Positions 1 through 64,000 of a stretch of 64,000 nucleotides of DNA are shown piece by piece. Under the pieces are notes generated by a model. The model had not been told where the DNA came from, did not search any database, and saw only the letters and a program-made list of their open reading frames with translations. Source of the DNA: Acidobacteriota bacterium (lineage in GTDB: Bacteria; Acidobacteriota; Vicinamibacteria; Vicinamibacterales; CAVVIG01); NCBI GenBank assembly GCA_003222395.1, contig QHWB01000040.1:573-64572 (forward strand), in the 5' to 3' direction. The translations under genes and the position numbers were made by a program. Position 1 is the first letter of the stretch. Each line of letters begins with the position of its first letter.

Positions 1-305
1 GACGACGTTACGCAGGCCGGCGTATCAATCCGGCTCATCGCTTCTCCACAGGCTCGATGACGGCTCTTCATTCGGTCGCGCATCTGGCGGCCAATCGCTT
101 CGCGCTCCACCGTAACAGTTCTTCACCATCACTCGTTCGCAATCTGATCTGACTTCGCAGGACGAAGTCGGACCAACCGGCTGCGCCTTCGGACGCCGCG
201 TCGCTGGAGGTGTGTGCCAAGAGAGGAGTCGATGACTGCAATCGATGTCGCGTCGGTTTCGGGGGTGTGTGCAACGGGAATGCAGATTCATGCTTGGAGG
301 AGATC

Positions 306-3300
306 ATGAGTAGTTCGAAACTTTTGACGTGTCGCCGTCCACGATCGGCGAGACGTTGGGCGCTCGCTTTGACGATCGCGATGGTGATGCCGGGCGTAGG
401 CGGTCAGCTGTTCGTGCCGACGACGGTCCATGCACAGACGGCCCCGACCGGATCCGGGTTCACGATCAACGCGGAAGATCTGCGGTTCATCTACGACCAG
501 ATCCTCGTCGCGCAGGATCACGCCGCCGGCGGAACGCTGCTCGGGCCTGGCCCCAACCAGGTTCACGATCCGCAGCTCCCGCGCGGTCTGCGAACCGTTG
601 ACGGGTCGTTCAACAACCTTGTACCAATCCCCGATCAGCACCTGTTCGGCGCGTCCGATCAGGTCTTCCCGCGTCGGACCACGCCGGCGTTCCGCGCCGC
701 CGAGGCCGGGACGTCTTACGCGCAAACGTCGGGAGATGTCATCGACTCGCAGCCGCGCATCGCGACCAACCTGATCGTCGATCAGTCGGCAGCCAACCCC
801 GCGGCCGTCGCGGCGGCCACGAACCCGTGCGGCTCGGGCGGCTTCGTGTGCTCGACGCCGACCAGCCTCGCGGCGGTTACCGACCCTGATTCCGGCGCGC
901 TGTTCATCCCGAACATCACGCCCGACTTCGGGCTCTCTGCGCCGTTCAATCTGATGTTCACGTTCTTCGGCCAGTTCTTCGATCACGGCCTCGACCTCGT
1001 GAACAAGGGCGGCAACGGCAACGTGATCATGCCGCTGCAACCTGACGATCCGCTGTTCATCCCGGGCAGCCCGGCCAACTTCATGGTGATGACCCGCGCA
1101 ACGATGCTGCCGGGTCCGGACGGCATCGTGGGAACGGCCGACGACATTCACGACAGCATCAATCAGACGACGCCGTGGGTCGATCAGAACCAGACCTACA
1201 CCTCACATCCGGCCCATCAGGTGTTCCTGCGCCAGTACGTGATGGTTGGCGGAAAGCCGATGCAGGACGGCAAAGTGCTCGACGGCGGATTCTGCTCGCC
1301 GCGCGGCACCGGCATCCCCGGCGATCAGATCTGCAACATCGGCAACTGGGCCGAGGTCAAGGCCCAGGCGTCGACCAAGCTCGGAATCCGGCTCCTCGAC
1401 CGGGACGTGTTCGATGTGCCACTGGTCCTCACCGATCCGTACGGGCACTTCAAGCCGGGCCCCCACGGATTCCCGCAGCTGGTGATCGGACCCGCAGCCA
1501 CGCCGACGCTCCGCGAGGGCGACCCGACGGCGAATGGCGGGCGCGGCGTCAACTCGACCGACGCGCTGCACACCAATCATCAGTTCCTCAATGACATCGC
1601 GCACAACGCCGTGCCGGCCCCGGGTCTCGCGCCAGACGGCGACGCGACGATCTGCGACTTCCGCACCTGCGTCCAGCCGGCCGGCACGTACGACGACGAG
1701 CTGCTCAACCTGCACATGGTCACGGGCGATGGGCGTGGCAACGAAAACATCGCGCTGACGATGGTGCACAACCTTTTCCACGCGGAGCACAACCGACTGC
1801 GCGACCAAATCGATCAACTGATCAACACGCTGTTGACGCCGGCAGAGATTGCGGCGTGGCACGCGGTGCATTCAGGCTCGGGCTGGGACTACGGCGAGCG
1901 GCTCTTCCAGGCAGCGCGCCTCGTCACCGAGATGGAATACCAGCACCTCGTGTTCGAGGAGTACGCGCGCACGATCCAGCCGCTCATCAATCCGTTCTTG
2001 GGCGGCATTACCTCGATCAACGGCGCGATCGCGGCCGAGTTCGCACACACCGTGTATCGCCTCGGTCACTCGATGCTGCCTGAGGTCCTGGGACGCATCA
2101 ACGTCGACGGAACGACCAACGACATCCGTTTGTTGAACGCGTTCCTCGCCCCTCAAAAGTACAACGACGGAGGGCCCGCCGGACCCCTGCCCGCCGCCGC
2201 GGCGGCCGGGAGCCTCATTCGCGGCCTGTCGCGACAGATCGGCAACGAGCTCGATGAGTTCGTGACGTCCTCGGTGCGCAACACGCTGGTCGGTCTGCCC
2301 CTCGACCTGCCGGCGATCAATATCGCCCGCAGCCGCAGCGAAGGGATTCCGCGGCTGAACGAGGTGCGTAGCCAGCTGTTCGCCGCGACGCAAGATGCGG
2401 CCCTTCTGCCCTACGCGAACTGGTTCGAGTTCGGACTCGGCTTGAAGCACTTCGAGTCGCTGACGAACTTCATCGCGGCGTACGGCACGCATCCGAACAT
2501 CACGGCGGCAACGACGGTCGCAGCAAAGCGGGCTGCGGCGCAGCTGCTGATTGACGCGGGCGACGCGATCTTGTTCGCTCCTGCGGCGACCAGCGGTCTC
2601 AACAATGTCGATTTCTGGCCCGGCGGTATGGCCGAGAAGCAGTCCGTCTTCGGCGGTCTGCTCGGGACGACGTTCAACTACATCTTCGAGACGCAGTTGG
2701 AGTTCCTGCAGAACGGCGACCGCTTCTACTACCTGCAGCGTCTGGACGGCGTCAACCTGGTTCAACAACTCGAGGGCAACTCGTTCGCCGAGTTGGCCAG
2801 GCGCAACACGACTGTCGGCGGAACGATGGACATCATCTTCAAGACGGCGGATTTCAATTTCGATGCGGCGACCTTGACTGGAACCGCTCCCGTCCTCGTG
2901 GATCCGCTCGATCCGAACAGCGCCAGGATTCTGACGCTGGTCGACGGGACGAAGTTGTTCTTCGATCCGCTGCACGCCGGCAAGAACATCGTCTTCAACG
3001 GCGGTCCCGGCGTCGACCGGTTCCGGTCCGATGTCGGCGACGACTCGATCTACGGCAACGGCGGCAACGACCGGTTGTCGGGCGGCGAAGGCAACGACAC
3101 GATCCTCGGAGGCGACGGCGACGACCTCCTCTTCGGAGACAACGGCGACGACGTCCTGAAAGGCGGCCCCGGCAATGACGCCATGCAGTCCGGGCCCGGG
3201 TTCGGCGCAGACCTCCTCATCGGCGGCGACGGGAACGACTTCATGGTCGGCAGCGACGACGGAAATGAGTTCTTCGCTGGCCCGGGGAACGACTTCGTCG

Positions 3301-5405
3301 TGGATGGCAGTCAGAGGGCCGAGACGATCGTCGGTGGAACCGGCGACGACTGGATCGACGCCGGCGATGGACATGACGGCGGCATTTTCGGGGACGAAGC
3401 AAACGTCTTCGACTTGCTCGCCGGCCTAGACCCGCTCGGCGGCGATGACGTCCTGGATGGCGGTCCTGGACAGGACAACCACTTCAGCCATGGCGGCGAC
3501 GACATCATGCTGATGTCGGAGGGCTCGAACAAGTTCTTCGGCGATTACGGCTTCGACTGGATCACCCTGCGAGGCTGGACGCAACCGGAGTTCATCGAGC
3601 TCAGCCTGCTGGCACTGCCGAATGTTCCGGTGAACTTCAACGACCTCCGCAACAAGTACCGCTTCGTCGACGGCGCATCCGGCTGGGACCTCAACGATCA
3701 CATCGGGGGCTCGAACGAGGTGCTGTGCGAGCCGCCGGGCGAAATCGCCGAGTGTCTCGTCGTCGGCATGGAGCTGACAACGGCAGGCGCGGCCAAGATC
3801 ACCGGCCTCACCGCACTGATGGGACCGACCGGGTTCAACCAGGACTTGAATTCCCCTGCCATCCCGGGCGTCAAAGGCGTGGGGTTCATGGGCGGCGACA
3901 TCCTGTTGGGCGGTCGCGGCAGCGACGTGCTGGAAGGCAAGCTCGGTGATGACCTGATTGATGGTGATTTGTGGTTGGACGTGAAGCTCCGGGCGGTCTA
4001 CAACAACGGGACCGTGAGGGAGGTCAACGGCCCTCGGGATCTCGTACTGGATGTCCTCTCGGATCCGCAGCTGCTCAACCCCGGGAACATCACGATCGTC
4101 AAGCGCATCATCACGCCGCCGGCGGTTCCGGCGGACTGCGGCGCCGCGGTGCCGCTCAACTGCGACACGGCCGTGTACAACTTCCCCCGGGCGGATTTCG
4201 ACATCACCCCCAACGCGAACGGCTCGGTGACGGTCACGCACGTTCCTGCCCTGGCGAGAGACATCCCGTTCGCCGAGGGCACCGACACGCTGCGGAACAT
4301 CGAGCAACTGCAGTTCACCGATATGACCATCCCCACGCCGGTCTTCGTCGCCACGGCGATCGTCCCGAACGTCGTCGGGTTGACCGACGCGGCGGCGGCG
4401 GACGCAATCACGGTTGTGGGCCTGCTGGTCGGTGACGTTGCCGGCGTCGAAACCCTGGCCTTCCCGGTGGGCACCGTCCTCGACCAGTCCCCGGCCGCCG
4501 GCACGAGGCTGACGCTTGGGGGCCGCGTGAACCTGCAGGTCGCGATTGCACCGCGCGGGGTGGTGCCTAGCGTCATCGGACTCACGCAGGCGGTCGCGAC
4601 GGCGTCGATCACGGGCGCCGGCCTGGTGGTCGGCACTGTGACGACTCAGAGCAGTGCGATCTTCCCGGCTGGAACCGTGATCACCCAGGATCCGGTCGCC
4701 GGTAAGAAGGTGCCGCTCGGAAGCGCCGTCAACCTGGTCGTATCGACGGGCCCGCCGCCGACGATCGCGGCGACGGTCACGCGCAACTCGAGCACGCAGG
4801 CGACAACGATCTCCAGTCCGTTGATCGCGGCGGCGGCGAACACGTTGCTGGTGGCGTTCGTGTCGACGGACGCGCCGGATCCGTGTTGCGCTCCGAACAC
4901 GGTCGTCAACAGCGTCACGAACAACAACGGCGCCATGACGTGGACCAGAGCGGTACGGTCGAACGCGCAGCTCGGGACCGCGGAAGTCTGGTGGGCGTTC
5001 ACGCCGGTTGTACGTTCGGGCATGAACGTGACGGCGAGGTTGAACAATTCTGTCGCAGCGTCACTGACCGTGATGGCGTTCACCAACGCGGCATCGTCTC
5101 TCGTCGGCGCGGCTGCCGTGGCAGCCAACGCCGCGAGCGGTGCGCCGTCGGCAACGCTGATCACCACCCGCGCCGACTCGTATGTGATTGGGGTGGGGAC
5201 TGACTGGGATGCGCCGCGCGTGATGACGCCGGCGGCCGGTCAGACGATCGTGAATCAGTTCACTCCGACCGTGGGCGATACGTACTGGGTGCAGCGGACC
5301 AATCCGGTGCCGGCAGCCGGTACGAGCGTCACTATCAGCGACACCTACGGCGCGACGATGCCGGATCGCTGGAACCTGGCGCTGATCGAAATCAGAAAGC
5401 CGTAG
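306..5405 (+). CDS. Secreted multidomain haem peroxidase (peroxidase-cyclooxygenase superfamily) fused to RTX Ca-binding repeats, two PASTA-like domains and an uncharacterised C-terminal beta-rich domain (1699 aa)
   Basis: ORF 210..5405. GGAGG at 294-298 precedes ATG 306, giving a Sec-type signal peptide (MSSSKLLTCRRPRSARRWALALTIAMVMPGVGG...VHAQT). Peroxidase motifs: FGQFFDHGLD (distal His), GDGRGNE, EHNR, YRLGHSML (proximal His), GDRFYY. GGxGxD nonapeptide runs at ~nt 3000-3560 and 3890-3970. Two ~65-aa PASTA-like units at ~nt 4355-4755. Confidence 0.85.
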   Translation: MSSSKLLTCRRPRSARRWALALTIAMVMPGVGGQLFVPTTVHAQTAPTGSGFTINAEDLRFIYDQILVAQDHAAGGTLLGPGPNQVHDPQLPRGLRTVDGSFNNLVPIPDQHLFGASDQVFPRRTTPAFRAAEAGTSYAQTSGDVIDSQPRIATNLIVDQSAANPAAVAAATNPCGSGGFVCSTPTSLAAVTDPDSGALFIPNITPDFGLSAPFNLMFTFFGQFFDHGLDLVNKGGNGNVIMPLQPDDPLFIPGSPANFMVMTRATMLPGPDGIVGTADDIHDSINQTTPWVDQNQTYTSHPAHQVFLRQYVMVGGKPMQDGKVLDGGFCSPRGTGIPGDQICNIGNWAEVKAQASTKLGIRLLDRDVFDVPLVLTDPYGHFKPGPHGFPQLVIGPAATPTLREGDPTANGGRGVNSTDALHTNHQFLNDIAHNAVPAPGLAPDGDATICDFRTCVQPAGTYDDELLNLHMVTGDGRGNENIALTMVHNLFHAEHNRLRDQIDQLINTLLTPAEIAAWHAVHSGSGWDYGERLFQAARLVTEMEYQHLVFEEYARTIQPLINPFLGGITSINGAIAAEFAHTVYRLGHSMLPEVLGRINVDGTTNDIRLLNAFLAPQKYNDGGPAGPLPAAAAAGSLIRGLSRQIGNELDEFVTSSVRNTLVGLPLDLPAINIARSRSEGIPRLNEVRSQLFAATQDAALLPYANWFEFGLGLKHFESLTNFIAAYGTHPNITAATTVAAKRAAAQLLIDAGDAILFAPAATSGLNNVDFWPGGMAEKQSVFGGLLGTTFNYIFETQLEFLQNGDRFYYLQRLDGVNLVQQLEGNSFAELARRNTTVGGTMDIIFKTADFNFDAATLTGTAPVLVDPLDPNSARILTLVDGTKLFFDPLHAGKNIVFNGGPGVDRFRSDVGDDSIYGNGGNDRLSGGEGNDTILGGDGDDLLFGDNGDDVLKGGPGNDAMQSGPGFGADLLIGGDGNDFMVGSDDGNEFFAGPGNDFVVDGSQRAETIVGGTGDDWIDAGDGHDGGIFGDEANVFDLLAGLDPLGGDDVLDGGPGQDNHFSHGGDDIMLMSEGSNKFFGDYGFDWITLRGWTQPEFIELSLLALPNVPVNFNDLRNKYRFVDGASGWDLNDHIGGSNEVLCEPPGEIAECLVVGMELTTAGAAKITGLTALMGPTGFNQDLNSPAIPGVKGVGFMGGDILLGGRGSDVLEGKLGDDLIDGDLWLDVKLRAVYNNGTVREVNGPRDLVLDVLSDPQLLNPGNITIVKRIITPPAVPADCGAAVPLNCDTAVYNFPRADFDITPNANGSVTVTHVPALARDIPFAEGTDTLRNIEQLQFTDMTIPTPVFVATAIVPNVVGLTDAAAADAITVVGLLVGDVAGVETLAFPVGTVLDQSPAAGTRLTLGGRVNLQVAIAPRGVVPSVIGLTQAVATASITGAGLVVGTVTTQSSAIFPAGTVITQDPVAGKKVPLGSAVNLVVSTGPPPTIAATVTRNSSTQATTISSPLIAAAANTLLVAFVSTDAPDPCCAPNTVVNSVTNNNGAMTWTRAVRSNAQLGTAEVWWAFTPVVRSGMNVTARLNNSVAASLTVMAFTNAASSLVGAAAVAANAASGAPSATLITTRADSYVIGVGTDWDAPRVMTPAAGQTIVNQFTPTVGDTYWVQRTNPVPAAGTSVTISDTYGATMPDRWNLALIEIRKP

Positions 5406-5466
5406 TCAGAGCGGCGTTTCCGCGGGGCAGAGCACACATCGGGTGCTCTGCCCCGTTGGAGTATCC

Positions 5467-6192
5467 ATGCGAGTCACACACGACGCGGGAGAGACACACG
5501 ACACGCCCACGATCGCCGTGCTGCTGGCGAGCGAGCACCTCATCGTACGCGAGGGGCTGCGCAAGCTGCTCGAGGCTGAACCGGGCGTCGTCGTCGTCGG
5601 CGACGTCTCCGATCCACAGGAGGCGCTGACGGTGACGCGCGCTGTCAAGCCGCACGTGGTGATCGTCGGCTTCTCCGGACGGCTGCTCGTCCGGACGCTT
5701 CGATCGCTGCGGCAGCTCGTGCCGGCCGGCGAATACGGCCGCGTGATCGTCCTTGCGCCGAGAATCGACAAGAAGCAGATGGTCCAGGCGCTGCAGCTCG
5801 GCGTCGGCGGCATCCTGCTCAAGGAAACCTCGGCTCGGGAGCTCGTCGAAAGCGTTCGGAAAGTAGTGGCGGGCGAACGAATCGGCACTTCGCGCGATCT
5901 CGCCGGCAGCGGTGAACCGCTGCTTCGAAATCGCGTGGACGAATCCGGCACGACGCAGCAGTTCGGGTTGACCTCACGAGAGCTCGATATCGTCGCGGCG
6001 GTTCGACGCGGCGACAGCAACCGGGCGATCGCGCGGCGGCTCGCGCTGTCGGAAGACACGGTCAAGCACCACCTGACCAGCGTGTTCGACAAAACCGGGG
6101 TCGCTTCGCGGCTCGAGCTCGCGGTGTTCGCGATGCAGTACGGGCTCGGAGACGACGGCGTCGGCGCGCAAACGTTCATGAATCAGAGGTGA
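5467..6192 (+). CDS. LuxR/NarL-family transcriptional regulator with a degenerate (non-phosphorylatable) receiver domain
   Basis: C-terminal LuxR HTH (LTSRELDIVAAVRRGDSNRAIARRLALSEDTVKHHLTSVFDKTGV). The N-terminal fold aligns to NarL-type receivers, but the acidic pair is AS(E) and the phospho-acceptor position reads VVIVGF (Gly, codon 5668-5670) where D is expected. The LLK lysine is kept. GGAG at 5456-5459 favours ATG 5467 over GTG 5443. Confidence 0.8.
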   Translation: MRVTHDAGETHDTPTIAVLLASEHLIVREGLRKLLEAEPGVVVVGDVSDPQEALTVTRAVKPHVVIVGFSGRLLVRTLRSLRQLVPAGEYGRVIVLAPRIDKKQMVQALQLGVGGILLKETSARELVESVRKVVAGERIGTSRDLAGSGEPLLRNRVDESGTTQQFGLTSRELDIVAAVRRGDSNRAIARRLALSEDTVKHHLTSVFDKTGVASRLELAVFAMQYGLGDDGVGAQTFMNQR

Positions 6193-6197
6193 TACCA

Positions 6198-6836
6198 ATG
6201 CACGCTGTGAATCTTCGATCGATTCTGGCGCCGGTCGTCGGCGCCGCGATTTGCTTCCTCGCGGCCCAGCGGCCGGGCGCGGCGCTGCGCGAGACGCCGC
6301 TCGAGCACTTCAGCGCGCGAGCCGTCAGCATCGCCGACAACCAGCCCGAGGCACGCGTCGACATCCTCGTCAACCGCTGGTCGACCGACGATGAATGGAC
6401 GAGAGCACGCACGGCGCTCGCCGAAGGCGGGCCGGCCGGGCTGCTCGACACGCTTCACCACCTCCGGCAGCGCGTCGGCGTGGTGCTGATGCCCGGCGTC
6501 GGCGCATCGGGCGCCCGCGCGCGTCTGCGCTTACCGCGGAACCTGGTCTTCGCGCGCGAGATCCGCGCGAAGGAGGGCCGGCGGGTGATCCTCGTCGCCG
6601 ATCAGCACCTCGGCCTCGGCGAATCGCGCCGCGAGGCGCGGATCGATCGCGACGAGTTCAACCTGCTCGACGTCCGCTTCGGTCCCGATGGCACCGGCGT
6701 CGGCAAGCTGACGTCTGACACGAACATCAGGTACGACAAGGAAACGAAGATGATCGAGATGGAGGATTACGGCAAGCGGCCGGCGCGGCTGGTCGACGTC
6801 AGAGTGGAAAAGTCTGACGCAGCAACTACGAAGTAA
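6198..6836 (+). CDS. Hypothetical secreted protein (212 aa), no recognisable domain
   Basis: ORF 6189..6836. AGAGG at 6186-6190 precedes ATG 6198. N-terminal hydrophobic signal-like segment (LRSILAPVVGAAICFLAAQRPGAA). High GC3 coding-like composition. It follows the LuxR stop directly. Confidence 0.55.
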   Translation: MHAVNLRSILAPVVGAAICFLAAQRPGAALRETPLEHFSARAVSIADNQPEARVDILVNRWSTDDEWTRARTALAEGGPAGLLDTLHHLRQRVGVVLMPGVGASGARARLRLPRNLVFAREIRAKEGRRVILVADQHLGLGESRREARIDRDEFNLLDVRFGPDGTGVGKLTSDTNIRYDKETKMIEMEDYGKRPARLVDVRVEKSDAATTK

Positions 6837-6847
6837 GAAGTACGAAG

Positions 6848-6926
6848 TACGGCAAAACGCAGAGAACGCAAAGATCGCAGAGGATCACATCCCCCGCGAT
6901 CTCGGCGGACTCTGCGTTTTGTCGTA
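6848..6926. terminator. Long nested hairpin in the convergent spacer between the hypothetical gene and korB (candidate bidirectional terminator)
   Basis: TACGGCAAAACGCAGAG (6848-6864) pairs with CTCTGCGTTTTGTCGTA (6910-6926), 17 bp with one G-U. An inner stem AGATCGC (6872-6878) pairs with GCGATCT (6896-6902). The flanks carry degenerate GAAGTAC, AACGCAGAG and GAACTTCG short repeats (6838-6990). Confidence 0.45.
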
Positions 6927-6991
6927 CATTGAACTTCGACCTTCGTAGTTCGAACTTTGTAGGTCGAACTTCGGACTTCGCACTTCAGACT

Positions 6992-8020
6992 TTAGCGAAG
7001 CGACTCCATAATCTCGTCCAACGCTTCCCTGCCCGGCCTTATACGATCGAGCGGAAGCGTCGCCAGCGGCTCGTCCACCACGTTCAGCAGCTCGAGGAAG
7101 TCGTCGCGATCCGGCTCGATGTAGATCAGGCCGGTCGCGAACTCGCCGCGGCGCGCGGTCTCGTGCAGCCGCTTCAGCGCGCCGATCTTGTCGGTCGGAT
7201 CGTAGTCCTGTTCGAGCTTCTTCAGCACCAGCTTCGAACCGTCGTGCATCGTCACTTCCTGCGCGGTGCCGGGCTCGTAGTCGACGGTGATGTCCTCGAA
7301 GAACGGAACGAAGGTGACTTCTTCGAGCGGGTCGTCGTGATCCTTCGCGTACGCGTAGCTCTTGGTCGATCCCTCGTGGTCGTTGAACGTCACGCACGGC
7401 GAGATGACGTCGAGCATCACGGTGCCGCGGTGCGCGAGCGCCGCCTTGAGCAGCGCCAGCAGCTGCTTCTTGTCGCCCGAGAACGATCGGCCGACGAACG
7501 TGGCGCCCAGCTCGACCGCCAGCGCGCAGGTGTCGATCGGCGGCAGGTCGTTCACGACGCCGGTCTTCAGCTTCGATCCGAGATCGGCCGTCGGCGAGAA
7601 CTGTCCCTTCGTCAGGCCGTAGCAGCCGTTGTCTTCGATGATGTAGATGATCGGCAGGTTGCGGCGCATCAGGTGCACGAACTGTCCGATGCCGATGGCG
7701 CCGGTGTCGCCGTCGCCGCTGACGCCGATCGCGATGAGCTTCTTGTTCGCGAGCATCGCGCCGGTGCCGACCGACGGCATGCGGCCGTGGACGGCGTTGA
7801 AGCCGTGCGAGCCGCCGAGGAAATACGCGGGACTCTTGCTGGAGCAGCCAATGCCCGACAGCTTGATGACCTGCCGCGGATTGACGCCCATCTCGTAGAA
7901 GGCGTCGATGATGCGCTCGGAAATCGCATTATGGCCGCAGCCGGCGCACAGCGTCGTCTTGCCGCCTTTGTAGACTTGAGGCTCCAGGCCGATTCGGTTG
8001 ACTTTGACTGGTGTAGGCAT
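6992..8020 (-). CDS. korB: 2-oxoglutarate/2-oxoacid:ferredoxin oxidoreductase beta subunit (TPP-binding), 342 aa
   Basis: The last 342 codons of track ORF 6992..9712 start MPTPVKVNRIG (ATG 8020). Motifs: CAGCGH, GDGDTGAIG TPP motif, IIEDNGCYGLTKGQ. Lies directly downstream of korA. Confidence 0.9.
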   Translation of the reverse strand: MPTPVKVNRIGLEPQVYKGGKTTLCAGCGHNAISERIIDAFYEMGVNPRQVIKLSGIGCSSKSPAYFLGGSHGFNAVHGRMPSVGTGAMLANKKLIAIGVSGDGDTGAIGIGQFVHLMRRNLPIIYIIEDNGCYGLTKGQFSPTADLGSKLKTGVVNDLPPIDTCALAVELGATFVGRSFSGDKKQLLALLKAALAHRGTVMLDVISPCVTFNDHEGSTKSYAYAKDHDDPLEEVTFVPFFEDITVDYEPGTAQEVTMHDGSKLVLKKLEQDYDPTDKIGALKRLHETARRGEFATGLIYIEPDRDDFLELLNVVDEPLATLPLDRIRPGREALDEIMESLR

Positions 8021-8028
8021 AGTGTCTG

Positions 8029-9918
8029 TTATTCCCCGCCCGCGGATCCCGCGCTCATCCGGACGCTCGTCTTCTTCGCCACCTCGAAGCCTTCCTGCGC
8101 CAGCACGTCGTCGGTGATGCTGCGGGCGTCGATGGGAAGGCCGTTGTAGTGCAGCACGCTGCGCAGCTTCATCTGCCGTGCGGGCGAGAGCTCGAGCTTC
8201 ATCAGCTGGAGCAGCTGCGCGTCGCGATTCTGTTCGATCACGTAGAGACGATCGTGCGCGTCGATGAACGCCGCCAGATCGTCGGTGAACGGATAGGCGC
8301 GCAGGCGGAAGTAGGACGTTTCGACGTTCGTCTCCTCGCGCAGCTGATCGCGGCTCTCCTCGATCGCATAGTGCGACGTGCCGTAGCCGATGAACCCGAT
8401 CTTCGCCTTCGGATTCTTCTCGGCGACGGGCCGCGGCACGAGCGTCCGCGCCGTCTCGAACTTGCGCGCGAGCCGATCCATGTTGTCCACGTAGTCGTCC
8501 GGCCGCTCGCTGTACTGCCCCTTCGCGTTGTGGCCGGATCCGCGCGCGAAGTACGCCGGAAGGCCGTCGCCGGGAATCGTGCGATACGGGATCCCGTCGC
8601 CGTCGACGTCGGTGTAGCGGCCGAACGATCCGAGCCGCTTCAACACCTCCTCGGTGAGAAGCTTGCCGCGGTTGATCGGTCTGTCGGGGTACTTGAAGGC
8701 GTCCGACATCCAGTTGTTCATGCCGAGGTCGAGATCCATCATCACGAACACGGGCGTCTGCAGCTGTTCGGCGAGATCGAACGCGTCCATCGACATCGTG
8801 TAGGCTTCGTCGACCGAGCTCGGGATGATCATCACGTGCTTGGTATCGCCGTGCGACAGGAACGCCGTCGACAGCAGGTCGCCCTGCGCGGTGCGCGTCG
8901 GCAACCCGGTCGACGGTCCGACGCGCTGCACGTCGAAGATGACCGCCGGCGTTTCGGCATAGTACGCGAGCCCCGCGAACTCCGACATGAGGGAGATGCC
9001 GGGACCCGCCGTCGCCGTCATCGCGCGCGCGCCGGCCCAGCTCGCGCCGACCACCATGCCGAGCGACGCGATCTCGTCTTCCGCCTGCACGATCGCGAAC
9101 GTCGCCTTCCCCGTCTCTCTGTCGACGCGGTACTTCTTCATGTACGAGATGAGCGACTCGCACAGCGACGAAGACGGCGTGATCGGATACCACGCGACGA
9201 CGGTGACGCCGGCCATCATGCAGCCGATCGCGGCCGCCGAGTTCCCCTCGATGAGAATCTTCCCCGCCGTCTCGTTCATCGCCTCGAGATAATAGGGATC
9301 CTGCTTGGTGAAATTCGCGGCGGCGTAGTCCCACCCGGCCTTGAGCGCGCCCGCGTTCAGCGTGACCGCCTTCGCCTTGCGACCGAGCTGCTTGTTGAGC
9401 GCCTTCTCCATCAGCGCCATGTCGATGCCGAGCAGCTTCGCGAGGATGCCGTCGTAAATCATGTTGCGGACGAGGCGTCGCAGCTTCGCGTCCGGACACA
9501 CCGGCGCGACGAGCTTGTCGAACGGAACCGGATAGAACGTGAGGTCGGTGCGAAGCGCATTCAGCTTCAGCGGCTCGTCGTAGACCACTGCGGCGCCAGG
9601 CTCGAGCGTGAGGACGTCTTCTTTCGCGGTTTCGGCGTTCATCGCGACCAGGAAGTCGACTTCCTTCTTGCGTCCGACGTATCCGCGCTTGCTGGCGCGG
9701 ATCGTGTACCACGTCGGCAGCCCCGCGATGTTCGACGGGAACATGTTCTTGCCCGAGACCGGGACGCCCATCAGCAGAATGGAACGCAGCAAGACGAGGT
9801 TCGCCGTCTGACTGCCCGATCCGTTGACCGTGGCGACCTGAATGCTGAAATCGTTCACGACGCGCTGTCGATTCGCGGAGGCCCGCTGCTCCTGAACCGC
9901 TATATCTGTCGGTGACAT
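8029..9918 (-). CDS. korA: 2-oxoglutarate/2-oxoacid:ferredoxin oxidoreductase alpha subunit, 629 aa
   Basis: ORF 8029..9924. ATG 9918 (MSPTDIAV) has AAGGA upstream. N-terminal gamma-like domain FSIQVATVNGSGSQTANLVL, and a pyruvate-ferredoxin oxidoreductase core (AWYPITPSS, GPGISLMSE). Confidence 0.9.
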   Translation of the reverse strand: MSPTDIAVQEQRASANRQRVVNDFSIQVATVNGSGSQTANLVLLRSILLMGVPVSGKNMFPSNIAGLPTWYTIRASKRGYVGRKKEVDFLVAMNAETAKEDVLTLEPGAAVVYDEPLKLNALRTDLTFYPVPFDKLVAPVCPDAKLRRLVRNMIYDGILAKLLGIDMALMEKALNKQLGRKAKAVTLNAGALKAGWDYAAANFTKQDPYYLEAMNETAGKILIEGNSAAAIGCMMAGVTVVAWYPITPSSSLCESLISYMKKYRVDRETGKATFAIVQAEDEIASLGMVVGASWAGARAMTATAGPGISLMSEFAGLAYYAETPAVIFDVQRVGPSTGLPTRTAQGDLLSTAFLSHGDTKHVMIIPSSVDEAYTMSMDAFDLAEQLQTPVFVMMDLDLGMNNWMSDAFKYPDRPINRGKLLTEEVLKRLGSFGRYTDVDGDGIPYRTIPGDGLPAYFARGSGHNAKGQYSERPDDYVDNMDRLARKFETARTLVPRPVAEKNPKAKIGFIGYGTSHYAIEESRDQLREETNVETSYFRLRAYPFTDDLAAFIDAHDRLYVIEQNRDAQLLQLMKLELSPARQMKLRSVLHYNGLPIDARSITDDVLAQEGFEVAKKTSVRMSAGSAGGE

Positions 9919-9943
9919 TCTCAAGTCCTTACAGCGTATGTTA

Positions 9944-10813
9944 TCAAACCACCTCTTTGATCGCTTTGCCCATATCGGCAGGGCTTTTCACCACTTTGAC
10001 GCCCGCGGACGCGAGCGCGTCCATCTTTTCCGCCGCCGTGCCTGTACCGCCCGCGATGATCGCGCCGGCATGGCCCATCCGTCGCCCGGGTGGCGCGGTC
10101 TGACCGGCGATGAAGGCGACGACCGGCTTCCTGAAGTTCGACGCGATCCACGCGGCCGCTTCTTCCTCGGCGCTGCCGCCGATCTCGCCGATCATGATCA
10201 CGGCGTCGGTGTCCCTGTCGGCGGCGAACAACTTCAACGCGTCGATGTGCGTCGTGCCGATCAACGGATCGCCGCCGATCCCGATGCACGTCGTCTGTCC
10301 CAATCCGACCCGCGTGAGCTGGTGGATCGCCTCGTAGGTGAGCGTGCCGCTCTTCGACACGATGCCGATGCGCCCTTCCTTGACGATGTTGTGCGGAATG
10401 ATGCCGGCCTTCGCCTTGCCCGGCGAGATGATGCCTGGACAGTTCGGACCGATGAGGCGCGTCGCCGGTTTCGTTTTGAGAAACGTCATCGCGCGCATCA
10501 TGTCGAGAACGGGGATGCCCTCGGTGATGCAGACGATGAGCGCCAGGCCGGCATCGGCGGCTTCCATGATCGCGTCGGCGGCGAACGGCGGCGGCACGAA
10601 GATGACCGACGCGTTCGCGCCGGTCTCGTCCACGGCGTCGCGCACGGTATCGAAGATGGGCCACTGCTCGTGAGTCGTGCCCCCTTTGCCGGGGGTGACG
10701 CCGCCGACGACCGTCGTGCCGTACGCCGCCGCCTGCTTCGCGTGAAACGTCCCCTCGCGACCGGTCAACCCCTGCACGAGCAAACGCGTCGATTTGTCGA
10801 TCAGAACGGACAT
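9944..10813 (-). CDS. sucD: Succinyl-CoA synthetase alpha subunit
   Basis: [24 protein letters not shown]... with the catalytic-His region [13 protein letters not shown] 10813 matches the canonical SucD N-terminus; the track ORF extends to GTG 10849. Confidence 0.95.
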
Positions 10814-10972
10814 ACGTGCTTGATATGCGGCCACAGTGTGGGCGACCACGCTCGGCCCCGGGCGTACGCATGGGTCCCGCCCTGCTTTACCGAGCGAAGC
10901 TCTTCGTGCCGCAAGACATCTTACGCAAGATCTTGCGGATGCCCGCCGGCGCTTCGTGGCGGAGGGCCATCG

Positions 10973-12133
10973 CTACCCGGCCAGTTGTACGACCCTCTCC
11001 GCCGCTTCGTCCATCGAGTCGGCGGTCGTGAAATTCATCCGGCTCTGCTCGAGCAGGCGCTTCCCTTCCTCGACGTTCGTCCCTTCCATGCGGATGACGA
11101 TCGGCACCCGCACGCCCAGCTCCTTCACGGCGCCGATCACGCCCTGCGCGAGCACGTCGCAGCGCAGGATGCCGCCGAAGATGTTGATGAGGACGGCCCG
11201 CACGTTCCGGTCCGACGTGAGGATCTTGAACGCATTGCGGATCTGTTCCGCGTTGGCGCCGCCACCGACGTCGAGGAAATTCGCCGGCTCGCCGCCCGCC
11301 AGCTTGATGATGTCCATCGTCGCCATCGCGAGGCCGGCGCCGTTCACCATGCAGCCGATGTTGCCGTCGAGATGGATGTAGTTCAGCGAGAACTTCGACG
11401 CCTCGATCTCGAGCGGATCTTCTTCGCCGAGATCGCGCAGATCCTTCAGGTCCGCGTGCCGGTACAGCGCGTTGTCGTCGAAGTTCATCTTCGCGTCGAG
11501 CGCCAGCAGATCGCCGGCCTGCGTGACGACGAGCGGATTGATCTCGACCAGCGACGCGTCGGTGGCGACGAACGCTTCGTACAGCGCGGTCGCGAGCCGG
11601 ACGAACTTGTTCACCTGCGCGCCGTCGAGATCGATGGCGAACCCGAGCTGCCGCGCCTCGAAGGGGACGAGGCCGACGCCCGGCTCGATGTACACGCGGA
11701 CGATTTTCTCCGGCGTCTTCGCCGCGACTTCCTCGATGTCCATGCCGCCGGCCGCGCTCGCCATCATGACCGGCTTGCCGGCGGCGCGATCGAGGAGCAG
11801 GCTGAGATACAGCTCGCGCTGCATCTGCAACCCTTCTTCGACCAGCACGCGCCCGACGACCCGCCCTTCGGGACCGGTTTGATGCGTGACGAGCGTCATG
11901 CCGAGCATGTTGGCGGCGATCTTCTCCGCGTCTCCCGGCGAGCGCGCGAGCTTGACGCCGCCGCCCTTGCCGCGCCCGCCCGCATGAATCTGCGCTTTGA
12001 CGACGACGACCGATCCGCCGAGCCGCCGCGCGATGTCGCCGGCCTCCGCCGCGCTGAACGCGACCTCGCCGCGCGGCACGGGCACGCCATGCTTCGCGAG
12101 AATCGCTTTCGCTTGGTACTCGTGGATTTTCAT
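10973..12133 (-). CDS. sucC: Succinyl-CoA synthetase beta subunit (ATP-grasp)
   Basis: MKIHEYQAKAILAKHGVPVPRG..., 386 aa, full-length SucC-like. Lies upstream of sucD. Confidence 0.95.
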   Translation of the reverse strand: MKIHEYQAKAILAKHGVPVPRGEVAFSAAEAGDIARRLGGSVVVVKAQIHAGGRGKGGGVKLARSPGDAEKIAANMLGMTLVTHQTGPEGRVVGRVLVEEGLQMQRELYLSLLLDRAAGKPVMMASAAGGMDIEEVAAKTPEKIVRVYIEPGVGLVPFEARQLGFAIDLDGAQVNKFVRLATALYEAFVATDASLVEINPLVVTQAGDLLALDAKMNFDDNALYRHADLKDLRDLGEEDPLEIEASKFSLNYIHLDGNIGCMVNGAGLAMATMDIIKLAGGEPANFLDVGGGANAEQIRNAFKILTSDRNVRAVLINIFGGILRCDVLAQGVIGAVKELGVRVPIVIRMEGTNVEEGKRLLEQSRMNFTTADSMDEAAERVVQLAG

Positions 12134-12386
12134 GACGTCGGGAAACTCCTGATGCTATTCGCCTTCGCTGAAGGCCGTCAACATTTCTCTATGCTCGCGG
12201 GGCCCGCTTGCTCGCTGCGCCGGGCCCCGCCGCCGGCGCGGTTGCTCAGCGCGTTCGCGCTTCGCAACGGCTCAGGGCTGCCGCTCGCGCGCGCTCGGCG
12301 GCGCTTCGCGCTTCCCTCCGGCGCCTCGCGCGAGCCGCTGGCGCTTCTTGCGTGCCTTTGTGACGCAACAGTAAACTTCTCTGTTG

Positions 12387-13061
12387 ATGTCGTCGCGATT
12401 CGGCGTGTTCTCCTCTTCCGTCGGCACGAAGATCCTGATCGGTGTCACCGGAGTCGCTCTCTTCCTCTATCTCGTCATCCACATCGCCGGCAATCTGATC
12501 GTGTTCCTCGGTCCTGCCGCGTTCAATCGCTACGCCTTCGTCATGGAGTACGGTAATCCGCTGCTGCCGGTGATCGAGATCGGTCTGCTGCTGATCTTCC
12601 TGCTGCACGTCTACAAAGCCGTGACGATGTTCCTCGCGAATCAGCAGGCGCGGCCGGTGGCGTACGTGAAGAAGAAATACGCAGGGAAACCGAGTCGGAA
12701 GAGCTTCGCTTCGTCGACGATGATCTTCTCCGGCCTCTGGCTCCTGTTCTTCATCATCATTCATGTCAAAGCGTTCCGATTCAGCCCCGAATACCCGTGG
12801 CCGGCCGGCGGACGCGATCTCTACCGGCAGGAGATGGAGAACTTCGTCAGCCCGCTGACGGCCGGCTTCTACGTGCTGTCGATGGTCGTCGTCGGCTCGC
12901 ATCTCTGGCACGGCATCGCGAGCGCGTTCCAGTCGATGGGCGCCGATCACCCGAAGTGGACGCCGCGTCTGCTCACGACGGGCAAGGTCATCGCGGTGCT
13001 GATGGCCGGCGGCTTCATCGTCATCGCGCTGTGGGCGCATTTCGTGGGAGCGCGCACGTGA
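12387..13061 (+). CDS. sdhC: Succinate dehydrogenase/fumarate reductase cytochrome b subunit (b558 family)
   Basis: 224 aa with five hydrophobic helices and conserved His residues ([15 protein letters not shown]). Its stop overlaps the sdhA GTG (GTGA at 13058-13061). Confidence 0.85.
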
Positions 13062-14980
13062 GCCCCACGAAACTCGACTCGAACGTTCCCGCCGGGCCGA
13101 TCGCCGAGAAGTGGGATCGGCACCGGTTCGAGATGAAGCTCGTCAACCCGGCGAACAAGCGAAAGTACACGATCATCGTCGTCGGGACGGGTCTCGCCGG
13201 CGCATCGGCGGCGGCGTCGCTTGGCGAGCTCGGCTACAACGTCCTCAACTTCTGCATCCAGGATTCGCCGCGACGCGCGCACAGCATCGCCGCGCAGGGC
13301 GGCATCAACGCCGCGAAGAACTATCAGAACGACGGCGATAGCGTCTATCGCCTCTTCTACGACACGGTGAAGGGCGGCGACTATCGCTCGCGGGAGGCGA
13401 ACGTCTACCGGCTGGCGCAGCTGAGCGTCAACATCATCGACCAGTGCGTGGCGCAGGGCGTGCCGTTCGCGCGCGACTACGGCGGCCTGCTGGACAACCG
13501 ATCGTTCGGCGGCGCGCAGGTGTCGCGCACGTTCTACGCGCGCGGCCAGACCGGTCAGCAGCTGCTGCTCGGCGCCTATCAGTCACTGATGCGTCAGGTG
13601 CACAAGGGCACCGTCCGACTGTTCGCGCGGCGCGAGATGCTCGATCTCGTGCTCGTCGAGGGGCGCGCGCGCGGCATCGTCTGCCGCAACCTCGTCACGG
13701 GCGAAATCGAGCGTTACGCGGCCCACGCGGTCATTCTCGCGACGGGCGGCTACGGCACCGTGTATTACCTGTCGACCAACGCGGTCAACTCCAACGTCAC
13801 GGCGTCGTGGCGCGCGGCCAAGCGCGGCGCCCTGTTCGCCAACCCGTGCTTCACGCAGATCCACCCGACGTGCATCCCGGTCACGGGCGATCATCAGTCG
13901 AAGCTCACGTTGATGAGCGAGAGCCTCCGCAACGACGGACGTGTGTGGGTGCCGAAGAAGAAAGGCGACACGCGGCCGCCCGATCAGATTCCCGAAGACG
14001 AGCGCGACTACTACCTGGAACGGAAGTACCCGTCGTTCGGCAATCTCGTGCCGCGCGACGTCGCGTCGCGCAACGCGAAACAGATGGCCGATGAGGGACG
14101 GGGCGTCGGCGAGACCGGTCTGGCCGTCTACCTCGATTTCCAGGACGCGATTCAGCGGCTCGGCATCGACGTCATCCGCGAGAAGTACGGGAACCTGTTC
14201 CACATGTACAAGAAGATCGCCGACGAGGATGCGTACAAGGTTCCGATGCGCATCTACCCGGCGATCCATTACACGATGGGCGGCCTCTGGGTGGACTACA
14301 ACCTGATGACCAATGTCCCCGGCCTGCACGTGCTCGGCGAAGCGAACTTCTCGGATCACGGCGCCAACCGCCTTGGCGCGTCGGCGCTCATGCAAGGGCT
14401 GGCCGACGGTTATTTCGTCATTCCGTACACGATCGGCCATTACCTCGCCGGCAGCACGATGCTGAAAGTCACCTCGGAGCACGATGCGTTCAAGGAATCG
14501 GCCAACTGCGTCCAGAAGAACATCAATCGACTCCTCTCCGTGAAAGGCAATCGCGGCATCCGTGAGATCCACCGCGAGCTCGGTCGGATCATGTGGGACA
14601 ACGTCGGCATGTCGCGGACGGAGCAGAGCCTCCGAACGGCGCTCGCGCAGATACCGAAGCTGCGCGGCGAGTTCTGGCAGAGCGTGTCGGTGCCGGGGAC
14701 CGACGACAACCTGAATCAGAGCCTCGAGTACGCCGGGCGCGTCGCCGACTACCTCGAATTCGCGGAGCTGTTGACGCTCGATGCGCTGCACCGCCGGGAG
14801 TCGTGCGGCGGCCACTTCCGCGAGGAGAGCCAGACCGCGGACGGCGAAGCGCTGCGCGACGACGAGCATTATTCGTACGTGGCGGCGTGGGAGTTCACCG
14901 GTGTCGGCAGAGAGCCGGTCCTGCACAAGGAGCCGCTGGTGTTCGAGGAAGTGCATCCTACGCAGAGGAGTTACAAGTGA
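13058..14980 (+). CDS. sdhA: Succinate dehydrogenase/fumarate reductase flavoprotein subunit
   Basis: From GTG 13058: [10 protein letters not shown]...[16 protein letters not shown] (FAD dinucleotide fold), [12 protein letters not shown] (covalent FAD His), [10 protein letters not shown]. The track ORF 12797..14980 is extended upstream in frame. Confidence 0.93.
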
Positions 14981-14982
14981 CG

Positions 14983-15014
14983 CCGAATCCCGAATCCCGA
15001 ATCCCGAATCCCGA
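14983..15014. repeat. Tandem heptamer array (CCGAATC x4.6) in the sdhA-sdhB spacer
   Basis: Direct reading gives CCGAATC at 14983, 14990, 14997 and 15004, plus CCGA. The complement reads GGGATTCGGGATTCGGGATTCGGG. It sits between the sdhA stop (14980) and the GAGGA SD (15016-15020) with sdhB GTG at 15027. Confidence 0.95.
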
Positions 15015-15026
15015 CGAGGATCACGC

Positions 15027-15776
<750 letters not shown>

Positions 15777-15781
15777 TCGGA

Positions 15782-17305
15782 TCACTCGACCCGGAGCGGC
15801 GCGGTCAGCTCGCGGACGTTGACGCGATCGAGTCGTGACACGATGTCGATGATTCGATCGGCATCCACCGGCGCCTCGGCGGTCAGCCGCCTGAATTTCT
15901 GCGCCACCCAATCCCACGACAGCGGCCGCTTGTAGAATCCAAGATAGTCGCGCTTCTCCTTCGTCACCTTCCGGCCGTCGCGCATCGTCACAGTGATCAG
16001 GCAAGGCATCTCGTCGGGATATCGCCAGCTGTACGTGTCGAGCCATTTCGATCGCAGGCCGGGGACGATCGAGTGCGGCCGCACGCTCACGCGCCGGAGC
16101 AGCCGCTGGACGTCGTCGCGGACAATCCGTTCCTGCCGATATTGATCCGGCCACACGTCGCCGTCGAGAATCGCCACCGACACGGCGTACGGCAGGCTGT
16201 GATCGGCTTCCTCCTTGTGCTCGACATCGGCCTGGCGCGCGCCGGCTTCGCCGCCGCCGATGATCTCGACGGCCTCGTCGAAGATCTCAATCCTGATCTG
16301 TTCGATGTTGTCGGGATCGAAACGGTGCTCGCGGTGCAGGTCGAGAACGCCCTCGATCGCCGACTGGCTGTGCACTTCCGCGTTGTATCGCTTCACGCTC
16401 GTGCGCAGCACCGCGCCGAGATCCTCCGCCTGCCAGTTCACACGGAAGGATCCGGCGATCGACTCCATGAATCCCTTCACGCCGTCGAAGACGTCAATCG
16501 GTCCGGTGACGCCTCGCATCGCGAGGAAGGTGTGGTGGGTCGCCGCCCCGGCGACGGCTGCCGACTGAAGGCCTTTCCATTGCGACACCCCGCCGGTGCG
16601 CGTTACCCACAACGTGTTCGACACGGCGCCGGCCATGCCCAGCGCGTTCGCGATCGTGTGCGCGTCCAGACCGAGGGCGCGGCCCGCGCCGGCAGCGACC
16701 GAATACGCGAGCTGCGTCGTATGGTCGAATCCCTGCTCGGTGATTGGCGCCAGCTCCACGAGCCGGCACTGGACCTGATAGGCGACTGCCAGCGAGGTCA
16801 GGAAGTCGCGGCCGTGGGCGTTCGCGTACTCGGCCGCGGCGAGGACGCCGGCGAAATTGTCCGACGGATGGCACGTTTCGCCAGTCGCCATGAAGTTGTC
16901 CATGAAGTCGAGGTAGCGGACGAGAGCGGTGTTGTAGCACGCCGCGCGATCGGGCGCCGCCTCGCCGCCGGCAATCAACGTCGCTCCGCGGCCGGCCCCG
17001 AAATCGTCGATCTGCTCGCCGAGCGCGCGCACCGGCGGGCCGTCGAGCGCTCCGCACGCGCATGCAAGCGAGTCGAGCACGCGGATCTTCAGTGCGTCGA
17101 TAACGGCTGGCGTAAGGTGTTCGTAAGAAGCACGCGCGGCAAACGCGGCCAGATCGGTCGCCATCGGGCTGACGCCCTGGCCGATGGCGGCACGAAAAAG
17201 CCTTTCGGCCGTGCCCACTGCGTGGCCGACCTGTTCAGCAACTTTGCTCAGCGCGGAGTCGTGGGCGGGATTCGCATGAGCCACGCTCGACGGCGGTGCA
17301 TTCAC
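15782..17305 (-). CDS. MmgE/PrpD family protein (2-methylcitrate dehydratase-like)
   Basis: 507-aa ORF. PrpD-family features: LAAFAARASYEHLTPAVIDALKIRVLDSLACA, TCHPSDNFAGVLAAAE. The start is uncertain (ATG 17305, or ATG 17164 which gives MATDLAAF). No prpB or prpC nearby. Confidence 0.8.
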   Translation of the reverse strand: MNAPPSSVAHANPAHDSALSKVAEQVGHAVGTAERLFRAAIGQGVSPMATDLAAFAARASYEHLTPAVIDALKIRVLDSLACACGALDGPPVRALGEQIDDFGAGRGATLIAGGEAAPDRAACYNTALVRYLDFMDNFMATGETCHPSDNFAGVLAAAEYANAHGRDFLTSLAVAYQVQCRLVELAPITEQGFDHTTQLAYSVAAGAGRALGLDAHTIANALGMAGAVSNTLWVTRTGGVSQWKGLQSAAVAGAATHHTFLAMRGVTGPIDVFDGVKGFMESIAGSFRVNWQAEDLGAVLRTSVKRYNAEVHSQSAIEGVLDLHREHRFDPDNIEQIRIEIFDEAVEIIGGGEAGARQADVEHKEEADHSLPYAVSVAILDGDVWPDQYRQERIVRDDVQRLLRRVSVRPHSIVPGLRSKWLDTYSWRYPDEMPCLITVTMRDGRKVTKEKRDYLGFYKRPLSWDWVAQKFRRLTAEAPVDADRIIDIVSRLDRVNVRELTAPLRVE

Positions 17306-17318
17306 GGTGCCAACGCGG

Positions 17319-18485
17319 TCACGCGTGCTCTTCGAGCGGAACGACCTGAACCGCCGCGTCGCGAACGGTTGTCAGGAATCGATCGATGGTCGATCCCTTC
17401 CACAGGAGCTCCCATCGCGAACGCGCGCTCTGGCCGAAGATGACGTGCGTGATCCCCTCGCGCTGCGCGAAGGCAATCAGCCCGTCGGCCGGCCGCATCG
17501 CATGCACCTTCACGACGGTTGCGCCGAGGTTTTCCGCGAGCTTGATGTTCTGCTGCAGCGCGTCGGAATCGTCGGGTTTGATGCGTCCGGGCTGCTCCTG
17601 CGGCGTCTCGACGTAGACGGCGTACCACTTGGAGCCCAGGCGCCCCGCGATCCGCGCGCCGGTTCGGATGACCCGCGGGGCGATCGCGTTCGAGCTCATG
17701 CACACCATCACGCGCTCGGGAATGAGCGCCGGCTCGAGCCCTTCGCGCGCGCGATAACTGGCCGCCTTCTCGCCGACTTCGTCGGCCACGGCCCGCAGCG
17801 CGAGCTCGCGCAGCGTGCTGAGATTGCCTTTACGGAAGAAGTTGCCGAGCGCCTGTTCGACTTTCTCCGGCCTGTAGATTTTTCCCTGGCGCAGGCGGTT
17901 GCGGAGCTCCTCGACGGTGACGTCGACGTTGATCACTTCGTCCGCACGATCGAGCAAGGTGTCGGGCACCGTCTCGCGGACGCGCACGCCGGTCACGCGG
18001 GCGACGGCGTCGTTGAGCGTTTCGAGGTGCTGGATGTTGACGGCCGTCATCACGTGAATGCCCGCGTCGAGCAAATCGGCGACGTCCTCGTACCGCTTCC
18101 CGTGCCTGCTGCCGGGCACGTTCGTGTGCGCGAGCTCGTCGACGATCGCAACCTGCGGTTTTCGCGCGATGATGGCGTCGACGTCCATTTCTTCCATCGT
18201 GACGCCGCGGTACTCCACGTTGCGGCGCGGCACGACCTCGAGGTCCTTCAGCTGCGCGTCGGTATCGGCGCGGCTGTACGTTTCCACGAATCCGACGACG
18301 ACGTCGAGACCGCGGACGCGCAGCGCGTGCCCGTCGGTGAGCATCGAGTAGGTCTTGCCGACGCCCGGCGCCGCCCCGATGTAAATGCGCAGGCGCGCGC
18401 GATCCCGTTCCTTCAGCCGCGCCAGCAGCGCGTCGCTTCTCGATCCCGGAGTCTCGTCGCGGAGGCTCACTTTCTGATTGGCCAT
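17319..18485 (-). CDS. kdpD: Stand-alone N-terminal half of KdpD (KdpD-N P-loop domain + USP domain), with no TM or kinase part
   Basis: 388 aa. RLRIYIGAAPGVGKTYSML (Walker A as in KdpD-N), VDELAHTN, NIQHLESL-like NIQHLETLND, then a USP-like block RVMVCMSSNAIAPRVIRTGARIAG...WYAVYVE. It ends without hydrophobic helices. Lies directly after kdpC (19-nt overlap). Confidence 0.85.
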   Translation of the reverse strand: MANQKVSLRDETPGSRSDALLARLKERDRARLRIYIGAAPGVGKTYSMLTDGHALRVRGLDVVVGFVETYSRADTDAQLKDLEVVPRRNVEYRGVTMEEMDVDAIIARKPQVAIVDELAHTNVPGSRHGKRYEDVADLLDAGIHVMTAVNIQHLETLNDAVARVTGVRVRETVPDTLLDRADEVINVDVTVEELRNRLRQGKIYRPEKVEQALGNFFRKGNLSTLRELALRAVADEVGEKAASYRAREGLEPALIPERVMVCMSSNAIAPRVIRTGARIAGRLGSKWYAVYVETPQEQPGRIKPDDSDALQQNIKLAENLGATVVKVHAMRPADGLIAFAQREGITHVIFGQSARSRWELLWKGSTIDRFLTTVRDAAVQVVPLEEHA

Positions 18486-19048
18486 TGCTCGTCGAGCGCG
18501 AGGTTCAGCTCCAACACGTTCACGCGCGGTTCACCCAGGAATCCGAACTGCCGCGGCTCGATGTGCGCCCCGACCAGCCGCCGCACATCCGCTTCGCTCG
18601 CACGTCGCGCCGCGGCCACGCGCGGCGCCTGAAACAGCGCCGCGGCGGGCGAGAGATGCGGATCGAGTCCCGACGCCGACGACGTGACGAGATCGATTGG
18701 CACCGGCGCCGACGGATTCTCTTTCTGAGCCGCGGCAACGGCGGTCTTCACCGCGTCGACGAGGTTTCTGCTCGTCGGTCCCAGATTCGTCCCGGCCGAA
18801 TTCGCCGCGTCGTATCCGGCCCCGGCCGCGGAGGGACGTCCGTGGAAATAACCCGGTGAAGAGAACGACTCCCCGATGATGCGCGAGCCGATGACACGGC
18901 CCTCGCGCATGACGAGCTGACCGTTCGCCTTGTCCGGGAATATCGCCTGCGCAATCGCGGTCATGGCCAGCGGATATACGAGGCCCAGAAGAATCGTCGT
19001 CGCGATCGTCATCAGGACGGCGATGAGGAGATTGCGGGTGATGTTCAT
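18467..19048 (-). CDS. kdpC: K+-transporting ATPase subunit C
   Basis: 193 aa. N-terminal TM, then GSRIIGESF, SSASGLDPHLSPAAA, which are typical KdpC motifs. Confidence 0.93.
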   Translation of the reverse strand: MNITRNLLIAVLMTIATTILLGLVYPLAMTAIAQAIFPDKANGQLVMREGRVIGSRIIGESFSSPGYFHGRPSAAGAGYDAANSAGTNLGPTSRNLVDAVKTAVAAAQKENPSAPVPIDLVTSSASGLDPHLSPAAALFQAPRVAAARRASEADVRRLVGAHIEPRQFGFLGEPRVNVLELNLALDEQWPIRK

Positions 19049-19097
19049 GGTTCGCTCGGCTGAAGCCTTCGCGCTACGCGGCGGAGCGTGGTCATCG

Positions 19098-21161
19098 CTA
19101 CGCGAGGTGGAGCGCGGTAATCACCACGTCGATGATCTTGATGCCGATGAAGGGCACGATGACCCCTCCGGCGCCGTAGATCAGCAGATTCCGCCGGAGC
19201 AGCGCCTCGGCGGTCATCGCGCGGTACGCGACGCCGTGCAGCGCCAGCGGAACGAGCGCGACGATGATCAGGGCATTGAAGATCACGGCCGACAGAATCG
19301 CCGACTCGGGCGTCTTCAACCCCATGACGTTCAACGTCATCAGCACCGGGAACGTCGCTGAGAACATCGCCGGGATGATCGCGAAGTACTTCGCGACGTC
19401 GTTGGCGATCGAGAACGTCGTCAGCGCGCCGCGCGTCATGAGCAGCTGCTTCCCGATCTCGACGATGTCGATCAGCTTGGTGGGGCTCGAATCGAGGTCC
19501 ACCATGTTGCCGGCCTCTCTCGCCGCCTGCGTGCCGCTGTTCATCGCGACGCCGACATCCGCCTGAGCGAGCGCCGGCGCGTCGTTCGTGCCGTCGCCGG
19601 TCATCGCGACCAGCCTGCCGTCCTGCTGCTCGCGGCGAATCAGCCGCATCTTGTCCTCGGGCGTCGCTTCCGCCATGAAATCGTCGACGCCGGCCTCGGC
19701 CGCAATCGATGCGGCGGTCAACGGGTTGTCGCCGGTGATCATCACCGTCCGGATGCCCATCGCGCGCAGGTCGTTGAAGCGCTCGCGGATGCCGCCCTTC
19801 ACGATGTCCTTGAGGTGGACGACGCCGAGCGGCCGCGTGCGCTCCGCCACGACGAGCGGCGTGCCGCCAGAGCGCGAGATCCGCTCGACGATCGCCTGCA
19901 GGTTCACCGGCATGGCGCCGCCGTTGGCGGCGACGAACCGGCCGATGGCGTCCGCCGCGCCTTTGCGCACCTGGCGGCCGTTGAGATCGACGCCGGACAT
20001 GCGCGTCTGCGCCGTGAACGGCACGAACACGGCGCGCTTGTCGGCGAGCTCGCGACCGCGGATGCCGTATCTCTCCTTGGCGAGGACAACGATCGAGCGC
20101 CCCTCGGGCGTTTCGTCGGCGAGCGACGACAGCTGCGCGGCATCGGCGAGCTCGCGCTCATTGACGCCGTCGAGCGCCACGAATTCGGCTGCCTGGCGGT
20201 TGCCGAGGGTGATCGTTCCGGTCTTGTCGAGGAGCAGGGTGTGCACGTCGCCCGCAGCTTCCACCGCGCGCCCCGACGTCGCCAGCACGTTGCGCTGCAC
20301 GAGCCGGTCCATGCCGGCGATGCCGATCGCCGACAACAGCCCGCCAATCGTCGTCGGAATCAGGCACACGAGCAGCGCGACGAGCACGAACACCGACTGC
20401 GGCGCGCCCGAGTACATCGCGAACGGCTGCAGCGTCACGACCGCGAGCAGAAAGATGATCGTGAGCCCCGCCAGCAGGATGTTGAGAGCGATCTCGTTCG
20501 GCGTTTTCTGACGCTCGGCGCCCTCGACCAGCGCGATCATGCGGTCGAGGAACGCGTGGCCGGGATCCGAGGTCACGCGGACCTTGATCCAGTCCGACAG
20601 CACGCGCGTCCCGCCCGTCACCGCCGATCGATCGCCGCCCGACTCGCGAATCACCGGGGCCGATTCGCCGGTAATCGCCGATTCGTCGACCGACGCGACG
20701 CCTTCGATGATTTCGCCGTCGGCGGGAATGAACTCGCCGGCGCCGACGAGAACCACATCGTCCTTCCTCAGCGATGTCGCAGGCACTTCTTCATATGGCG
20801 TCCGATTCGAGCCGGACCCGACAGATGGGCCGATGAGTCGCTTCGCGATGCTCTCCGTGCGCGCCTTGCGCAGAGTGTCGGCCTGCGCCTTGCCCCGCCC
20901 TTCAGCCATCGCTTCGGCGAAGTTCGCGAACAGCACCGTGAGCCACAGCCAGAAGGTGATTTGGATTTCGAACCCCAGACCCGGCCGGCCAGCCGTCATG
21001 TCGCGCAGCAATGCGACCGTGGTGAGCGCGCTGCCGACCTCGACGACGAACACCACGGGGTTTCTGGCCATGGTCCGCGGATGCAGCTTGCCGATCACAT
21101 CGCGCGCCGCGCCGCGCACGATGCCGGGGTCCCAGATGGACAGTTGTTTTGCGTGCGACAT
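19098..21161 (-). CDS. kdpB: K+-transporting P-type ATPase subunit B
   Basis: From ATG 21161: [15 protein letters not shown]... with DKTGTIT (phosphorylation site), TGDN and [18 protein letters not shown]. Its ATG overlaps the kdpA stop (TAATG). Confidence 0.95.
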
Positions 21162-22891
21162 TAGAACACCTGCCCGTGATTCATCAGCAGATGCTCGACG
21201 ATCGGTCCGAGGCTCAGCGCCGGGAAGAACGTCAGCGCGCCGACGATGAGGACGACGCTCACGAGGAGCGAGGCGAACAGCGGCGTCGTGACCGGGAACG
21301 TTCCCGAGGACGGCGCAACGCGTTTCTTGCGCCCGAGGCTGCCGGCAATCGCGAGCGTCGGGATGATCATGAAGAAGCGGCCGACGAGCATCGCCAACCC
21401 GATCGTCGCGTTGTACCACTTCGTGTTCGCGTTCAAGCCGGCGAACGCAGAGCCGTTGTTCCCCGTTCCCGACGCGAAGGCGTAGAGGATTTCGGACAAT
21501 CCGTGCGGCCCGCGGTTGCTCAGGCTCGCCAGCCCGAATGTCGGCGAGAGCACCGAGATGCCGGTGAGCGCGAGGATGACCAGCGGGAAGACGAGCACGC
21601 CGAGCATGGCCATCTGCACGTCATAGGACTGGATCTTCTTTCCGAGGTACTCGGGCGTGCGCCCGACCATCAAACCGGCGATGAACACCGACAGGACGAT
21701 GAAAACGAGGATGCCGTACATGCCGGCGCCGACGCCGCCGAAGATGACTTCCCCGAGCACGATGTTGACGAGCGGCACCATGCCGCCGAGCGGCGTGAAC
21801 GAGTCGTGCCAGCTGTTGACGGCGCCGCAGCTCGCGTCGGTCGTCACCGTGGCGAACAGCGCTGAATTCGCCAGGCCGAATCGCGTCTCCTTGCCTTCCA
21901 TGTTGCCGCCCGGCGCGAGCGCCGTCGTCGTTTGATCGGCGCCGGCGGCGGCGAGGATCGGATTCCCGCGAGCTTCCGACCAGTAGACCGTCGTCACGCC
22001 GGCGAGGAACAGGAACGCCATCGCGCCCCAGACGGCCCACCCGTGCGCGCGCGATCCGGTCATGTCGCCGAGCGTATAGGTGAGGCCGGCCGAGATCGCC
22101 AGGATGGCGAACATCTCGACGAAGTTCGACAGCGGCGTCGGGTTCTCGAAGGGATGCGCGCTGTTCGCGTTGAAGAAGCCGCCGCCGTTGGTGCCCCACT
22201 CCTTGATGATTTCCTGCGAGGCGACGGGCCCCTGCGCGATCACCTGCTCCTTCGAATCGATCGGCGTCACCGTGTCGTACGGCCGCAGGTTCTGCACGAC
22301 GCCCTGCGATACGAGCAGCAGCGTGCCGGCGACGCAGAACGGCAGCAGCACCCACAGCGTGCAGCGCACGAGGTCGACCCAGAAGTTGCCGATCGAGTCC
22401 CGTTCCTTCTGCGCGATGCCGCGAATGAACGCGATGGCGAGCGCGATGCCGACGGCGGCCGACGCGAAGTTGTGGTACGCGAGGCCCGCCATCTGCGTCA
22501 GGTAGCTCATCGTCGATTCGCCGCTGTACGCCTGCCAGTTGGTGTTCGTCGTGAACGACGCCGCGGTGTTGAACGCGAGGTCTGGCGTAACGGCGCCGAA
22601 CTTCTGCGGATTGACCGGCAGCCACTGCTGCACGCGCTGCATGACGTAGAGCACGAGCATCGACACGCCGCTGAACAGCAGCATCGCGACCGCGTACTCC
22701 GTCCAGTGCATGTCGCGCGTCTCGTCGACGCCGGTCGCCCTGTAGATCGACCGCTCGACGGGACGGAGCACCGGGTCGAGCCACGTGCGCTCGCGAGCGA
22801 ACACGCGCGTCATGAACCGCCCGATGAGCGGCGTGACCGCGAGGATCGCGAGCAGGTACACCAGAATCTGCAGCCAGCCATTCGCTGTCAT
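21161..22891 (-). CDS. kdpA: K+-transporting ATPase subunit A
   Basis: From ATG 22891: [24 protein letters not shown]... 576 aa, polytopic. KdpA selectivity-filter-like repeats ([45 protein letters not shown]). Confidence 0.95.
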
Positions 22892-22980
22892 CAGAACCTT
22901 TCCGGCTTCAGCAGCGCGTACGTGAGATACACGAGCAGTCCGGCGCTCACGACGAGGCCGACGATGGAGTCGATCGTCAT
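22891..22980 (-). CDS. kdpF: K+-transporting ATPase subunit F (29 aa)
   Basis: MTIDSIVGLVVSAGLLVYLTYALLKPERF has the typical KdpF length and a LLxPERF C-terminus. Its TGA overlaps the kdpA ATG (TGATG). It corresponds only to the last 29 codons of track ORF 22891..23361. Confidence 0.85.
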   Translation of the reverse strand: MTIDSIVGLVVSAGLLVYLTYALLKPERF

Positions 22981-23069
22981 CGATCGCCTCCGAGCCGGGC
23001 GCACGCGTGCACGTACGCAATCGCGATCGCAAAGAACGTGACGGTGATGAGAACGAAGAGCGCGTCCAT
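22977..23069 (-). CDS. Unannotated 30-codon single-TM micro-ORF translationally coupled to kdpF
   Basis: Hand translation of the minus strand gives MDALFVLITVTFFAIAIAYVHACARLGGDR followed by a stop. ATG at 23069 lies 3 nt after the porin stop. Its TGA overlaps the kdpF ATG (ATGA at 22977-22980). It is below the ORF-track size cut-off. Confidence 0.5.
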   Translation of the reverse strand: MDALFVLITVTFFAIAIAYVHACARLGGDR

Positions 23070-23072
23070 GGT

Positions 23073-24215
23073 TCACCGATGGAAAGTTCCGTCGAACGTC
23101 AGAATCAACGCGATGGCGAACAGATTCTGGGTCGGCGAGAGGTGATTGTCGGCGCCGGCGAAGAACCCTCCGCCACTCCCGCGCGAGTCGTCTAGGCGGT
23201 ACTCGGTGCGCACGATCGCCTGTGTCGTCTGCAGCGGGACGCGGTACTCGAGCGTGCCGGTCACCGCTTTGATCGCCTGCGGGAACCCGGTCCACCGGCC
23301 GTCGCTGTCCCACGCAATCTCGGGACGCACCGTCGCACTGAACGGTCCGGCGAGCGACCAATGAATCGGAAGCTGCGCCGACATCCAGTACGCGCGCGAC
23401 GCGATCGCATCATCTACGCGCTCGGTACTCACCTGATATTCGAACGCGGTCGTGACGCGGCTCGTCTTGCGCTCGAGGATCGTGTCGGACAGCACGCGCC
23501 AGAAGCCCAACGACGTGTCGTTCTGATGTGGGCCGTAGAGAACCGTTTCTTTGACGGTCACCGTGTCGTTCGGTTTGAACGCGAGCTGCGCCCCGGACGT
23601 CGGCACGCTGTTCGCGTTGGCCAGATGCCAATAACCGTTGATCAGAATTCCGGTCACGGTCAGACGAGGCGTCGCCGGATACGCGGCGTTGACGCCGAGC
23701 ATCAGGTACGGCGTATAGTCCGCGCCCCACGGTCGGGTGTAATTGAAGTTGTCTTTCGCGTACAGCGAGTCGTAGCCGATCAGGCTGTTGAAGATGCCGC
23801 CCTGAATGGTGAGCCCCTTCGCGACCGGTGCGACGTACGCGACGCTGGTCGGCCCCAGATGACGCAGGACATCGGCCCCGCCCATGATCGGCGCCGTGCT
23901 CGAGAATCCAAACGTCTTCGAATCCTCGCCGGTCTGCGCCGTCAATTCCAACATCCATCGCGACGCTGCGGATCGCGGCTGACGGATATGGAACGCGAGC
24001 ATGTTGACGTCGAGCTCGTCCACTCGCGGCGTCGTGCCGCGGCTGCGAAAGAGATGACTGGCAGGATCGTTGGCGTCCGCGAGCAGGCCGGCGTCGATGA
24101 AGGCGCCGTACTCAACAGCCGTCCGAGATTGTCCGCTTGCGGAAGGGACGAACATGACCGTGCAAAGAATTGCCGCACCGCTAGCCCGCCGCGTTGATGC
24201 GCGCGAAGACGACAT
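23073..24215 (-). CDS. Outer-membrane beta-barrel porin-like protein inside the kdp cluster
   Basis: From ATG 24215: MSSSRASTRRASGAAILCTVMFVPSASGQ (signal peptide), then ~350 aa of alternating amphipathic beta-strand pattern rich in Y/G/T, with an aromatic-rich C-terminus (LILTFDGTFHR). The track ORF 23073..24596 is extended upstream. Confidence 0.7.
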   Translation of the reverse strand: MSSSRASTRRASGAAILCTVMFVPSASGQSRTAVEYGAFIDAGLLADANDPASHLFRSRGTTPRVDELDVNMLAFHIRQPRSAASRWMLELTAQTGEDSKTFGFSSTAPIMGGADVLRHLGPTSVAYVAPVAKGLTIQGGIFNSLIGYDSLYAKDNFNYTRPWGADYTPYLMLGVNAAYPATPRLTVTGILINGYWHLANANSVPTSGAQLAFKPNDTVTVKETVLYGPHQNDTSLGFWRVLSDTILERKTSRVTTAFEYQVSTERVDDAIASRAYWMSAQLPIHWSLAGPFSATVRPEIAWDSDGRWTGFPQAIKAVTGTLEYRVPLQTTQAIVRTEYRLDDSRGSGGGFFAGADNHLSPTQNLFAIALILTFDGTFHR

Positions 24216-24588
24216 CGTGACCCCACTGCTGCAGACGCCGCGCAAGCCGCTGATCGACCGTCGGCCACCACCATCGCCGCCGTCCGCCGACGACGATGCG
24301 CGAATGCCTGGCGAGCATCCACCGGAACACGTCGTCGATGCGGCGACATACGCACAGGCGGACGACCGCGTCGACGCCCGCGGCCGTGGCCATTGCCCGA
24401 TACCGGTCGGTGATCGCGGTCGTTTCGCGCGGGTCGGCCGGCGGCGAGAAGCACGACAGGACGTGCGGCACGAGCAGCACGACGCGAGGATGCGATGCCC
24501 GGGCCAGACGCTTCGCCTCGGCCAGCGCGCAGCGCGTTCCTTCTTCATCTGTCGCGAGGATCTGCAGGGCATCGTGAACTGCTTCCAT
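24181..24588 (-). CDS. Hypothetical protein, weakly USP/adenine-nucleotide-alpha-hydrolase-like (135 aa)
   Basis: ATG 24588. High GC3. The pattern ILATDEEGTRCALAEAKRLA...VVLLVPHV ... RIVVGGRRRWWWPT...GHDVVF resembles a degenerate USP fold. It overlaps the porin start by 35 nt, so one of the two starts may be wrong. Confidence 0.45.
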   Translation of the reverse strand: MEAVHDALQILATDEEGTRCALAEAKRLARASHPRVVLLVPHVLSCFSPPADPRETTAITDRYRAMATAAGVDAVVRLCVCRRIDDVFRWMLARHSRIVVGGRRRWWWPTVDQRLARRLQQWGHDVVFARINAAG

Positions 24589-24633
24589 GAGTCCACGATA
24601 GAAACCCGCGCCTGATGGCGGCCGAAAAGGGTC

Positions 24634-25322
<689 letters not shown>

Positions 25323-25326
<4 letters not shown>

Positions 25327-26849
25327 GCTGTCTGCTCCGCGGACGCCGTGGGCCGGCTCTCCGCCGGAACGACGATGGAGAACTGCGCGCCCCCGCCGGC
25401 GCAGTTCTCGGCCCAGATGCGGCCCTGCTCGGCGATCAACATGCCGCGCGCGATCGCCAGACCCATGCCGGTGCCCGCCACACGCCGCGCTGCGCCGGCG
25501 CCGCGATAGAACCGATCGAACAGGTGAGGCAGATCGCCGGCCCCGATGCCCGGGCCATGATCGCGCACGGTCATCGTCAGACCGTCCGATGCCGCGGTCA
25601 AGCGCACCTCGATGGCCGACCCTCCGCTCGTGTATTGCGCCGCGTTCTCGAGCACGTGCGCGAGCGCCGCCGCGGTAAGCCGCGGATCCACGCGGACCAG
25701 CAGGTCGGACTCGGACACGACCTCGATCGGACGATCCCGGATCGTCTGCTCCACCTGCTCGCGTGCCGCCTCGAAGATCTCCGACGGATGCACCCACTGC
25801 CGCTCGGCGGCGACCGCGCCCGCATCGATGCGGGCCATGTCGAGCACGTTCTGAAACAGGCGGTGCAGCCGCTCGACTTCGACGAGGATCACGTCGCTCT
25901 GATCGCGCCGCTCGGAGTCCGCGAGCCACGACGCCTGAAGATTGCTCGCCGCGACGCGAATGGCGGTCAGCGGCGTGCGGAGGTCGTGCGCCAGCGATGC
26001 GAGGAGCGCGGACTTGAGCTCCTCGTTGCGTCGCGCAATCTCGGCCGATTTCCGTTCCTCGAGAAATTGCGTCCGCTCGATGGCGATGGCCGAGACGCCG
26101 GCGATCGCATCGAGCGCGCCCGGCTCGATCGCACGGCCGGCGGCCGCCAGTAACCCGACGGGTTTCGTTCCAAGCCGCAGCGGAACCACGTGCACCGTGC
26201 GGCCGTCGACCCGCGCCGTACGATGGCCGGCGTAGGTCCGCGCGCGCGCATCGAATTCGAGCGCACGATCCGCGGCGCGGAACGCCTCCGACAGCTGCGT
26301 CGGATCGAGCGTCACGGAAAGGGTGCCGGCGTCGAACACGTCCCAGTCGCTGCCGCGAGGCAGACAGATGGCCGCAAACGCGAGATCGAACCGCCGGGAA
26401 ATGAACAGGGCAAGCTGCGGGATCGCGTCGCGGCTGTCGGTGGTCAGCAGGATGTCGCGGCTCAGATCGAAGAGCCGGGCCAGCTCGTCGTGCCGCGCCG
26501 TCGCTTCGCGCTCGCGATCGCGGACCGCGGCTGAAAGGTTGCTCGCGATCACGCTGACCGCGAGGAACGCGAACAACGCAGCCCAGTTCTGCGGATCCGC
26601 GATGGTGAAGGTGCCGAACGGCGGCATGAAGAAATAGTTCAGGCAAAGATCGGCGACGCACGAGGCGGCGATTGCGGCCCACAGCGTCGACGCCGCAGCG
26701 GTCACCAGCACGATCAGCAGATAACTGAGGGCGGCGGTCGTGGGGTTGGTGAGATGCAGCCCGACCCGAAAGGCGGCCGTCACCGCGACGATGGCCGCCA
26801 GCGCAAGAGCGAGGATGAGCGCGTCGCGCCGTGCGAAGGATTGACTCAT
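25323..26849 (-). CDS. kdpD: C-terminal half of KdpD: membrane (DUF4118-like) + GAF-like + HisKA + HATPase sensor kinase
   Basis: 508 aa. It starts directly with 3-4 TM helices (ALILALALAAIVAVTAAF..., LSYLLIVLVTAAAS..., NYFFMPPFGTF as in the KdpD TM block), then the H-box LASLAHDLRTPLTAI, and N/G boxes (ENAAQYT, DHGPGIG, GTGMGLAIA). Confidence 0.88.
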
Positions 26850-26853
26850 CGCT

Positions 26854-28692
26854 TCACTGCCGCAGGTGGAACGGGACGCTTGTCACGACCGTGTTCGGCT
26901 TGAACAGCAGCGCCCCCTTGATCAACAGCGCGCGCTGGTTGTGGAACAGGTGATGCCACCACCGTGCCGGCACGAACTCGGGCAGAACGATCGTGACGTA
27001 CCCCTCGGGCTGCTCTGCGGACACGCGCTCGATGTAGTCGAGCAGCGGCTCCATCAACGACCGATAGGGCGATTGAAGCACGACGAGCGGAACGCCGTCG
27101 CCCCACTGTTCCCACTCGCGTTTCAGATGCTCGGTCGCGCTCGTGTCGAGGTTCACGTAAATGGCTCGAACGTCCGACGACAACGTCCGCGCGTAGTCGA
27201 CGGCGCCGACGACGGCGCGCTGGATGCCGCTGATCGGCACGAGCACCGTGTTGTGCCGGCGCGCCCGTCGCTGCCAGCCCCGCAGCGTGAGCTGCGACGC
27301 GACGATGTCGTAGTGCCGCCGCGTGACGCGGAACAGCATGACGTTCAGTGGAATGAGCAGGAGAATAATCCACGCGCCTTCGGCCGCCTTCGTGATCGCC
27401 ACGACGATCAGGACGACCCCCGTGACCAGCGCACCGGCGCCATTAATCGCGGCGCTCGTACGCCAGCCGGCGCCGCCCTCACGCCGCCAATGCAGCACCA
27501 TCCCCGCCTGCGACAGCGTGAACGAGACGAAGACGCCGATCATGTACAGCGGGATGAGCGAATGCGTGTCGCCGCCGAAGGCAACCAGGAGGACGCCGGC
27601 GAAGGCGCTCAGGCCGACGATTCCGTTCGAGAACGCCAGACGGTCGCCCTGGTTCATGAACTGCCGCGGTACGTAGCGGTCGCGCGCGAGAATCGATGCG
27701 AGCCGCGGGAAGTCGGCGTACGCCGTGTTCGCCGCGAGCACCAGGATGAGCATCGTCGCCGCCTGCACGGCATAGTACGCGGCACCGCGATCGCCGAAGA
27801 CGCCGCGCGCGAGCTGCGACACGACGGTCTCCCGCTCGCTCGGCAGGATGTGGTACGTCTGCGACAGCAGCGTGATGCCGAGGAACATCGCGATCGACAA
27901 CACCGCCATCATCAGCATCGTCGCCGCCGCGTTCTTTGCCTCCGGAGGCCTGAACGCCGGCACGCCGTTCGATACCGCCTCCACGCCGGTCATCGCCGTG
28001 CACCCATTGGCGAAGGCTCGCAGGACAAGGAACATCGTCAGCGACGCGCCCTCCGATCGAACGGGGTCCGGCGTCACGACCGGTTGAACGTCACCCGAGA
28101 CGACGCGCCAGATGCCGACGCCGATCAGCCCGAGCGTCGTCACGATGAAGAAATAGGTCGGAATCGCGAAGATGTTGCCGGACTCGCGGATACCCCGCAG
28201 GTTGCCGACCATCAGCACCACGACGAATCCGAGCGTCAGCTCGACGCGGTTCACGTGCCACTGCGGAAACGCCGAGGTGATCGCCGCGACGCCGGCCGCG
28301 ATGCTGACCGCAACGGTCAGAATGTAGTCGATGAGAAGCGATGCCGCGGCGATCAGCGCCGGTAACTCGCCGAGATTGTCCTTCGCGACGATGTAGGCGC
28401 CGCCGCCCGTCGGGTACGCGTGAATGGTCTGCCGGTAGGAAAACACGACGATCGCCAGAATCGTGGCGATGACGATAGCGATCGGCGCCGAAAGGGTCAG
28501 CGCCGCCGCCCCCGTCAGAATCAGCACGCGGAGGATTTCTTCGGTTGCGTAGGCAACCGAGGAAAGCGCGTCGGACGAGAGAACGGCGAGACCGGTGACG
28601 CGAGAGAGCCGCTCGTGGTGGGCGAGATGCGCCGGGATCGGTTTGCCGACGACGAACCGCTTGAACTGCGAAAGAAGCCCTTCTTCGGGCAC
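26854..28692 (-). CDS. kimA: KimA-type K+/H+ symporter (APC superfamily, formerly YdaO family), 612 aa
   Basis: GTG 28692 with GGAAGGG upstream. FKRFVVGKPI, LAVLSSDALSSVAYATEEIL, YPTGGGAYIVAKDNLG and LLIDYILTVAVSIAAG match my recollection of B. subtilis KimA. About 12 TM plus a ~150-aa cytoplasmic C-domain. Preceded by a ydaO-class riboswitch. Confidence 0.75.
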   Translation of the reverse strand: MPEEGLLSQFKRFVVGKPIPAHLAHHERLSRVTGLAVLSSDALSSVAYATEEILRVLILTGAAALTLSAPIAIVIATILAIVVFSYRQTIHAYPTGGGAYIVAKDNLGELPALIAAASLLIDYILTVAVSIAAGVAAITSAFPQWHVNRVELTLGFVVVLMVGNLRGIRESGNIFAIPTYFFIVTTLGLIGVGIWRVVSGDVQPVVTPDPVRSEGASLTMFLVLRAFANGCTAMTGVEAVSNGVPAFRPPEAKNAAATMLMMAVLSIAMFLGITLLSQTYHILPSERETVVSQLARGVFGDRGAAYYAVQAATMLILVLAANTAYADFPRLASILARDRYVPRQFMNQGDRLAFSNGIVGLSAFAGVLLVAFGGDTHSLIPLYMIGVFVSFTLSQAGMVLHWRREGGAGWRTSAAINGAGALVTGVVLIVVAITKAAEGAWIILLLIPLNVMLFRVTRRHYDIVASQLTLRGWQRRARRHNTVLVPISGIQRAVVGAVDYARTLSSDVRAIYVNLDTSATEHLKREWEQWGDGVPLVVLQSPYRSLMEPLLDYIERVSAEQPEGYVTIVLPEFVPARWWHHLFHNQRALLIKGALLFKPNTVVTSVPFHLRQ

Positions 28693-28699
28693 GACACCC

Positions 28700-28880
28700 T
28701 TCCACAGCCGGCGGGGTTAGCTGGCGGGCTCGAGGTTGGAAGGTCCTCTATTCACCGTCGCCCTTCAGGCGAAAGTGCAATGCGCCCCTGAGGCGGCTCG
28801 ACGCCTCGTTGGTTCCCCCGCGCGCCCAGGCGTGGCGTGGGCGCTTAGGCCATTCTCCTGCGATCGTAGCGCGCAACAGG
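28700..28880 (-). promoter_or_regulatory. c-di-AMP riboswitch (ydaO/kimA class) in the kimA 5' leader
   Basis: The minus strand reads ...CGCGCUACGAUC-[hairpin GCGCCCA..UGGGCGC]-GCGGGGGAACCAA ... GACGGUGAAUAG ... CCUCGAGCCCGCCAGCUAACCCCGCCGGC, ending 15 nt before the SD. From memory, these match the conserved ydaO segments GCU.AAUC, GAGCGGGGGACCCA, GGUGAAUCC and ACCCGUCAGCUAACCUCGUAAGC. Confidence 0.7.
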
Positions 28881-28918
28881 AATCGTGAACGGTCGTTTAG
28901 TACTTTTTTAGTACTTTG

Positions 28919-29320
28919 TCAGATCGCCTGCTTTGCGGATCGACCGATTGCGGCCGAGATCGTTTCGGTGAGCTTCTGCTGCGAGCACGGCTTGGTGAGC
29001 ACCGCGAACGCGCCGGCGACGAGCGCCTTGAGGCGCACGTGCTCCTCGACGCCAGTGAGGATAATCACGGGAATCCCCTCCGTGACCGGATCGGATTTCA
29101 GGCGGCGGCACACCTCGAAGCCATCCATCTCGGGCATGCAGATGTCCAGCACGACGACCGACGGCTGATGGTCCTCGGCGAGCAGGAGGGCCTGCCGCCC
29201 GGATGAGGCGCACAGCGTTTCGAAGTCGGCCCCGAGCATCATTTGATAGAGGTTGCGCTGCTCGGTGGAATCGTCGACCAGCAGGACCGCCGGGCGAGAA
29301 TGCGATGGCTCGGAACCCAT
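28919..29320 (-). CDS. Single-domain CheY-like response regulator
   Basis: PAVLLVDDSTEQRNLY...SVVVLDICMPEMDG...VIILTG...LTKP has all canonical receiver residues. The start is ATG 29320 or TTG 29344. Confidence 0.85.
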   Translation of the reverse strand: MGSEPSHSRPAVLLVDDSTEQRNLYQMMLGADFETLCASSGRQALLLAEDHQPSVVVLDICMPEMDGFEVCRRLKSDPVTEGIPVIILTGVEEHVRLKALVAGAFAVLTKPCSQQKLTETISAAIGRSAKQAI

Positions 29321-29427
29321 ATTTGAAATCCCGACATTATTCAACGAGCGGGACCGCTCGGGCTACGCTTTCTGCGGTGACAGCGGGGACCTGCGGGCAG
29401 CTAGCAACAAACGTTCCACCACGTTGC

Positions 29428-30180
29428 CTATCCCACCCATCCGATGGTGGCGTACAGACAAAAATCAGTGATCAGATGCAGCTCTCCGTCAGCTTCGCGT
29501 TCGGCTTCTCGGATCCGGGCGACGCCAGACTGGAATTCGTCGGGTGTCAGCACCGTCAGCTGCGAGGTGAACGACGTGTCGATCACGCCGTTCGCCATCG
29601 CGTCCGACGCCAGCGAGTCTGCTTCGATTCGATCGGCTTCGACCGATTCGGCCCACGCGAAACCGGCCTCGGTCAACTCGCCCCGGAGGATGCGCACGGG
29701 CGCGAACCGCGCCCGATCGATGGCGCGCGTCTCGGGAAAGTAGTCGTACACCCACCAGTTGTCGCGCTCGGCGTGCGGATCCTTCCCAATCGACAGGAGT
29801 CCGCCTCCGGGTTTCAGCACGCGACGCGCCTCGCGGAAGAAGCGCGCGCGATCGGCGAAGTGGTGCAGCGCGTTGACGCAGACGAGGCGATCGAAGGTGG
29901 CGTCGCGACAGGGCAGCATCTCGGCGCGCGCGCGGATCAGATGCGCCGTCGATGCAACGCGACGTGCGCGCTCGAGCATCGGCATCGACGGATCGACGCC
30001 GGCGAGCCGGCTCGCGGACGGCGCCGCCACCTGCAGCCAATGACCGGTTCCACAGCCGACTTCGAGCGTCGAGGGACGGGCGGACCCGAGGAACTGGTTC
30101 AATGTGTCACGAACGCCGTCGTACCGATACAGCTCGTAGCGACGATCGAAGCGATCGGCGATTGCATCGTAATTGGTCAC
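29428..30180 (-). CDS. Class I SAM-dependent methyltransferase
   Basis: 250 aa from GTG 30180. Motif I TLEVGCGTGHW, DRLVCVNALHHF, LKPGGGLL. Confidence 0.85.
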   Translation of the reverse strand: MTNYDAIADRFDRRYELYRYDGVRDTLNQFLGSARPSTLEVGCGTGHWLQVAAPSASRLAGVDPSMPMLERARRVASTAHLIRARAEMLPCRDATFDRLVCVNALHHFADRARFFREARRVLKPGGGLLSIGKDPHAERDNWWVYDYFPETRAIDRARFAPVRILRGELTEAGFAWAESVEADRIEADSLASDAMANGVIDTSFTSQLTVLTPDEFQSGVARIREAEREADGELHLITDFCLYATIGWVG

Positions 30181-30464
30181 GATCGATCGCCCCTCCCCGC
30201 AGATCGCGGCGCCAGTCGAGGAAGTCGGCCGCAGATACCGTCTCGCGGTGTCCGCTGAATCTCGGTGAAGTCGTCATCGGCATCACAATCCGATCGACGT
30301 CGTGCATGTCGTACGGATGCATCAGCAGCGCGTCGATGACGCCGAACAACGGCCGCGTAGCCCTCGCGCAGATCGCCGACGAAGTCGTCGCGATATGGCG
30401 AGGCCGCGAGTGCCCGCTGGAGCAGCCGTTCGAGGACTGCGGGTGGATCGGACTGGAGGCTCAT
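30181..30464 (-). pseudogene. Decayed 5' remnant of an ADOP/FtsX-type permease (PadR-coupled), frame-broken and truncated
   Basis: ATG 30464 overlaps the PadR stop (ATGA). It gives MSLQSDPPAVLERLLQRALAASPYRDDFVGDLREGYAAVV (permease-prefix-like). A second frame (ORF 30107..30349) then gives FGVIDALLMHPYDMHDVDRIVMP...SAADFLDWRRDL (start of a MacB-like periplasmic domain). The TM1 segment expected between them is missing, and no permease body follows. Confidence 0.45.
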
Positions 30465-30805
30465 GACGTTTCCAGTTTCGACTCGACCCCGTCCCACAAC
30501 CCGAGCAGAACACGCCGCGATTGCCTGAGCGCTCGCAGCCCAGCCGTCGTCACGGTGAAATAGCGGCGCGCGCGGCCGCCGCGCTCCGGCAACGGATTGC
30601 CCATCGTGGATCGCAGGCAGCCCTTTTGTTCCAGGCGCTCCAGCGCCGTGTACAGGGCGCCACGCGCCATGCGCCGGCCCGCGGTACGCGCCAGTTCTTC
30701 GCGGATCGGGTTGGCGTACGCCTCGTCGTCGAGGCGGAGCACGAGCAGCAGAATCAACTGTTCGAGCTCGCCGACGTACACGTCTTCAGCCTTCATTGTA
30801 GGCAT
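30461..30805 (-). CDS. PadR-family transcriptional regulator
   Basis: GELEQLILLLVLRLDDEAYANPIREELARTAGRRMARGALYTALERLEQKGCLRS is a typical PadR winged helix. GGATGG lies 8 nt before ATG 30805; ATG 30796 is an alternative start. Confidence 0.85.
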   Translation of the reverse strand: MPTMKAEDVYVGELEQLILLLVLRLDDEAYANPIREELARTAGRRMARGALYTALERLEQKGCLRSTMGNPLPERGGRARRYFTVTTAGLRALRQSRRVLLGLWDGVESKLETS

Positions 30806-30895
30806 AATACACCATCCGGCTGAGCCGCGGGTGCCCTCGCATGGCACCCTCCGATGCATGAGCGCGCAGGCACGCGCGTTGCTCTCTCGTCCACG

Positions 30896-32695
30896 ATGCG
30901 TCGCAGGGTCACCGGTTTTGCTCTCGTTATCGCCGGAGTCGTTCCGACAATCGGCCATGCGCAGACCCTTCCCAAGCTCGATATTCCCCTCACTTACCGC
31001 GCGACCCTGCTGACCGGCCGCTCGCCCGTCATCGTGCAGCCGCTCGACACCGGCGTCGACGTGCTGCTGCAGTCGGTCGGCGGAACGCTCGGTCGCGCGC
31101 TGCCGATCATCGACGCGCGCGTCGCGGTGGTGCCGAACGTCGCGCTGCCGACGCTCGCGGGCAGCGCGCTCGTTCAGCGGCTCGCGCTCGATCGCAAAAC
31201 GCTCGGGCTGATGGAACGCACGGGGCCGACGATCGGCGCGACGGCCGTTCGGCAAACGCTGGGCTACGACGGCACCGGTATTGGCGTCGCCGTCATCGAT
31301 TCCGGCATCACGGCGTGGCACGACGATCTGACCGATGCGGCTGCCCCCGCCTCACAGCGCGTCGCACGGTTCGTCGATTTCGTCGGAGGACAGACCTACC
31401 CGTACGACGATTACGGCCACGGCACGCACGTCGCCGGCATCATCGCCGGCAACGGCTACGACTCGAGCGGCGCGCGATCGGGCGTCGCTCCCGGAGCGAA
31501 TCTCGTCGTCCTCAAGGCGCTCGATGGCTCAGGCTCGGGACGCATCAGCGATTTGATTGCCGCGCTGAATTACGTCGTCGATCACCAGGGCGAGCTCAAC
31601 ATCCGCGTGGTCAATCTGTCGATCGGCGCAGGTGTGTACGAATCGTACAACTCGGATGTGCTCGCGCAGGCAACCAGGCGCGTTGTCGAGCAGGGCGTGG
31701 TCGTGGTGAGCGCGGCCGGCAATAACGGCCATACATCCAGCGGACAGACGCAGTACGGCGGCATCACCTCACCGGGCAACGCGCCATGGGTGCTGACCGT
31801 CGGCGCCGCCAGCCACATGGGCACGATCGATCGCGCCGACGACGTCGTCGCCTCGTTCAGCTCGCGCGGACCGACGCGATACGACGACGCCGCCAAGCCC
31901 GACGTCGTGGCGCCCGGCGTCGGCATCGAGTCGCTCAGCGTGCCGAACTCGCAGCTCTCGTCGACGTACTCCGCTTACCTGCTGAACGGAACGATCGCGA
32001 CGGCGTTCCCGCCATATCTGAGCCTTACCGGGACGAGCATGGCGACGCCGGTGGTCACCGGCACGGTCGCGCTGATGCTGCAGGCGAATCCGGCGCTGAC
32101 GCCGAATGCCGTGAAGGCCATCGTGCAGTACACAGCGCAGCCATACGCCGGCTACGACGCCCTCACCGAAGGGGCAGGGTTTCTCGACGCCGCCGGCGCC
32201 GTCGCGCTCGCGCAGTATTTCGCGAATCCAACCGGCGCATTCCCATCGGCTGCCACGTGGAGCGCTCAGATTATCTGGGGCAATCAACGTGTGCGCGGTG
32301 GCCGGCCGATGCCGGGAACCAATGCCTGGCGACTCGATACGACGTGGGGCGCCGCGCGGACGGCCAGCGGCGCAACCGTTGTGTGGGGCGTTGAATGCAC
32401 CACTTCGAGCTGCGACGGGAACCGCGGACCGCCACCGGCCGCGTGGGGCGCGACCTGCTCCGACGCCACGTGCAACAGCGTCACGTGGGGTAACGATTCC
32501 AACAACGTCGTCTGGGCGCAACAGTGCGGCGGATCCGATTGCTCCGGCCAGACGTGGTCCACCGGCGATTCGCAAACCGTGGTGTGGGGCACGAGCGCGG
32601 ACCAGACAGTCGTGTGGGGCACGAGTGACAGCGAGACGGTTGTTTGGGGCACGAGCTGCGGTCACGACTGCGATCCGGTGATCTGGAATCGATAA
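30896..32695 (+). CDS. Secreted S8 (subtilisin-family) serine peptidase with a Cys/Trp-rich repeat tail
   Basis: ATG 30896 gives the signal peptide MRRRVTGFALVIAGVVPTIGHAQT. Catalytic triad motifs VAVIDSGI, HGTHVAGIIAG, GTSMATPVVTG. The C-terminal ~120 aa carry repeated xVVWG and C-x-C units. Confidence 0.88.
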   Translation: MRRRVTGFALVIAGVVPTIGHAQTLPKLDIPLTYRATLLTGRSPVIVQPLDTGVDVLLQSVGGTLGRALPIIDARVAVVPNVALPTLAGSALVQRLALDRKTLGLMERTGPTIGATAVRQTLGYDGTGIGVAVIDSGITAWHDDLTDAAAPASQRVARFVDFVGGQTYPYDDYGHGTHVAGIIAGNGYDSSGARSGVAPGANLVVLKALDGSGSGRISDLIAALNYVVDHQGELNIRVVNLSIGAGVYESYNSDVLAQATRRVVEQGVVVVSAAGNNGHTSSGQTQYGGITSPGNAPWVLTVGAASHMGTIDRADDVVASFSSRGPTRYDDAAKPDVVAPGVGIESLSVPNSQLSSTYSAYLLNGTIATAFPPYLSLTGTSMATPVVTGTVALMLQANPALTPNAVKAIVQYTAQPYAGYDALTEGAGFLDAAGAVALAQYFANPTGAFPSAATWSAQIIWGNQRVRGGRPMPGTNAWRLDTTWGAARTASGATVVWGVECTTSSCDGNRGPPPAAWGATCSDATCNSVTWGNDSNNVVWAQQCGGSDCSGQTWSTGDSQTVVWGTSADQTVVWGTSDSETVVWGTSCGHDCDPVIWNR

Positions 32696-32696
32696 C

Positions 32697-34925
32697 ATGA
32701 CGCACGAGCAGCCCGCCCGATGCGATCTTCGGTTCGCGAGCCTGCCGCCGGCCGCGCGCGCGTATGTCGTCGCAGTCATCGCCGCCGGCGCCGCCGCCGC
32801 GGCCGCACGATTTCCGACGCAGATCGATCGGCCGATTCTCTTCGGGCTGCTGCTCGTCTTCGGGTGGCTGACGTCGACGTGGAAGGTCAATCTGCCGCTG
32901 GCGCTGAAGAACGGCTCGACGCTCTCGGTCTCGTACGCCGCCGATCTGATGTCGCTCCTGCTGCTCGGACCACCTCCCGCGATGGCGATCGCCATCGTCG
33001 GCGCCTGGGCGCAGTGCGCGCGACAGCCGAAGAAGTCCTACCCGCCCTACCGCACGATCTTCAGCGTCGCCGTGGTCGCCGTCACGATGCAGGCGGTGTC
33101 GATCGTCTACGAGATGGTCAACGGCACGCCTGCGCCCGCATCGGCCGCCGAGTTGACGAAGCCGCTCGTCGCGGTGATCGCGACGTACTTCGCCATCAAC
33201 ACGGCGCTCGTCGCGCTGGCGATTGCGCTCGCCATGCGCCGGTCCGTCTGGACGGTCTGGCGCGATAACTTCCTGTGGAGCGCACCGAGCTTCATGGTCG
33301 CCGGCGGCGCCGGCGCCCTCGCTGCCGTCGTCATCGCGCGCGGCGACTACTGGGTGGCGCCGCTGATTCTCGCGCCGGTCTACCTGACGTATCGCACGTA
33401 CAAAGTCTTCCTCGCATCGCAGGTCGCCGAAAGGGCGCTGCGGCTGGAGAAGGAGCGCCTCGCGGTCACGTTGCGTAGCATCGGCGACGGCGTCATCGCA
33501 ACCGACACGCACGGCCTCGTGCGAATCATGAACCCCGCGGCGGAGGCGCTCACCGGGTGGCCGCACGACGCTGCGCTCGCCCGCCCGCTCGACGAGATCT
33601 ATCGCCCCATTTTTCGCGACGGCGTCGTCCACGGCATGCTCGCTTCGCGAAGCGGACGGCACATTCCGATTCATGAAGTGCGGGCGCCGCTGACCAACGA
33701 CGGGGGGCAGCACGTCGGAAGCGTGGTGGCTTTTCGAGACGTGGGCGACGCGATTCGCATGCAGGAGGAGCGGACGCGCGCGAGCAAGCTCGAATCGCTC
33801 GGGCTGCTCGCCGGCGGCATCGCGCACGACTTCAACAACATCCTGACCGCGATCCTCGGGAACGTCTCGCTCGTACGCGCCGACGCACGGATCGATATCC
33901 AGTCGGACGGCGCGCTCGCCGACGCCGAGAGAGCTTGCGTGCGCGCGCGGCAGCTGACGCAGCAGCTGCTCACGTTCGCGAAGGGTGGCGCCCCGATCAA
34001 GAAGCCGCTGCGGGTCGAACGCGTCATCCGCGAATCAGTGCACATGGCGCTGTCCGGATCCACCGTCAGCTGCGCGATGAAGATCGACCCGGCGCTGTGG
34101 GCGGTGAATGCCGACGAGGGTCAGCTGATTCAGGTACTGAACAACATCCTGATCAACGCGCAGCAGGCGATGCCGCGCGGCGGACGCGTCGTCATTCGAG
34201 CCGAGAACGTGTCGGAACCGGTCGATCGGTGGGAGCAGGGAATCAAGGTCGCCGCCGGACCGTACTCGTCAGTCTCCATCTCGGACGAAGGCGCCGGCAT
34301 CGGCCCGAGCCATCTCGGCAGGATTTTCGAACCGTACTACAGCACGAAACCGACGGGCAGCGGCCTCGGGCTGGCGACCGCGCTGTCAATCGTGAGGAAT
34401 CATCACGGCTACATCGCCGTCGACTCGGAACCGGGACGCGGGACAACAGTGCGCGTGGCGCTGCCGGCGCTGTTGGCGGAAACATTCGACGAGCACGCTC
34501 CCGCAGACACCGTGTCGCCGTCTCGCGGCTACGGCCGCGTCCTCGTGCTCGACGATGAGGAGCCGATTCGAACGCTCGCCGTGAAGCTGCTCCACGCGAT
34601 CGGATACGACGTAGACGCGGTGGCCACCGGGCGCGGGGCGATAGAGCTGTACACGCGCGCGCGCGAGGAACGCCGGCCGTTCGACGTCGTCCTGCTCGAC
34701 CTGACGCTACCCGGCGAGGCCGGCGGCCGCGAGGTACTGCGGCAGCTCCGAACCATCGACCCTGCGGTGAAGGCGATCGTCGTCAGCGGTTACGCGAGCG
34801 ACCCCGTGCTCGCCAACTACCGCGACTACGGCTTCAACGCGATGGTCGCGAAGCCGTTCACGCTGCGCGAGCTGACGGCGGCGCTCGACGAGGTCATAGC
34901 TTCAGAACATCGACCAGCTCTTTGA
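32697..34925 (+). CDS. Hybrid sensor histidine kinase/response regulator (multi-TM N-terminus, PAS, HisKA, HATPase, receiver)
   Basis: About 6 N-terminal TM helices; PAS ([30 protein letters not shown]); H-box [13 protein letters not shown]; G-boxes DEGAGIG and GSGLGLA; receiver [11 protein letters not shown]...[10 protein letters not shown]...AKPF. Confidence 0.88.
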
Positions 34926-35820
34926 CGGCGGCGGCCGATTTCTTGAACGCCGCATCCTCCTCCGACGTCAGCTTGATTTGAACGATCTGCTCGAGTCCGC
35001 GCGCTCCGAGCTTGCAGGGTACGCCGACGAACAGATCGCGCACGCCGTACTCGCCCTGGAGATAGACCGAGCACGGAACGATCTTCTTCTTGTCCAGGAG
35101 GATCGCTTCGACCATCTCGACGACCGACGCTCCCGGCGCATACCAGGCGCTCGTCCCCACGAGCTTCGTAATCTCGGCGCCTCCGTTCGCCGTGCGCGTC
35201 ACGATCGCGTCGATTGTCGCCTTGTCCATCAGGTCGGTGATCGGGATGCCGGCGACAGTCGAATAACGCGGGAGCGGCACCATTGTGTCGCCGTGGCCGC
35301 CCAGGACGAAGGCATGGACGTTGTCGACCGACACGTTGAGCTCTTTCGCGATGAACGTCCGCATGCGCGCCGAGTCCAGCGCGCCCGCCATGCCGACGAC
35401 GCGCTCGCGCGGAAACTTCGACAGCTTGTAGACCGCCTGCGCCATCGCGTCGAGCGGATTGCTGACGGGGATGATGATGCAGTCGGGCGAGTGCTTCACG
35501 ATCTGCTCGGTGACCTGCTGCATGATCTTGTAGTTCACGTTCAGCAGATCGTCGCGGCTCATGCCCGGCTTGCGCGGCATCCCCGACGTGATGACGACGA
35601 CGTCCGAGTTGGCGCTCTCGGCGTAATCGCCGGTGCCGAGCACGCGCGAATCGGATCCCCAGATCGGGCACGCCTCGAGCATGTCGAGCGCGACGCCGGC
35701 CGCCTTCTGATCCGCGATATCGATCACCACGACGTCGGCGAGCTGCTTGTCGGCGACGCCGCGCGCCACGGTCGCGCCGACGTTTCCGGCGCCGCCGACG
35801 ACTGTTACCTTCCGGTTCAT
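34894..35820 (-). CDS. mdh: Malate dehydrogenase (LDH-like family)
   Basis: [45 protein letters not shown]. 308 aa. Its 3' end overlaps the convergent kinase gene by 32 nt. Confidence 0.93.
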
Positions 35821-35836
35821 CGGTGCTCCTTCGAAT

Positions 35837-35913
35837 CACGAAACTCACGAACACACGAAATACACGAAAAACAATGGTTGATTTCGTGTCCTTCGTGATT
35901 TCGTATTTTCGTG
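35837..35913. repeat. Quasi-palindromic array: 4 direct CACGAA units facing 4 inverted TTCGTG units (8-9 nt period) in the icd-mdh spacer
   Basis: CACGAA at 35837, 35846, 35854 and 35863. TTCGTG/TTCGTA at 35883, 35892, 35900 and 35908. The symmetry centre is ~35875. The region is AT-rich relative to its surroundings. The mdh SD GAAGGAG follows in the sense direction. Confidence 0.85.
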
Positions 35914-35931
35914 GATGACAAGCCTTCCCGA

Positions 35932-37230
35932 TTACATATGGTCGATGATCGCGTCCCCGAACTCGGACGTCGTCAACTCCGTCGCGCCGTCCATCAGCCG
36001 CGCGAAGTCGTAGGTGACCGTCTTGGCGGCAATCGCGGCGTCCATGCCCTTCACGATCAAATCCGCGGCCTCGTTCCATCCGAGATGGCGGAACATCATC
36101 TCGCCGGACAACACGACCGACCCCGGGTTCACCTTGTTCTGATCCGCGTATTTCGGCGCGGTGCCGTGCGTGGCCTCGAACACGGCGTGGCCGCTCACAT
36201 AATTGATGTTGCCGCCGGGAGCGATCCCGATGCCGCCGACCTGGGCGGCCAGCGCGTCGGACAGGTAATCGCCGTTCAGATTTGGCGTCGCGATGACATC
36301 GAATTCGTCCGGGCGCGTCAGGACCTGCTGAAGGGCGATGTCGGCGATGGCGTCTTTAATAATGATGCCGGCTCCTTGCCGGCCGTCCGGGATGCGGCAC
36401 CACGGGCCCCCATCCAGCTCGACCGCGCCGTAGAACTGCTTCGCGATGCGGTAGCCCCAGTCGCGGAAGCCGCCCTCCGTAAACTTCATGATGTTGCCCT
36501 TGTGCACGAGGGTGACGCTCCTGCGCTTATGCCTCACGGCGTAGCCGATGGCGGTGTGCACGAGACGTTCGGTGCCGAGATAGCTGATCGGCTTGAGACC
36601 AACGGCGACTTCGACGTCCACGTCGCGGTGAGGCGCGCCGATGGCTTCGAGCGCCGACTGCCACTGACGCGACTTCTCGGTCGTGCCGAACCGAATCTTG
36701 TTGAACTCCTTCGGAAACTCTCTCGCGAAAAAGTCGAGCACCTTCTTCGCTTCGGGCGAGCCGGCGACGAACTCGATTCCGGCGTAGATGTCTTCCGTGT
36801 TCTCGCGGAAGATCACCATGTCCACCTTCTCCGGGTGTTTGACCGGCGACGGCACGCCTCGATACCACCGCACCGGTCGAAGGCACACGTAAAGATCGAG
36901 GAGCTGCCGCAGCGCGACGTTCAACGATCGGATGCCGCCGCCAACCGGTGTCGTCAGAGGTCCTTTGATTCCGACGAGGTACTCTCGAAACGCATCGACT
37001 GTCTCGTCTGGCAGCCAGTTGTTGAACTGCTTGAAACTTTTTTCCCCGGCGTACACTTCTTTCCAGGCGATCTTCCTCCTGCCGCCGTACGCTTTCTCGA
37101 CGGCGGCATCGAAGACGCGCGCGCTCGCGCGCCAGATGTCGCGACCGGTGCCGTCGCCTTCGATGAACGGAATGATCGGATCGTCGGGGACCACGAGCTG
37201 GCCGTTCCTCAACGTGATTGCAGTGCCCAT
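35932..37230 (-). CDS. icd: NADP-dependent isocitrate dehydrogenase (homodimeric type)
   Basis: 432 aa. [51 protein letters not shown]. Confidence 0.95.
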
Positions 37231-37423
37231 ATCTTTTAGGTCACGTCACCTGTCAGTCGCGGAAGATTTCCGCGAACTGTGTGGAAAACTCTGTGGAAAA
37301 CAGATCGCGTTTACGCGATTGTTGCATGCACTTTCGAATGATTTAGCGGTTTGCACTACGGCAGGGCGAATCAACATGCGGCGCTCGACAGCTCGACCAA
37401 AACCTCCGGATTATACTGTAGCC

Positions 37424-37876
37424 ATGAATGATCAGAGAGGACGACACGCGTTGCTGACGGCCGCGTTCTCGTGCGGCCTGACGCTCGCGCTGTCCGCGTA
37501 CGGCGTGCAGCAGCACGAGCACGAGGGCGGCGCACATCGTCATCCGGAAGCAGCCCAGATGAAGAATCCTGTGGCTGCCGACGCAAAGTCGATCGCGGCT
37601 GGCAAGACGGTGTTCCAGAAGAACTGCGCCAGCTGTCACGGCGAAACGGGCAAGGGCGACGGGAAGATGGGCGAGGAACTGAATCCGAAACCATCCGACC
37701 TCACCGACGCCGACTGGAAGCACGGCTCGACCGACGGCGAGATTTTCAAGGTGATTCACGACGGCTCCCCGAAGACCGGCATGAAGGCCTTCAAGAGCAA
37801 GCTGACCGAGCACGAGATGTGGGACGTTGTGAACTACGTGCGCAGTCTCGGACCGAGCAAAGGGACTTCGCGCTGA
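37424..37876 (+). CDS. Small class-I c-type cytochrome (150 aa), secreted
   Basis: ATG 37424 gives MNDQRGRHALLTAAFSCGLTLALSAYG (signal), a single CASCH haem motif, and a downstream Met ligand region (PKTGMKAF). Confidence 0.8.
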   Translation: MNDQRGRHALLTAAFSCGLTLALSAYGVQQHEHEGGAHRHPEAAQMKNPVAADAKSIAAGKTVFQKNCASCHGETGKGDGKMGEELNPKPSDLTDADWKHGSTDGEIFKVIHDGSPKTGMKAFKSKLTEHEMWDVVNYVRSLGPSKGTSR

Positions 37877-39468
37877 AAATCGTCATTGCCGACGATCTGC
37901 CGGCCTCCGCGGTCGAACTGCTCCGCGCCGAGGCCGGCTGGATCGTCGACGCACGATCCGGACGCAAACCCGACGCACTCGCCGCCGACCTCGCAGACGC
38001 TGACGCGCTCCTCGTGCGCAGCGCGACGACCGTCGATGCCCACCTGCTGTCGGCTGCCTCCCGCCTCCGCATCGTCGGTCGCGCCGGCACCGGCGTCGAC
38101 AACATCGACGTCGCTGCCGCCAGCGCACGCGGCATCCTCGTCGTGAACGCGCCGGGCGCGAACAGCATCAGCGTCGCCGAACATGCCTGCGCATTGATGC
38201 TCGCACTGGCGCGATCGGTGCCGGCGGCCGACCGCGCGATGAAGGACGCCAGGTGGGAGAAGCAGAAGTTTCTCGGCAGCGAGCTGCGCGGGAAGACGCT
38301 CGGCATCGCCGGCCTCGGGCGGATCGGACAGGAGGTCGCGCAGCGCGCCCGCGCGTTCGGCATGCGGATCGTCGCGCACGACCCGTTCATCGCCAAGGAG
38401 ATCGCGACCGCGCTCGGCGTCGAGCTGATGCCGCTCGAGGAGATGTGCGCGACGGTCGACTACCTGACGTTGCACCTGCCTGCGACGCCCGAGACGAAGC
38501 ATCTCTTCGACGACGAGCGGTTCGCGAAGTGCCGGCCCGGCATTCGCCTCGTCAACACCGCGCGCGGCGAGCTGGTCGACGAAGCGGCGCTGCGCCGCGC
38601 GATTGCAAGCGGCATCGTGGCCGCGGCCGCGTTGGACGTGTTCGAAACGGAGCCGCCGAAGGACTGGTCGCTCGCGCAGCTTCCGCAGGTCATCGCCACG
38701 CCGCACATCGCGGCGTCGACCGAGGAAGCGCAGGAGCTGGTCGGCACCGAGACGGCGGCGACGGTTCGCGATTTCCTGCGCGACGGCATCGTTCGGAACG
38801 CGGTGAACTTTCCGTCCATCCATCCGGACGAACTGCAGCGGTTGCAGTCGTGGATCCGCCTCGCCGATCGGCTCGGCGGACTGGTGTCGCAGATGGGCGC
38901 GGCGCGGATCGAGGCGCTCGGCGTGCGCTATTACGGCGCGCTCGTCGAGAGCCGCGGCGTCGACGTCCTGGCGGCGAGCGCGGCAGCCGGCGTCTTGCGG
39001 CCGATCCTGTCGAGCGGCGTGTCGATTGTGAACGCGCGGACCGCCGCGCGCGAGCGCGGCATCGACATCGTCGAGTCGCGAAGCTCCCGTTCGCGACATT
39101 TCACCAGCCTGCTGTCGATCAAGCTTCACACCGATGCCGGCGAGCGGTGGGTGGAAGGGACGGTGTTCGAGCCGCACAGCCTGCGTCTCGTGTCGGTCCG
39201 CGGCGTCGACGTCGAGGCGCCGCTCGGCGGCACGATGCTGATCATCGCCAACGACGATCAACCGGGCGTGATCGGCGAGGTGGGAACGATCCTCGGCCGC
39301 CACAAGGTGAACATCGCGAACTTCGCGCTCGGCCGGCACGGCGGCGGCGCCGTCGGCGTCGTCAACGTCGACGAGGACCCCGGCGCGCCGCAGGCGCTCG
39401 ACCGCGCGGCTGGAGAAATCCGCCGCGTGCCGGCGATCCGCGAAGCGTGGGTCGTGCGGTTACCGTGA
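37873..39468 (+). CDS. serA: D-3-phosphoglycerate dehydrogenase (with ASB and ACT domains)
   Basis: LKIVIADDLPASAVELL... aligns with the usual MKI(L/V)xAD N-terminus. GLGRIGQEVAQRA NAD fold; C-terminal ACT (MLIIANDDQPGVIGEVGTILG). The start is uncertain: CTG 37873 (a CTGA overlap with the cytochrome stop) or in-frame GTG 37819. Confidence 0.88.
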   Translation: MKIVIADDLPASAVELLRAEAGWIVDARSGRKPDALAADLADADALLVRSATTVDAHLLSAASRLRIVGRAGTGVDNIDVAAASARGILVVNAPGANSISVAEHACALMLALARSVPAADRAMKDARWEKQKFLGSELRGKTLGIAGLGRIGQEVAQRARAFGMRIVAHDPFIAKEIATALGVELMPLEEMCATVDYLTLHLPATPETKHLFDDERFAKCRPGIRLVNTARGELVDEAALRRAIASGIVAAAALDVFETEPPKDWSLAQLPQVIATPHIAASTEEAQELVGTETAATVRDFLRDGIVRNAVNFPSIHPDELQRLQSWIRLADRLGGLVSQMGAARIEALGVRYYGALVESRGVDVLAASAAAGVLRPILSSGVSIVNARTAARERGIDIVESRSSRSRHFTSLLSIKLHTDAGERWVEGTVFEPHSLRLVSVRGVDVEAPLGGTMLIIANDDQPGVIGEVGTILGRHKVNIANFALGRHGGGAVGVVNVDEDPGAPQALDRAAGEIRRVPAIREAWVVRLP

Positions 39469-39475
39469 CGCTCGG

Positions 39476-39583
39476 CTGAAAGCCTCGCGCTACGGTTCGC
39501 AGATGTAGCGCTACGGTTCGCAGATGTAGCGCTACGGTTCGCAGATGTAGCGCTACGGTTCGCAGATGTAGCGCGAGCCTTTT
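39476..39583. repeat. REP-like palindromic element expanded by four perfect 21-bp tandem copies (GCGCTACGGTTCGCAGATGTA)
   Basis: Units at 39488, 39509, 39530 and 39551. Each contains GCGCTAC...GTAGCGC self-complementarity across unit borders. The flanks GCTGAAAGCCTCGCGCTAC and GTAGCGCGAGCCTTTTAGGCGAGC are inverted copies of each other (14/15 pairing). The element lies between convergent serA and the lipid kinase gene. Confidence 0.9.
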
Positions 39584-39599
39584 AGGCGAGCGAACGTGA

Positions 39600-40484
39600 T
39601 CAAACGCACACTCTCAGCGCACCCGGATGCACGCGCGCCGTCAAGCTGGTTCCTCCGTTCACGACCTCGCCGTCCACGTGGAACGTCATCGGCTCGTCGC
39701 ACTCGATGGTGACGGCGGGCGCGCGGCGCGACGACCACACGGGAACGCGGTGGATCGACCGCGTCACGAGCCACGGCACACGGCAGAGTGACGCCGCACG
39801 AGACCGTTCTTCGACGACGACGACGTCGAGCAGACCGTCGTCGACGCGCGCGCCGCGCGCGATCAGGATCCGGTTTCCGAACTCGGTGCCGTTCGCGACG
39901 ACGACGAGGAGCGCCCGGACGGTGACACGCGTGCCGTTCGCGTCGATGACGTACTGGCGCGGACTGTACGAGAAGAGCGATCGCGCCGCCAGCATGACGT
40001 ACCCGCGCGCGCCGCGACGGCGGTTGTCGGGACGGTTGAACAGCGCCGCGACGTGCGCATCGAAGCCGATGCCGGCGACGTTCACGAACCGTTTGCCCTC
40101 GATTTCGCCGACGTCGATGAGACGCGCGTCGGCGCGCAGCGCGGCCGCGATCGCCGCGTCCGCGCGCCGGCTGACGTGAAGCTCCGTCGCCAGGCCGTTG
40201 CCCGAACCGCCAGGGACGATACCGAGCGGCACCTCCCCGAACGCGAGCGCCGATGCCACTTCGTTGATCGTTCCATCGCCGCCCCACGCGATCACGAGGC
40301 GCATACCGCGGTTGACGGCCGCGCCCGCCAGCTCGCGCGCATGGCCGCGCCGCTCCGTGATGAAGACCTCCGGGCGATCGCCATGGCGTTCGACGGCGTC
40401 GATCGCCAGCTGCGCGCGTGCGGGCGCGGTGTCCGCCCGCGCGCCGCCGGAGATGGGATTGATGATGATTGCGACGGAAGACAA
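39600..40484 (-). CDS. Diacylglycerol-kinase-family lipid kinase (YegS/BmrU-like)
   Basis: AIIINPISGG..., VIAWGGDGTINEV, LGIVPGGSGNGLA. 294 aa. Confidence 0.85.
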   Translation of the reverse strand: MSSVAIIINPISGGARADTAPARAQLAIDAVERHGDRPEVFITERRGHARELAGAAVNRGMRLVIAWGGDGTINEVASALAFGEVPLGIVPGGSGNGLATELHVSRRADAAIAAALRADARLIDVGEIEGKRFVNVAGIGFDAHVAALFNRPDNRRRGARGYVMLAARSLFSYSPRQYVIDANGTRVTVRALLVVVANGTEFGNRILIARGARVDDGLLDVVVVEERSRAASLCRVPWLVTRSIHRVPVWSSRRAPAVTIECDEPMTFHVDGEVVNGGTSLTARVHPGALRVCV

Positions 40485-40516
40485 ACCCGGGATTCAGCCG
40501 GAGCAAGCTCGGAATT

Positions 40517-40537
40517 GGCCCGAGCCAGGCTCGGGCC
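40517..40537 (-). terminator. GC hairpin immediately after the stop of the 40538..41053 gene
   Basis: GGCCCGAG (40517-40524) pairs with CTCGGGCC (40530-40537) across a 5-nt loop, abutting the TAG at 40538-40540. No U-tract follows, so the terminator function is doubtful. Confidence 0.3.
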
Positions 40538-41053
40538 CTACCTCAGAGGTAGACGACGAATCGTGTGGTCCGTCACGTCCGTGAGCTCGACGACGTCGGC
40601 GCCGATGGTCGTCACGACGTATCGAGCGGTGACGCTGTCTCCGACCTTGACGATGAACAGCTCGCCGTCGCCGGAAATGATCGCGCTGCGCACCGCGCCG
40701 TCGGGGCCGTCGTCTTCGGCAAGACCGACAAGCTTGAGCGAGGGCGCAATCATCGGCGGCGGCGCTTCGACGAGCGCAGCTTTCGGAGCCTCCGGCATCG
40801 ACGGCGCCGCGGCACGAGCCCCGGAATGAAAGGTGAAGAGGTTGCGGCCAGGCTGTCGCGGCGTCGCGTCCGGCCGAAGGCGCTCGTGCAGCCGCGCGAT
40901 CTCCTTCGAGAGATTCTCGCCACGCGCGTCGATCGGAGCATGCGTGACGATCGGAACGGATGCGATCTCGCGGTTCGACGTCGCCGCGCCCGCGAGCCAC
41001 GCGATCAGTGCGGCGCTGGTGACGACGAGCGTCAACGTGCGCTTCGCATTCAT
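40538..41053 (-). CDS. Hypothetical membrane-anchored protein (171 aa); the C-terminal beta-domain is vaguely PilP/GspC-like
   Basis: ATG 41053 gives MNAKRTLTLVVTSAALIAWLAGA (anchor), a Pro/Ala linker, then LKLVGLAEDDG...AIISGDGELFIVKVGDSVTARYVVTTIGADVVELTD. Confidence 0.55.
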   Translation of the reverse strand: MNAKRTLTLVVTSAALIAWLAGAATSNREIASVPIVTHAPIDARGENLSKEIARLHERLRPDATPRQPGRNLFTFHSGARAAAPSMPEAPKAALVEAPPPMIAPSLKLVGLAEDDGPDGAVRSAIISGDGELFIVKVGDSVTARYVVTTIGADVVELTDVTDHTIRRLPLR

Positions 41054-41093
41054 CAGGATCTCATCCGAATCGTAGCATGCGCTCTCCGGAGGT

Positions 41094-41894
41094 GTGCTAT
41101 TATTCGACGTGCACCCTTCGTCGACTGAGTCAAGGGTCGATTCGGTTCCTCCGCTCACCATCGTCGCCGTCATCCCCGCCCGATACGCCTCGACACGACT
41201 CCCCGGCAAGGTGCTCGCCGATCTCGATGGGCGTCCGATGATCGAGCACGTCTACCGGCGCGCGTCGTCGTCGTCGGTCGTGTCGCAAGTGATCGTCGCG
41301 ACCGACGATTTGCGGATCGCCACGCGCGTGAACGAGTTCGGCGGCAAGGTCCGACTCACGAAACCGACCCACGAGACCGGTACCGATCGGCTCGCGGAAG
41401 TCGCGGCGACGCTCGACTGCGACGTAGTCGTGAACGTGCAGGGCGACGAACCGCTCATCGACCCGATGGCCATCGCGGAGCTCGTTGCGCCGTTCAAAGC
41501 CGATCGGACGGTGCAGATGACGACGTTGTATCGGCGGATTCACGACGTCGCCGAGCTGAACAACCCGAACGTCACGAAAGTCGTCCTCGATCGCGGCGGA
41601 TTCGCCCTGTATTTCTCGCGCGCGCCAATCCCCTATCAGCGCGATCCGCGCGGCGGCTGGCCGCCGCTCTATCGACATATCGGTCTGTACGCCTACCGCC
41701 GCAGCACGCTGATGGTGCTGGCGACGCTCGAGCCGACGCCGCTCGAGCGTGCCGAGGCGCTCGAACAGTTGCGCGCGCTCGAGCACGGCATCCGCATCAA
41801 AGCGGTGGAAACGCGGTACGAATCGTTCGAAGTCAACACACCGGAGGATCTGAATCAGGTACGTCGCCTGCTTGCAGTGACATCGTCAAGCTGA
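41094..41894 (+). CDS. kdsB: 3-deoxy-manno-octulosonate cytidylyltransferase (CMP-Kdo synthetase)
   Basis: [40 protein letters not shown]. The start is GTG 41094 or GTG 41109; GGAGG at 41088-41092 is very close to the first. Confidence 0.9.
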
Positions 41895-43565
<1,671 letters not shown>

Positions 43566-43572
43566 TCGCAGC

Positions 43573-44427
43573 GTGATCCCCGTCAGCCTGGGAGAGATTT
43601 CCATCGGCGGCGGAAGCCCGCTCGTCCTGATCGCGGGTCCGTGCGTCATCGAGAGCGAGCAGCACGCGACCGAGCTGGCCGGCCGCCTCGTCGAAATCGC
43701 CCGCCGCGCGCGGATGCCGTTCATCTTCAAGGCGTCGTACGACAAAGCCAACCGCACGTCGGGAACATCGTTTCGCGGGCCGGGCCTCGACGAGGGATTG
43801 CGCGTGCTCGCGTCGATCAAATCGCGTCATCGCGTGCCGATTCTCACCGACGTTCACGAGAGCTCGCAGGCGAGCGCGGCCGCCGATGTCGCCGACGTGC
43901 TGCAGATTCCCGCGTTCCTCTCGCGCCAAACCGATCTCATCGTCGCCGCGGCGAAGACGGGGCGTGTCGTCAACATCAAGAAGGGCCCGTTTCTCGCGCC
44001 TGATGACGTCAGGCACGCGGTCGCAAAGGCGGTCGACGCCGGCAACCGACGCGTCATCGTCACCGAGCGCGGCACCAGCTTCGGGTACCACGATCTCGTC
44101 GTCGACATGCGGGCGTTTCCGATGATGCGTGCGCTGGGCGTGCCGATCGTGTTCGACGTCACGCACAGCCTGCAGCTGCCCGGCGGCGGCGATGGCGTGA
44201 CGGCGGGCCTGGCCGAGTACATCGAGCCGCTGGCGTCGGCCGGGGTCGCTGCGGGCGTCGACGGCGTGTTCCTCGAGGTGCACGAGGATCCGTCGCGGGC
44301 GAAGAGCGACGCGCAGAACGCGCTGCGGCTCGACAAGCTCGAAGCGCTCCTCGAACGGCTGGCCGACATCGACAGGATCGTCAAAAGATGTGAGGCGCCA
44401 CGCGGAGAGATGAAGATCCGTGGCTGA
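43573..44427 (+). CDS. kdsA: 3-deoxy-8-phosphooctulonate (Kdo8P) synthase
   Basis: GTG 43573. LIAGPCVIES, FKASYDKANRTS, IPAFLSRQTDL, DVTHSLQLPGG. Confidence 0.95.
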   Translation: MIPVSLGEISIGGGSPLVLIAGPCVIESEQHATELAGRLVEIARRARMPFIFKASYDKANRTSGTSFRGPGLDEGLRVLASIKSRHRVPILTDVHESSQASAAADVADVLQIPAFLSRQTDLIVAAAKTGRVVNIKKGPFLAPDDVRHAVAKAVDAGNRRVIVTERGTSFGYHDLVVDMRAFPMMRALGVPIVFDVTHSLQLPGGGDGVTAGLAEYIEPLASAGVAAGVDGVFLEVHEDPSRAKSDAQNALRLDKLEALLERLADIDRIVKRCEAPRGEMKIRG

Positions 44428-45394
44428 TCTCGAGCTCGCGAGAAAGGTTCTCCGGACGGAAGCAGCGGCGATCCTGGCGCTCGTCGAGCGGCTCGACGGC
44501 CGGTTCTCATGCGCCGTCGAATTGCTCCGCCAGTGCCGGGGACGCGTCATCCTGACCGGCATGGGCAAGTCGGGAATCATCTGTCGGAAGATCGCGGCGA
44601 CGCTGTCCAGCACCGGAACGCCGTCATTCTTCCTGCATCCTGCGGAAGCGATTCACGGCGATCTCGGCGTCATTCAGGGCAACGACGTCATCGTCGCCTT
44701 GTCCTACAGCGGCGAGACCGACGAGCTCTTGCGTCTGCTGGAAGCCATCCGGCGCCTTGGCGCGCGCCTGATCGTCATCACGGGGTGTCCGGCGTCGACG
44801 CTGGCGCAGGCCGCAGACGTCGCGCTCGACTGCGGCGTCGCCGAAGAGGCGTGCCCGATGAATCTCGTGCCGACGGCGAGCACGACGGCGGCGCTCGCGA
44901 TCGGCGACGCGCTGGCGATGACGCTGCTCGTCGAAAAAGGTTTTTGCGAAGAAGATTTCGCGCGGATGCATCCGGGCGGCAAGCTCGGCAAACGGCTCAT
45001 GCGCGTCGAAGCGCTGATGCACGCCGGCGCCCAATGTCCCGTCGTCCGCACCGACACGCGGATGCGCGACGTGATCTACGAGATGTCCAGCAAGAAGCTC
45101 GGCATGACCTGCGTCGTCGACGGCGCCGCTGACCGGGCAACGCTCGTCGGCATCATCACGGACGGCGACCTGCGACGGAAGATGGAACAGGCACCAGACA
45201 TCCTGTCGCTGCTTGCCGCCGACGTCATGACACGCAACCCGATCGCGGTGCCGCGCAGCATGTTCGCGGTCGAGGCGCTCAACATCATGGAACGCCATCA
45301 CATCACGGCGGTAGTGGTCGCCGACGGCGATCAGCAGAAACACGTCGCCGGCGTGGTTCACCTGCACGACCTCTGGCACACGGAGATGTTCTGA
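44420..45394 (+). CDS. kdsD: Arabinose-5-phosphate isomerase (SIS + tandem CBS; KdsD/KpsF)
   Basis: GRVILTGMGKSGIICRKIAATLSSTGTPSFFLHPAEAIHGDLG, followed by two CBS motifs. It overlaps kdsA by 8 nt. Confidence 0.93.
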   Translation: MADLELARKVLRTEAAAILALVERLDGRFSCAVELLRQCRGRVILTGMGKSGIICRKIAATLSSTGTPSFFLHPAEAIHGDLGVIQGNDVIVALSYSGETDELLRLLEAIRRLGARLIVITGCPASTLAQAADVALDCGVAEEACPMNLVPTASTTAALAIGDALAMTLLVEKGFCEEDFARMHPGGKLGKRLMRVEALMHAGAQCPVVRTDTRMRDVIYEMSSKKLGMTCVVDGAADRATLVGIITDGDLRRKMEQAPDILSLLAADVMTRNPIAVPRSMFAVEALNIMERHHITAVVVADGDQQKHVAGVVHLHDLWHTEMF

Positions 45395-45945
45395 TCACCG
45401 CACGAGCGGCGCGCATCAGACTGGTCCTGTTCGACGTCGACGGGGTGTTGACCGACGGAAGGATTCTGCTTCACGCGGATGGCACCGAGAGCAAGCAGTT
45501 CGACATCAAGGATGGAACGGGCATCGTGCTCGCGCAGCGCGCGGGACTGACGGTCGGGTTCCTCTCCGCGCGGATGTCGGCCGCGACGCACCAGCGCGCG
45601 ACGCAGCTGGGCGTCACGCTCTTGCACCAGGGCGTGCCGAGCAAAATCGAGACCTATGGACAGATCGTGGACGAGCTGCTGCTCGACGACGAGCAGGTCG
45701 CGTACATGGGCGATGACATCGTCGATCTGGCCGTACTCGCGCGCGTCGGCCTCGCCACGGCGCCCGCGGACGCGTCGCCGGACGTCCGCTCGCGCGTGCA
45801 CTGGGTGAGCCAGGCCGGCGGAGGCCGCGGCGCGGCACGCGAGCTGATCGAACTGATCCTGCGCGCACAGGACAAGTGGGCGCCGCTCGTGGCAGAGTAC
45901 GAGGCGCAGGGTGACGAAAGACAACGACACACGATAAAAAAATGA
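45391..45945 (+). CDS. kdsC: Kdo-8-phosphate phosphatase (HAD-IIIA); probable non-canonical CTG start
   Basis: The track ORF starts at GTG 45445 (VLTDG...). The in-frame upstream codons encode IRLVLFDVDG, which holds the HAD DxD nucleophile motif. There is no in-frame ATG/GTG/TTG between the stop at 45132 and 45445. CTG 45391 follows GGAG (45382-45385) and overlaps the kdsD TGA (CTGA). Downstream motifs GDDIVDL and GGRGAAREL match KdsC. Confidence 0.8.
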   Translation: MITARAARIRLVLFDVDGVLTDGRILLHADGTESKQFDIKDGTGIVLAQRAGLTVGFLSARMSAATHQRATQLGVTLLHQGVPSKIETYGQIVDELLLDDEQVAYMGDDIVDLAVLARVGLATAPADASPDVRSRVHWVSQAGGGRGAARELIELILRAQDKWAPLVAEYEAQGDERQRHTIKK

Positions 45946-47162
45946 ATGGGTATGCGCCCCTGCTCGCCGCGCTGGTCGCGCTGCTGGCGGGGCTCGCGAT
46001 CGGCAAGGCGTGGGAACGCTATAAGCTGCGCGACGGCCAATGGATCGATCGCCGCCGGGCGCGCGAATCTCCTCACTACATCCTGGGCCTCAACTTCCTC
46101 GTCTCGAATCAGATCGATCTCGCGATCGAGGAATTGAGCCGGGCGGCGAGCCTCGATCCGAACGCGCTCGAAGTGCACATGATCCTCGGCAACCTGTACC
46201 GCGAAAAAGGTCAGGTCGGCAAAGCGATCACCGTTCATCAGAATCTGCTGCAGCGTCCGCGGCTCAGCAGGCTCGAACACGCGTACGTGCTGCTCTGCCT
46301 CGGTCTCGACTACAAGCGCGGCGGATTCGTGGATCGCGCGCTCGAGGCGTTCAACGAAGTGCTGCGGCTCGATCAGCAGAACGAGTACGCGCTCCTCAAT
46401 CTTCAGAAGCTGCACGAGGAGCAGCATCAGTGGACCGAGGCTTACGACACGCGGCAGCGGCTCTCGAAGCTGACCACGACCGAAGCGCGGCCGCAGAGCC
46501 AGGCGATTCTCGCCTTCCTCGAGAACGAGATCGGACTCGAAGCCTTACGGCGCAAAGACTACTCGGAAGCGATTCGCCGCTTCGAAGGGGCGATCGATCT
46601 CGACGCGCGCGCCGTGCCAGCCTATCTGAACCTCGGCGACGTACGCATCGCGCAGGGCGACGACCGCGCGGCCGCGGCGATCTGGGAAAAATTGATCGAC
46701 GTCGCGCCGGATCGAGCCTACCTCGCCTTCGATCGACTCGAGGCGCTCGCCATTCGCACCGGGAATCCCGAGCGCTTCACGCGCCTCTGCCGCCGCCTCA
46801 TCGAGGAGAACGCGCAGGACTGGCGCGCCCGCCTCGCCCTTTCGCGTCACCTCGCGTCGAGCGGTCATCCGCGCGACGCGCTCGATCTGCTCTTCTCCGC
46901 CCTCGTGCAGAACCCGCATGCGTTGAGCATCCACCAGGCGATCTGGCGCGCGCTCGGGCAGCTGCACCATCCGCCGTCGCTCGTCGATCGCTACACCGAG
47001 CTGACGCAGCACGCGGTCTTCTATCTCGATCCGCACGTCTGCATGCGCTGCCGGTACCGCAGCACCGAGCTGTTGTGGCAGTGTCCGCACTGCCACGACT
47101 GGAACACCTTCGTCGAGGAGCGCATCGCGCCGGCGCAGGACACGACGGAAGTCGAAGTCTGA
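45942..47162 (+). CDS. lapB: Lipopolysaccharide assembly protein B (TPR + rubredoxin-like Zn finger)
   Basis: N-terminal TM anchor, TPR repeats, and a C-terminal CMRCRYRSTELLWQCPHCHDWNTF. Its ATG overlaps the kdsC stop (ATGA). Confidence 0.85.
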   Translation: MNGYAPLLAALVALLAGLAIGKAWERYKLRDGQWIDRRRARESPHYILGLNFLVSNQIDLAIEELSRAASLDPNALEVHMILGNLYREKGQVGKAITVHQNLLQRPRLSRLEHAYVLLCLGLDYKRGGFVDRALEAFNEVLRLDQQNEYALLNLQKLHEEQHQWTEAYDTRQRLSKLTTTEARPQSQAILAFLENEIGLEALRRKDYSEAIRRFEGAIDLDARAVPAYLNLGDVRIAQGDDRAAAAIWEKLIDVAPDRAYLAFDRLEALAIRTGNPERFTRLCRRLIEENAQDWRARLALSRHLASSGHPRDALDLLFSALVQNPHALSIHQAIWRALGQLHHPPSLVDRYTELTQHAVFYLDPHVCMRCRYRSTELLWQCPHCHDWNTFVEERIAPAQDTTEVEV

Positions 47163-47195
47163 ACTGGTTGCTGGTTGCCGGGGCTGGCGAGCCGG

Positions 47196-47792
47196 TCAGA
47201 TCGATCGAAGAGTGCTGATGACCTCGGTGACCTGGCGGTTGGTGTCGTCGAATGTGCCGTCTGTCCTGATCACGAAATGGGCGCCTGCGGCCTTTCGGTC
47301 CGTTGGCCACTGAGCGGCCAGACGCTGGCGCGCGTCGGCCTCGCTCATCCCGCGCTCGCGCAGGCGCGCGATCTGCATCTCCGGCGGGCAGACAGTGACG
47401 ATCACGCGATCGAAATCGTTGTCGTGGCCTGTCTCGAACAGCAGCGGCACATCGACGACGGCAAACGGGTACTGGTCGAGCCGCTCGAACCCGCGGATGC
47501 CGGCCGCGATCGCGCGATAGACCGCCGGATGCACGATCGCTTCGAGGTCGCGCCGCGCGGCGGGATCGGCAAACACGATCGGACCGAGCGTCGCGCGGTT
47601 CACCGATCCGTCTGGCGCGAGAACCTTGCGGCCGAATCGTTCGGCGATCGCCGCCGTCGCCTCGGTGCCGGCCGACATGATGCCGTGGACGAGCTCGTCT
47701 GAATCGAGACACGGTACGCCGTGCCTGCGAAACTGTTCGAGGACGTAGCTCTTGCCGGTGGCAATGCCGCCGGTCAGGGCGATTCGAAGCAT
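47196..47792 (-). CDS. coaE: Dephospho-CoA kinase
   Basis: MLRIALTGGIATGKSYV P-loop; 198 aa. A TATAAT hexamer (complement of 47827-47832) lies upstream. Confidence 0.92.
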   Translation of the reverse strand: MLRIALTGGIATGKSYVLEQFRRHGVPCLDSDELVHGIMSAGTEATAAIAERFGRKVLAPDGSVNRATLGPIVFADPAARRDLEAIVHPAVYRAIAAGIRGFERLDQYPFAVVDVPLLFETGHDNDFDRVIVTVCPPEMQIARLRERGMSEADARQRLAAQWPTDRKAAGAHFVIRTDGTFDDTNRQVTEVISTLRSI

Positions 47793-47860
47793 GGCGTCGC
47801 GGCGACCTTGAGTATTTCGATTCCGTATTATACGAAACCGGAGATCGCCTTACACGATTT

Positions 47861-48790
47861 TCATCCCCCGGCCCGTTGATTCGCAGCAGTGAGGGTGTTC
47901 TTCAGCAACATGACGACGGTGAGCGGGCCGACGCCGCCGGGAACGGGTGACAGCGCGCCGGCGACTTCGGCGACCTCGGGATGAACGTCGCCCACCGTCA
48001 GCGATCCCCGGCGCTCGAACGTTTCGCGTCGTCTGGACCCGGCGGGATAGATGCGTTCGACCGCCTGACGATCGCGGATTGCGGTGATGCCGACGTCGAC
48101 GACTGCGGCGCCCGGCTTCACGAACTCCGCGGTGACGAAGGCGGGGCGGCCGATCGCGGCCACGAGGATGTCGGCCTCTCGCGCGACGGCACGCAGGTTC
48201 GACGTGCGCGAATGACAAATCGTGACGGTGGCGTGGCGATGCAGCAGGAGCAGTGCCATCGGTTTGCCGACGATATCGCTCCGGCCGAGCACCGCGGCGC
48301 GCGCGCCGGCGATCGTCACGTGCGATCGCTCGAGCAGCTCGATGACGCCCGACGGCGTGCTCGCGACGAGCGCCGCCCGGTTCTGCACGAGATACCCGAC
48401 GTTGACGGGATGAAACCCGTCGACGTCCTTCGCGGGATCGAGCGCATCGAACACGCGTCGCTCGGCGTCGGCGCCCATCGCCTCCGGCAGCGGCGACTGC
48501 ACCAGGATGCCGTCGTGGACGTCGCTTCGATTCAACCGATCGACGACGCCGAGCAGCTGGTCGAGCGATGCCGTGGCCGGCAGGCGCTCGACGTCTGCCC
48601 GCAGTCCCGTCTCGCCCGCCGACTTCACCTTGCCGCGCACGTAGATCTCCGACGCCGGATCGTCGCCGACGAGGACGATCCCCAGACCCGGCGGACGTCC
48701 CGTCCGCGCCGTGAACGAAGCGACGGCGGGCGCGAGCTCGCTCCGGATCTGGTTCGCCACTGCCGTCCCGTCCAGCACTCGCGCGGGCAT
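47861..48790 (-). CDS. folD: Bifunctional methylenetetrahydrofolate dehydrogenase/cyclohydrolase
   Basis: LGIVLVGDDPASEIYVRGK, PLPE, VLGRSDIVGKPMALLL, PVPGGVGPLTV. Confidence 0.95.
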   Translation of the reverse strand: MPARVLDGTAVANQIRSELAPAVASFTARTGRPPGLGIVLVGDDPASEIYVRGKVKSAGETGLRADVERLPATASLDQLLGVVDRLNRSDVHDGILVQSPLPEAMGADAERRVFDALDPAKDVDGFHPVNVGYLVQNRAALVASTPSGVIELLERSHVTIAGARAAVLGRSDIVGKPMALLLLHRHATVTICHSRTSNLRAVAREADILVAAIGRPAFVTAEFVKPGAAVVDVGITAIRDRQAVERIYPAGSRRRETFERRGSLTVGDVHPEVAEVAGALSPVPGGVGPLTVVMLLKNTLTAANQRAGG

Positions 48791-49782
48791 TACCCCGCCG
48801 CCTCGGTTTCGAGTCGCTTGAGCGACGCAGGGCGACCCAGGACAACGAGCTTGTCGCTCGGCCCGATGAGCGTGTCGGGCTCCGGGTTGAATTCGATCTT
48901 CCCCGTCTGCCGCCGCTGGATGCCGACCACGATGACGCCGTAACGCTGCCGCAGGTTGGCGTTGAGAATCGACTGGTTCGCCAGAGCCGATGCCGCCGCG
49001 ATCGTGATCTCCTCCATCGCGAGTTCCAGATTGTCCGAGCTGGTCGCCAGCTCGACGAAATCGACGACCGCGGGACGGAGCGCGGTCTGCGCCATCTGCA
49101 TGCCGCCAATCTGGTAGGGGGAGATGACACGATCCGCGCCGGCGCGCTTCAGCTTCTGCGTCGCATCCTCGGTTTCCGCGCGGCCGACGATGAACAGGTC
49201 CGGCCGCATGACGCGCGCGCTGAGCACCGCGTACACGTTCTCCGCGTCGGTGCCGACGGCCGCGATCACCCCGCGCGCGCGGTCGATGCCGACGCGCTTG
49301 AGCACCTCTTCGCGGCTCGCGTCGGCTTCCACGGCGAGCGCGCCGTCTTCCATTGCCGCGTGCACGCGATCAGGATCGCGCTCGACGACGACGAACGGCA
49401 CCTGCTGCCGCTGAAACTGCTGCGCGACGATGCTGCCGATCCGGCCGTAGCCGCAGATGATGAAATGATCGGTGAGGGTTTCGAGCATACGTTGATGGCG
49501 GCGTCGCTGGAGCCGCTTCGGAAGGCCGCCCTCGACGACGACCGTCGCAAGCAGCGTGAAAGTGTACAAAGCCGCGCTGACGCCGGCGAGCAGCAGAGCG
49601 ACGGTGAAGATCTGGCCGGAGCGCGACATCGGCGGCAGGTCGACCGTGGTGATGCCGAGGATGGTCGTGTAGAACGCACGCCACAGCCCCCAGCCTTCCG
49701 TCCAGTGATAGCCGAGCGTGCCGAGGATGACGACCGAAACGAGAAGGGCGACCGCGAATGTCGGGCCTTGCGCCCGAAACAT
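48790..49782 (-). CDS. 2-TM ion channel with RCK (TrkA-N/TrkA-C) gating domains and a non-canonical selectivity filter
   Basis: From ATG 49782: TM1, a pore-helix-like WRAFYTTILGITTVDLPP, TM2, then FIICGYGRIGS (Rossmann RCK) and a TrkA-C-like tail. The filter reads TTVDLP where TVGYGD is expected. Its stop overlaps the folD ATG (TAATG). Confidence 0.8.
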   Translation of the reverse strand: MFRAQGPTFAVALLVSVVILGTLGYHWTEGWGLWRAFYTTILGITTVDLPPMSRSGQIFTVALLLAGVSAALYTFTLLATVVVEGGLPKRLQRRRHQRMLETLTDHFIICGYGRIGSIVAQQFQRQQVPFVVVERDPDRVHAAMEDGALAVEADASREEVLKRVGIDRARGVIAAVGTDAENVYAVLSARVMRPDLFIVGRAETEDATQKLKRAGADRVISPYQIGGMQMAQTALRPAVVDFVELATSSDNLELAMEEITIAAASALANQSILNANLRQRYGVIVVGIQRRQTGKIEFNPEPDTLIGPSDKLVVLGRPASLKRLETEAAG

Positions 49783-49817
49783 ACGGTCGCTCCGATCGGA
49801 AGCTGTCACGCGGCCGT

Positions 49818-51326
49818 TCAGCGCCGCCGCGTCCCTCCCGCCGCCTCCAGGGCGGTATCGCGCCGGCGCACTTCGCTGTGCGAATAGCCGTAGCCGAAAT
49901 AGATCACGAAGCCGATTGCCATCCAGACGACGAGCCGCAACCACGTCTCGCCCGGCAGCCCCGCCATCAACGCGAAGCTGACGAGCGCCGACAGCGCGGG
50001 CACGAACGGCACGAGCGGCGTCTTGAACGGCCGCTCGAGCTCGGGCCGCTGATACCGCAGGAAGATGACGCCGATCGAGACGATCACGAACGCGAGCAGC
50101 GTGCCGATGCTCACCAGCTCGCCGAGCGCGCCAATCGGCGTGAAACCGGCGGCCAGCGCGACCGCCACGCCCGTGATGATGCTCGTGATGTGCGGCGTGC
50201 GGAAGCGCGGATGGATCTTCTTCGCGAACGGCGGCAGCAGACCGTCGTTCGCCATCGAATAGAAGATGCGCGGCTGCGCCATCATCATGACCACCATCAC
50301 CGAGCTCAACCCTGCAATCGCGCCGAGCTCGACGAGCATCGTCATCATGTGCAGCAGCGAGCTGCCGCCCGACGCGGCTTCGGCTGCGCGAATCGCCACG
50401 ACCATCGGCGCCGCCTGGCCGAGCATCTGCTTGTAGGGAACGAGGCCGACCATCACGCCCGAGACGAGGATGTAGAAGATCGTGCAGACGACGAGCGAGC
50501 CGAGAATCCCGATCGGCATGTCCTTCTGCGGGTTCTTCGCTTCCTGCGCGGCGACCGACACGGCGTCGAATCCGATGTAGGCGAAGAAAATGACGCCTGC
50601 GCCGCGCAACACACCGCTCCAGCCGTACTCGCCGAACCTGCCGGTGTTCTCCGGGATGAAGGGATGCCAGTTCGCGGTGTTGATGTACGCGGCGCCACCG
50701 AGGATCACGATCACCACGACTGCGACCTTGACGAGCACGATCGCAGTGTTGACGTTCGCCGACTCCTTGATGCCGATCACGATGAGCACCGTCACGGCGG
50801 CCGTGATCAGCACTGCCGGCAGATTGATGATCGCGTCTGGACTGCACCCGGCGGTGTTGATCAGGGTGCATGGCGCCGCAGCAAACGCCGGGGGAATCGA
50901 AATGCCGAGGAAGTCGTGCAGGAAGCTGGTGAGATGTCCCGACCAGCCGACCGCGACGGTCGCCGCGCCGAGAGCGTACTCGAGGATCAAGTCCCACCCG
51001 ATGACCCAGGCGATGAACTCCCCGAGCGTCGCGTATCCATAGGTATAAGCGGATCCGGCAATCGGCACCGTCGCCGCAAACTCCGAGTAGCAGAGACCGG
51101 CGAGCGCGCTCGCGAATCCTGCGAGCACCATCGACAGCACGATCGCCGGCCCGGTGTATTGCGCCGCGGCCTGCCCGGTGAGCACGAAGATGCCGGTGCC
51201 GATGATGGCGCCGATCCCGAGCGTCACGAGGTTGAGGGGACCGAGGACGCGCTTGAGGGAATGCTCCCCGCTCGCGGCCGCTTCGGCCTTTATCTGCTCA
51301 ATCGATTTCGTCGCGAAAATCGACAT
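49818..51326 (-). CDS. Amino acid permease (APC/CAT-like family)
   Basis: ATG 51326 gives MSIFATKSIEQI. LGPLNLVTLGIGAIIGTGIFVLTG, CYSEFAATVPIAGSAYTY. About 12-13 TM. Confidence 0.88.
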   Translation of the reverse strand: MSIFATKSIEQIKAEAAASGEHSLKRVLGPLNLVTLGIGAIIGTGIFVLTGQAAAQYTGPAIVLSMVLAGFASALAGLCYSEFAATVPIAGSAYTYGYATLGEFIAWVIGWDLILEYALGAATVAVGWSGHLTSFLHDFLGISIPPAFAAAPCTLINTAGCSPDAIINLPAVLITAAVTVLIVIGIKESANVNTAIVLVKVAVVVIVILGGAAYINTANWHPFIPENTGRFGEYGWSGVLRGAGVIFFAYIGFDAVSVAAQEAKNPQKDMPIGILGSLVVCTIFYILVSGVMVGLVPYKQMLGQAAPMVVAIRAAEAASGGSSLLHMMTMLVELGAIAGLSSVMVVMMMAQPRIFYSMANDGLLPPFAKKIHPRFRTPHITSIITGVAVALAAGFTPIGALGELVSIGTLLAFVIVSIGVIFLRYQRPELERPFKTPLVPFVPALSALVSFALMAGLPGETWLRLVVWMAIGFVIYFGYGYSHSEVRRRDTALEAAGGTRRR

Positions 51327-51386
51327 GGAAGTTCCTTTTCCGCGGGTTGAAAACAACAGCGGCTACCGGCCGGGATTATACATGGT

Positions 51387-51443
51387 CGCTCGGCCGATAG
51401 CCTCGCGCTACGGCACGTGTCGGGCGAGCCCTTCAGCCGAGCG
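51387..51443. repeat. Complete palindromic copy of the REP-like element (two inverted arms)
   Basis: GCTCGGCCGATAGCCTCGCGCTACGG ... GGGCGAGCCCTTCAGCCGAGC. The right arm is the reverse complement of CTCGGCTGAAGGGCTCGCCC. It is the same sequence family as 19055-19081, 39476-39498 and 53512-53539. Located in the thiE-permease spacer. Confidence 0.75.
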
Positions 51444-51455
51444 GCGACAGGCGAT

Positions 51456-52126
51456 TCAGGCGAGCGCACGAAGATATTCGCGTACGCGCTGCTCGGGGTC
51501 GCCCGTCCGGAGCAAGTCGCTGATCACGGCAACAGACGTCGCGCCCGCCTCAATCACCCGCGCCGCGGTTTCAATGGTGATGCCACCGATTGCGAGCAAC
51601 GGAAGATTCCGTGCGGCGGTTCGATTCGCCGCGACACGGACGAGGTCGAGCCCGATCGCTCCGTACCCCGTGGCCTTCGTGGACGTGCCGAACACCGGTC
51701 CGATCGCGACGTAGCTGACCGGGCCTTCCATTGCCCGCGCGACCTGAGCGTCGGTATGTGTCGAGACGCCGACCATTGCACGATCGCCGACCACTCTCCG
51801 CGCGTCCCCTGGCGGCAGATCGTCCTGCCCCACGTGCACCCCGTCGGCATCCGCGAGACGCGCGATATCGGCGCGATCGTTGACGATGACAATGGCGCCG
51901 GCGCGGTGAGCGCGCGACACGATCGCCGACGCCGCATCGAGCAGCGCCGCGCTCGACATCGTCTTCGCACGCAGCTGCAGGAAGCGCGCTCCGCCGCGGA
52001 GGTACGCGTCGGCGAGATCGACCGGCGTCCAACCGGCTTGCGCTGCGCATTCGGCGTCGACGATGGCGTTCAGAACAGGGATTTGGGATTTGGGATTTGG
52101 GATTCGATGAGGGATTCGCCCATCCG

Positions 52127-52130
<4 letters not shown>
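51456..52130 (-). CDS. thiE: Thiamine-phosphate synthase
   Basis: [59 protein letters not shown] 52130 (GAGG 5 nt upstream) overlaps the accC stop (GTGA). The first ~20 codons run through a heptamer array. Confidence 0.88.
52078..52117. repeat. Tandem heptamer array GGGATTT x3 + GGGATTC (+1 spaced copy) inside the 5' end of thiE
   Basis: GGGATTT at 52078, 52085 and 52092. GGGATTC at 52099 and 52111. In the thiE sense direction this reads GAATCCC/AAATCCC, the same family and the same sense orientation as the sdhA-sdhB array. Confidence 0.95.
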
Positions 52131-53503
<1,373 letters not shown>

Positions 53504-53546
53504 GTTGGCGACGCTCGCCTGAAAGGCTCGCGCTACACGCCTCGCC

Positions 53547-54041
53547 TCACCGGGTCCTGATGGCGAACAAGCGTTCGCCATATTGAACGGGTTGACCGTT
53601 CTCGACGTAGATGTTCGCGACCTCGCCGTCGTACTCCGAATCGATCTCGTTCATCAGCTTCATTGCCTCGATGATGCAGAGCACCTGGCCCTTCTTCACC
53701 GTGGATCCGATCTCGACGAACGACGCCGCGCCAGGCTCAGGGGATCGATAGAAGGTGCCGACGATCGGCGATTTCACGACGGCGAGCTCGACCTCCGCTT
53801 CGGGCGCGGCCTCGCTGACTGCGGCGGACGGCATGGACGTGGCGGCAGCGGCAGGTGACGGCGCGGCCGAAGCCGTCGAGGATATGGCGACAGGGACCGC
53901 TGCGGCGGGAAGCGCCACGACGGGCGGACCGGCGCCGTTCTTCCGAATCTTTAGACGGAGTCCCTCGTGTTCGATTTCGATCTCGGAGAGCTCGTGCTCG
54001 CGCACGAGGTTCAGAATCTGTTTGAGCTGCTCGAGATCCAA
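53547..54041 (-). CDS. accB: Biotin carboxyl carrier protein
   Basis: TTG 54041 gives [24 protein letters not shown], the canonical AccB N-terminus. It has an Ala/Pro linker and the biotinylation motif EAMKLMNEI. Confidence 0.93.
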
Positions 54042-54104
54042 TCCTCAGGTCCTCAGATTCTCAAATCCTCAGATCCTCAAGTCGTCAAATCGTCAAATCT
54101 CGAG
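54041..54104. repeat. Tandem octamer array (ATCCTCAG-like x8) spanning the pepP 3' end, the spacer and the accB start
   Basis: Units at 54041, 54049, 54057, 54065, 54073, 54081, 54089 and 54097. In the accB sense direction they read CTCGAGAT TTGACGAT TTGACGAC TTGAGGAT CTGAGGAT TTGAGAAT CTGAGGAC CTGAGGAT, i.e. repeated TGA plus GAGGA. The last T is the first base of the TTG start. Confidence 0.9.
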
Positions 54105-55232
54105 GAGTTCCGTCGTTACGTCCGTGAGCACCTCGGCGCCTTCCGCGGTGACGAGCACGTCGTCTTCGATGCGAACGCCGCCCCAGCCGGCGAGATAGGC
54201 GCCCGGTTCGATCGTGAAGACCATACCGGGAGCCACGGCTTCGTGCTGCGTGTCGACGTCCGGCCGTCGCCGTGTGATGCGGGGATCCTCGTGCACTTCG
54301 ATCCCCAGACCGTGCCCCGTGCCATGACCGAAGGCGTCGGCCAGGCCGTGCGTGCCGAGCGTCTCGCGCGCCGCCGCATCGATGTCGAATCGCGATCGAC
54401 CGGGCGACACCGCGGCGATGGCTCGATCGTGCGCCTGACGAACCGCCGCGTGGACGTCGCGCGCCCGCTGGTCGGCTTTGCCGACGGCAACGGTTCGCGT
54501 GAGGTCGACGCAGTATGAGTCGTATATGCCGCCGAAGTCCAGCACCACGAGGTCACCTTCGGCGAATGTTCGCTCGCCGGGATGGGCATGCGGCAGCGCG
54601 GCGTTGGGACCACTGGCGACAATCGTATCAAACGCGGGCTTGCTGAATCCGGCGTCGTGAAGCCGCGCGTCGACCGCGAACGCGACGTCGCGCTCGGACC
54701 GGCCGGGCCGAATCTCGTCGAAGACGCCGCGCGCCACCATGGACAGCCGTCTGGCGGCTTCGCGCAGCGTGGCGATCTCGTACTCATCCTTCGTGAGCCG
54801 CGCGCGCTCGACGACCCCTTCGGTCGCCGCGAGCTCGGGCGCATGGTCGCGCTGGCGGAGCGTCCGATCGAGCCATGCATGACGGCTCACGCTGAGATGC
54901 GCCGCCTCGAATCCGATTCGGCGGCACGCGAGCGACCCCAGGTGTGCAGCGAGCGCCGCGTCGTAGGATCCTTCGACGCGAACGAGCTCGAGATTGGGAC
55001 AGGCATGATCGCGGCCGCGCGCCTGCTCCATCGACGTCAGGTAGCGGAAATCGGTCAGGAATGAGAGGCGATCGGCCGTCACCACGACGATCGCGCTGCT
55101 GCCCGTGAAGTTGGTGAGATAGAGGACGTTCGGCAACGACGTGACGACGAGCGCGTCGAAGCCGCCGGACGTCAGGTTTTCGCGAATCCGCTCGTGGCGC
55201 CGCTCAAGGGCGCTCGTCGGTGCGTGCGACAT
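54093..55232 (-). CDS. pepP: Xaa-Pro aminopeptidase (M24B family)
   Basis: From ATG 55232: a creatinase-like N-domain (FDALVVTSLPNVLYLTNF) and an M24 metal-ligand pattern (VVLDFGGIYDSYCVDLTRT, GHGTGHGLGIEVHE, FTIEPG, IEDDVLV). It overlaps the TPR gene by 29 nt. Confidence 0.88.
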   Translation of the reverse strand: MSHAPTSALERRHERIRENLTSGGFDALVVTSLPNVLYLTNFTGSSAIVVVTADRLSFLTDFRYLTSMEQARGRDHACPNLELVRVEGSYDAALAAHLGSLACRRIGFEAAHLSVSRHAWLDRTLRQRDHAPELAATEGVVERARLTKDEYEIATLREAARRLSMVARGVFDEIRPGRSERDVAFAVDARLHDAGFSKPAFDTIVASGPNAALPHAHPGERTFAEGDLVVLDFGGIYDSYCVDLTRTVAVGKADQRARDVHAAVRQAHDRAIAAVSPGRSRFDIDAAARETLGTHGLADAFGHGTGHGLGIEVHEDPRITRRRPDVDTQHEAVAPGMVFTIEPGAYLAGWGGVRIEDDVLVTAEGAEVLTDVTTELLEI

Positions 55233-55986
55233 GAATGGCGTCGAGCCACTGCTCGAGCGCCGCGACGGAGTGCAAGGCTCGCTCGTGCGTGGGGTTCTCG
55301 ACGGATTGTACTTCCGGAGCGGCACCGGCCTGCGTCGCTTCGGGTTCGGACGACGCGGCAGGCGCGGCTTGGTCGACCGCGGCTTCCGTGGGCGACTCAG
55401 GCTCGATCTCGGTCGTCGCAGGCGGAGCGGCAACTCGAGGGACCACAGGCGGCGGATCCGAAGCTTGCGCCGGCGCAGCCGGCGATGATTCGGGCACGGG
55501 CGGAGGCGCGTGCTTCAGCAGCTCCTGCTGCATCTGCGCGAACGAGAGGCCGTCGGTCGGCGCCGCCGGCTTCTGCGGCTCGATTTCGCGCGACAGCTCG
55601 TTGACGGTCCGCTCGAGATCGGGATCGTTGCGCGCGAGCGTCAGCGCATTTCGATACTGATGCAGCGCTTCGCCGAGCTGACCGTGCCGATGATGGATTT
55701 CGGCGATGCCGCGTATCGCCGCGAGATTTTCCGGAGCGCTTCTCAGTACCAGCTGCAGCTCCGCGAGCGCGTCATCGAGCTGATTGAGCTCGATGAGGGC
55801 GCGCCCGAGCGTGACGCGCGCGGAAAGATAGCCCGGGTGGATCGAGAGACCGGCGCGGCAGGTGTCGACAGCTTCCTGACACTGTCCGGCGCGCCGCAGT
55901 TCTTCGGCGAGCTGCGCGAATGCAATCGACGCCGGATCCTTCTGGATCCGGCGTCGAAGGTCGTCGATGCGCTGGTTGTCGGCCAT
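55204..55986 (-). CDS. TPR-repeat protein with a Pro/Ala-rich C-terminal half, no signal peptide
   Basis: 260 aa. About 3 TPR units (AFAQLAEELRRAGQCQEAVDTCRAGLSIHPGY..., ALIELNQLDDALAELQLVL...), then a low-complexity PAAP-rich region. Confidence 0.65.
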   Translation of the reverse strand: MADNQRIDDLRRRIQKDPASIAFAQLAEELRRAGQCQEAVDTCRAGLSIHPGYLSARVTLGRALIELNQLDDALAELQLVLRSAPENLAAIRGIAEIHHRHGQLGEALHQYRNALTLARNDPDLERTVNELSREIEPQKPAAPTDGLSFAQMQQELLKHAPPPVPESSPAAPAQASDPPPVVPRVAAPPATTEIEPESPTEAAVDQAAPAASSEPEATQAGAAPEVQSVENPTHERALHSVAALEQWLDAIHVARTDERP

Positions 55987-55993
55987 GCCGCGA

Positions 55994-57298
55994 TTAGGGC
56001 ACGGTTACCGTTGTAGAAACAGTACCGGTTCGACCTTGGTTGTCGGTAACGATCAGCGTAACCGTGTACGTGCCCAACACGGGGAAATCATGCGTAGCCA
56101 CGGAGGCGCCGGTTGAATTCGGTGACCCGTCGCCCCAATTGAAGGCGTAGCCCGTGATCGACGCGCTTCCAACTGCCGTCGACAGGCTACCGTCAGCCGT
56201 TATCCTCAGACCACCCGCTTTCGTCACGTTCAACCTGGCTGTTGGATTCGCGCTCGCAATGGTCAGGCTGACATTCTTGGTCGATTTCTGGCCCGTGTCG
56301 TCGAGCACGCTCAAAACGATTGTGTAGGTTGCCGGCTGCTCGAAGACATGTGTCACCGTGATGCCGCTCCCTGTCGCGCCATCACCAAAGTTCCAATTGA
56401 ACTGCGTGATGTTGTGACCAGGCGTTGACTTCGAGATGTCCGCGTTGAAGAACACGTTCTGTCCGGCCACAGGGGCGGCGGGTGAAACCGTGAAATCGGC
56501 AGACGGTGCCGCCGGTAAGCCTACGGACACAGTTTGTGAAGTAGATGCCGAAACACCGCGGTCGCTTGTGACCGTCAGCGTGACGACGAACGTTCCGGAA
56601 GACGTGAACACATGCGTCGTTGTCACGCCGGTGCCTGTCGCTCCGTCGCCGAAGTTCCATGCATACGAGACGAGCGTACTCGTCGATGAGCATGCGCCGC
56701 TCGGATCGGTCGCACAACTTGTGGATGCATCGAAGTTGACGCTATTTCCGACAAGGATGCCGTTCGGTGGCAAGAAGGCAAACGCGGCCTTCGGCGTGCC
56801 AGTCGGAGGCAGGATGACACCCGGCGGCACGAGGCGTATCATTCCGCTCGCCGGTGCCGCCGTGACGAACGTTCCCGACCCGGATTCCGACGCGGTGGCG
56901 ACGATGTCGACGCACGTACCAGCGACGCCGTAACAGGTGCCGGTGATTCCGCCAACAGGACTCGGCGGCGCGGTGTAGACGACGAACGCCTTTCCATCGG
57001 TGTTGGTCACGACGGACCTGGCCGACAGCGTGCCGAAGTCCTGGGCAACGCCGCTCAGCGCCATATCGACGCGAACCGGCAACGACGCCTTCGCCTTTCC
57101 ATCCGGACCGATCGCCGAAATCGTGATGCGCGACTGCGAGGCGCCATCCTGATTGATCGTTTCCGGGCTGGCCGTGACCGACAGCGACAGCGCGAGATCC
57201 GACGGCCCGCTGAGCGGCGGCGGTTCTACCTGATGCGCGACGCATCCCGTCAGCGTGAGCGCCGCAGCGATCGGTGCGATGTATGTGAACGCCTTCAT
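55994..57298 (-). CDS. Lipoprotein with an N-terminal Ig-like (Big-type) domain and three PKD domains
   Basis: Lipobox LTLTGC at residues 14-19. PKD signatures repeat as WNFGDGATGTG..HVF, WNFGDGATGSG..HVF and FNWGDGSPNST..HDF. 434 aa. Confidence 0.75.
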   Translation of the reverse strand: MKAFTYIAPIAAALTLTGCVAHQVEPPPLSGPSDLALSLSVTASPETINQDGASQSRITISAIGPDGKAKASLPVRVDMALSGVAQDFGTLSARSVVTNTDGKAFVVYTAPPSPVGGITGTCYGVAGTCVDIVATASESGSGTFVTAAPASGMIRLVPPGVILPPTGTPKAAFAFLPPNGILVGNSVNFDASTSCATDPSGACSSTSTLVSYAWNFGDGATGTGVTTTHVFTSSGTFVVTLTVTSDRGVSASTSQTVSVGLPAAPSADFTVSPAAPVAGQNVFFNADISKSTPGHNITQFNWNFGDGATGSGITVTHVFEQPATYTIVLSVLDDTGQKSTKNVSLTIASANPTARLNVTKAGGLRITADGSLSTAVGSASITGYAFNWGDGSPNSTGASVATHDFPVLGTYTVTLIVTDNQGRTGTVSTTVTVP

Positions 57299-57301
57299 GC
57301 C

Positions 57302-57934
57302 CTATGAATCCCCAAAGTTGCCGAAATCAATCTGCATCTGTCCGGTCGCGCTGATGTCGTTGCCGACAGCGTCTTTGCCGTAGAACGTGACGCGGGCGAT
57401 CGTCGTGATGATCGACGCGGCCGTGCGAAGCTGTATCAGCGGCGACTCTTCCTTCGCGACGTGCCGAACCATCTCGAATCCGATCAGCAGCTGACCTGAA
57501 GCTGGCACGGTGCCGGTTATCGCGCCGTCGAGGGGATACGGCACGTCGACGCCGGGCGTGTTCCGGCCGTCGGCGCGGATGTACTCGATGTGAACGCGAT
57601 TGAGCGTGACCGCGTTGTTCGTCGTCGGCGTGAGCGGCGCGGTGGTGGTGCCGATGTCCTTCAACGCCAGCGTCAACGTCACCTGACCGGGATCGTTGAA
57701 GATCGTCGGGCACGGCGTTGCCGCCGAGCACGGCGGCGGCGCAGTGAGATTCACGACGACGTCCGACAGCAGCACGGAAGAAAAGACGCCGGCGCCGTGG
57801 CCGCCGCCCGGCGTCGCCGCCAGCGAGTTGATGACGAGCATGACAGGCGATCGGCCGGTGCGGACGACGTCGCCGCACGACGTGGCCGTCCCCACCAGAG
57901 CGGCAAACGCAAGCAGACGGGTGATCATTCTCAT
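57302..57934 (-). CDS. Hypothetical lipoprotein (210 aa) immediately downstream of pilQ
   Basis: ATG 57934 gives MRMITRLLAFAALVGTATSC (lipobox-like). The body is beta-rich with no recognisable motif. There are 17 nt after the pilQ stop and 3 nt before the PKD lipoprotein gene. Confidence 0.6.
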   Translation of the reverse strand: MRMITRLLAFAALVGTATSCGDVVRTGRSPVMLVINSLAATPGGGHGAGVFSSVLLSDVVVNLTAPPPCSAATPCPTIFNDPGQVTLTLALKDIGTTTAPLTPTTNNAVTLNRVHIEYIRADGRNTPGVDVPYPLDGAITGTVPASGQLLIGFEMVRHVAKEESPLIQLRTAASIITTIARVTFYGKDAVGNDISATGQMQIDFGNFGDS

Positions 57935-57951
57935 AGAGGTCACTTGTCGCC

Positions 57952-59922
57952 TCAACCCTTCAGAATCCGCGGCGTGATGAAGATCAGCAGCTCCTGATCG
58001 TTGGTGCTGGTCAGGTCGCGCTTGAACAGCCATCGCAGCAGCGGAATGCTTCCGAGCCCGGGCGTCTTGTCGGTTTGATACTGCTCGTTCGACACGAACA
58101 CGCCGCCGATGACGGTCGTCTGGCCGTCGCTGACCAGCACGCTGGTGTTCGCGCGCTGGGTGTTGATCGGCGGGATCCCATTGATGGCGCGCGTGAAGTC
58201 GGCCTGGCTGTTCTCGAGGCTGATCAACATGATCACGGTGCCGGCCGCCGTGATCTGCGGCGTCACCCTCAGCGTCAGCGCGGCATCCTTGAACGTCACT
58301 GTCACCGTATTGTTCGCAACGGTCTGGATCGGAATCTGCGTGCCTTGCGTCATTTCCGCTGCGACATTGTTCTGGGTCGTCACGCGCGGCGTCGACAGGA
58401 TGCGGCCGTTGCCCGACGTTTCGAGCGCCGTGAGCGCCACGTCGAGGTTGAACGCGCCATTGATCGATCCGAGCGCGAGACCGACGGCGCTCGTCGCACC
58501 GGGCACACCGTAATTAATCGCGGTCGGCACCTGGCTTCCGGCTGGTCCCTGCGTGCCGCCCGTTCGTCCCCCGACGCTGCCGTTGTTCGGGAACGCGAAC
58601 GGCGTCGTGTTGCCGAGCGCCGGATCGACGCGTCCGTTGAAGCCCCACTGGACGCCGAGCTGGCGCGCGTAGTTCTTCGCCGCCTGCACGATGCGGGCTT
58701 CGATTTCCACCTGCGGCTGCGGGCGATCGAGCGTGCCGATCAGTTCGGTGGCCGTCGTCAGTCGATCCGAGAGGTCGGTGATGATCAGCGTGTTCGTGCG
58801 CGGATCGATCTGGACGGTGCCGCGCTGCGATAGGGCGCTCTTCGTGAGCAGCGCCTGCAGCTCCTCCGCCTTCGCGTAGCTCAGCGTCTTGGTCAGCACG
58901 CGCAGCTCACCGGCGAGCGCCTGCTCTTCCTGAAGCTTGCGCTGCTGCGACTGCTCGTCGGCAAGAACCGACAGCGGCGCGATGCGCACGATCGTTCCGT
59001 CGACGATGTATCCGAGCTTGTTGGCGCGGAGAATGATGTCGAGCGCCTGGTCCCACGGCACGTCGCGCAGCGCGACGTCGACCGTGCCCTGCACCGCCGG
59101 TTCGATGACGATGTTCAATCCGCTGATCTCGGCAAAGGTCCGCAGGACCGCGCGAAGATCGGCGCCCTGGAAATCGAGGCTGATCGGATGGCCCTGATAC
59201 CGCCGGCCCGCCTGCGGCGACACCGGCTGCGTAGTGTCGCCCGGCGTCGGCACGGGCGGCGTCGGCGTCGTCGGTTGAATCGTCCGCGCTCCGGCGGTCT
59301 GCAGCGCAGCCGCGTGCTTGTTCAGACCCAGCGCGGTGATCGGATCCTGGATCGGCTGGGGCTGCGAAGACTTGCGGTCTTCAACGGACGCGGCGGCGCT
59401 GTTCGTCTTGCCGGCGGCGTTGTCGGGTGCGAGCGCGAGCATCGCGTCGGGCGCGGCGCTTCGCGCGGGCCTGACATACAACGCCCCGTCCGCCGACGGC
59501 TTGTCGAAGTCGACCACGACCGTGTTGCGATCGCTGCGCACGCGGTGCGCGACCGGCTGCGTGAGCTCGATACGAACGCGCGAGCCGGGCGCACCGAGCG
59601 AGTCGTCTGGTTCGACCGACACCGCCGCAATCGGACTCTTCGCGTTTGCGGCAGTCGCGTTGGCAACGCCCCCGGTGGCGACGTTGCGGAAGTCGAGGAC
59701 GACCGTCAGGGGATCGGGACGCGTGGCGATGTAGGCGACCGGCTCGGTCGCCTCGATGACGAGCGACGCCCCCTTCGCGTGCACCCGCGAGCTGATGGTC
59801 TTGAGCCGCGGGCCGGCCGGCGTTCCCGCCCCGGCCGATGCGCTGACGCGCGCATCCGTTGTCGCCACGGCGGCTGACAACGCCGACAACGCTAAAAGGG
59901 CGAATCCCCTCGAAAGAGTCAT
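57952..59922 (-). CDS. pilQ: Type IV pilus secretin PilQ (AMIN domains + N-domains + secretin)
   Basis: 656 aa. Signal peptide and AMIN-like N-terminus. Secretin core LSTPRVTTQNNVAAEM...GGV...PGLGSIPLLRWLF...ELLIFITPRIL. Confidence 0.92.
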   Translation of the reverse strand: MTLSRGFALLALSALSAAVATTDARVSASAGAGTPAGPRLKTISSRVHAKGASLVIEATEPVAYIATRPDPLTVVLDFRNVATGGVANATAANAKSPIAAVSVEPDDSLGAPGSRVRIELTQPVAHRVRSDRNTVVVDFDKPSADGALYVRPARSAAPDAMLALAPDNAAGKTNSAAASVEDRKSSQPQPIQDPITALGLNKHAAALQTAGARTIQPTTPTPPVPTPGDTTQPVSPQAGRRYQGHPISLDFQGADLRAVLRTFAEISGLNIVIEPAVQGTVDVALRDVPWDQALDIILRANKLGYIVDGTIVRIAPLSVLADEQSQQRKLQEEQALAGELRVLTKTLSYAKAEELQALLTKSALSQRGTVQIDPRTNTLIITDLSDRLTTATELIGTLDRPQPQVEIEARIVQAAKNYARQLGVQWGFNGRVDPALGNTTPFAFPNNGSVGGRTGGTQGPAGSQVPTAINYGVPGATSAVGLALGSINGAFNLDVALTALETSGNGRILSTPRVTTQNNVAAEMTQGTQIPIQTVANNTVTVTFKDAALTLRVTPQITAAGTVIMLISLENSQADFTRAINGIPPINTQRANTSVLVSDGQTTVIGGVFVSNEQYQTDKTPGLGSIPLLRWLFKRDLTSTNDQELLIFITPRILKG

Positions 59923-60446
59923 TCCTTGGCGTCCTCGAGCGATCGCAACAATTTGCGAACTTCCCGCTGCTTCACGAGCGACAACGGATCGTTGACTTCC
60001 TGAATGACGACCAGCCCCTGCGGCGTGATCGTCTTGATCGTTCCGTCGGCGAGCTTGTCGCCCTGGTGCACGATGTAGGTTCTGTTGTCCGGCCCCTGCA
60101 CCATCGCGACCAGCTCGCCACGGCTCTGCACGATGCCGCGAACGGAAATTTCCGCGAGCGTCATGCCGGCCGCGCCGTCGCCGCGCTTCGACGTGACGTG
60201 CGGCTCGGTGCCCGTCCCCACCAGGCTGACGAAGGGATCGCGGCGTCCTTCGGGCTGATACGTGTAGGTTTCGGTCGGCGGCGCCTCGGGCGTGGGCGCG
60301 GGCGGCTGACCGGCAGTTGTCGAAGGCGTCTGCGGCGTCGCCGGCTTGGCCGGCTGTGCCTGCGGCGCGAGCGCGACCTTTCGACCCTGTTCAGGATCGG
60401 CCTGAGCCAGTCGAAGACCGAAGGCAAGGACGATGATGTGCAACAT
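59919..60446 (-). CDS. pilP: Type IV pilus assembly lipoprotein PilP
   Basis: ATG 60446 gives MLHIIVLAFGL..., a Pro-rich linker, an RRDPF motif, and a beta-domain (LAEISVRGIVQSRGELVAMVQGPDNRTYIVHQGDKLADGTIKTITPQGLVV). Start/stop overlaps with pilO and pilQ. Confidence 0.8.
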   Translation of the reverse strand: MLHIIVLAFGLRLAQADPEQGRKVALAPQAQPAKPATPQTPSTTAGQPPAPTPEAPPTETYTYQPEGRRDPFVSLVGTGTEPHVTSKRGDGAAGMTLAEISVRGIVQSRGELVAMVQGPDNRTYIVHQGDKLADGTIKTITPQGLVVIQEVNDPLSLVKQREVRKLLRSLEDAKE

Positions 60447-61069
60447 CACGCGCCCTTCGCGGCAGGCGCGGGCGCGGCCGCAGGTTTCGCACCGGCCTTG
60501 GCCGGCGCCGGTTTGTCGAGCAGCACGAACGTCGTCGCCGTGCACGTGGCGCTGATCGTCACGTTACCCGTCTGCCGATCCTTGGCTTTGATGTTGACGC
60601 CGCTGACGTTCACGATGCGGGTGAACTTGCCGACGCGATCGTAGAAGGTCGCGAGGTTGTGATACGTGCCTTCGAGCTCCAGCGAGATCGGCCATTCGGC
60701 GTGCAGCTGCTTGGTGACCGTGGCGCCGGGCTTGAACCCCTTGATCGTCAGGCTCGATTGCGATGCGACCGTCTGCATGCGGTTCAGGAGGTCGGCCGCA
60801 TCTTTTTCTTCGGGCAGCACGGCGCGAAGGTTCTCGAGCCGCGCCTCGAGCTCGCCGACCTGCGCGCGGAACTCGGGCAACTTCTTGGCGGTCGTCAGAC
60901 CCTTGGTGATGTCGGCGCGCAGGCCCACCAACTGCTGCTGCCGGCTCTGGAAGTCGGCGCGCACCGGCATCTCGTAGTAGTAGAAAAAAATTCCGCAGCC
61001 ACCCACCGCGAGCGCGACGAACGCGCCGACTTGTGCATACCACGGTAGTTTCGTGAGACTGAGTTGCAT
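60446..61069 (-). CDS. pilO: Type IV pilus assembly protein PilO
   Basis: 207 aa. N-terminal TM, a coiled coil, and a ferredoxin-like C-domain. Position is between pilN and pilP. Confidence 0.8.
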   Translation of the reverse strand: MQLSLTKLPWYAQVGAFVALAVGGCGIFFYYYEMPVRADFQSRQQQLVGLRADITKGLTTAKKLPEFRAQVGELEARLENLRAVLPEEKDAADLLNRMQTVASQSSLTIKGFKPGATVTKQLHAEWPISLELEGTYHNLATFYDRVGKFTRIVNVSGVNIKAKDRQTGNVTISATCTATTFVLLDKPAPAKAGAKPAAAPAPAAKGA

Positions 61070-61108
61070 GTTGCTACTGAGCCGTATCGGGGTATCGCCC
61101 CACGACCT

Positions 61109-61720
61109 TTATCCGCCTGTTTTCGCCCCAGCCACGGTGGCCGCCGGCTTCGGGTCCGGCGTCTGAAACTGCGCTTTGATGCTGAACCTGATCAACTCGC
61201 CCGGAGGCGTCGACATCGATTCGACCTGCGTGTTGATGATCTCGACCGACCGCTTGAAGTAGCCGGACGCTTCGAGGTTCGTGACGAACTCCGACAAGCC
61301 GGTCAGCGTCGAACAGCGTCCGTCGAGTTGCACGCTGTCGCCCGTCTGTTTCAACTCCATCAGCCACAGCATCGGCGGCAGCGCACGGCCGATCTGATCG
61401 AGCATGTGGACGGGACCCGTCTGCCCCTTCCGCAGCTGCTCGATGAGCGTGACGCGCTGCTGCAGCTGCGCCTTGCGCTGCTCGAACTGCTGCACCTGCT
61501 GAATGATCGAATGCAGGCGCGTCGTCTCCTGCTGCGCCGCCGCGATTTCGAGATCGAGCTGCGTCGATTCGTGCGACAGCGCCCAGAACCGCCAGCCGAT
61601 GAACAGCAGCGCGAGCACGAGGATCAGGCTGCAGCCGACGACCAGCTTCTGCCCGGTCTGAAACGCGATCGCCTTTTTCTTCGGCGTGCGCTCGGCGGCG
61701 AGAAGATTGATGCGGATCAT
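61109..61720 (-). CDS. pilN: Type IV pilus assembly protein PilN
   Basis: MIRINLL is the conserved PilN N-terminus that binds PilM. It is followed by a TM and a coiled coil. 203 aa. It overlaps pilM by 4 nt. Confidence 0.85.
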   Translation of the reverse strand: MIRINLLAAERTPKKKAIAFQTGQKLVVGCSLILVLALLFIGWRFWALSHESTQLDLEIAAAQQETTRLHSIIQQVQQFEQRKAQLQQRVTLIEQLRKGQTGPVHMLDQIGRALPPMLWLMELKQTGDSVQLDGRCSTLTGLSEFVTNLEASGYFKRSVEIINTQVESMSTPPGELIRFSIKAQFQTPDPKPAATVAGAKTGG

Positions 61721-62784
61721 CGGTCGCCCGTCTTTCTGAGGGCGAGGCCCACAGCGACCGCGGCCTGCGGCACGAGGTTCGCCGGATCGTCGACGCCGAA
61801 CTTCGACGCTTCGAACGAGATCTTCTTGAACGGATCGAACGACTCGACCGTCGTGCCGAACCGCTCCTGCAGCGCCGCGGCGAACCCCTCGACGCGCGAC
61901 GCGCCGCCGCTCAGCACGATGCGATCGATGCGATCCGACGCCGCCGTCGCCTTGAAGAAGTCGAACGTCTTCTGCACTTCGAGCAGCACGTTCTCGGTCA
62001 TGCTCTGGAGCACAGGCTTGACGTCGTCGAACCCCACGCCGTCGACCGGCTGGCCGCGTTTCAGCTGCTCCGCGCTCTCGAACGGCAGGTTCAGCTCTTT
62101 CTGCACCGCTTCTGTGTAGGAATTGCCGCCGATCGAGATGTCGCGGGTGAACACCGACTGATCGCCGGTCAGGATGTTGATGTTGATCGCGCTCGCGCCG
62201 GCGTTCAGCAGCACGACGACGTGATCCGGTTCGAGACCGTAATTGACCTCGTACGCGTTCTGCAGCGCGAAGGCGTCGACGTCGACGACCACCGCCGTGC
62301 GGCCCGCCTGGGAGATGACGCCGGTGTAATCAGCGATCTTCTCCTTCTTCGCGGCGACGAGGAGCACGTCCATCGTGCCCTGCGAATCGGCGCCGGTGCC
62401 GGCGTTGAGGATCTGGTAATCGAGGTTGACGTCCTGGATGTCGAACGGGATGTACTGCTCCGCCTCCCAGTAGATCGACTCGGAGAGCTCGGCCTCCGTC
62501 ATCACCGGCAGGTTGATCTTCTTGACGATGACCGCGTTGCCCGAGAGCGAGGCGGCGACCTCCTTTGTCTTGAACGCCTTGTTCTCGAACAGACGCTTGA
62601 TCGCGTCGGCGACGGCGGCGGCGTCGATAATCGCGCCGTCGACGATGCTGTCGGGCGGCACCGGTTCGATCGCGAACGCGATGACCCTGTACCCTTTGCC
62701 GGCCGCTCTGAGCTCGACCGCTTTGACGGCGCTCGAGCCGATGTCGAGACCGACGACCGATTTCGATTTGCCTAGACCAAACAC
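61717..62784 (-). CDS. pilM: Type IV pilus assembly ATPase-like protein PilM (actin fold)
   Basis: GTG 62784 (AGGAAA upstream) gives FGLGKSKSVVGLDIGSSAVKAVEL..., IVLSGGAS. 355 aa. Confidence 0.9.
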   Translation of the reverse strand: MFGLGKSKSVVGLDIGSSAVKAVELRAAGKGYRVIAFAIEPVPPDSIVDGAIIDAAAVADAIKRLFENKAFKTKEVAASLSGNAVIVKKINLPVMTEAELSESIYWEAEQYIPFDIQDVNLDYQILNAGTGADSQGTMDVLLVAAKKEKIADYTGVISQAGRTAVVVDVDAFALQNAYEVNYGLEPDHVVVLLNAGASAININILTGDQSVFTRDISIGGNSYTEAVQKELNLPFESAEQLKRGQPVDGVGFDDVKPVLQSMTENVLLEVQKTFDFFKATAASDRIDRIVLSGGASRVEGFAAALQERFGTTVESFDPFKKISFEASKFGVDDPANLVPQAAVAVGLALRKTGDR

Positions 62785-63026
62785 GATAGTTTCCTGGTTG
62801 AAGCGAGTTCGAAGCTCCGCAAAGCGAATACCAAACCTCGTCCGCACGCGCGCGTGCCAAAAACCGGCGGCAATCGCCGAAATCTGCGATCGGTCGCGCG
62901 CGTTCGGCCGAGCGCCGGATTACAGTTTCGTCGCGCGATCACAAATCTGGGTCGGTGCTGCCGCCGAGTCCTTTATCGGCGCAAACTGGCTGGCGCATGA
63001 GTGGACACGCGTGACGGTCGGTTGGC

Positions 63027-63055
63027 TTGACAGTGCCCAGAAAGGCTCGTATGAT
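63027..63055 (+). promoter_or_regulatory. Sigma70-type promoter candidate for rplM-rpsI (TTGACA-17 nt-TATGAT)
   Basis: TTGACA at 63027-63032, exactly 17 nt of spacer, and TATGAT at 63050-63055. About 120 nt of leader follows, with a perfect hairpin CGCGGGC-TCGAG-GCCCGCG (63149-63167) 14 nt before the ATG. Confidence 0.55.
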
Positions 63056-63181
63056 TTGGGTTTACCGTTGCCTGGACCTGTCCGATAGAGGTGAGCGTCC
63101 GGGCAGGAAACCCCTTACATCGGTTATAGGGCACGTTGGGTTCGCGCTCGCGGGCTCGAGGCCCGCGGGTAGACAAAGAAG

Positions 63182-63619
63182 ATGACTACGTTCATGGCCA
63201 GCGCCACGAAGGCGGCGGCCGACAGCCGATGGCACATCATCGACGCCGAGGGGCGGGTGCTCGGCCGGATCGCGACCCTCGCGGCGCGGCTGCTCCAGGG
63301 CAAGCACAAGGCTCAGTACACCCCGTTCGTCGACACCGGGGACCATGTCGTCGTCGTCAACGCCGCGAAGGTGAAGCTCACGGGCCGCAAGGAAGATCAG
63401 AAGATCTACCGTCAGCACAGCGGGTATGAAGGCGGCCTTCGCGAGGAACGCGCGCGCCTCGTGCGGCAGCGCAAACCGGAAAAGCTGGTCGAAGACGCGG
63501 TACACGGCATGCTCCCCAAAACGAAGATGGGCGAGGCGATGTACCGCAAGCTGAAAGTGTACGCCGGTCCGGATCACCCGCACGCGGCGCAGAAACCCTC
63601 CAAGCGCGAGGTCGCGTAA
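63182..63619 (+). CDS. rplM: 50S ribosomal protein L13
   Basis: [55 protein letters not shown]. 145 aa. Confidence 0.97.
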
Positions 63620-63621
63620 TC

Positions 63622-64000
63622 GTGGCAGCAGTTCAGTACTACGGAACGGGTCGACGCAAGACATCCACCGCCCGCGTGTTCCTCCGGCCGGGATCGGGCG
63701 GCATCACGGTCAACCATCGGGCCTTCGACGCGTTCTTCCCGACCGAAGCGCTTCGTACGCAGATCCGGGAGCCGTTGCGGCTCACCGAAACCGTCGACAA
63801 GTTCGACGTGCTCGTCACGGTCGACGGCGGCGGCGTTTCGGGACAGGCGGGCGCCGTGCGACTCGGCATCGCGCGCGCGCTCGTGGAGTACAACGGCGAG
63901 CTGCGGAAGCAGCTCAAGACCGAAGGGCTCCTGACGCGCGACGCGCGCGCCAAGGAGCGCAAGAAGTACGGGATGGCGGGAGCGCGGAAGCGCTTCCAGT
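63622..64000 (+). CDS. rpsI: 30S ribosomal protein S9 (3' end truncated by the window edge)
   Basis: Hand translation from GTG 63622 gives [30 protein letters not shown]...[19 protein letters not shown]...[11 protein letters not shown], running off the window. Confidence 0.93.

Follow-up and report, generated by a model that had tools for sequence, protein, structure and literature searches.

How is a giant haem peroxidase exported and what might hold it in place, when a signal peptide precedes its catalytic core and two PASTA domains and a further folded domain follow it? The question is raised by a gene at the beginning of the 64-kb stretch of DNA analysed here (the window). Its product is related to MopA-type peroxidases. 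Few other candidates for bacterial Mn oxidases are known, and as giant T1SS substrates these enzymes are hard to study.

Gene layout and catalytic core

The ORF 210..5405 (+) is open throughout and its ATG at position 306 yields a protein of 1699 aa. An identical protein (P0001) is present on nine soil-metagenome contigs. It consists of signal peptide, An_peroxidase domain, RTX repeats, two PASTA domains and a 215-aa all-beta C-terminal domain (Cdom), in this order (Table 1). A first-pass annotation had read the same enzyme, repeats, PASTA-like pair and unplaced beta-rich C-terminus from the letters alone, and each element held in Pfam and NCBIfam profile searches, with significant matches to the An_peroxidase, HemolysinCabind and PASTA families. 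The positions then given for the PASTA modules (nt ~4355-4755) and the C-terminal domain (nt ~4760-5402) were right as well.

Table 1. Features of the peroxidase gene and its cassette, in coordinates of the window
Feature	Position (nt)	Strand	Basis
3' end of upstream cassette gene (last 37 codons and stop)	2..115	+	Frame 2 reads ...LLHRLDDGSSFGRASGGQSLRAPP, then stop
Shine-Dalgarno-like GGAGGAG	296..302	+	3 nt 5' of ATG; direct sequence reading
Peroxidase-RTX-PASTA-Cdom gene, 1699 aa	306..5405 (incl. stop)	+	ORF and domain searches
Signal peptide, aa 1-43, predicted cleavage VHA/QT	306..434	+	Inspection and homolog comparison
N-terminal part of family core, aa 44-215, incl. Cys175/Cys182	435..950	+	Many invariant columns from D58 (homolog alignment)
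Animal-haem-peroxidase domain, aa ~216-870	951..2915	+	Pfam PF03098, E 8e-50
PERCAL calcium-binding motif GPDGIVGTADD, aa 270-280	1113..1145	+	Insert within peroxidase domain; exact consensus match
RTX beta-roll region, aa 871-1090	2916..3575	+	Pfam HemolysinCabind, PDB CyaA RTX, regex count
Post-RTX core, aa 1091-1345	3576..4340	+	Invariant columns up to F1337 (homolog alignment)
PASTA domain 1, aa 1351-1416	4356..4553	+	Pfam PF03793
PASTA domain 2, aa 1418-1482	4557..4751	+	Best Pfam stretch aa 1419-1481, profile positions 2-64 of 64
Cdom, 215-aa all-beta C-terminal module	4758..5402	+	AF2 model and homolog search
Atypical NarL/LuxR-family response regulator, 241 aa	5467..6192	+	Pfam Response_reg and GerE
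Secreted partner, 212 aa, with signal peptide	6198..6836	+	Family conservation downstream of peroxidases

The peroxidase domain scores 170 bits against a cut-off of 25 bits, and the PDB peroxidases 8s6c and 6erc match the protein at E 5e-26 and 1e-19. Residue-by-residue alignment to these two structures and to myeloperoxidase was used to assign the catalytic set: Gln223, Asp226 (haem ester), His227 (distal), Arg477, Glu480 (haem ester), His588 (proximal) and Asn672. The motifs GQFFDH (Q223, D226, H227) and RGNE (R477, E480), together with H588 and N672, align with the corresponding residues of myeloperoxidase and lactoperoxidase. In the homolog alignment all seven catalytic and haem-linking residues are invariant across phyla.

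The PERCAL insert conforms to the published consensus G-x-D-G-x-x-[GN]-[TN]-x-D-D (PMC3396595). It is followed by 8-10 RTX nonapeptides of the form GGxGxDxUx between aa 917 and 1060 (regex), in a region composed of 17% Asp and 23% Gly. HemolysinCabind (PF00353) matches here in 6 stretches (E 1e-21 with the whole protein, 5e-26 with the sub-segment) and the CyaA RTX block in PDB at E 6e-28. The post-RTX core holds an extra RTX repeat (aa 1202-1210), the pair Cys1278/Cys1286 and the closing motif GTDTLRNIEQLQFTD.

The core (aa ~41-1342) is collinear with, and 40-46% identical to, proteins from more than 40 loci of Pseudomonas, Nitrosomonas, Variovorax, Bosea and others, including Metapseudomonas resinovorans "peroxidase family proteins". 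Four proteins of ~2900 aa (P0108, P0114, P0118 and P0120) are 42-45% identical, all these values being identities to proteobacterial homologs, with no experimentally studied MopA sequence among those compared. Homology with the proteobacterial relatives stops at aa ~1342.

Judged from this homology, the protein belongs, as a Sec-exported variant, to the long peroxicins of MopA/PehA type (family 5 of the peroxidase-cyclooxygenase superfamily). MopA and PehA, the closest relatives to have been characterised, had been missed in the first-pass annotation. Named representatives of the MopA type are those of Aurantimonas manganoxydans, Erythrobacter SD-21, P. putida GB-1 (PputGB1_3353) and P. resinovorans (Mop7013, Mop7014, Mop5806). 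Common to the type and to our protein are a peroxidase domain with PERCAL insertion followed by RTX, the complete conserved catalytic set, and a relation to calcium: the relatives need Ca2+ or are stimulated by it, and RTX and PERCAL calcium-binding motifs are present here. The MopA type has two peroxidase domains and more RTX blocks, whereas our protein has a single peroxidase domain and carries two PASTA domains and a beta-sandwich at its C-terminus. PepA/PehA (PP_2561) of Pseudomonas putida KT2440 is likewise a giant haem peroxidase with PERCAL and RTX that is extracellular and associated with the surface; in contrast to our protein it has 373 kDa, two catalytic domains, export by the adjacent T1SS pehBCD, and neither PASTA nor Cdom.

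Export signal and host envelope

The signal peptide was called by eye and by comparison with homologs. It shows an n-region RRPRSARR, an h-region WALALTIAMVMPG and a c-region TTVHA/Q, a pattern kept in the homologs; on inspection, this tripartite cleavable layout with small residues at -3/-1 is that of a Sec signal. Two other signal types were discarded. As a Tat signal it lacks F-L-K, and the RR pair varies in homologs (TCRG, TCRD, TCRP); as a lipoprotein signal it lacks a lipobox.

Homologs from Acidobacteria, Actinobacteria, Chloroflexota, Rokubacteria and Myxococcota also possess a signal peptide. Proteobacterial homologs start at a position equivalent to residue ~50, and those of Proteobacteria and Flavobacteriaceae have no signal peptide and end in a "...DFILA[TS]" T1SS-type tail. 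The C-terminus of the 1699-aa protein is a folded beta-sandwich and not such a tail. T1SS genes were looked for in ~15 kb upstream (source contigs), in the ~10 kb that follow the gene and in the large window ORFs that were scanned, and none was seen. The protein therefore lacks the hallmarks of T1SS export, that is, an uncleaved C-terminal signal, a free N-terminus and T1SS genes nearby.

Cysteine content divides the family in the same way. Strictly defined RTX substrates of T1SS have a C-terminal secretion signal and no Cys or disulfides; our protein has 13 Cys, forming six close pairs plus one. C175/C182, C330/C343 and C1278/C1286 are conserved in the Sec branch, C175/C182 in the signal-peptide branch only, whereas the four ~2900-aa proteobacterial homologs contain 0 Cys. 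Since relatives without signal peptide have the T1SS tail and no Cys, and this branch has the signal peptide, Cys pairs and other C-termini, the predicted switch of export route from T1SS to Sec in the Acidobacteria/Actinobacteria/Myxococcota branch is real. The contrast, already proposed in the first-pass annotation, is stronger than the letters alone could show. In the Sec branch the same 1300-aa catalytic core appears rebuilt: it has disulfides, only one catalytic domain, and anchoring modules that can be swapped. Soil Acidobacteria, Actinobacteria and Myxococcota carry this branch in abundance, and its enzymes are smaller and possibly more tractable models.

The Acidobacteria-like host is recognised as a diderm by genes of the window, namely KDO-8-phosphate-synthase-like, KdsD-like and LapB-like ones and those for a secretin and a porin. 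In a diderm a Sec signal by itself reaches the periplasm only; for passage of the peroxidase through the outer membrane no route was found.

PASTA pair and C-terminal module

The PASTA-like segments proved to be two true PASTA domains. With aa 1346-1485 alone, PF03793 scores 78 bits against a gathering cut-off of 23.2 bits (E 5.8e-22, two stretches; 5e-19 with the whole protein). NCBIfam PknB_PASTA_kin aligns to aa 1351-1500, and the PknB/Stk1 PASTA structures 3py9, 3m9g and 2kui match at E 3e-4 to 9e-4 (PDB). Tandem PASTA domains are shared with PknB/PrkC/StkP kinases and PBP2x-type PBPs, and the pair aligns to arrays of PknB type. The setting differs from that of these proteins. Pfam and NCBIfam show no transpeptidase and no kinase domain in the 1699 aa; the pair lies between an enzyme and a terminal module, its copy number varies among orthologs, and the host is a diderm, an unusual setting for PASTA outside the PBP/kinase context. 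A search with the PASTA pair alone retrieved only short proteins and fragments; dockerin, EF-hand or Ig partners accompany the domain in some of them, and a few are labelled as kinases.

The last 215-221 aa (Cdom), left unplaced in the first-pass annotation, remain so. They have no match in Pfam, NCBIfam or PHROGs, nor in a tblastn search of 50,697 phage genomes. Foldseek of the AF2 model (pLDDT 95.4) gave nothing significant in PDB (best E 0.014, TM 0.31). In BFVD, 69 matches at E<=1e-3 (TM 0.6-0.8) were obtained, the best to predicted phage minor tail proteins (TM 0.78-0.80, E 1e-9), "minor tail protein" being a loose annotation and the role of the matching phage domains not established. Models of actinobacteriophage minor tail proteins and of uncharacterised tailed-phage proteins superpose on the Cdom model with no detectable sequence similarity, predicted structures being compared on both sides. 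The predicted fold of Cdom thus resembles these proteins.

A family of 1398 cluster representatives (E<=1e-3) was found for Cdom. It is, as far as homolog searches tell, a widespread mobile module without curated family model, one of two such families at this locus. It occurs in 1-4 copies per protein beside Ig-like/transthyretin-like spacers, FN3, RHS toxins, GH16 and lysyl oxidase. In RHS/YD polymorphic toxins (P0160, P0167) it is found at the N-terminus. Alignment of Cdom from 19 peroxidase homologs contains 18 invariant columns including four Trp.

The closest NCBI-named homolog is from Acidobacteria (77% identity); others are from a "delta proteobacterium" MAG (72%), Vicinamibacterales (64-68%) and a subdivision-6 (gp6) Acidobacteria MAG (64%). 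It is by these homologs that the host is taken to be Acidobacteria-like. Among the top 120 homolog clusters PASTA is present in 96 and the same Cdom in 53. The architecture had been thought distinctive; this survey found the domain order common, and none of its bearers is characterised. JGI labels some homologs "heme peroxidase/PASTA/hemolysin-type", and a literature search found no paper on the peroxidase-RTX-PASTA architecture. The full arrangement with Cdom is thus common in soil metagenomes and uncharacterised. Close homologs have between 0 and 4 PASTA copies, and in some homologs Cdom is present without any PASTA. The terminal module is swapped as well, being Cdom, LamG, Ig-like or, in a Myxococcota homolog, a tail that resembles the MYXO-CTERM surface-sorting signal and scores below that domain model's own cut-off. 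In unrelated giant secreted proteins, e.g. P0131, PASTA arrays link Cdom copies.

Gene cassette and possible functions

Three cassettes stand in tandem, most of the array lying upstream of the window, and the peroxidase gene belongs to the last of them. Besides a peroxidase, each cassette encodes an atypical regulator of LuxR type and a secreted protein of the 212-aa partner type. Nucleotides 2..115 of the window are identical to the end of a 241-aa gene in L002 (9085..9810), the product of which is secreted and acidic, with many poly-Asp runs. The regulator, whose gene follows each peroxidase copy, has no phospho-acceptor Asp: D13, D14 and D59 of NarL (1a04) are replaced by S, E and G in the alignment. 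The 212-aa partner belongs to the second family without curated model, a small one with no Pfam or NCBIfam match and 112 homologs, all "hypothetical". Its gene always follows the peroxidase gene directly, as it does at the homologous peroxidases of L001-L006 and L010. Its AF2 model (pLDDT 82) has only weak Foldseek matches in PDB, including several lipocalin/FABP-like beta-barrels (prob <=0.2).

Adjacent paralogs are shared with the MopA type, mop7013 and mop7014 of P. resinovorans having consecutive locus tags (PMC9765421). The regulator and the 212-aa partner as neighbours, with no T1SS genes found, set the locus apart from that type. No rRNA or tRNA was found in the 64-kb window, and the RNA run search returned no run holding the peroxidase gene. 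No transcript was found in three soil metatranscriptomes of the study whose metagenomes hold the gene, partial matches being 20-60 nt long.

We consider it most likely, with a probability of roughly one half, that the protein is an envelope- or matrix-anchored, Sec-exported oxidase of MopA/PehA type. The unfolded pre-protein would pass the inner membrane via Sec, with its signal cleaved after VHA (aa 43). In an oxidising, Ca2+-containing compartment the RTX beta-roll and PERCAL would bind Ca2+ and fold, and the three conserved Cys pairs would form disulfides. Haem b would be inserted and ester-linked to Asp226 and Glu480, and the active site (His227, Arg477 and Gln223, with proximal His588 and Asn672) would oxidise a small donor. 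By homology we infer that this donor is most plausibly Mn(II), otherwise another one-electron donor or H2O2 itself; since identity to the relatives is 40-45%, the substrate is not fixed by it. The C-terminal extension would not serve secretion. The PASTA pair may form a stalk, possibly a glycan-binding one, and the phage-tail-protein-like beta-sandwich would fix the enzyme to an envelope or matrix polymer. In other lineages LamG/Ig modules, a seeming MYXO-CTERM anchor or persistence at the surface following T1SS export may give the same retention. The regulator of each cassette would act independently of phosphorylation.

Findings on the chemistry of the relatives point in different directions. 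The mop genes of P. resinovorans and MopA of P. putida GB-1 are linked genetically to Mn(II) oxidation (PMC9765421), and Erythrobacter MopA-hp is tied to it biochemically, with H2O2 not needed (PMC6247904). PehA, which is encoded next to a T1SS and was detected at the surface of cells, is linked to protection from H2O2 rather than to Mn (PMC9518985).

A narrower version of anchoring is that the PASTA pair binds peptidoglycan or muropeptides and tethers a periplasmic enzyme to its own sacculus, where oxidants would serve cross-linking or protection, much as those of peroxidasin act on extracellular matrix. Peroxidasin, a haem peroxidase from the same superfamily, is likewise secreted and carries binding domains (LRR, Ig, vWF-C). 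The likeness of this and other multidomain animal peroxidases is one of functional analogy, their accessory domains being unrelated to PASTA and Cdom, and suggests oxidant production confined to a matrix. Peptidoglycan tethering is plausible from the sequence: PASTA passes the Pfam cut-off twice, aligns best to PknB-type arrays and is kept in most close homologs whatever the terminal module, and in a diderm Sec delivers to the compartment that holds peptidoglycan. Such retention could reflect a specific function, e.g. muropeptide binding. However, not all PASTA domains bind muropeptides, a generator of reactive oxidants in the own periplasm would be hazardous, and the Myxococcota tail points outside the outer membrane. 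The Cdom homologs lacking PASTA and the linker arrays of P0131 likewise speak against it. With 0-4 PASTA copies, swapped terminal modules and the MYXO-CTERM-like tail, a modular stalk-plus-anchor fits at least as well as muropeptide binding, and we regard the sacculus tether as unlikely, if the best of the alternatives.

Somewhat less probable is an extracellular H2O2-scavenging "autoprotection" peroxidase like PehA, with C-terminal modules as spacers or solubility elements without specific ligand. All catalytic residues needed to form compound I are conserved; PehA raises fitness under oxidative stress and the flanking T1SS genes pehBCD are induced by H2O2 (PMC9518985). Against this, the Km of PepA for H2O2 is very high, 13 mM as cited in PMC6247904, and a module with invariant Trp residues that recurs in ~1400 clusters is hardly expected of a spacer.

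We give still less credence to an antibacterial or predatory weapon, in which PASTA and Cdom would dock an oxidant-making enzyme on foreign walls or glycans and the 212-aa partner would be an inhibitor or immunity factor. The phage proteins of similar predicted fold are predicted minor tail proteins, of receptor-binding type, Cdom heads RHS/YD toxins, a small conserved gene lies directly downstream as in toxin-immunity pairs, and the paralogous cassettes stand in tandem. It is nevertheless improbable that the two modules are a portable bacterial-surface targeting device, shared with RHS toxins, that turns the peroxidase into a "peroxidase bacteriocin" with the partner as its immunity. The characterised relatives MopA and PehA are not toxins, a specific immunity protein hardly neutralises diffusible oxidants, and Cdom is also found beside the non-toxic enzymes GH16 and lysyl oxidase. 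Moreover, Cdom is the best-conserved region between the paralogs (86% versus 77% overall), whereas targeting domains of weapons usually diversify. A non-enzymatic adhesin or S-layer-like protein with the peroxidase domain as dead scaffold, suggested by the large size, RTX repeats and adhesion-type modules reminiscent of RTX adhesins, is very hard to reconcile with the seven invariant catalytic and haem-linking residues.

The anchored Sec-exported oxidase that we favour hints at the place within the cell envelope at which such oxidants arise; should its anchor bind peptidoglycan or foreign surfaces, it would represent a new way to confine reactive oxidants.

The gene of one PASTA-less homolog (P0049) precedes a multicopper oxidase and an SCO1/SenC gene by ~3.4 kb, with three uncharacterised genes between, a neighbourhood that links it to Mn-oxidase genes.

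Domain organization and active site

The reading frame from 210 to 5405 (+) is open, and ATG at 306, preceded by GGAGGAG at 296-302, gives a protein of 1699 aa. All three families anticipated in the first-pass annotation were matched when the whole protein was searched against Pfam: An_peroxidase (E 8e-50), HemolysinCabind (E 1e-21) and PASTA (E 5e-19). Scanned alone, aa 1346-1485 gave PASTA in two stretches (E 5.8e-22), and the PknB-PASTA-kinase model of NCBIfam aligned with aa 1351-1500. Sequence matches in PDB (CyaA RTX blocks, peroxidases, PknB/Stk1 PASTA arrays) each fell on their own segment. The limits proposed earlier for the two PASTA units and the domain behind them were right to within a few bases. 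This terminal all-beta module of 215 aa, hereafter Cdom, had been described as impossible to place, and it indeed has no match in Pfam, NCBIfam or PHROGs.

Features of the peroxidase gene and of other loci in the window
Feature	Window position (nt)	Residues (aa)	Strand	Remarks
Final poly-Asp gene	2-115			last 37 codons
Signal peptide	306-434	1-43	+	predicted cleavage between VHA and Q; mature protein predicted to start with QTAPTG
Conserved N-terminal core	435-950	44-215	+	
Peroxidase domain	951-2915	216-870	+	exact PERCAL Ca-binding motif GPDGIVGTADD, aa 270-280
RTX region	2916-3575	871-1090	+	8-10 nonapeptides
Conserved post-RTX region	3576-4340	1091-1345	+	one further RTX repeat; closing motif GTDTLRNIEQLQFTD
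PASTA1	4356-4553	1351-1416	+	
PASTA2	4557-4751	1418-1482	+	
Cdom	4758-5402	1485-1699	+	
Regulator	5467-6192		+	NarL/LuxR family
Partner	6198-6836		+	212 aa, secreted
Split KdpD	17319-18485			sensor plus Usp
KdpB-like P-type ATPase	19098-21419			
KdpA	21161-23032			
DUF4118-HisKA-HATPase protein	25323-26849			
APC-family permease	26854-28692			
c-di-AMP riboswitch	28691-28861		-	Rfam RF00379, 57.9 bits

Residue-level alignment with PDB peroxidases located the distal motif GQFFDH (Gln223, the haem-ester Asp226 and His227), the RGNE motif (Arg477 and the second haem-ester residue Glu480; the MPO-type Met is absent) and the proximal His588 with its partner Asn672. Since all seven catalytic or haem residues are invariant in an alignment covering Acidobacteria-type and proteobacterial homologs, the enzyme looks catalytically competent, with covalently bound haem.

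Relatives and route of export

Word-index search with the 1699-aa protein returned more than 4000 matches, the best 120 of which are full-length or nearly so, and a scan of one genome per species gave at least 488 homolog loci. The region of aa ~50-1342 is collinear throughout, with 62-72% identity in Acidobacteriota and 'Deltaproteobacteria' MAGs and 40-46% in Pseudomonas, Nitrosomonas, Polaromonas, Variovorax, Bosea, Leclercia and Flavobacteriaceae, as well as in Actinomycetota (Nocardioides, Kineosporia, Terrabacter); MopA homologs of Actinobacteria were already counted in earlier literature. The proteobacterial relatives are 'long peroxicins' (PMC4420034) of the MopA type; in Aurantimonas, Erythrobacter and P. 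putida GB-1, this type has been implicated in the oxidation of Mn(II) (PMC6247904). Another member of the group is PepA/PehA of P. putida KT2440 (PMC3396595; PMC9518985), and in P. resinovorans three mop genes, two with consecutive locus tags, have been tied to Mn(II) oxidation (PMC9765421). Two homolog clusters found here (P0114 and P0118) are 'peroxidase family proteins' of Metapseudomonas resinovorans. The long peroxicin/MopA family itself is known. In a 'delta proteobacterium' MAG, the homolog with 72% identity (locus L010, 9890..14756) is broken into two ORFs, 947 and 719 aa long, by either a frameshift or an assembly error.

N- and C-termini were compared in ORFs taken from 31 homolog loci. 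Proteobacterial and Flavobacteriaceae homologs start with MA(S/N)F.KSDLEFILQQI, which corresponds to residue ~50 of the 1699-aa protein, without a hydrophobic leader, and their C-terminus reads ...GQDLLN...ITAATF...DFILA[TS]. This tail aligns with the extreme C-terminus of PueAB and other established T1SS substrates; the genes pehBCD on the flanks of that for PehA encode a T1SS (PMC9518985). In contrast, a signal peptide is present at the N-terminus, and a tail of the DFILA[TS] type absent, in homologs from Acidobacteria, Rokubacteria, Chloroflexota, Actinomycetota and Myxococcota. For the window protein, the first-pass annotation had noted a Sec signal in place of a T1SS one; from the termini compared here, we take a switch of export route from T1SS to Sec in this branch to be real. 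Cysteines support it independently: none occurs in any of four proteobacterial proteins of ~2900 aa (clusters P0108, P0114, P0118, P0120), whereas the Sec branch has closely spaced pairs, of which C175/C182, C330/C343 and C1278/C1286 are conserved within it. Such pairs would be expected once a protein formerly threaded unfolded through T1SS folds in an oxidising periplasm or exterior. Just upstream of one Vicinamibacterales homolog (locus L009, 9325..9945), a 206-aa ORF carries a signal peptide closely similar to that of the peroxidase itself (MSMSKRLTGRRPPSAKWW...VGAQTA).

Modules behind the conserved region

When 1.84 billion cluster representatives were searched exhaustively with HMMER, Cdom was detected in 1398 proteins at E<=1e-3, 978 of them at E<=1e-10. 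Each protein has one to four copies of it, placed N-terminally behind a signal peptide, internally or C-terminally. In 40 Cdom proteins examined with Pfam, no family covers Cdom itself; it is accompanied by spacers of the transthyretin/CarboxypepD_reg/SdrD_B type, Big_7, FN3, BACON_2, RHS repeats, GH16 and lysyl oxidase, and by PASTA in four of the 40. A 1673-aa protein (cluster P0131) has three Cdom copies in alternation with two PASTA arrays of several units each and with a stretch of ~50-aa repeats, so that PASTA and Cdom are also found paired outside peroxidases.

An AlphaFold2 model of Cdom built with 19 homologs is very confident (pLDDT 95.4, pTM 0.93) and has ~15 strands, a predicted beta-sandwich. 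Foldseek left it unplaced among solved structures in PDB (best E 0.014, TM 0.31). The only resemblance was to predicted viral structures, 69 of which matched this likewise predicted model at E<=1e-3 (best TM 0.78-0.80, E 1e-9). These are uncharacterised tailed-phage proteins, many named 'minor tail protein' (Mycobacterium and Gordonia phages), together with a Microbacterium phage protein annotated as glycerophosphodiester phosphodiesterase. No link between Cdom and phages was detected at sequence level in PHROGs or by tblastn against 50,697 phage genomes. From its company and its fold relatives, we infer that Cdom is a surface- or polymer-binding domain. The phage-tail-like fold and the use of Cdom in RHS toxins also lend some support to a weapon, that is, a peroxidase directed at other bacteria; this reading loses ground because Cdom is the most conserved region between the paralogs.

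The extension was surveyed in the top 120 homolog clusters with HMMs built on the PASTA units of the query itself and on the aligned Cdom sequences. Cdom follows three PASTA units in 33 clusters, one in 8, two (the architecture of the window gene) in 6 and four in a single cluster, and stands without PASTA in 5. Clusters devoid of Cdom have three units in 24 cases (most with Laminin_G_3 according to Pfam), one in 20 (most with Big_7) and two in 4; the remaining 19 have neither module. PASTA resembles a stalk whose number of units varies but which most homologs retain. Homology search with the PASTA pair alone gave just short proteins and fragments and assigned the pair to no PASTA subfamily. 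In a Myxococcota homolog (locus L018), the C-terminus consists of GCGGCS, a hydrophobic stretch and RRR; the ends of three families of MYXO-CTERM-anchored proteins match it (E 3e-7 to 4e-5), and the MYXO-CTERM domain model scores it at 16.4 bits, under its 20-bit cut-off. Since the terminal modules vary and one of them resembles MYXO-CTERM, the position after aa ~1345 would be the site where each lineage puts its retention or anchoring device.

The first-pass annotation had suggested that PASTA might tether the enzyme to peptidoglycan. This is possible, as Sec delivers to the peptidoglycan-holding compartment of a diderm and PASTA is usually retained, but it is not favoured because PASTA copy number varies, orthologs without PASTA exist and the Myxococcota homolog has a sorting tail of cell-surface type. 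Genes for KDO-8-P-synthase-like, KdsD-like (SIS+CBS) and LapB-like proteins, secretin and PilM (window 43573..47162 and 57952..62847) and for an OmpL-like porin show the host to be a diderm with an outer membrane.

The best-supported reading is a MopA-type peroxidase held on an envelope or matrix polymer. The enzyme would be exported by Sec, folded by Ca2+ and stabilised by disulfides, with its haem covalently held, and the PASTA stalk and terminal Cdom binding module would fix it to the polymer.

Genomic context

Soil-metagenome contigs carry the gene in identical form, as do 20 or more runs of soil metagenomes. No run with the gene turned up in an RNA search, and three soil metatranscriptomes, from a study whose metagenomes contain it, gave only partial matches of 20-60 nt. 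Three paralogous cassettes stand in tandem, of which that of the window gene is the last; the others are located upstream on contigs shared with the window (L086 3..14484, L087 1..14785). Copy A (at least 1652 aa, cut by the contig end) has three PASTA units and 67% identity to the window protein; copy B (P0004, 1751 aa) has two and 77%.

Each cassette consists of peroxidase, atypical NarL/LuxR-type regulator, secreted protein of ~196-212 aa, DUF6152 protein and secreted poly-Asp protein. The regulator in the window lacks the acidic pocket and phospho-acceptor (NarL D13, D14 and D59 are replaced by S, E and G), no partner histidine kinase is encoded within the cassette, and its action is probably phosphorylation-independent. 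The 212-aa partner belongs to a small, unannotated family of 112 clusters for which neither Pfam nor NCBIfam has a model, and it is always a neighbour of these peroxidases; its homologs lie directly 3' of the peroxidase in loci L005 (twice), L006 and L010. Against PDB, its AF2 model (pLDDT 82) gave only non-significant matches, among them several weak ones to lipocalin/FABP-like barrels. DUF6152 proteins of the upstream cassettes (L002, a contig of the same organism, 8484..8888 and 361..765) are predicted to begin with HHSFAAEYD once mature, possibly a metal site at the N-terminal histidine. Poly-Asp genes directly precede each peroxidase in two organisms (L002 9085..9810 and 894..1550; L005 2169..2804 and 9753..10376). 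Their products have long poly-Asp runs, are probably disordered and might bind cations, Ca2+ or Mn2+; those of L002 also contain repeated ALRGPP/SLRAPP motifs.

By homology, Mn(II) is the most likely substrate, a weak assignment because MopA chemistry is unresolved (PMC6247904) and PehA has been linked to H2O2 protection instead (PMC9518985). A PASTA-less peroxidase (P0049) has a multicopper oxidase (728 aa) and a SCO1/SenC-cytochrome c gene ~3.4 kb downstream, a single case suggestive of metal oxidation. Three genes of unknown function separate peroxidase and multicopper oxidase, a THAP4/nitrobindin-type haem-binding protein is encoded ~3 kb away, and a divergent LuxR regulator and a HisKA_3 kinase lie upstream. 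One gene there is similar to the 212-aa partner in size and position.

The peroxidase-RTX-PASTA order, which the first-pass annotation had set apart from known peroxicins, is common in metagenomes, with its domains already labelled by pipelines. It is hence not rare, yet we found no literature report of a PASTA-containing peroxidase architecture, nor of the Sec-exported branch with its cysteine signature, of Cdom as a family, or of the conserved cassette and its tandem triplication.

The window contains no rRNA or tRNA genes, and the rest of it is of housekeeping character, with genes of central metabolism (2-oxoacid:ferredoxin oxidoreductase, succinate dehydrogenase, isocitrate dehydrogenase, CTP synthase) and kdp genes for potassium transport. 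Beside the latter, the c-di-AMP riboswitch is located directly upstream of the APC-family permease gene, whose product is possibly a KimA-like K+ importer.
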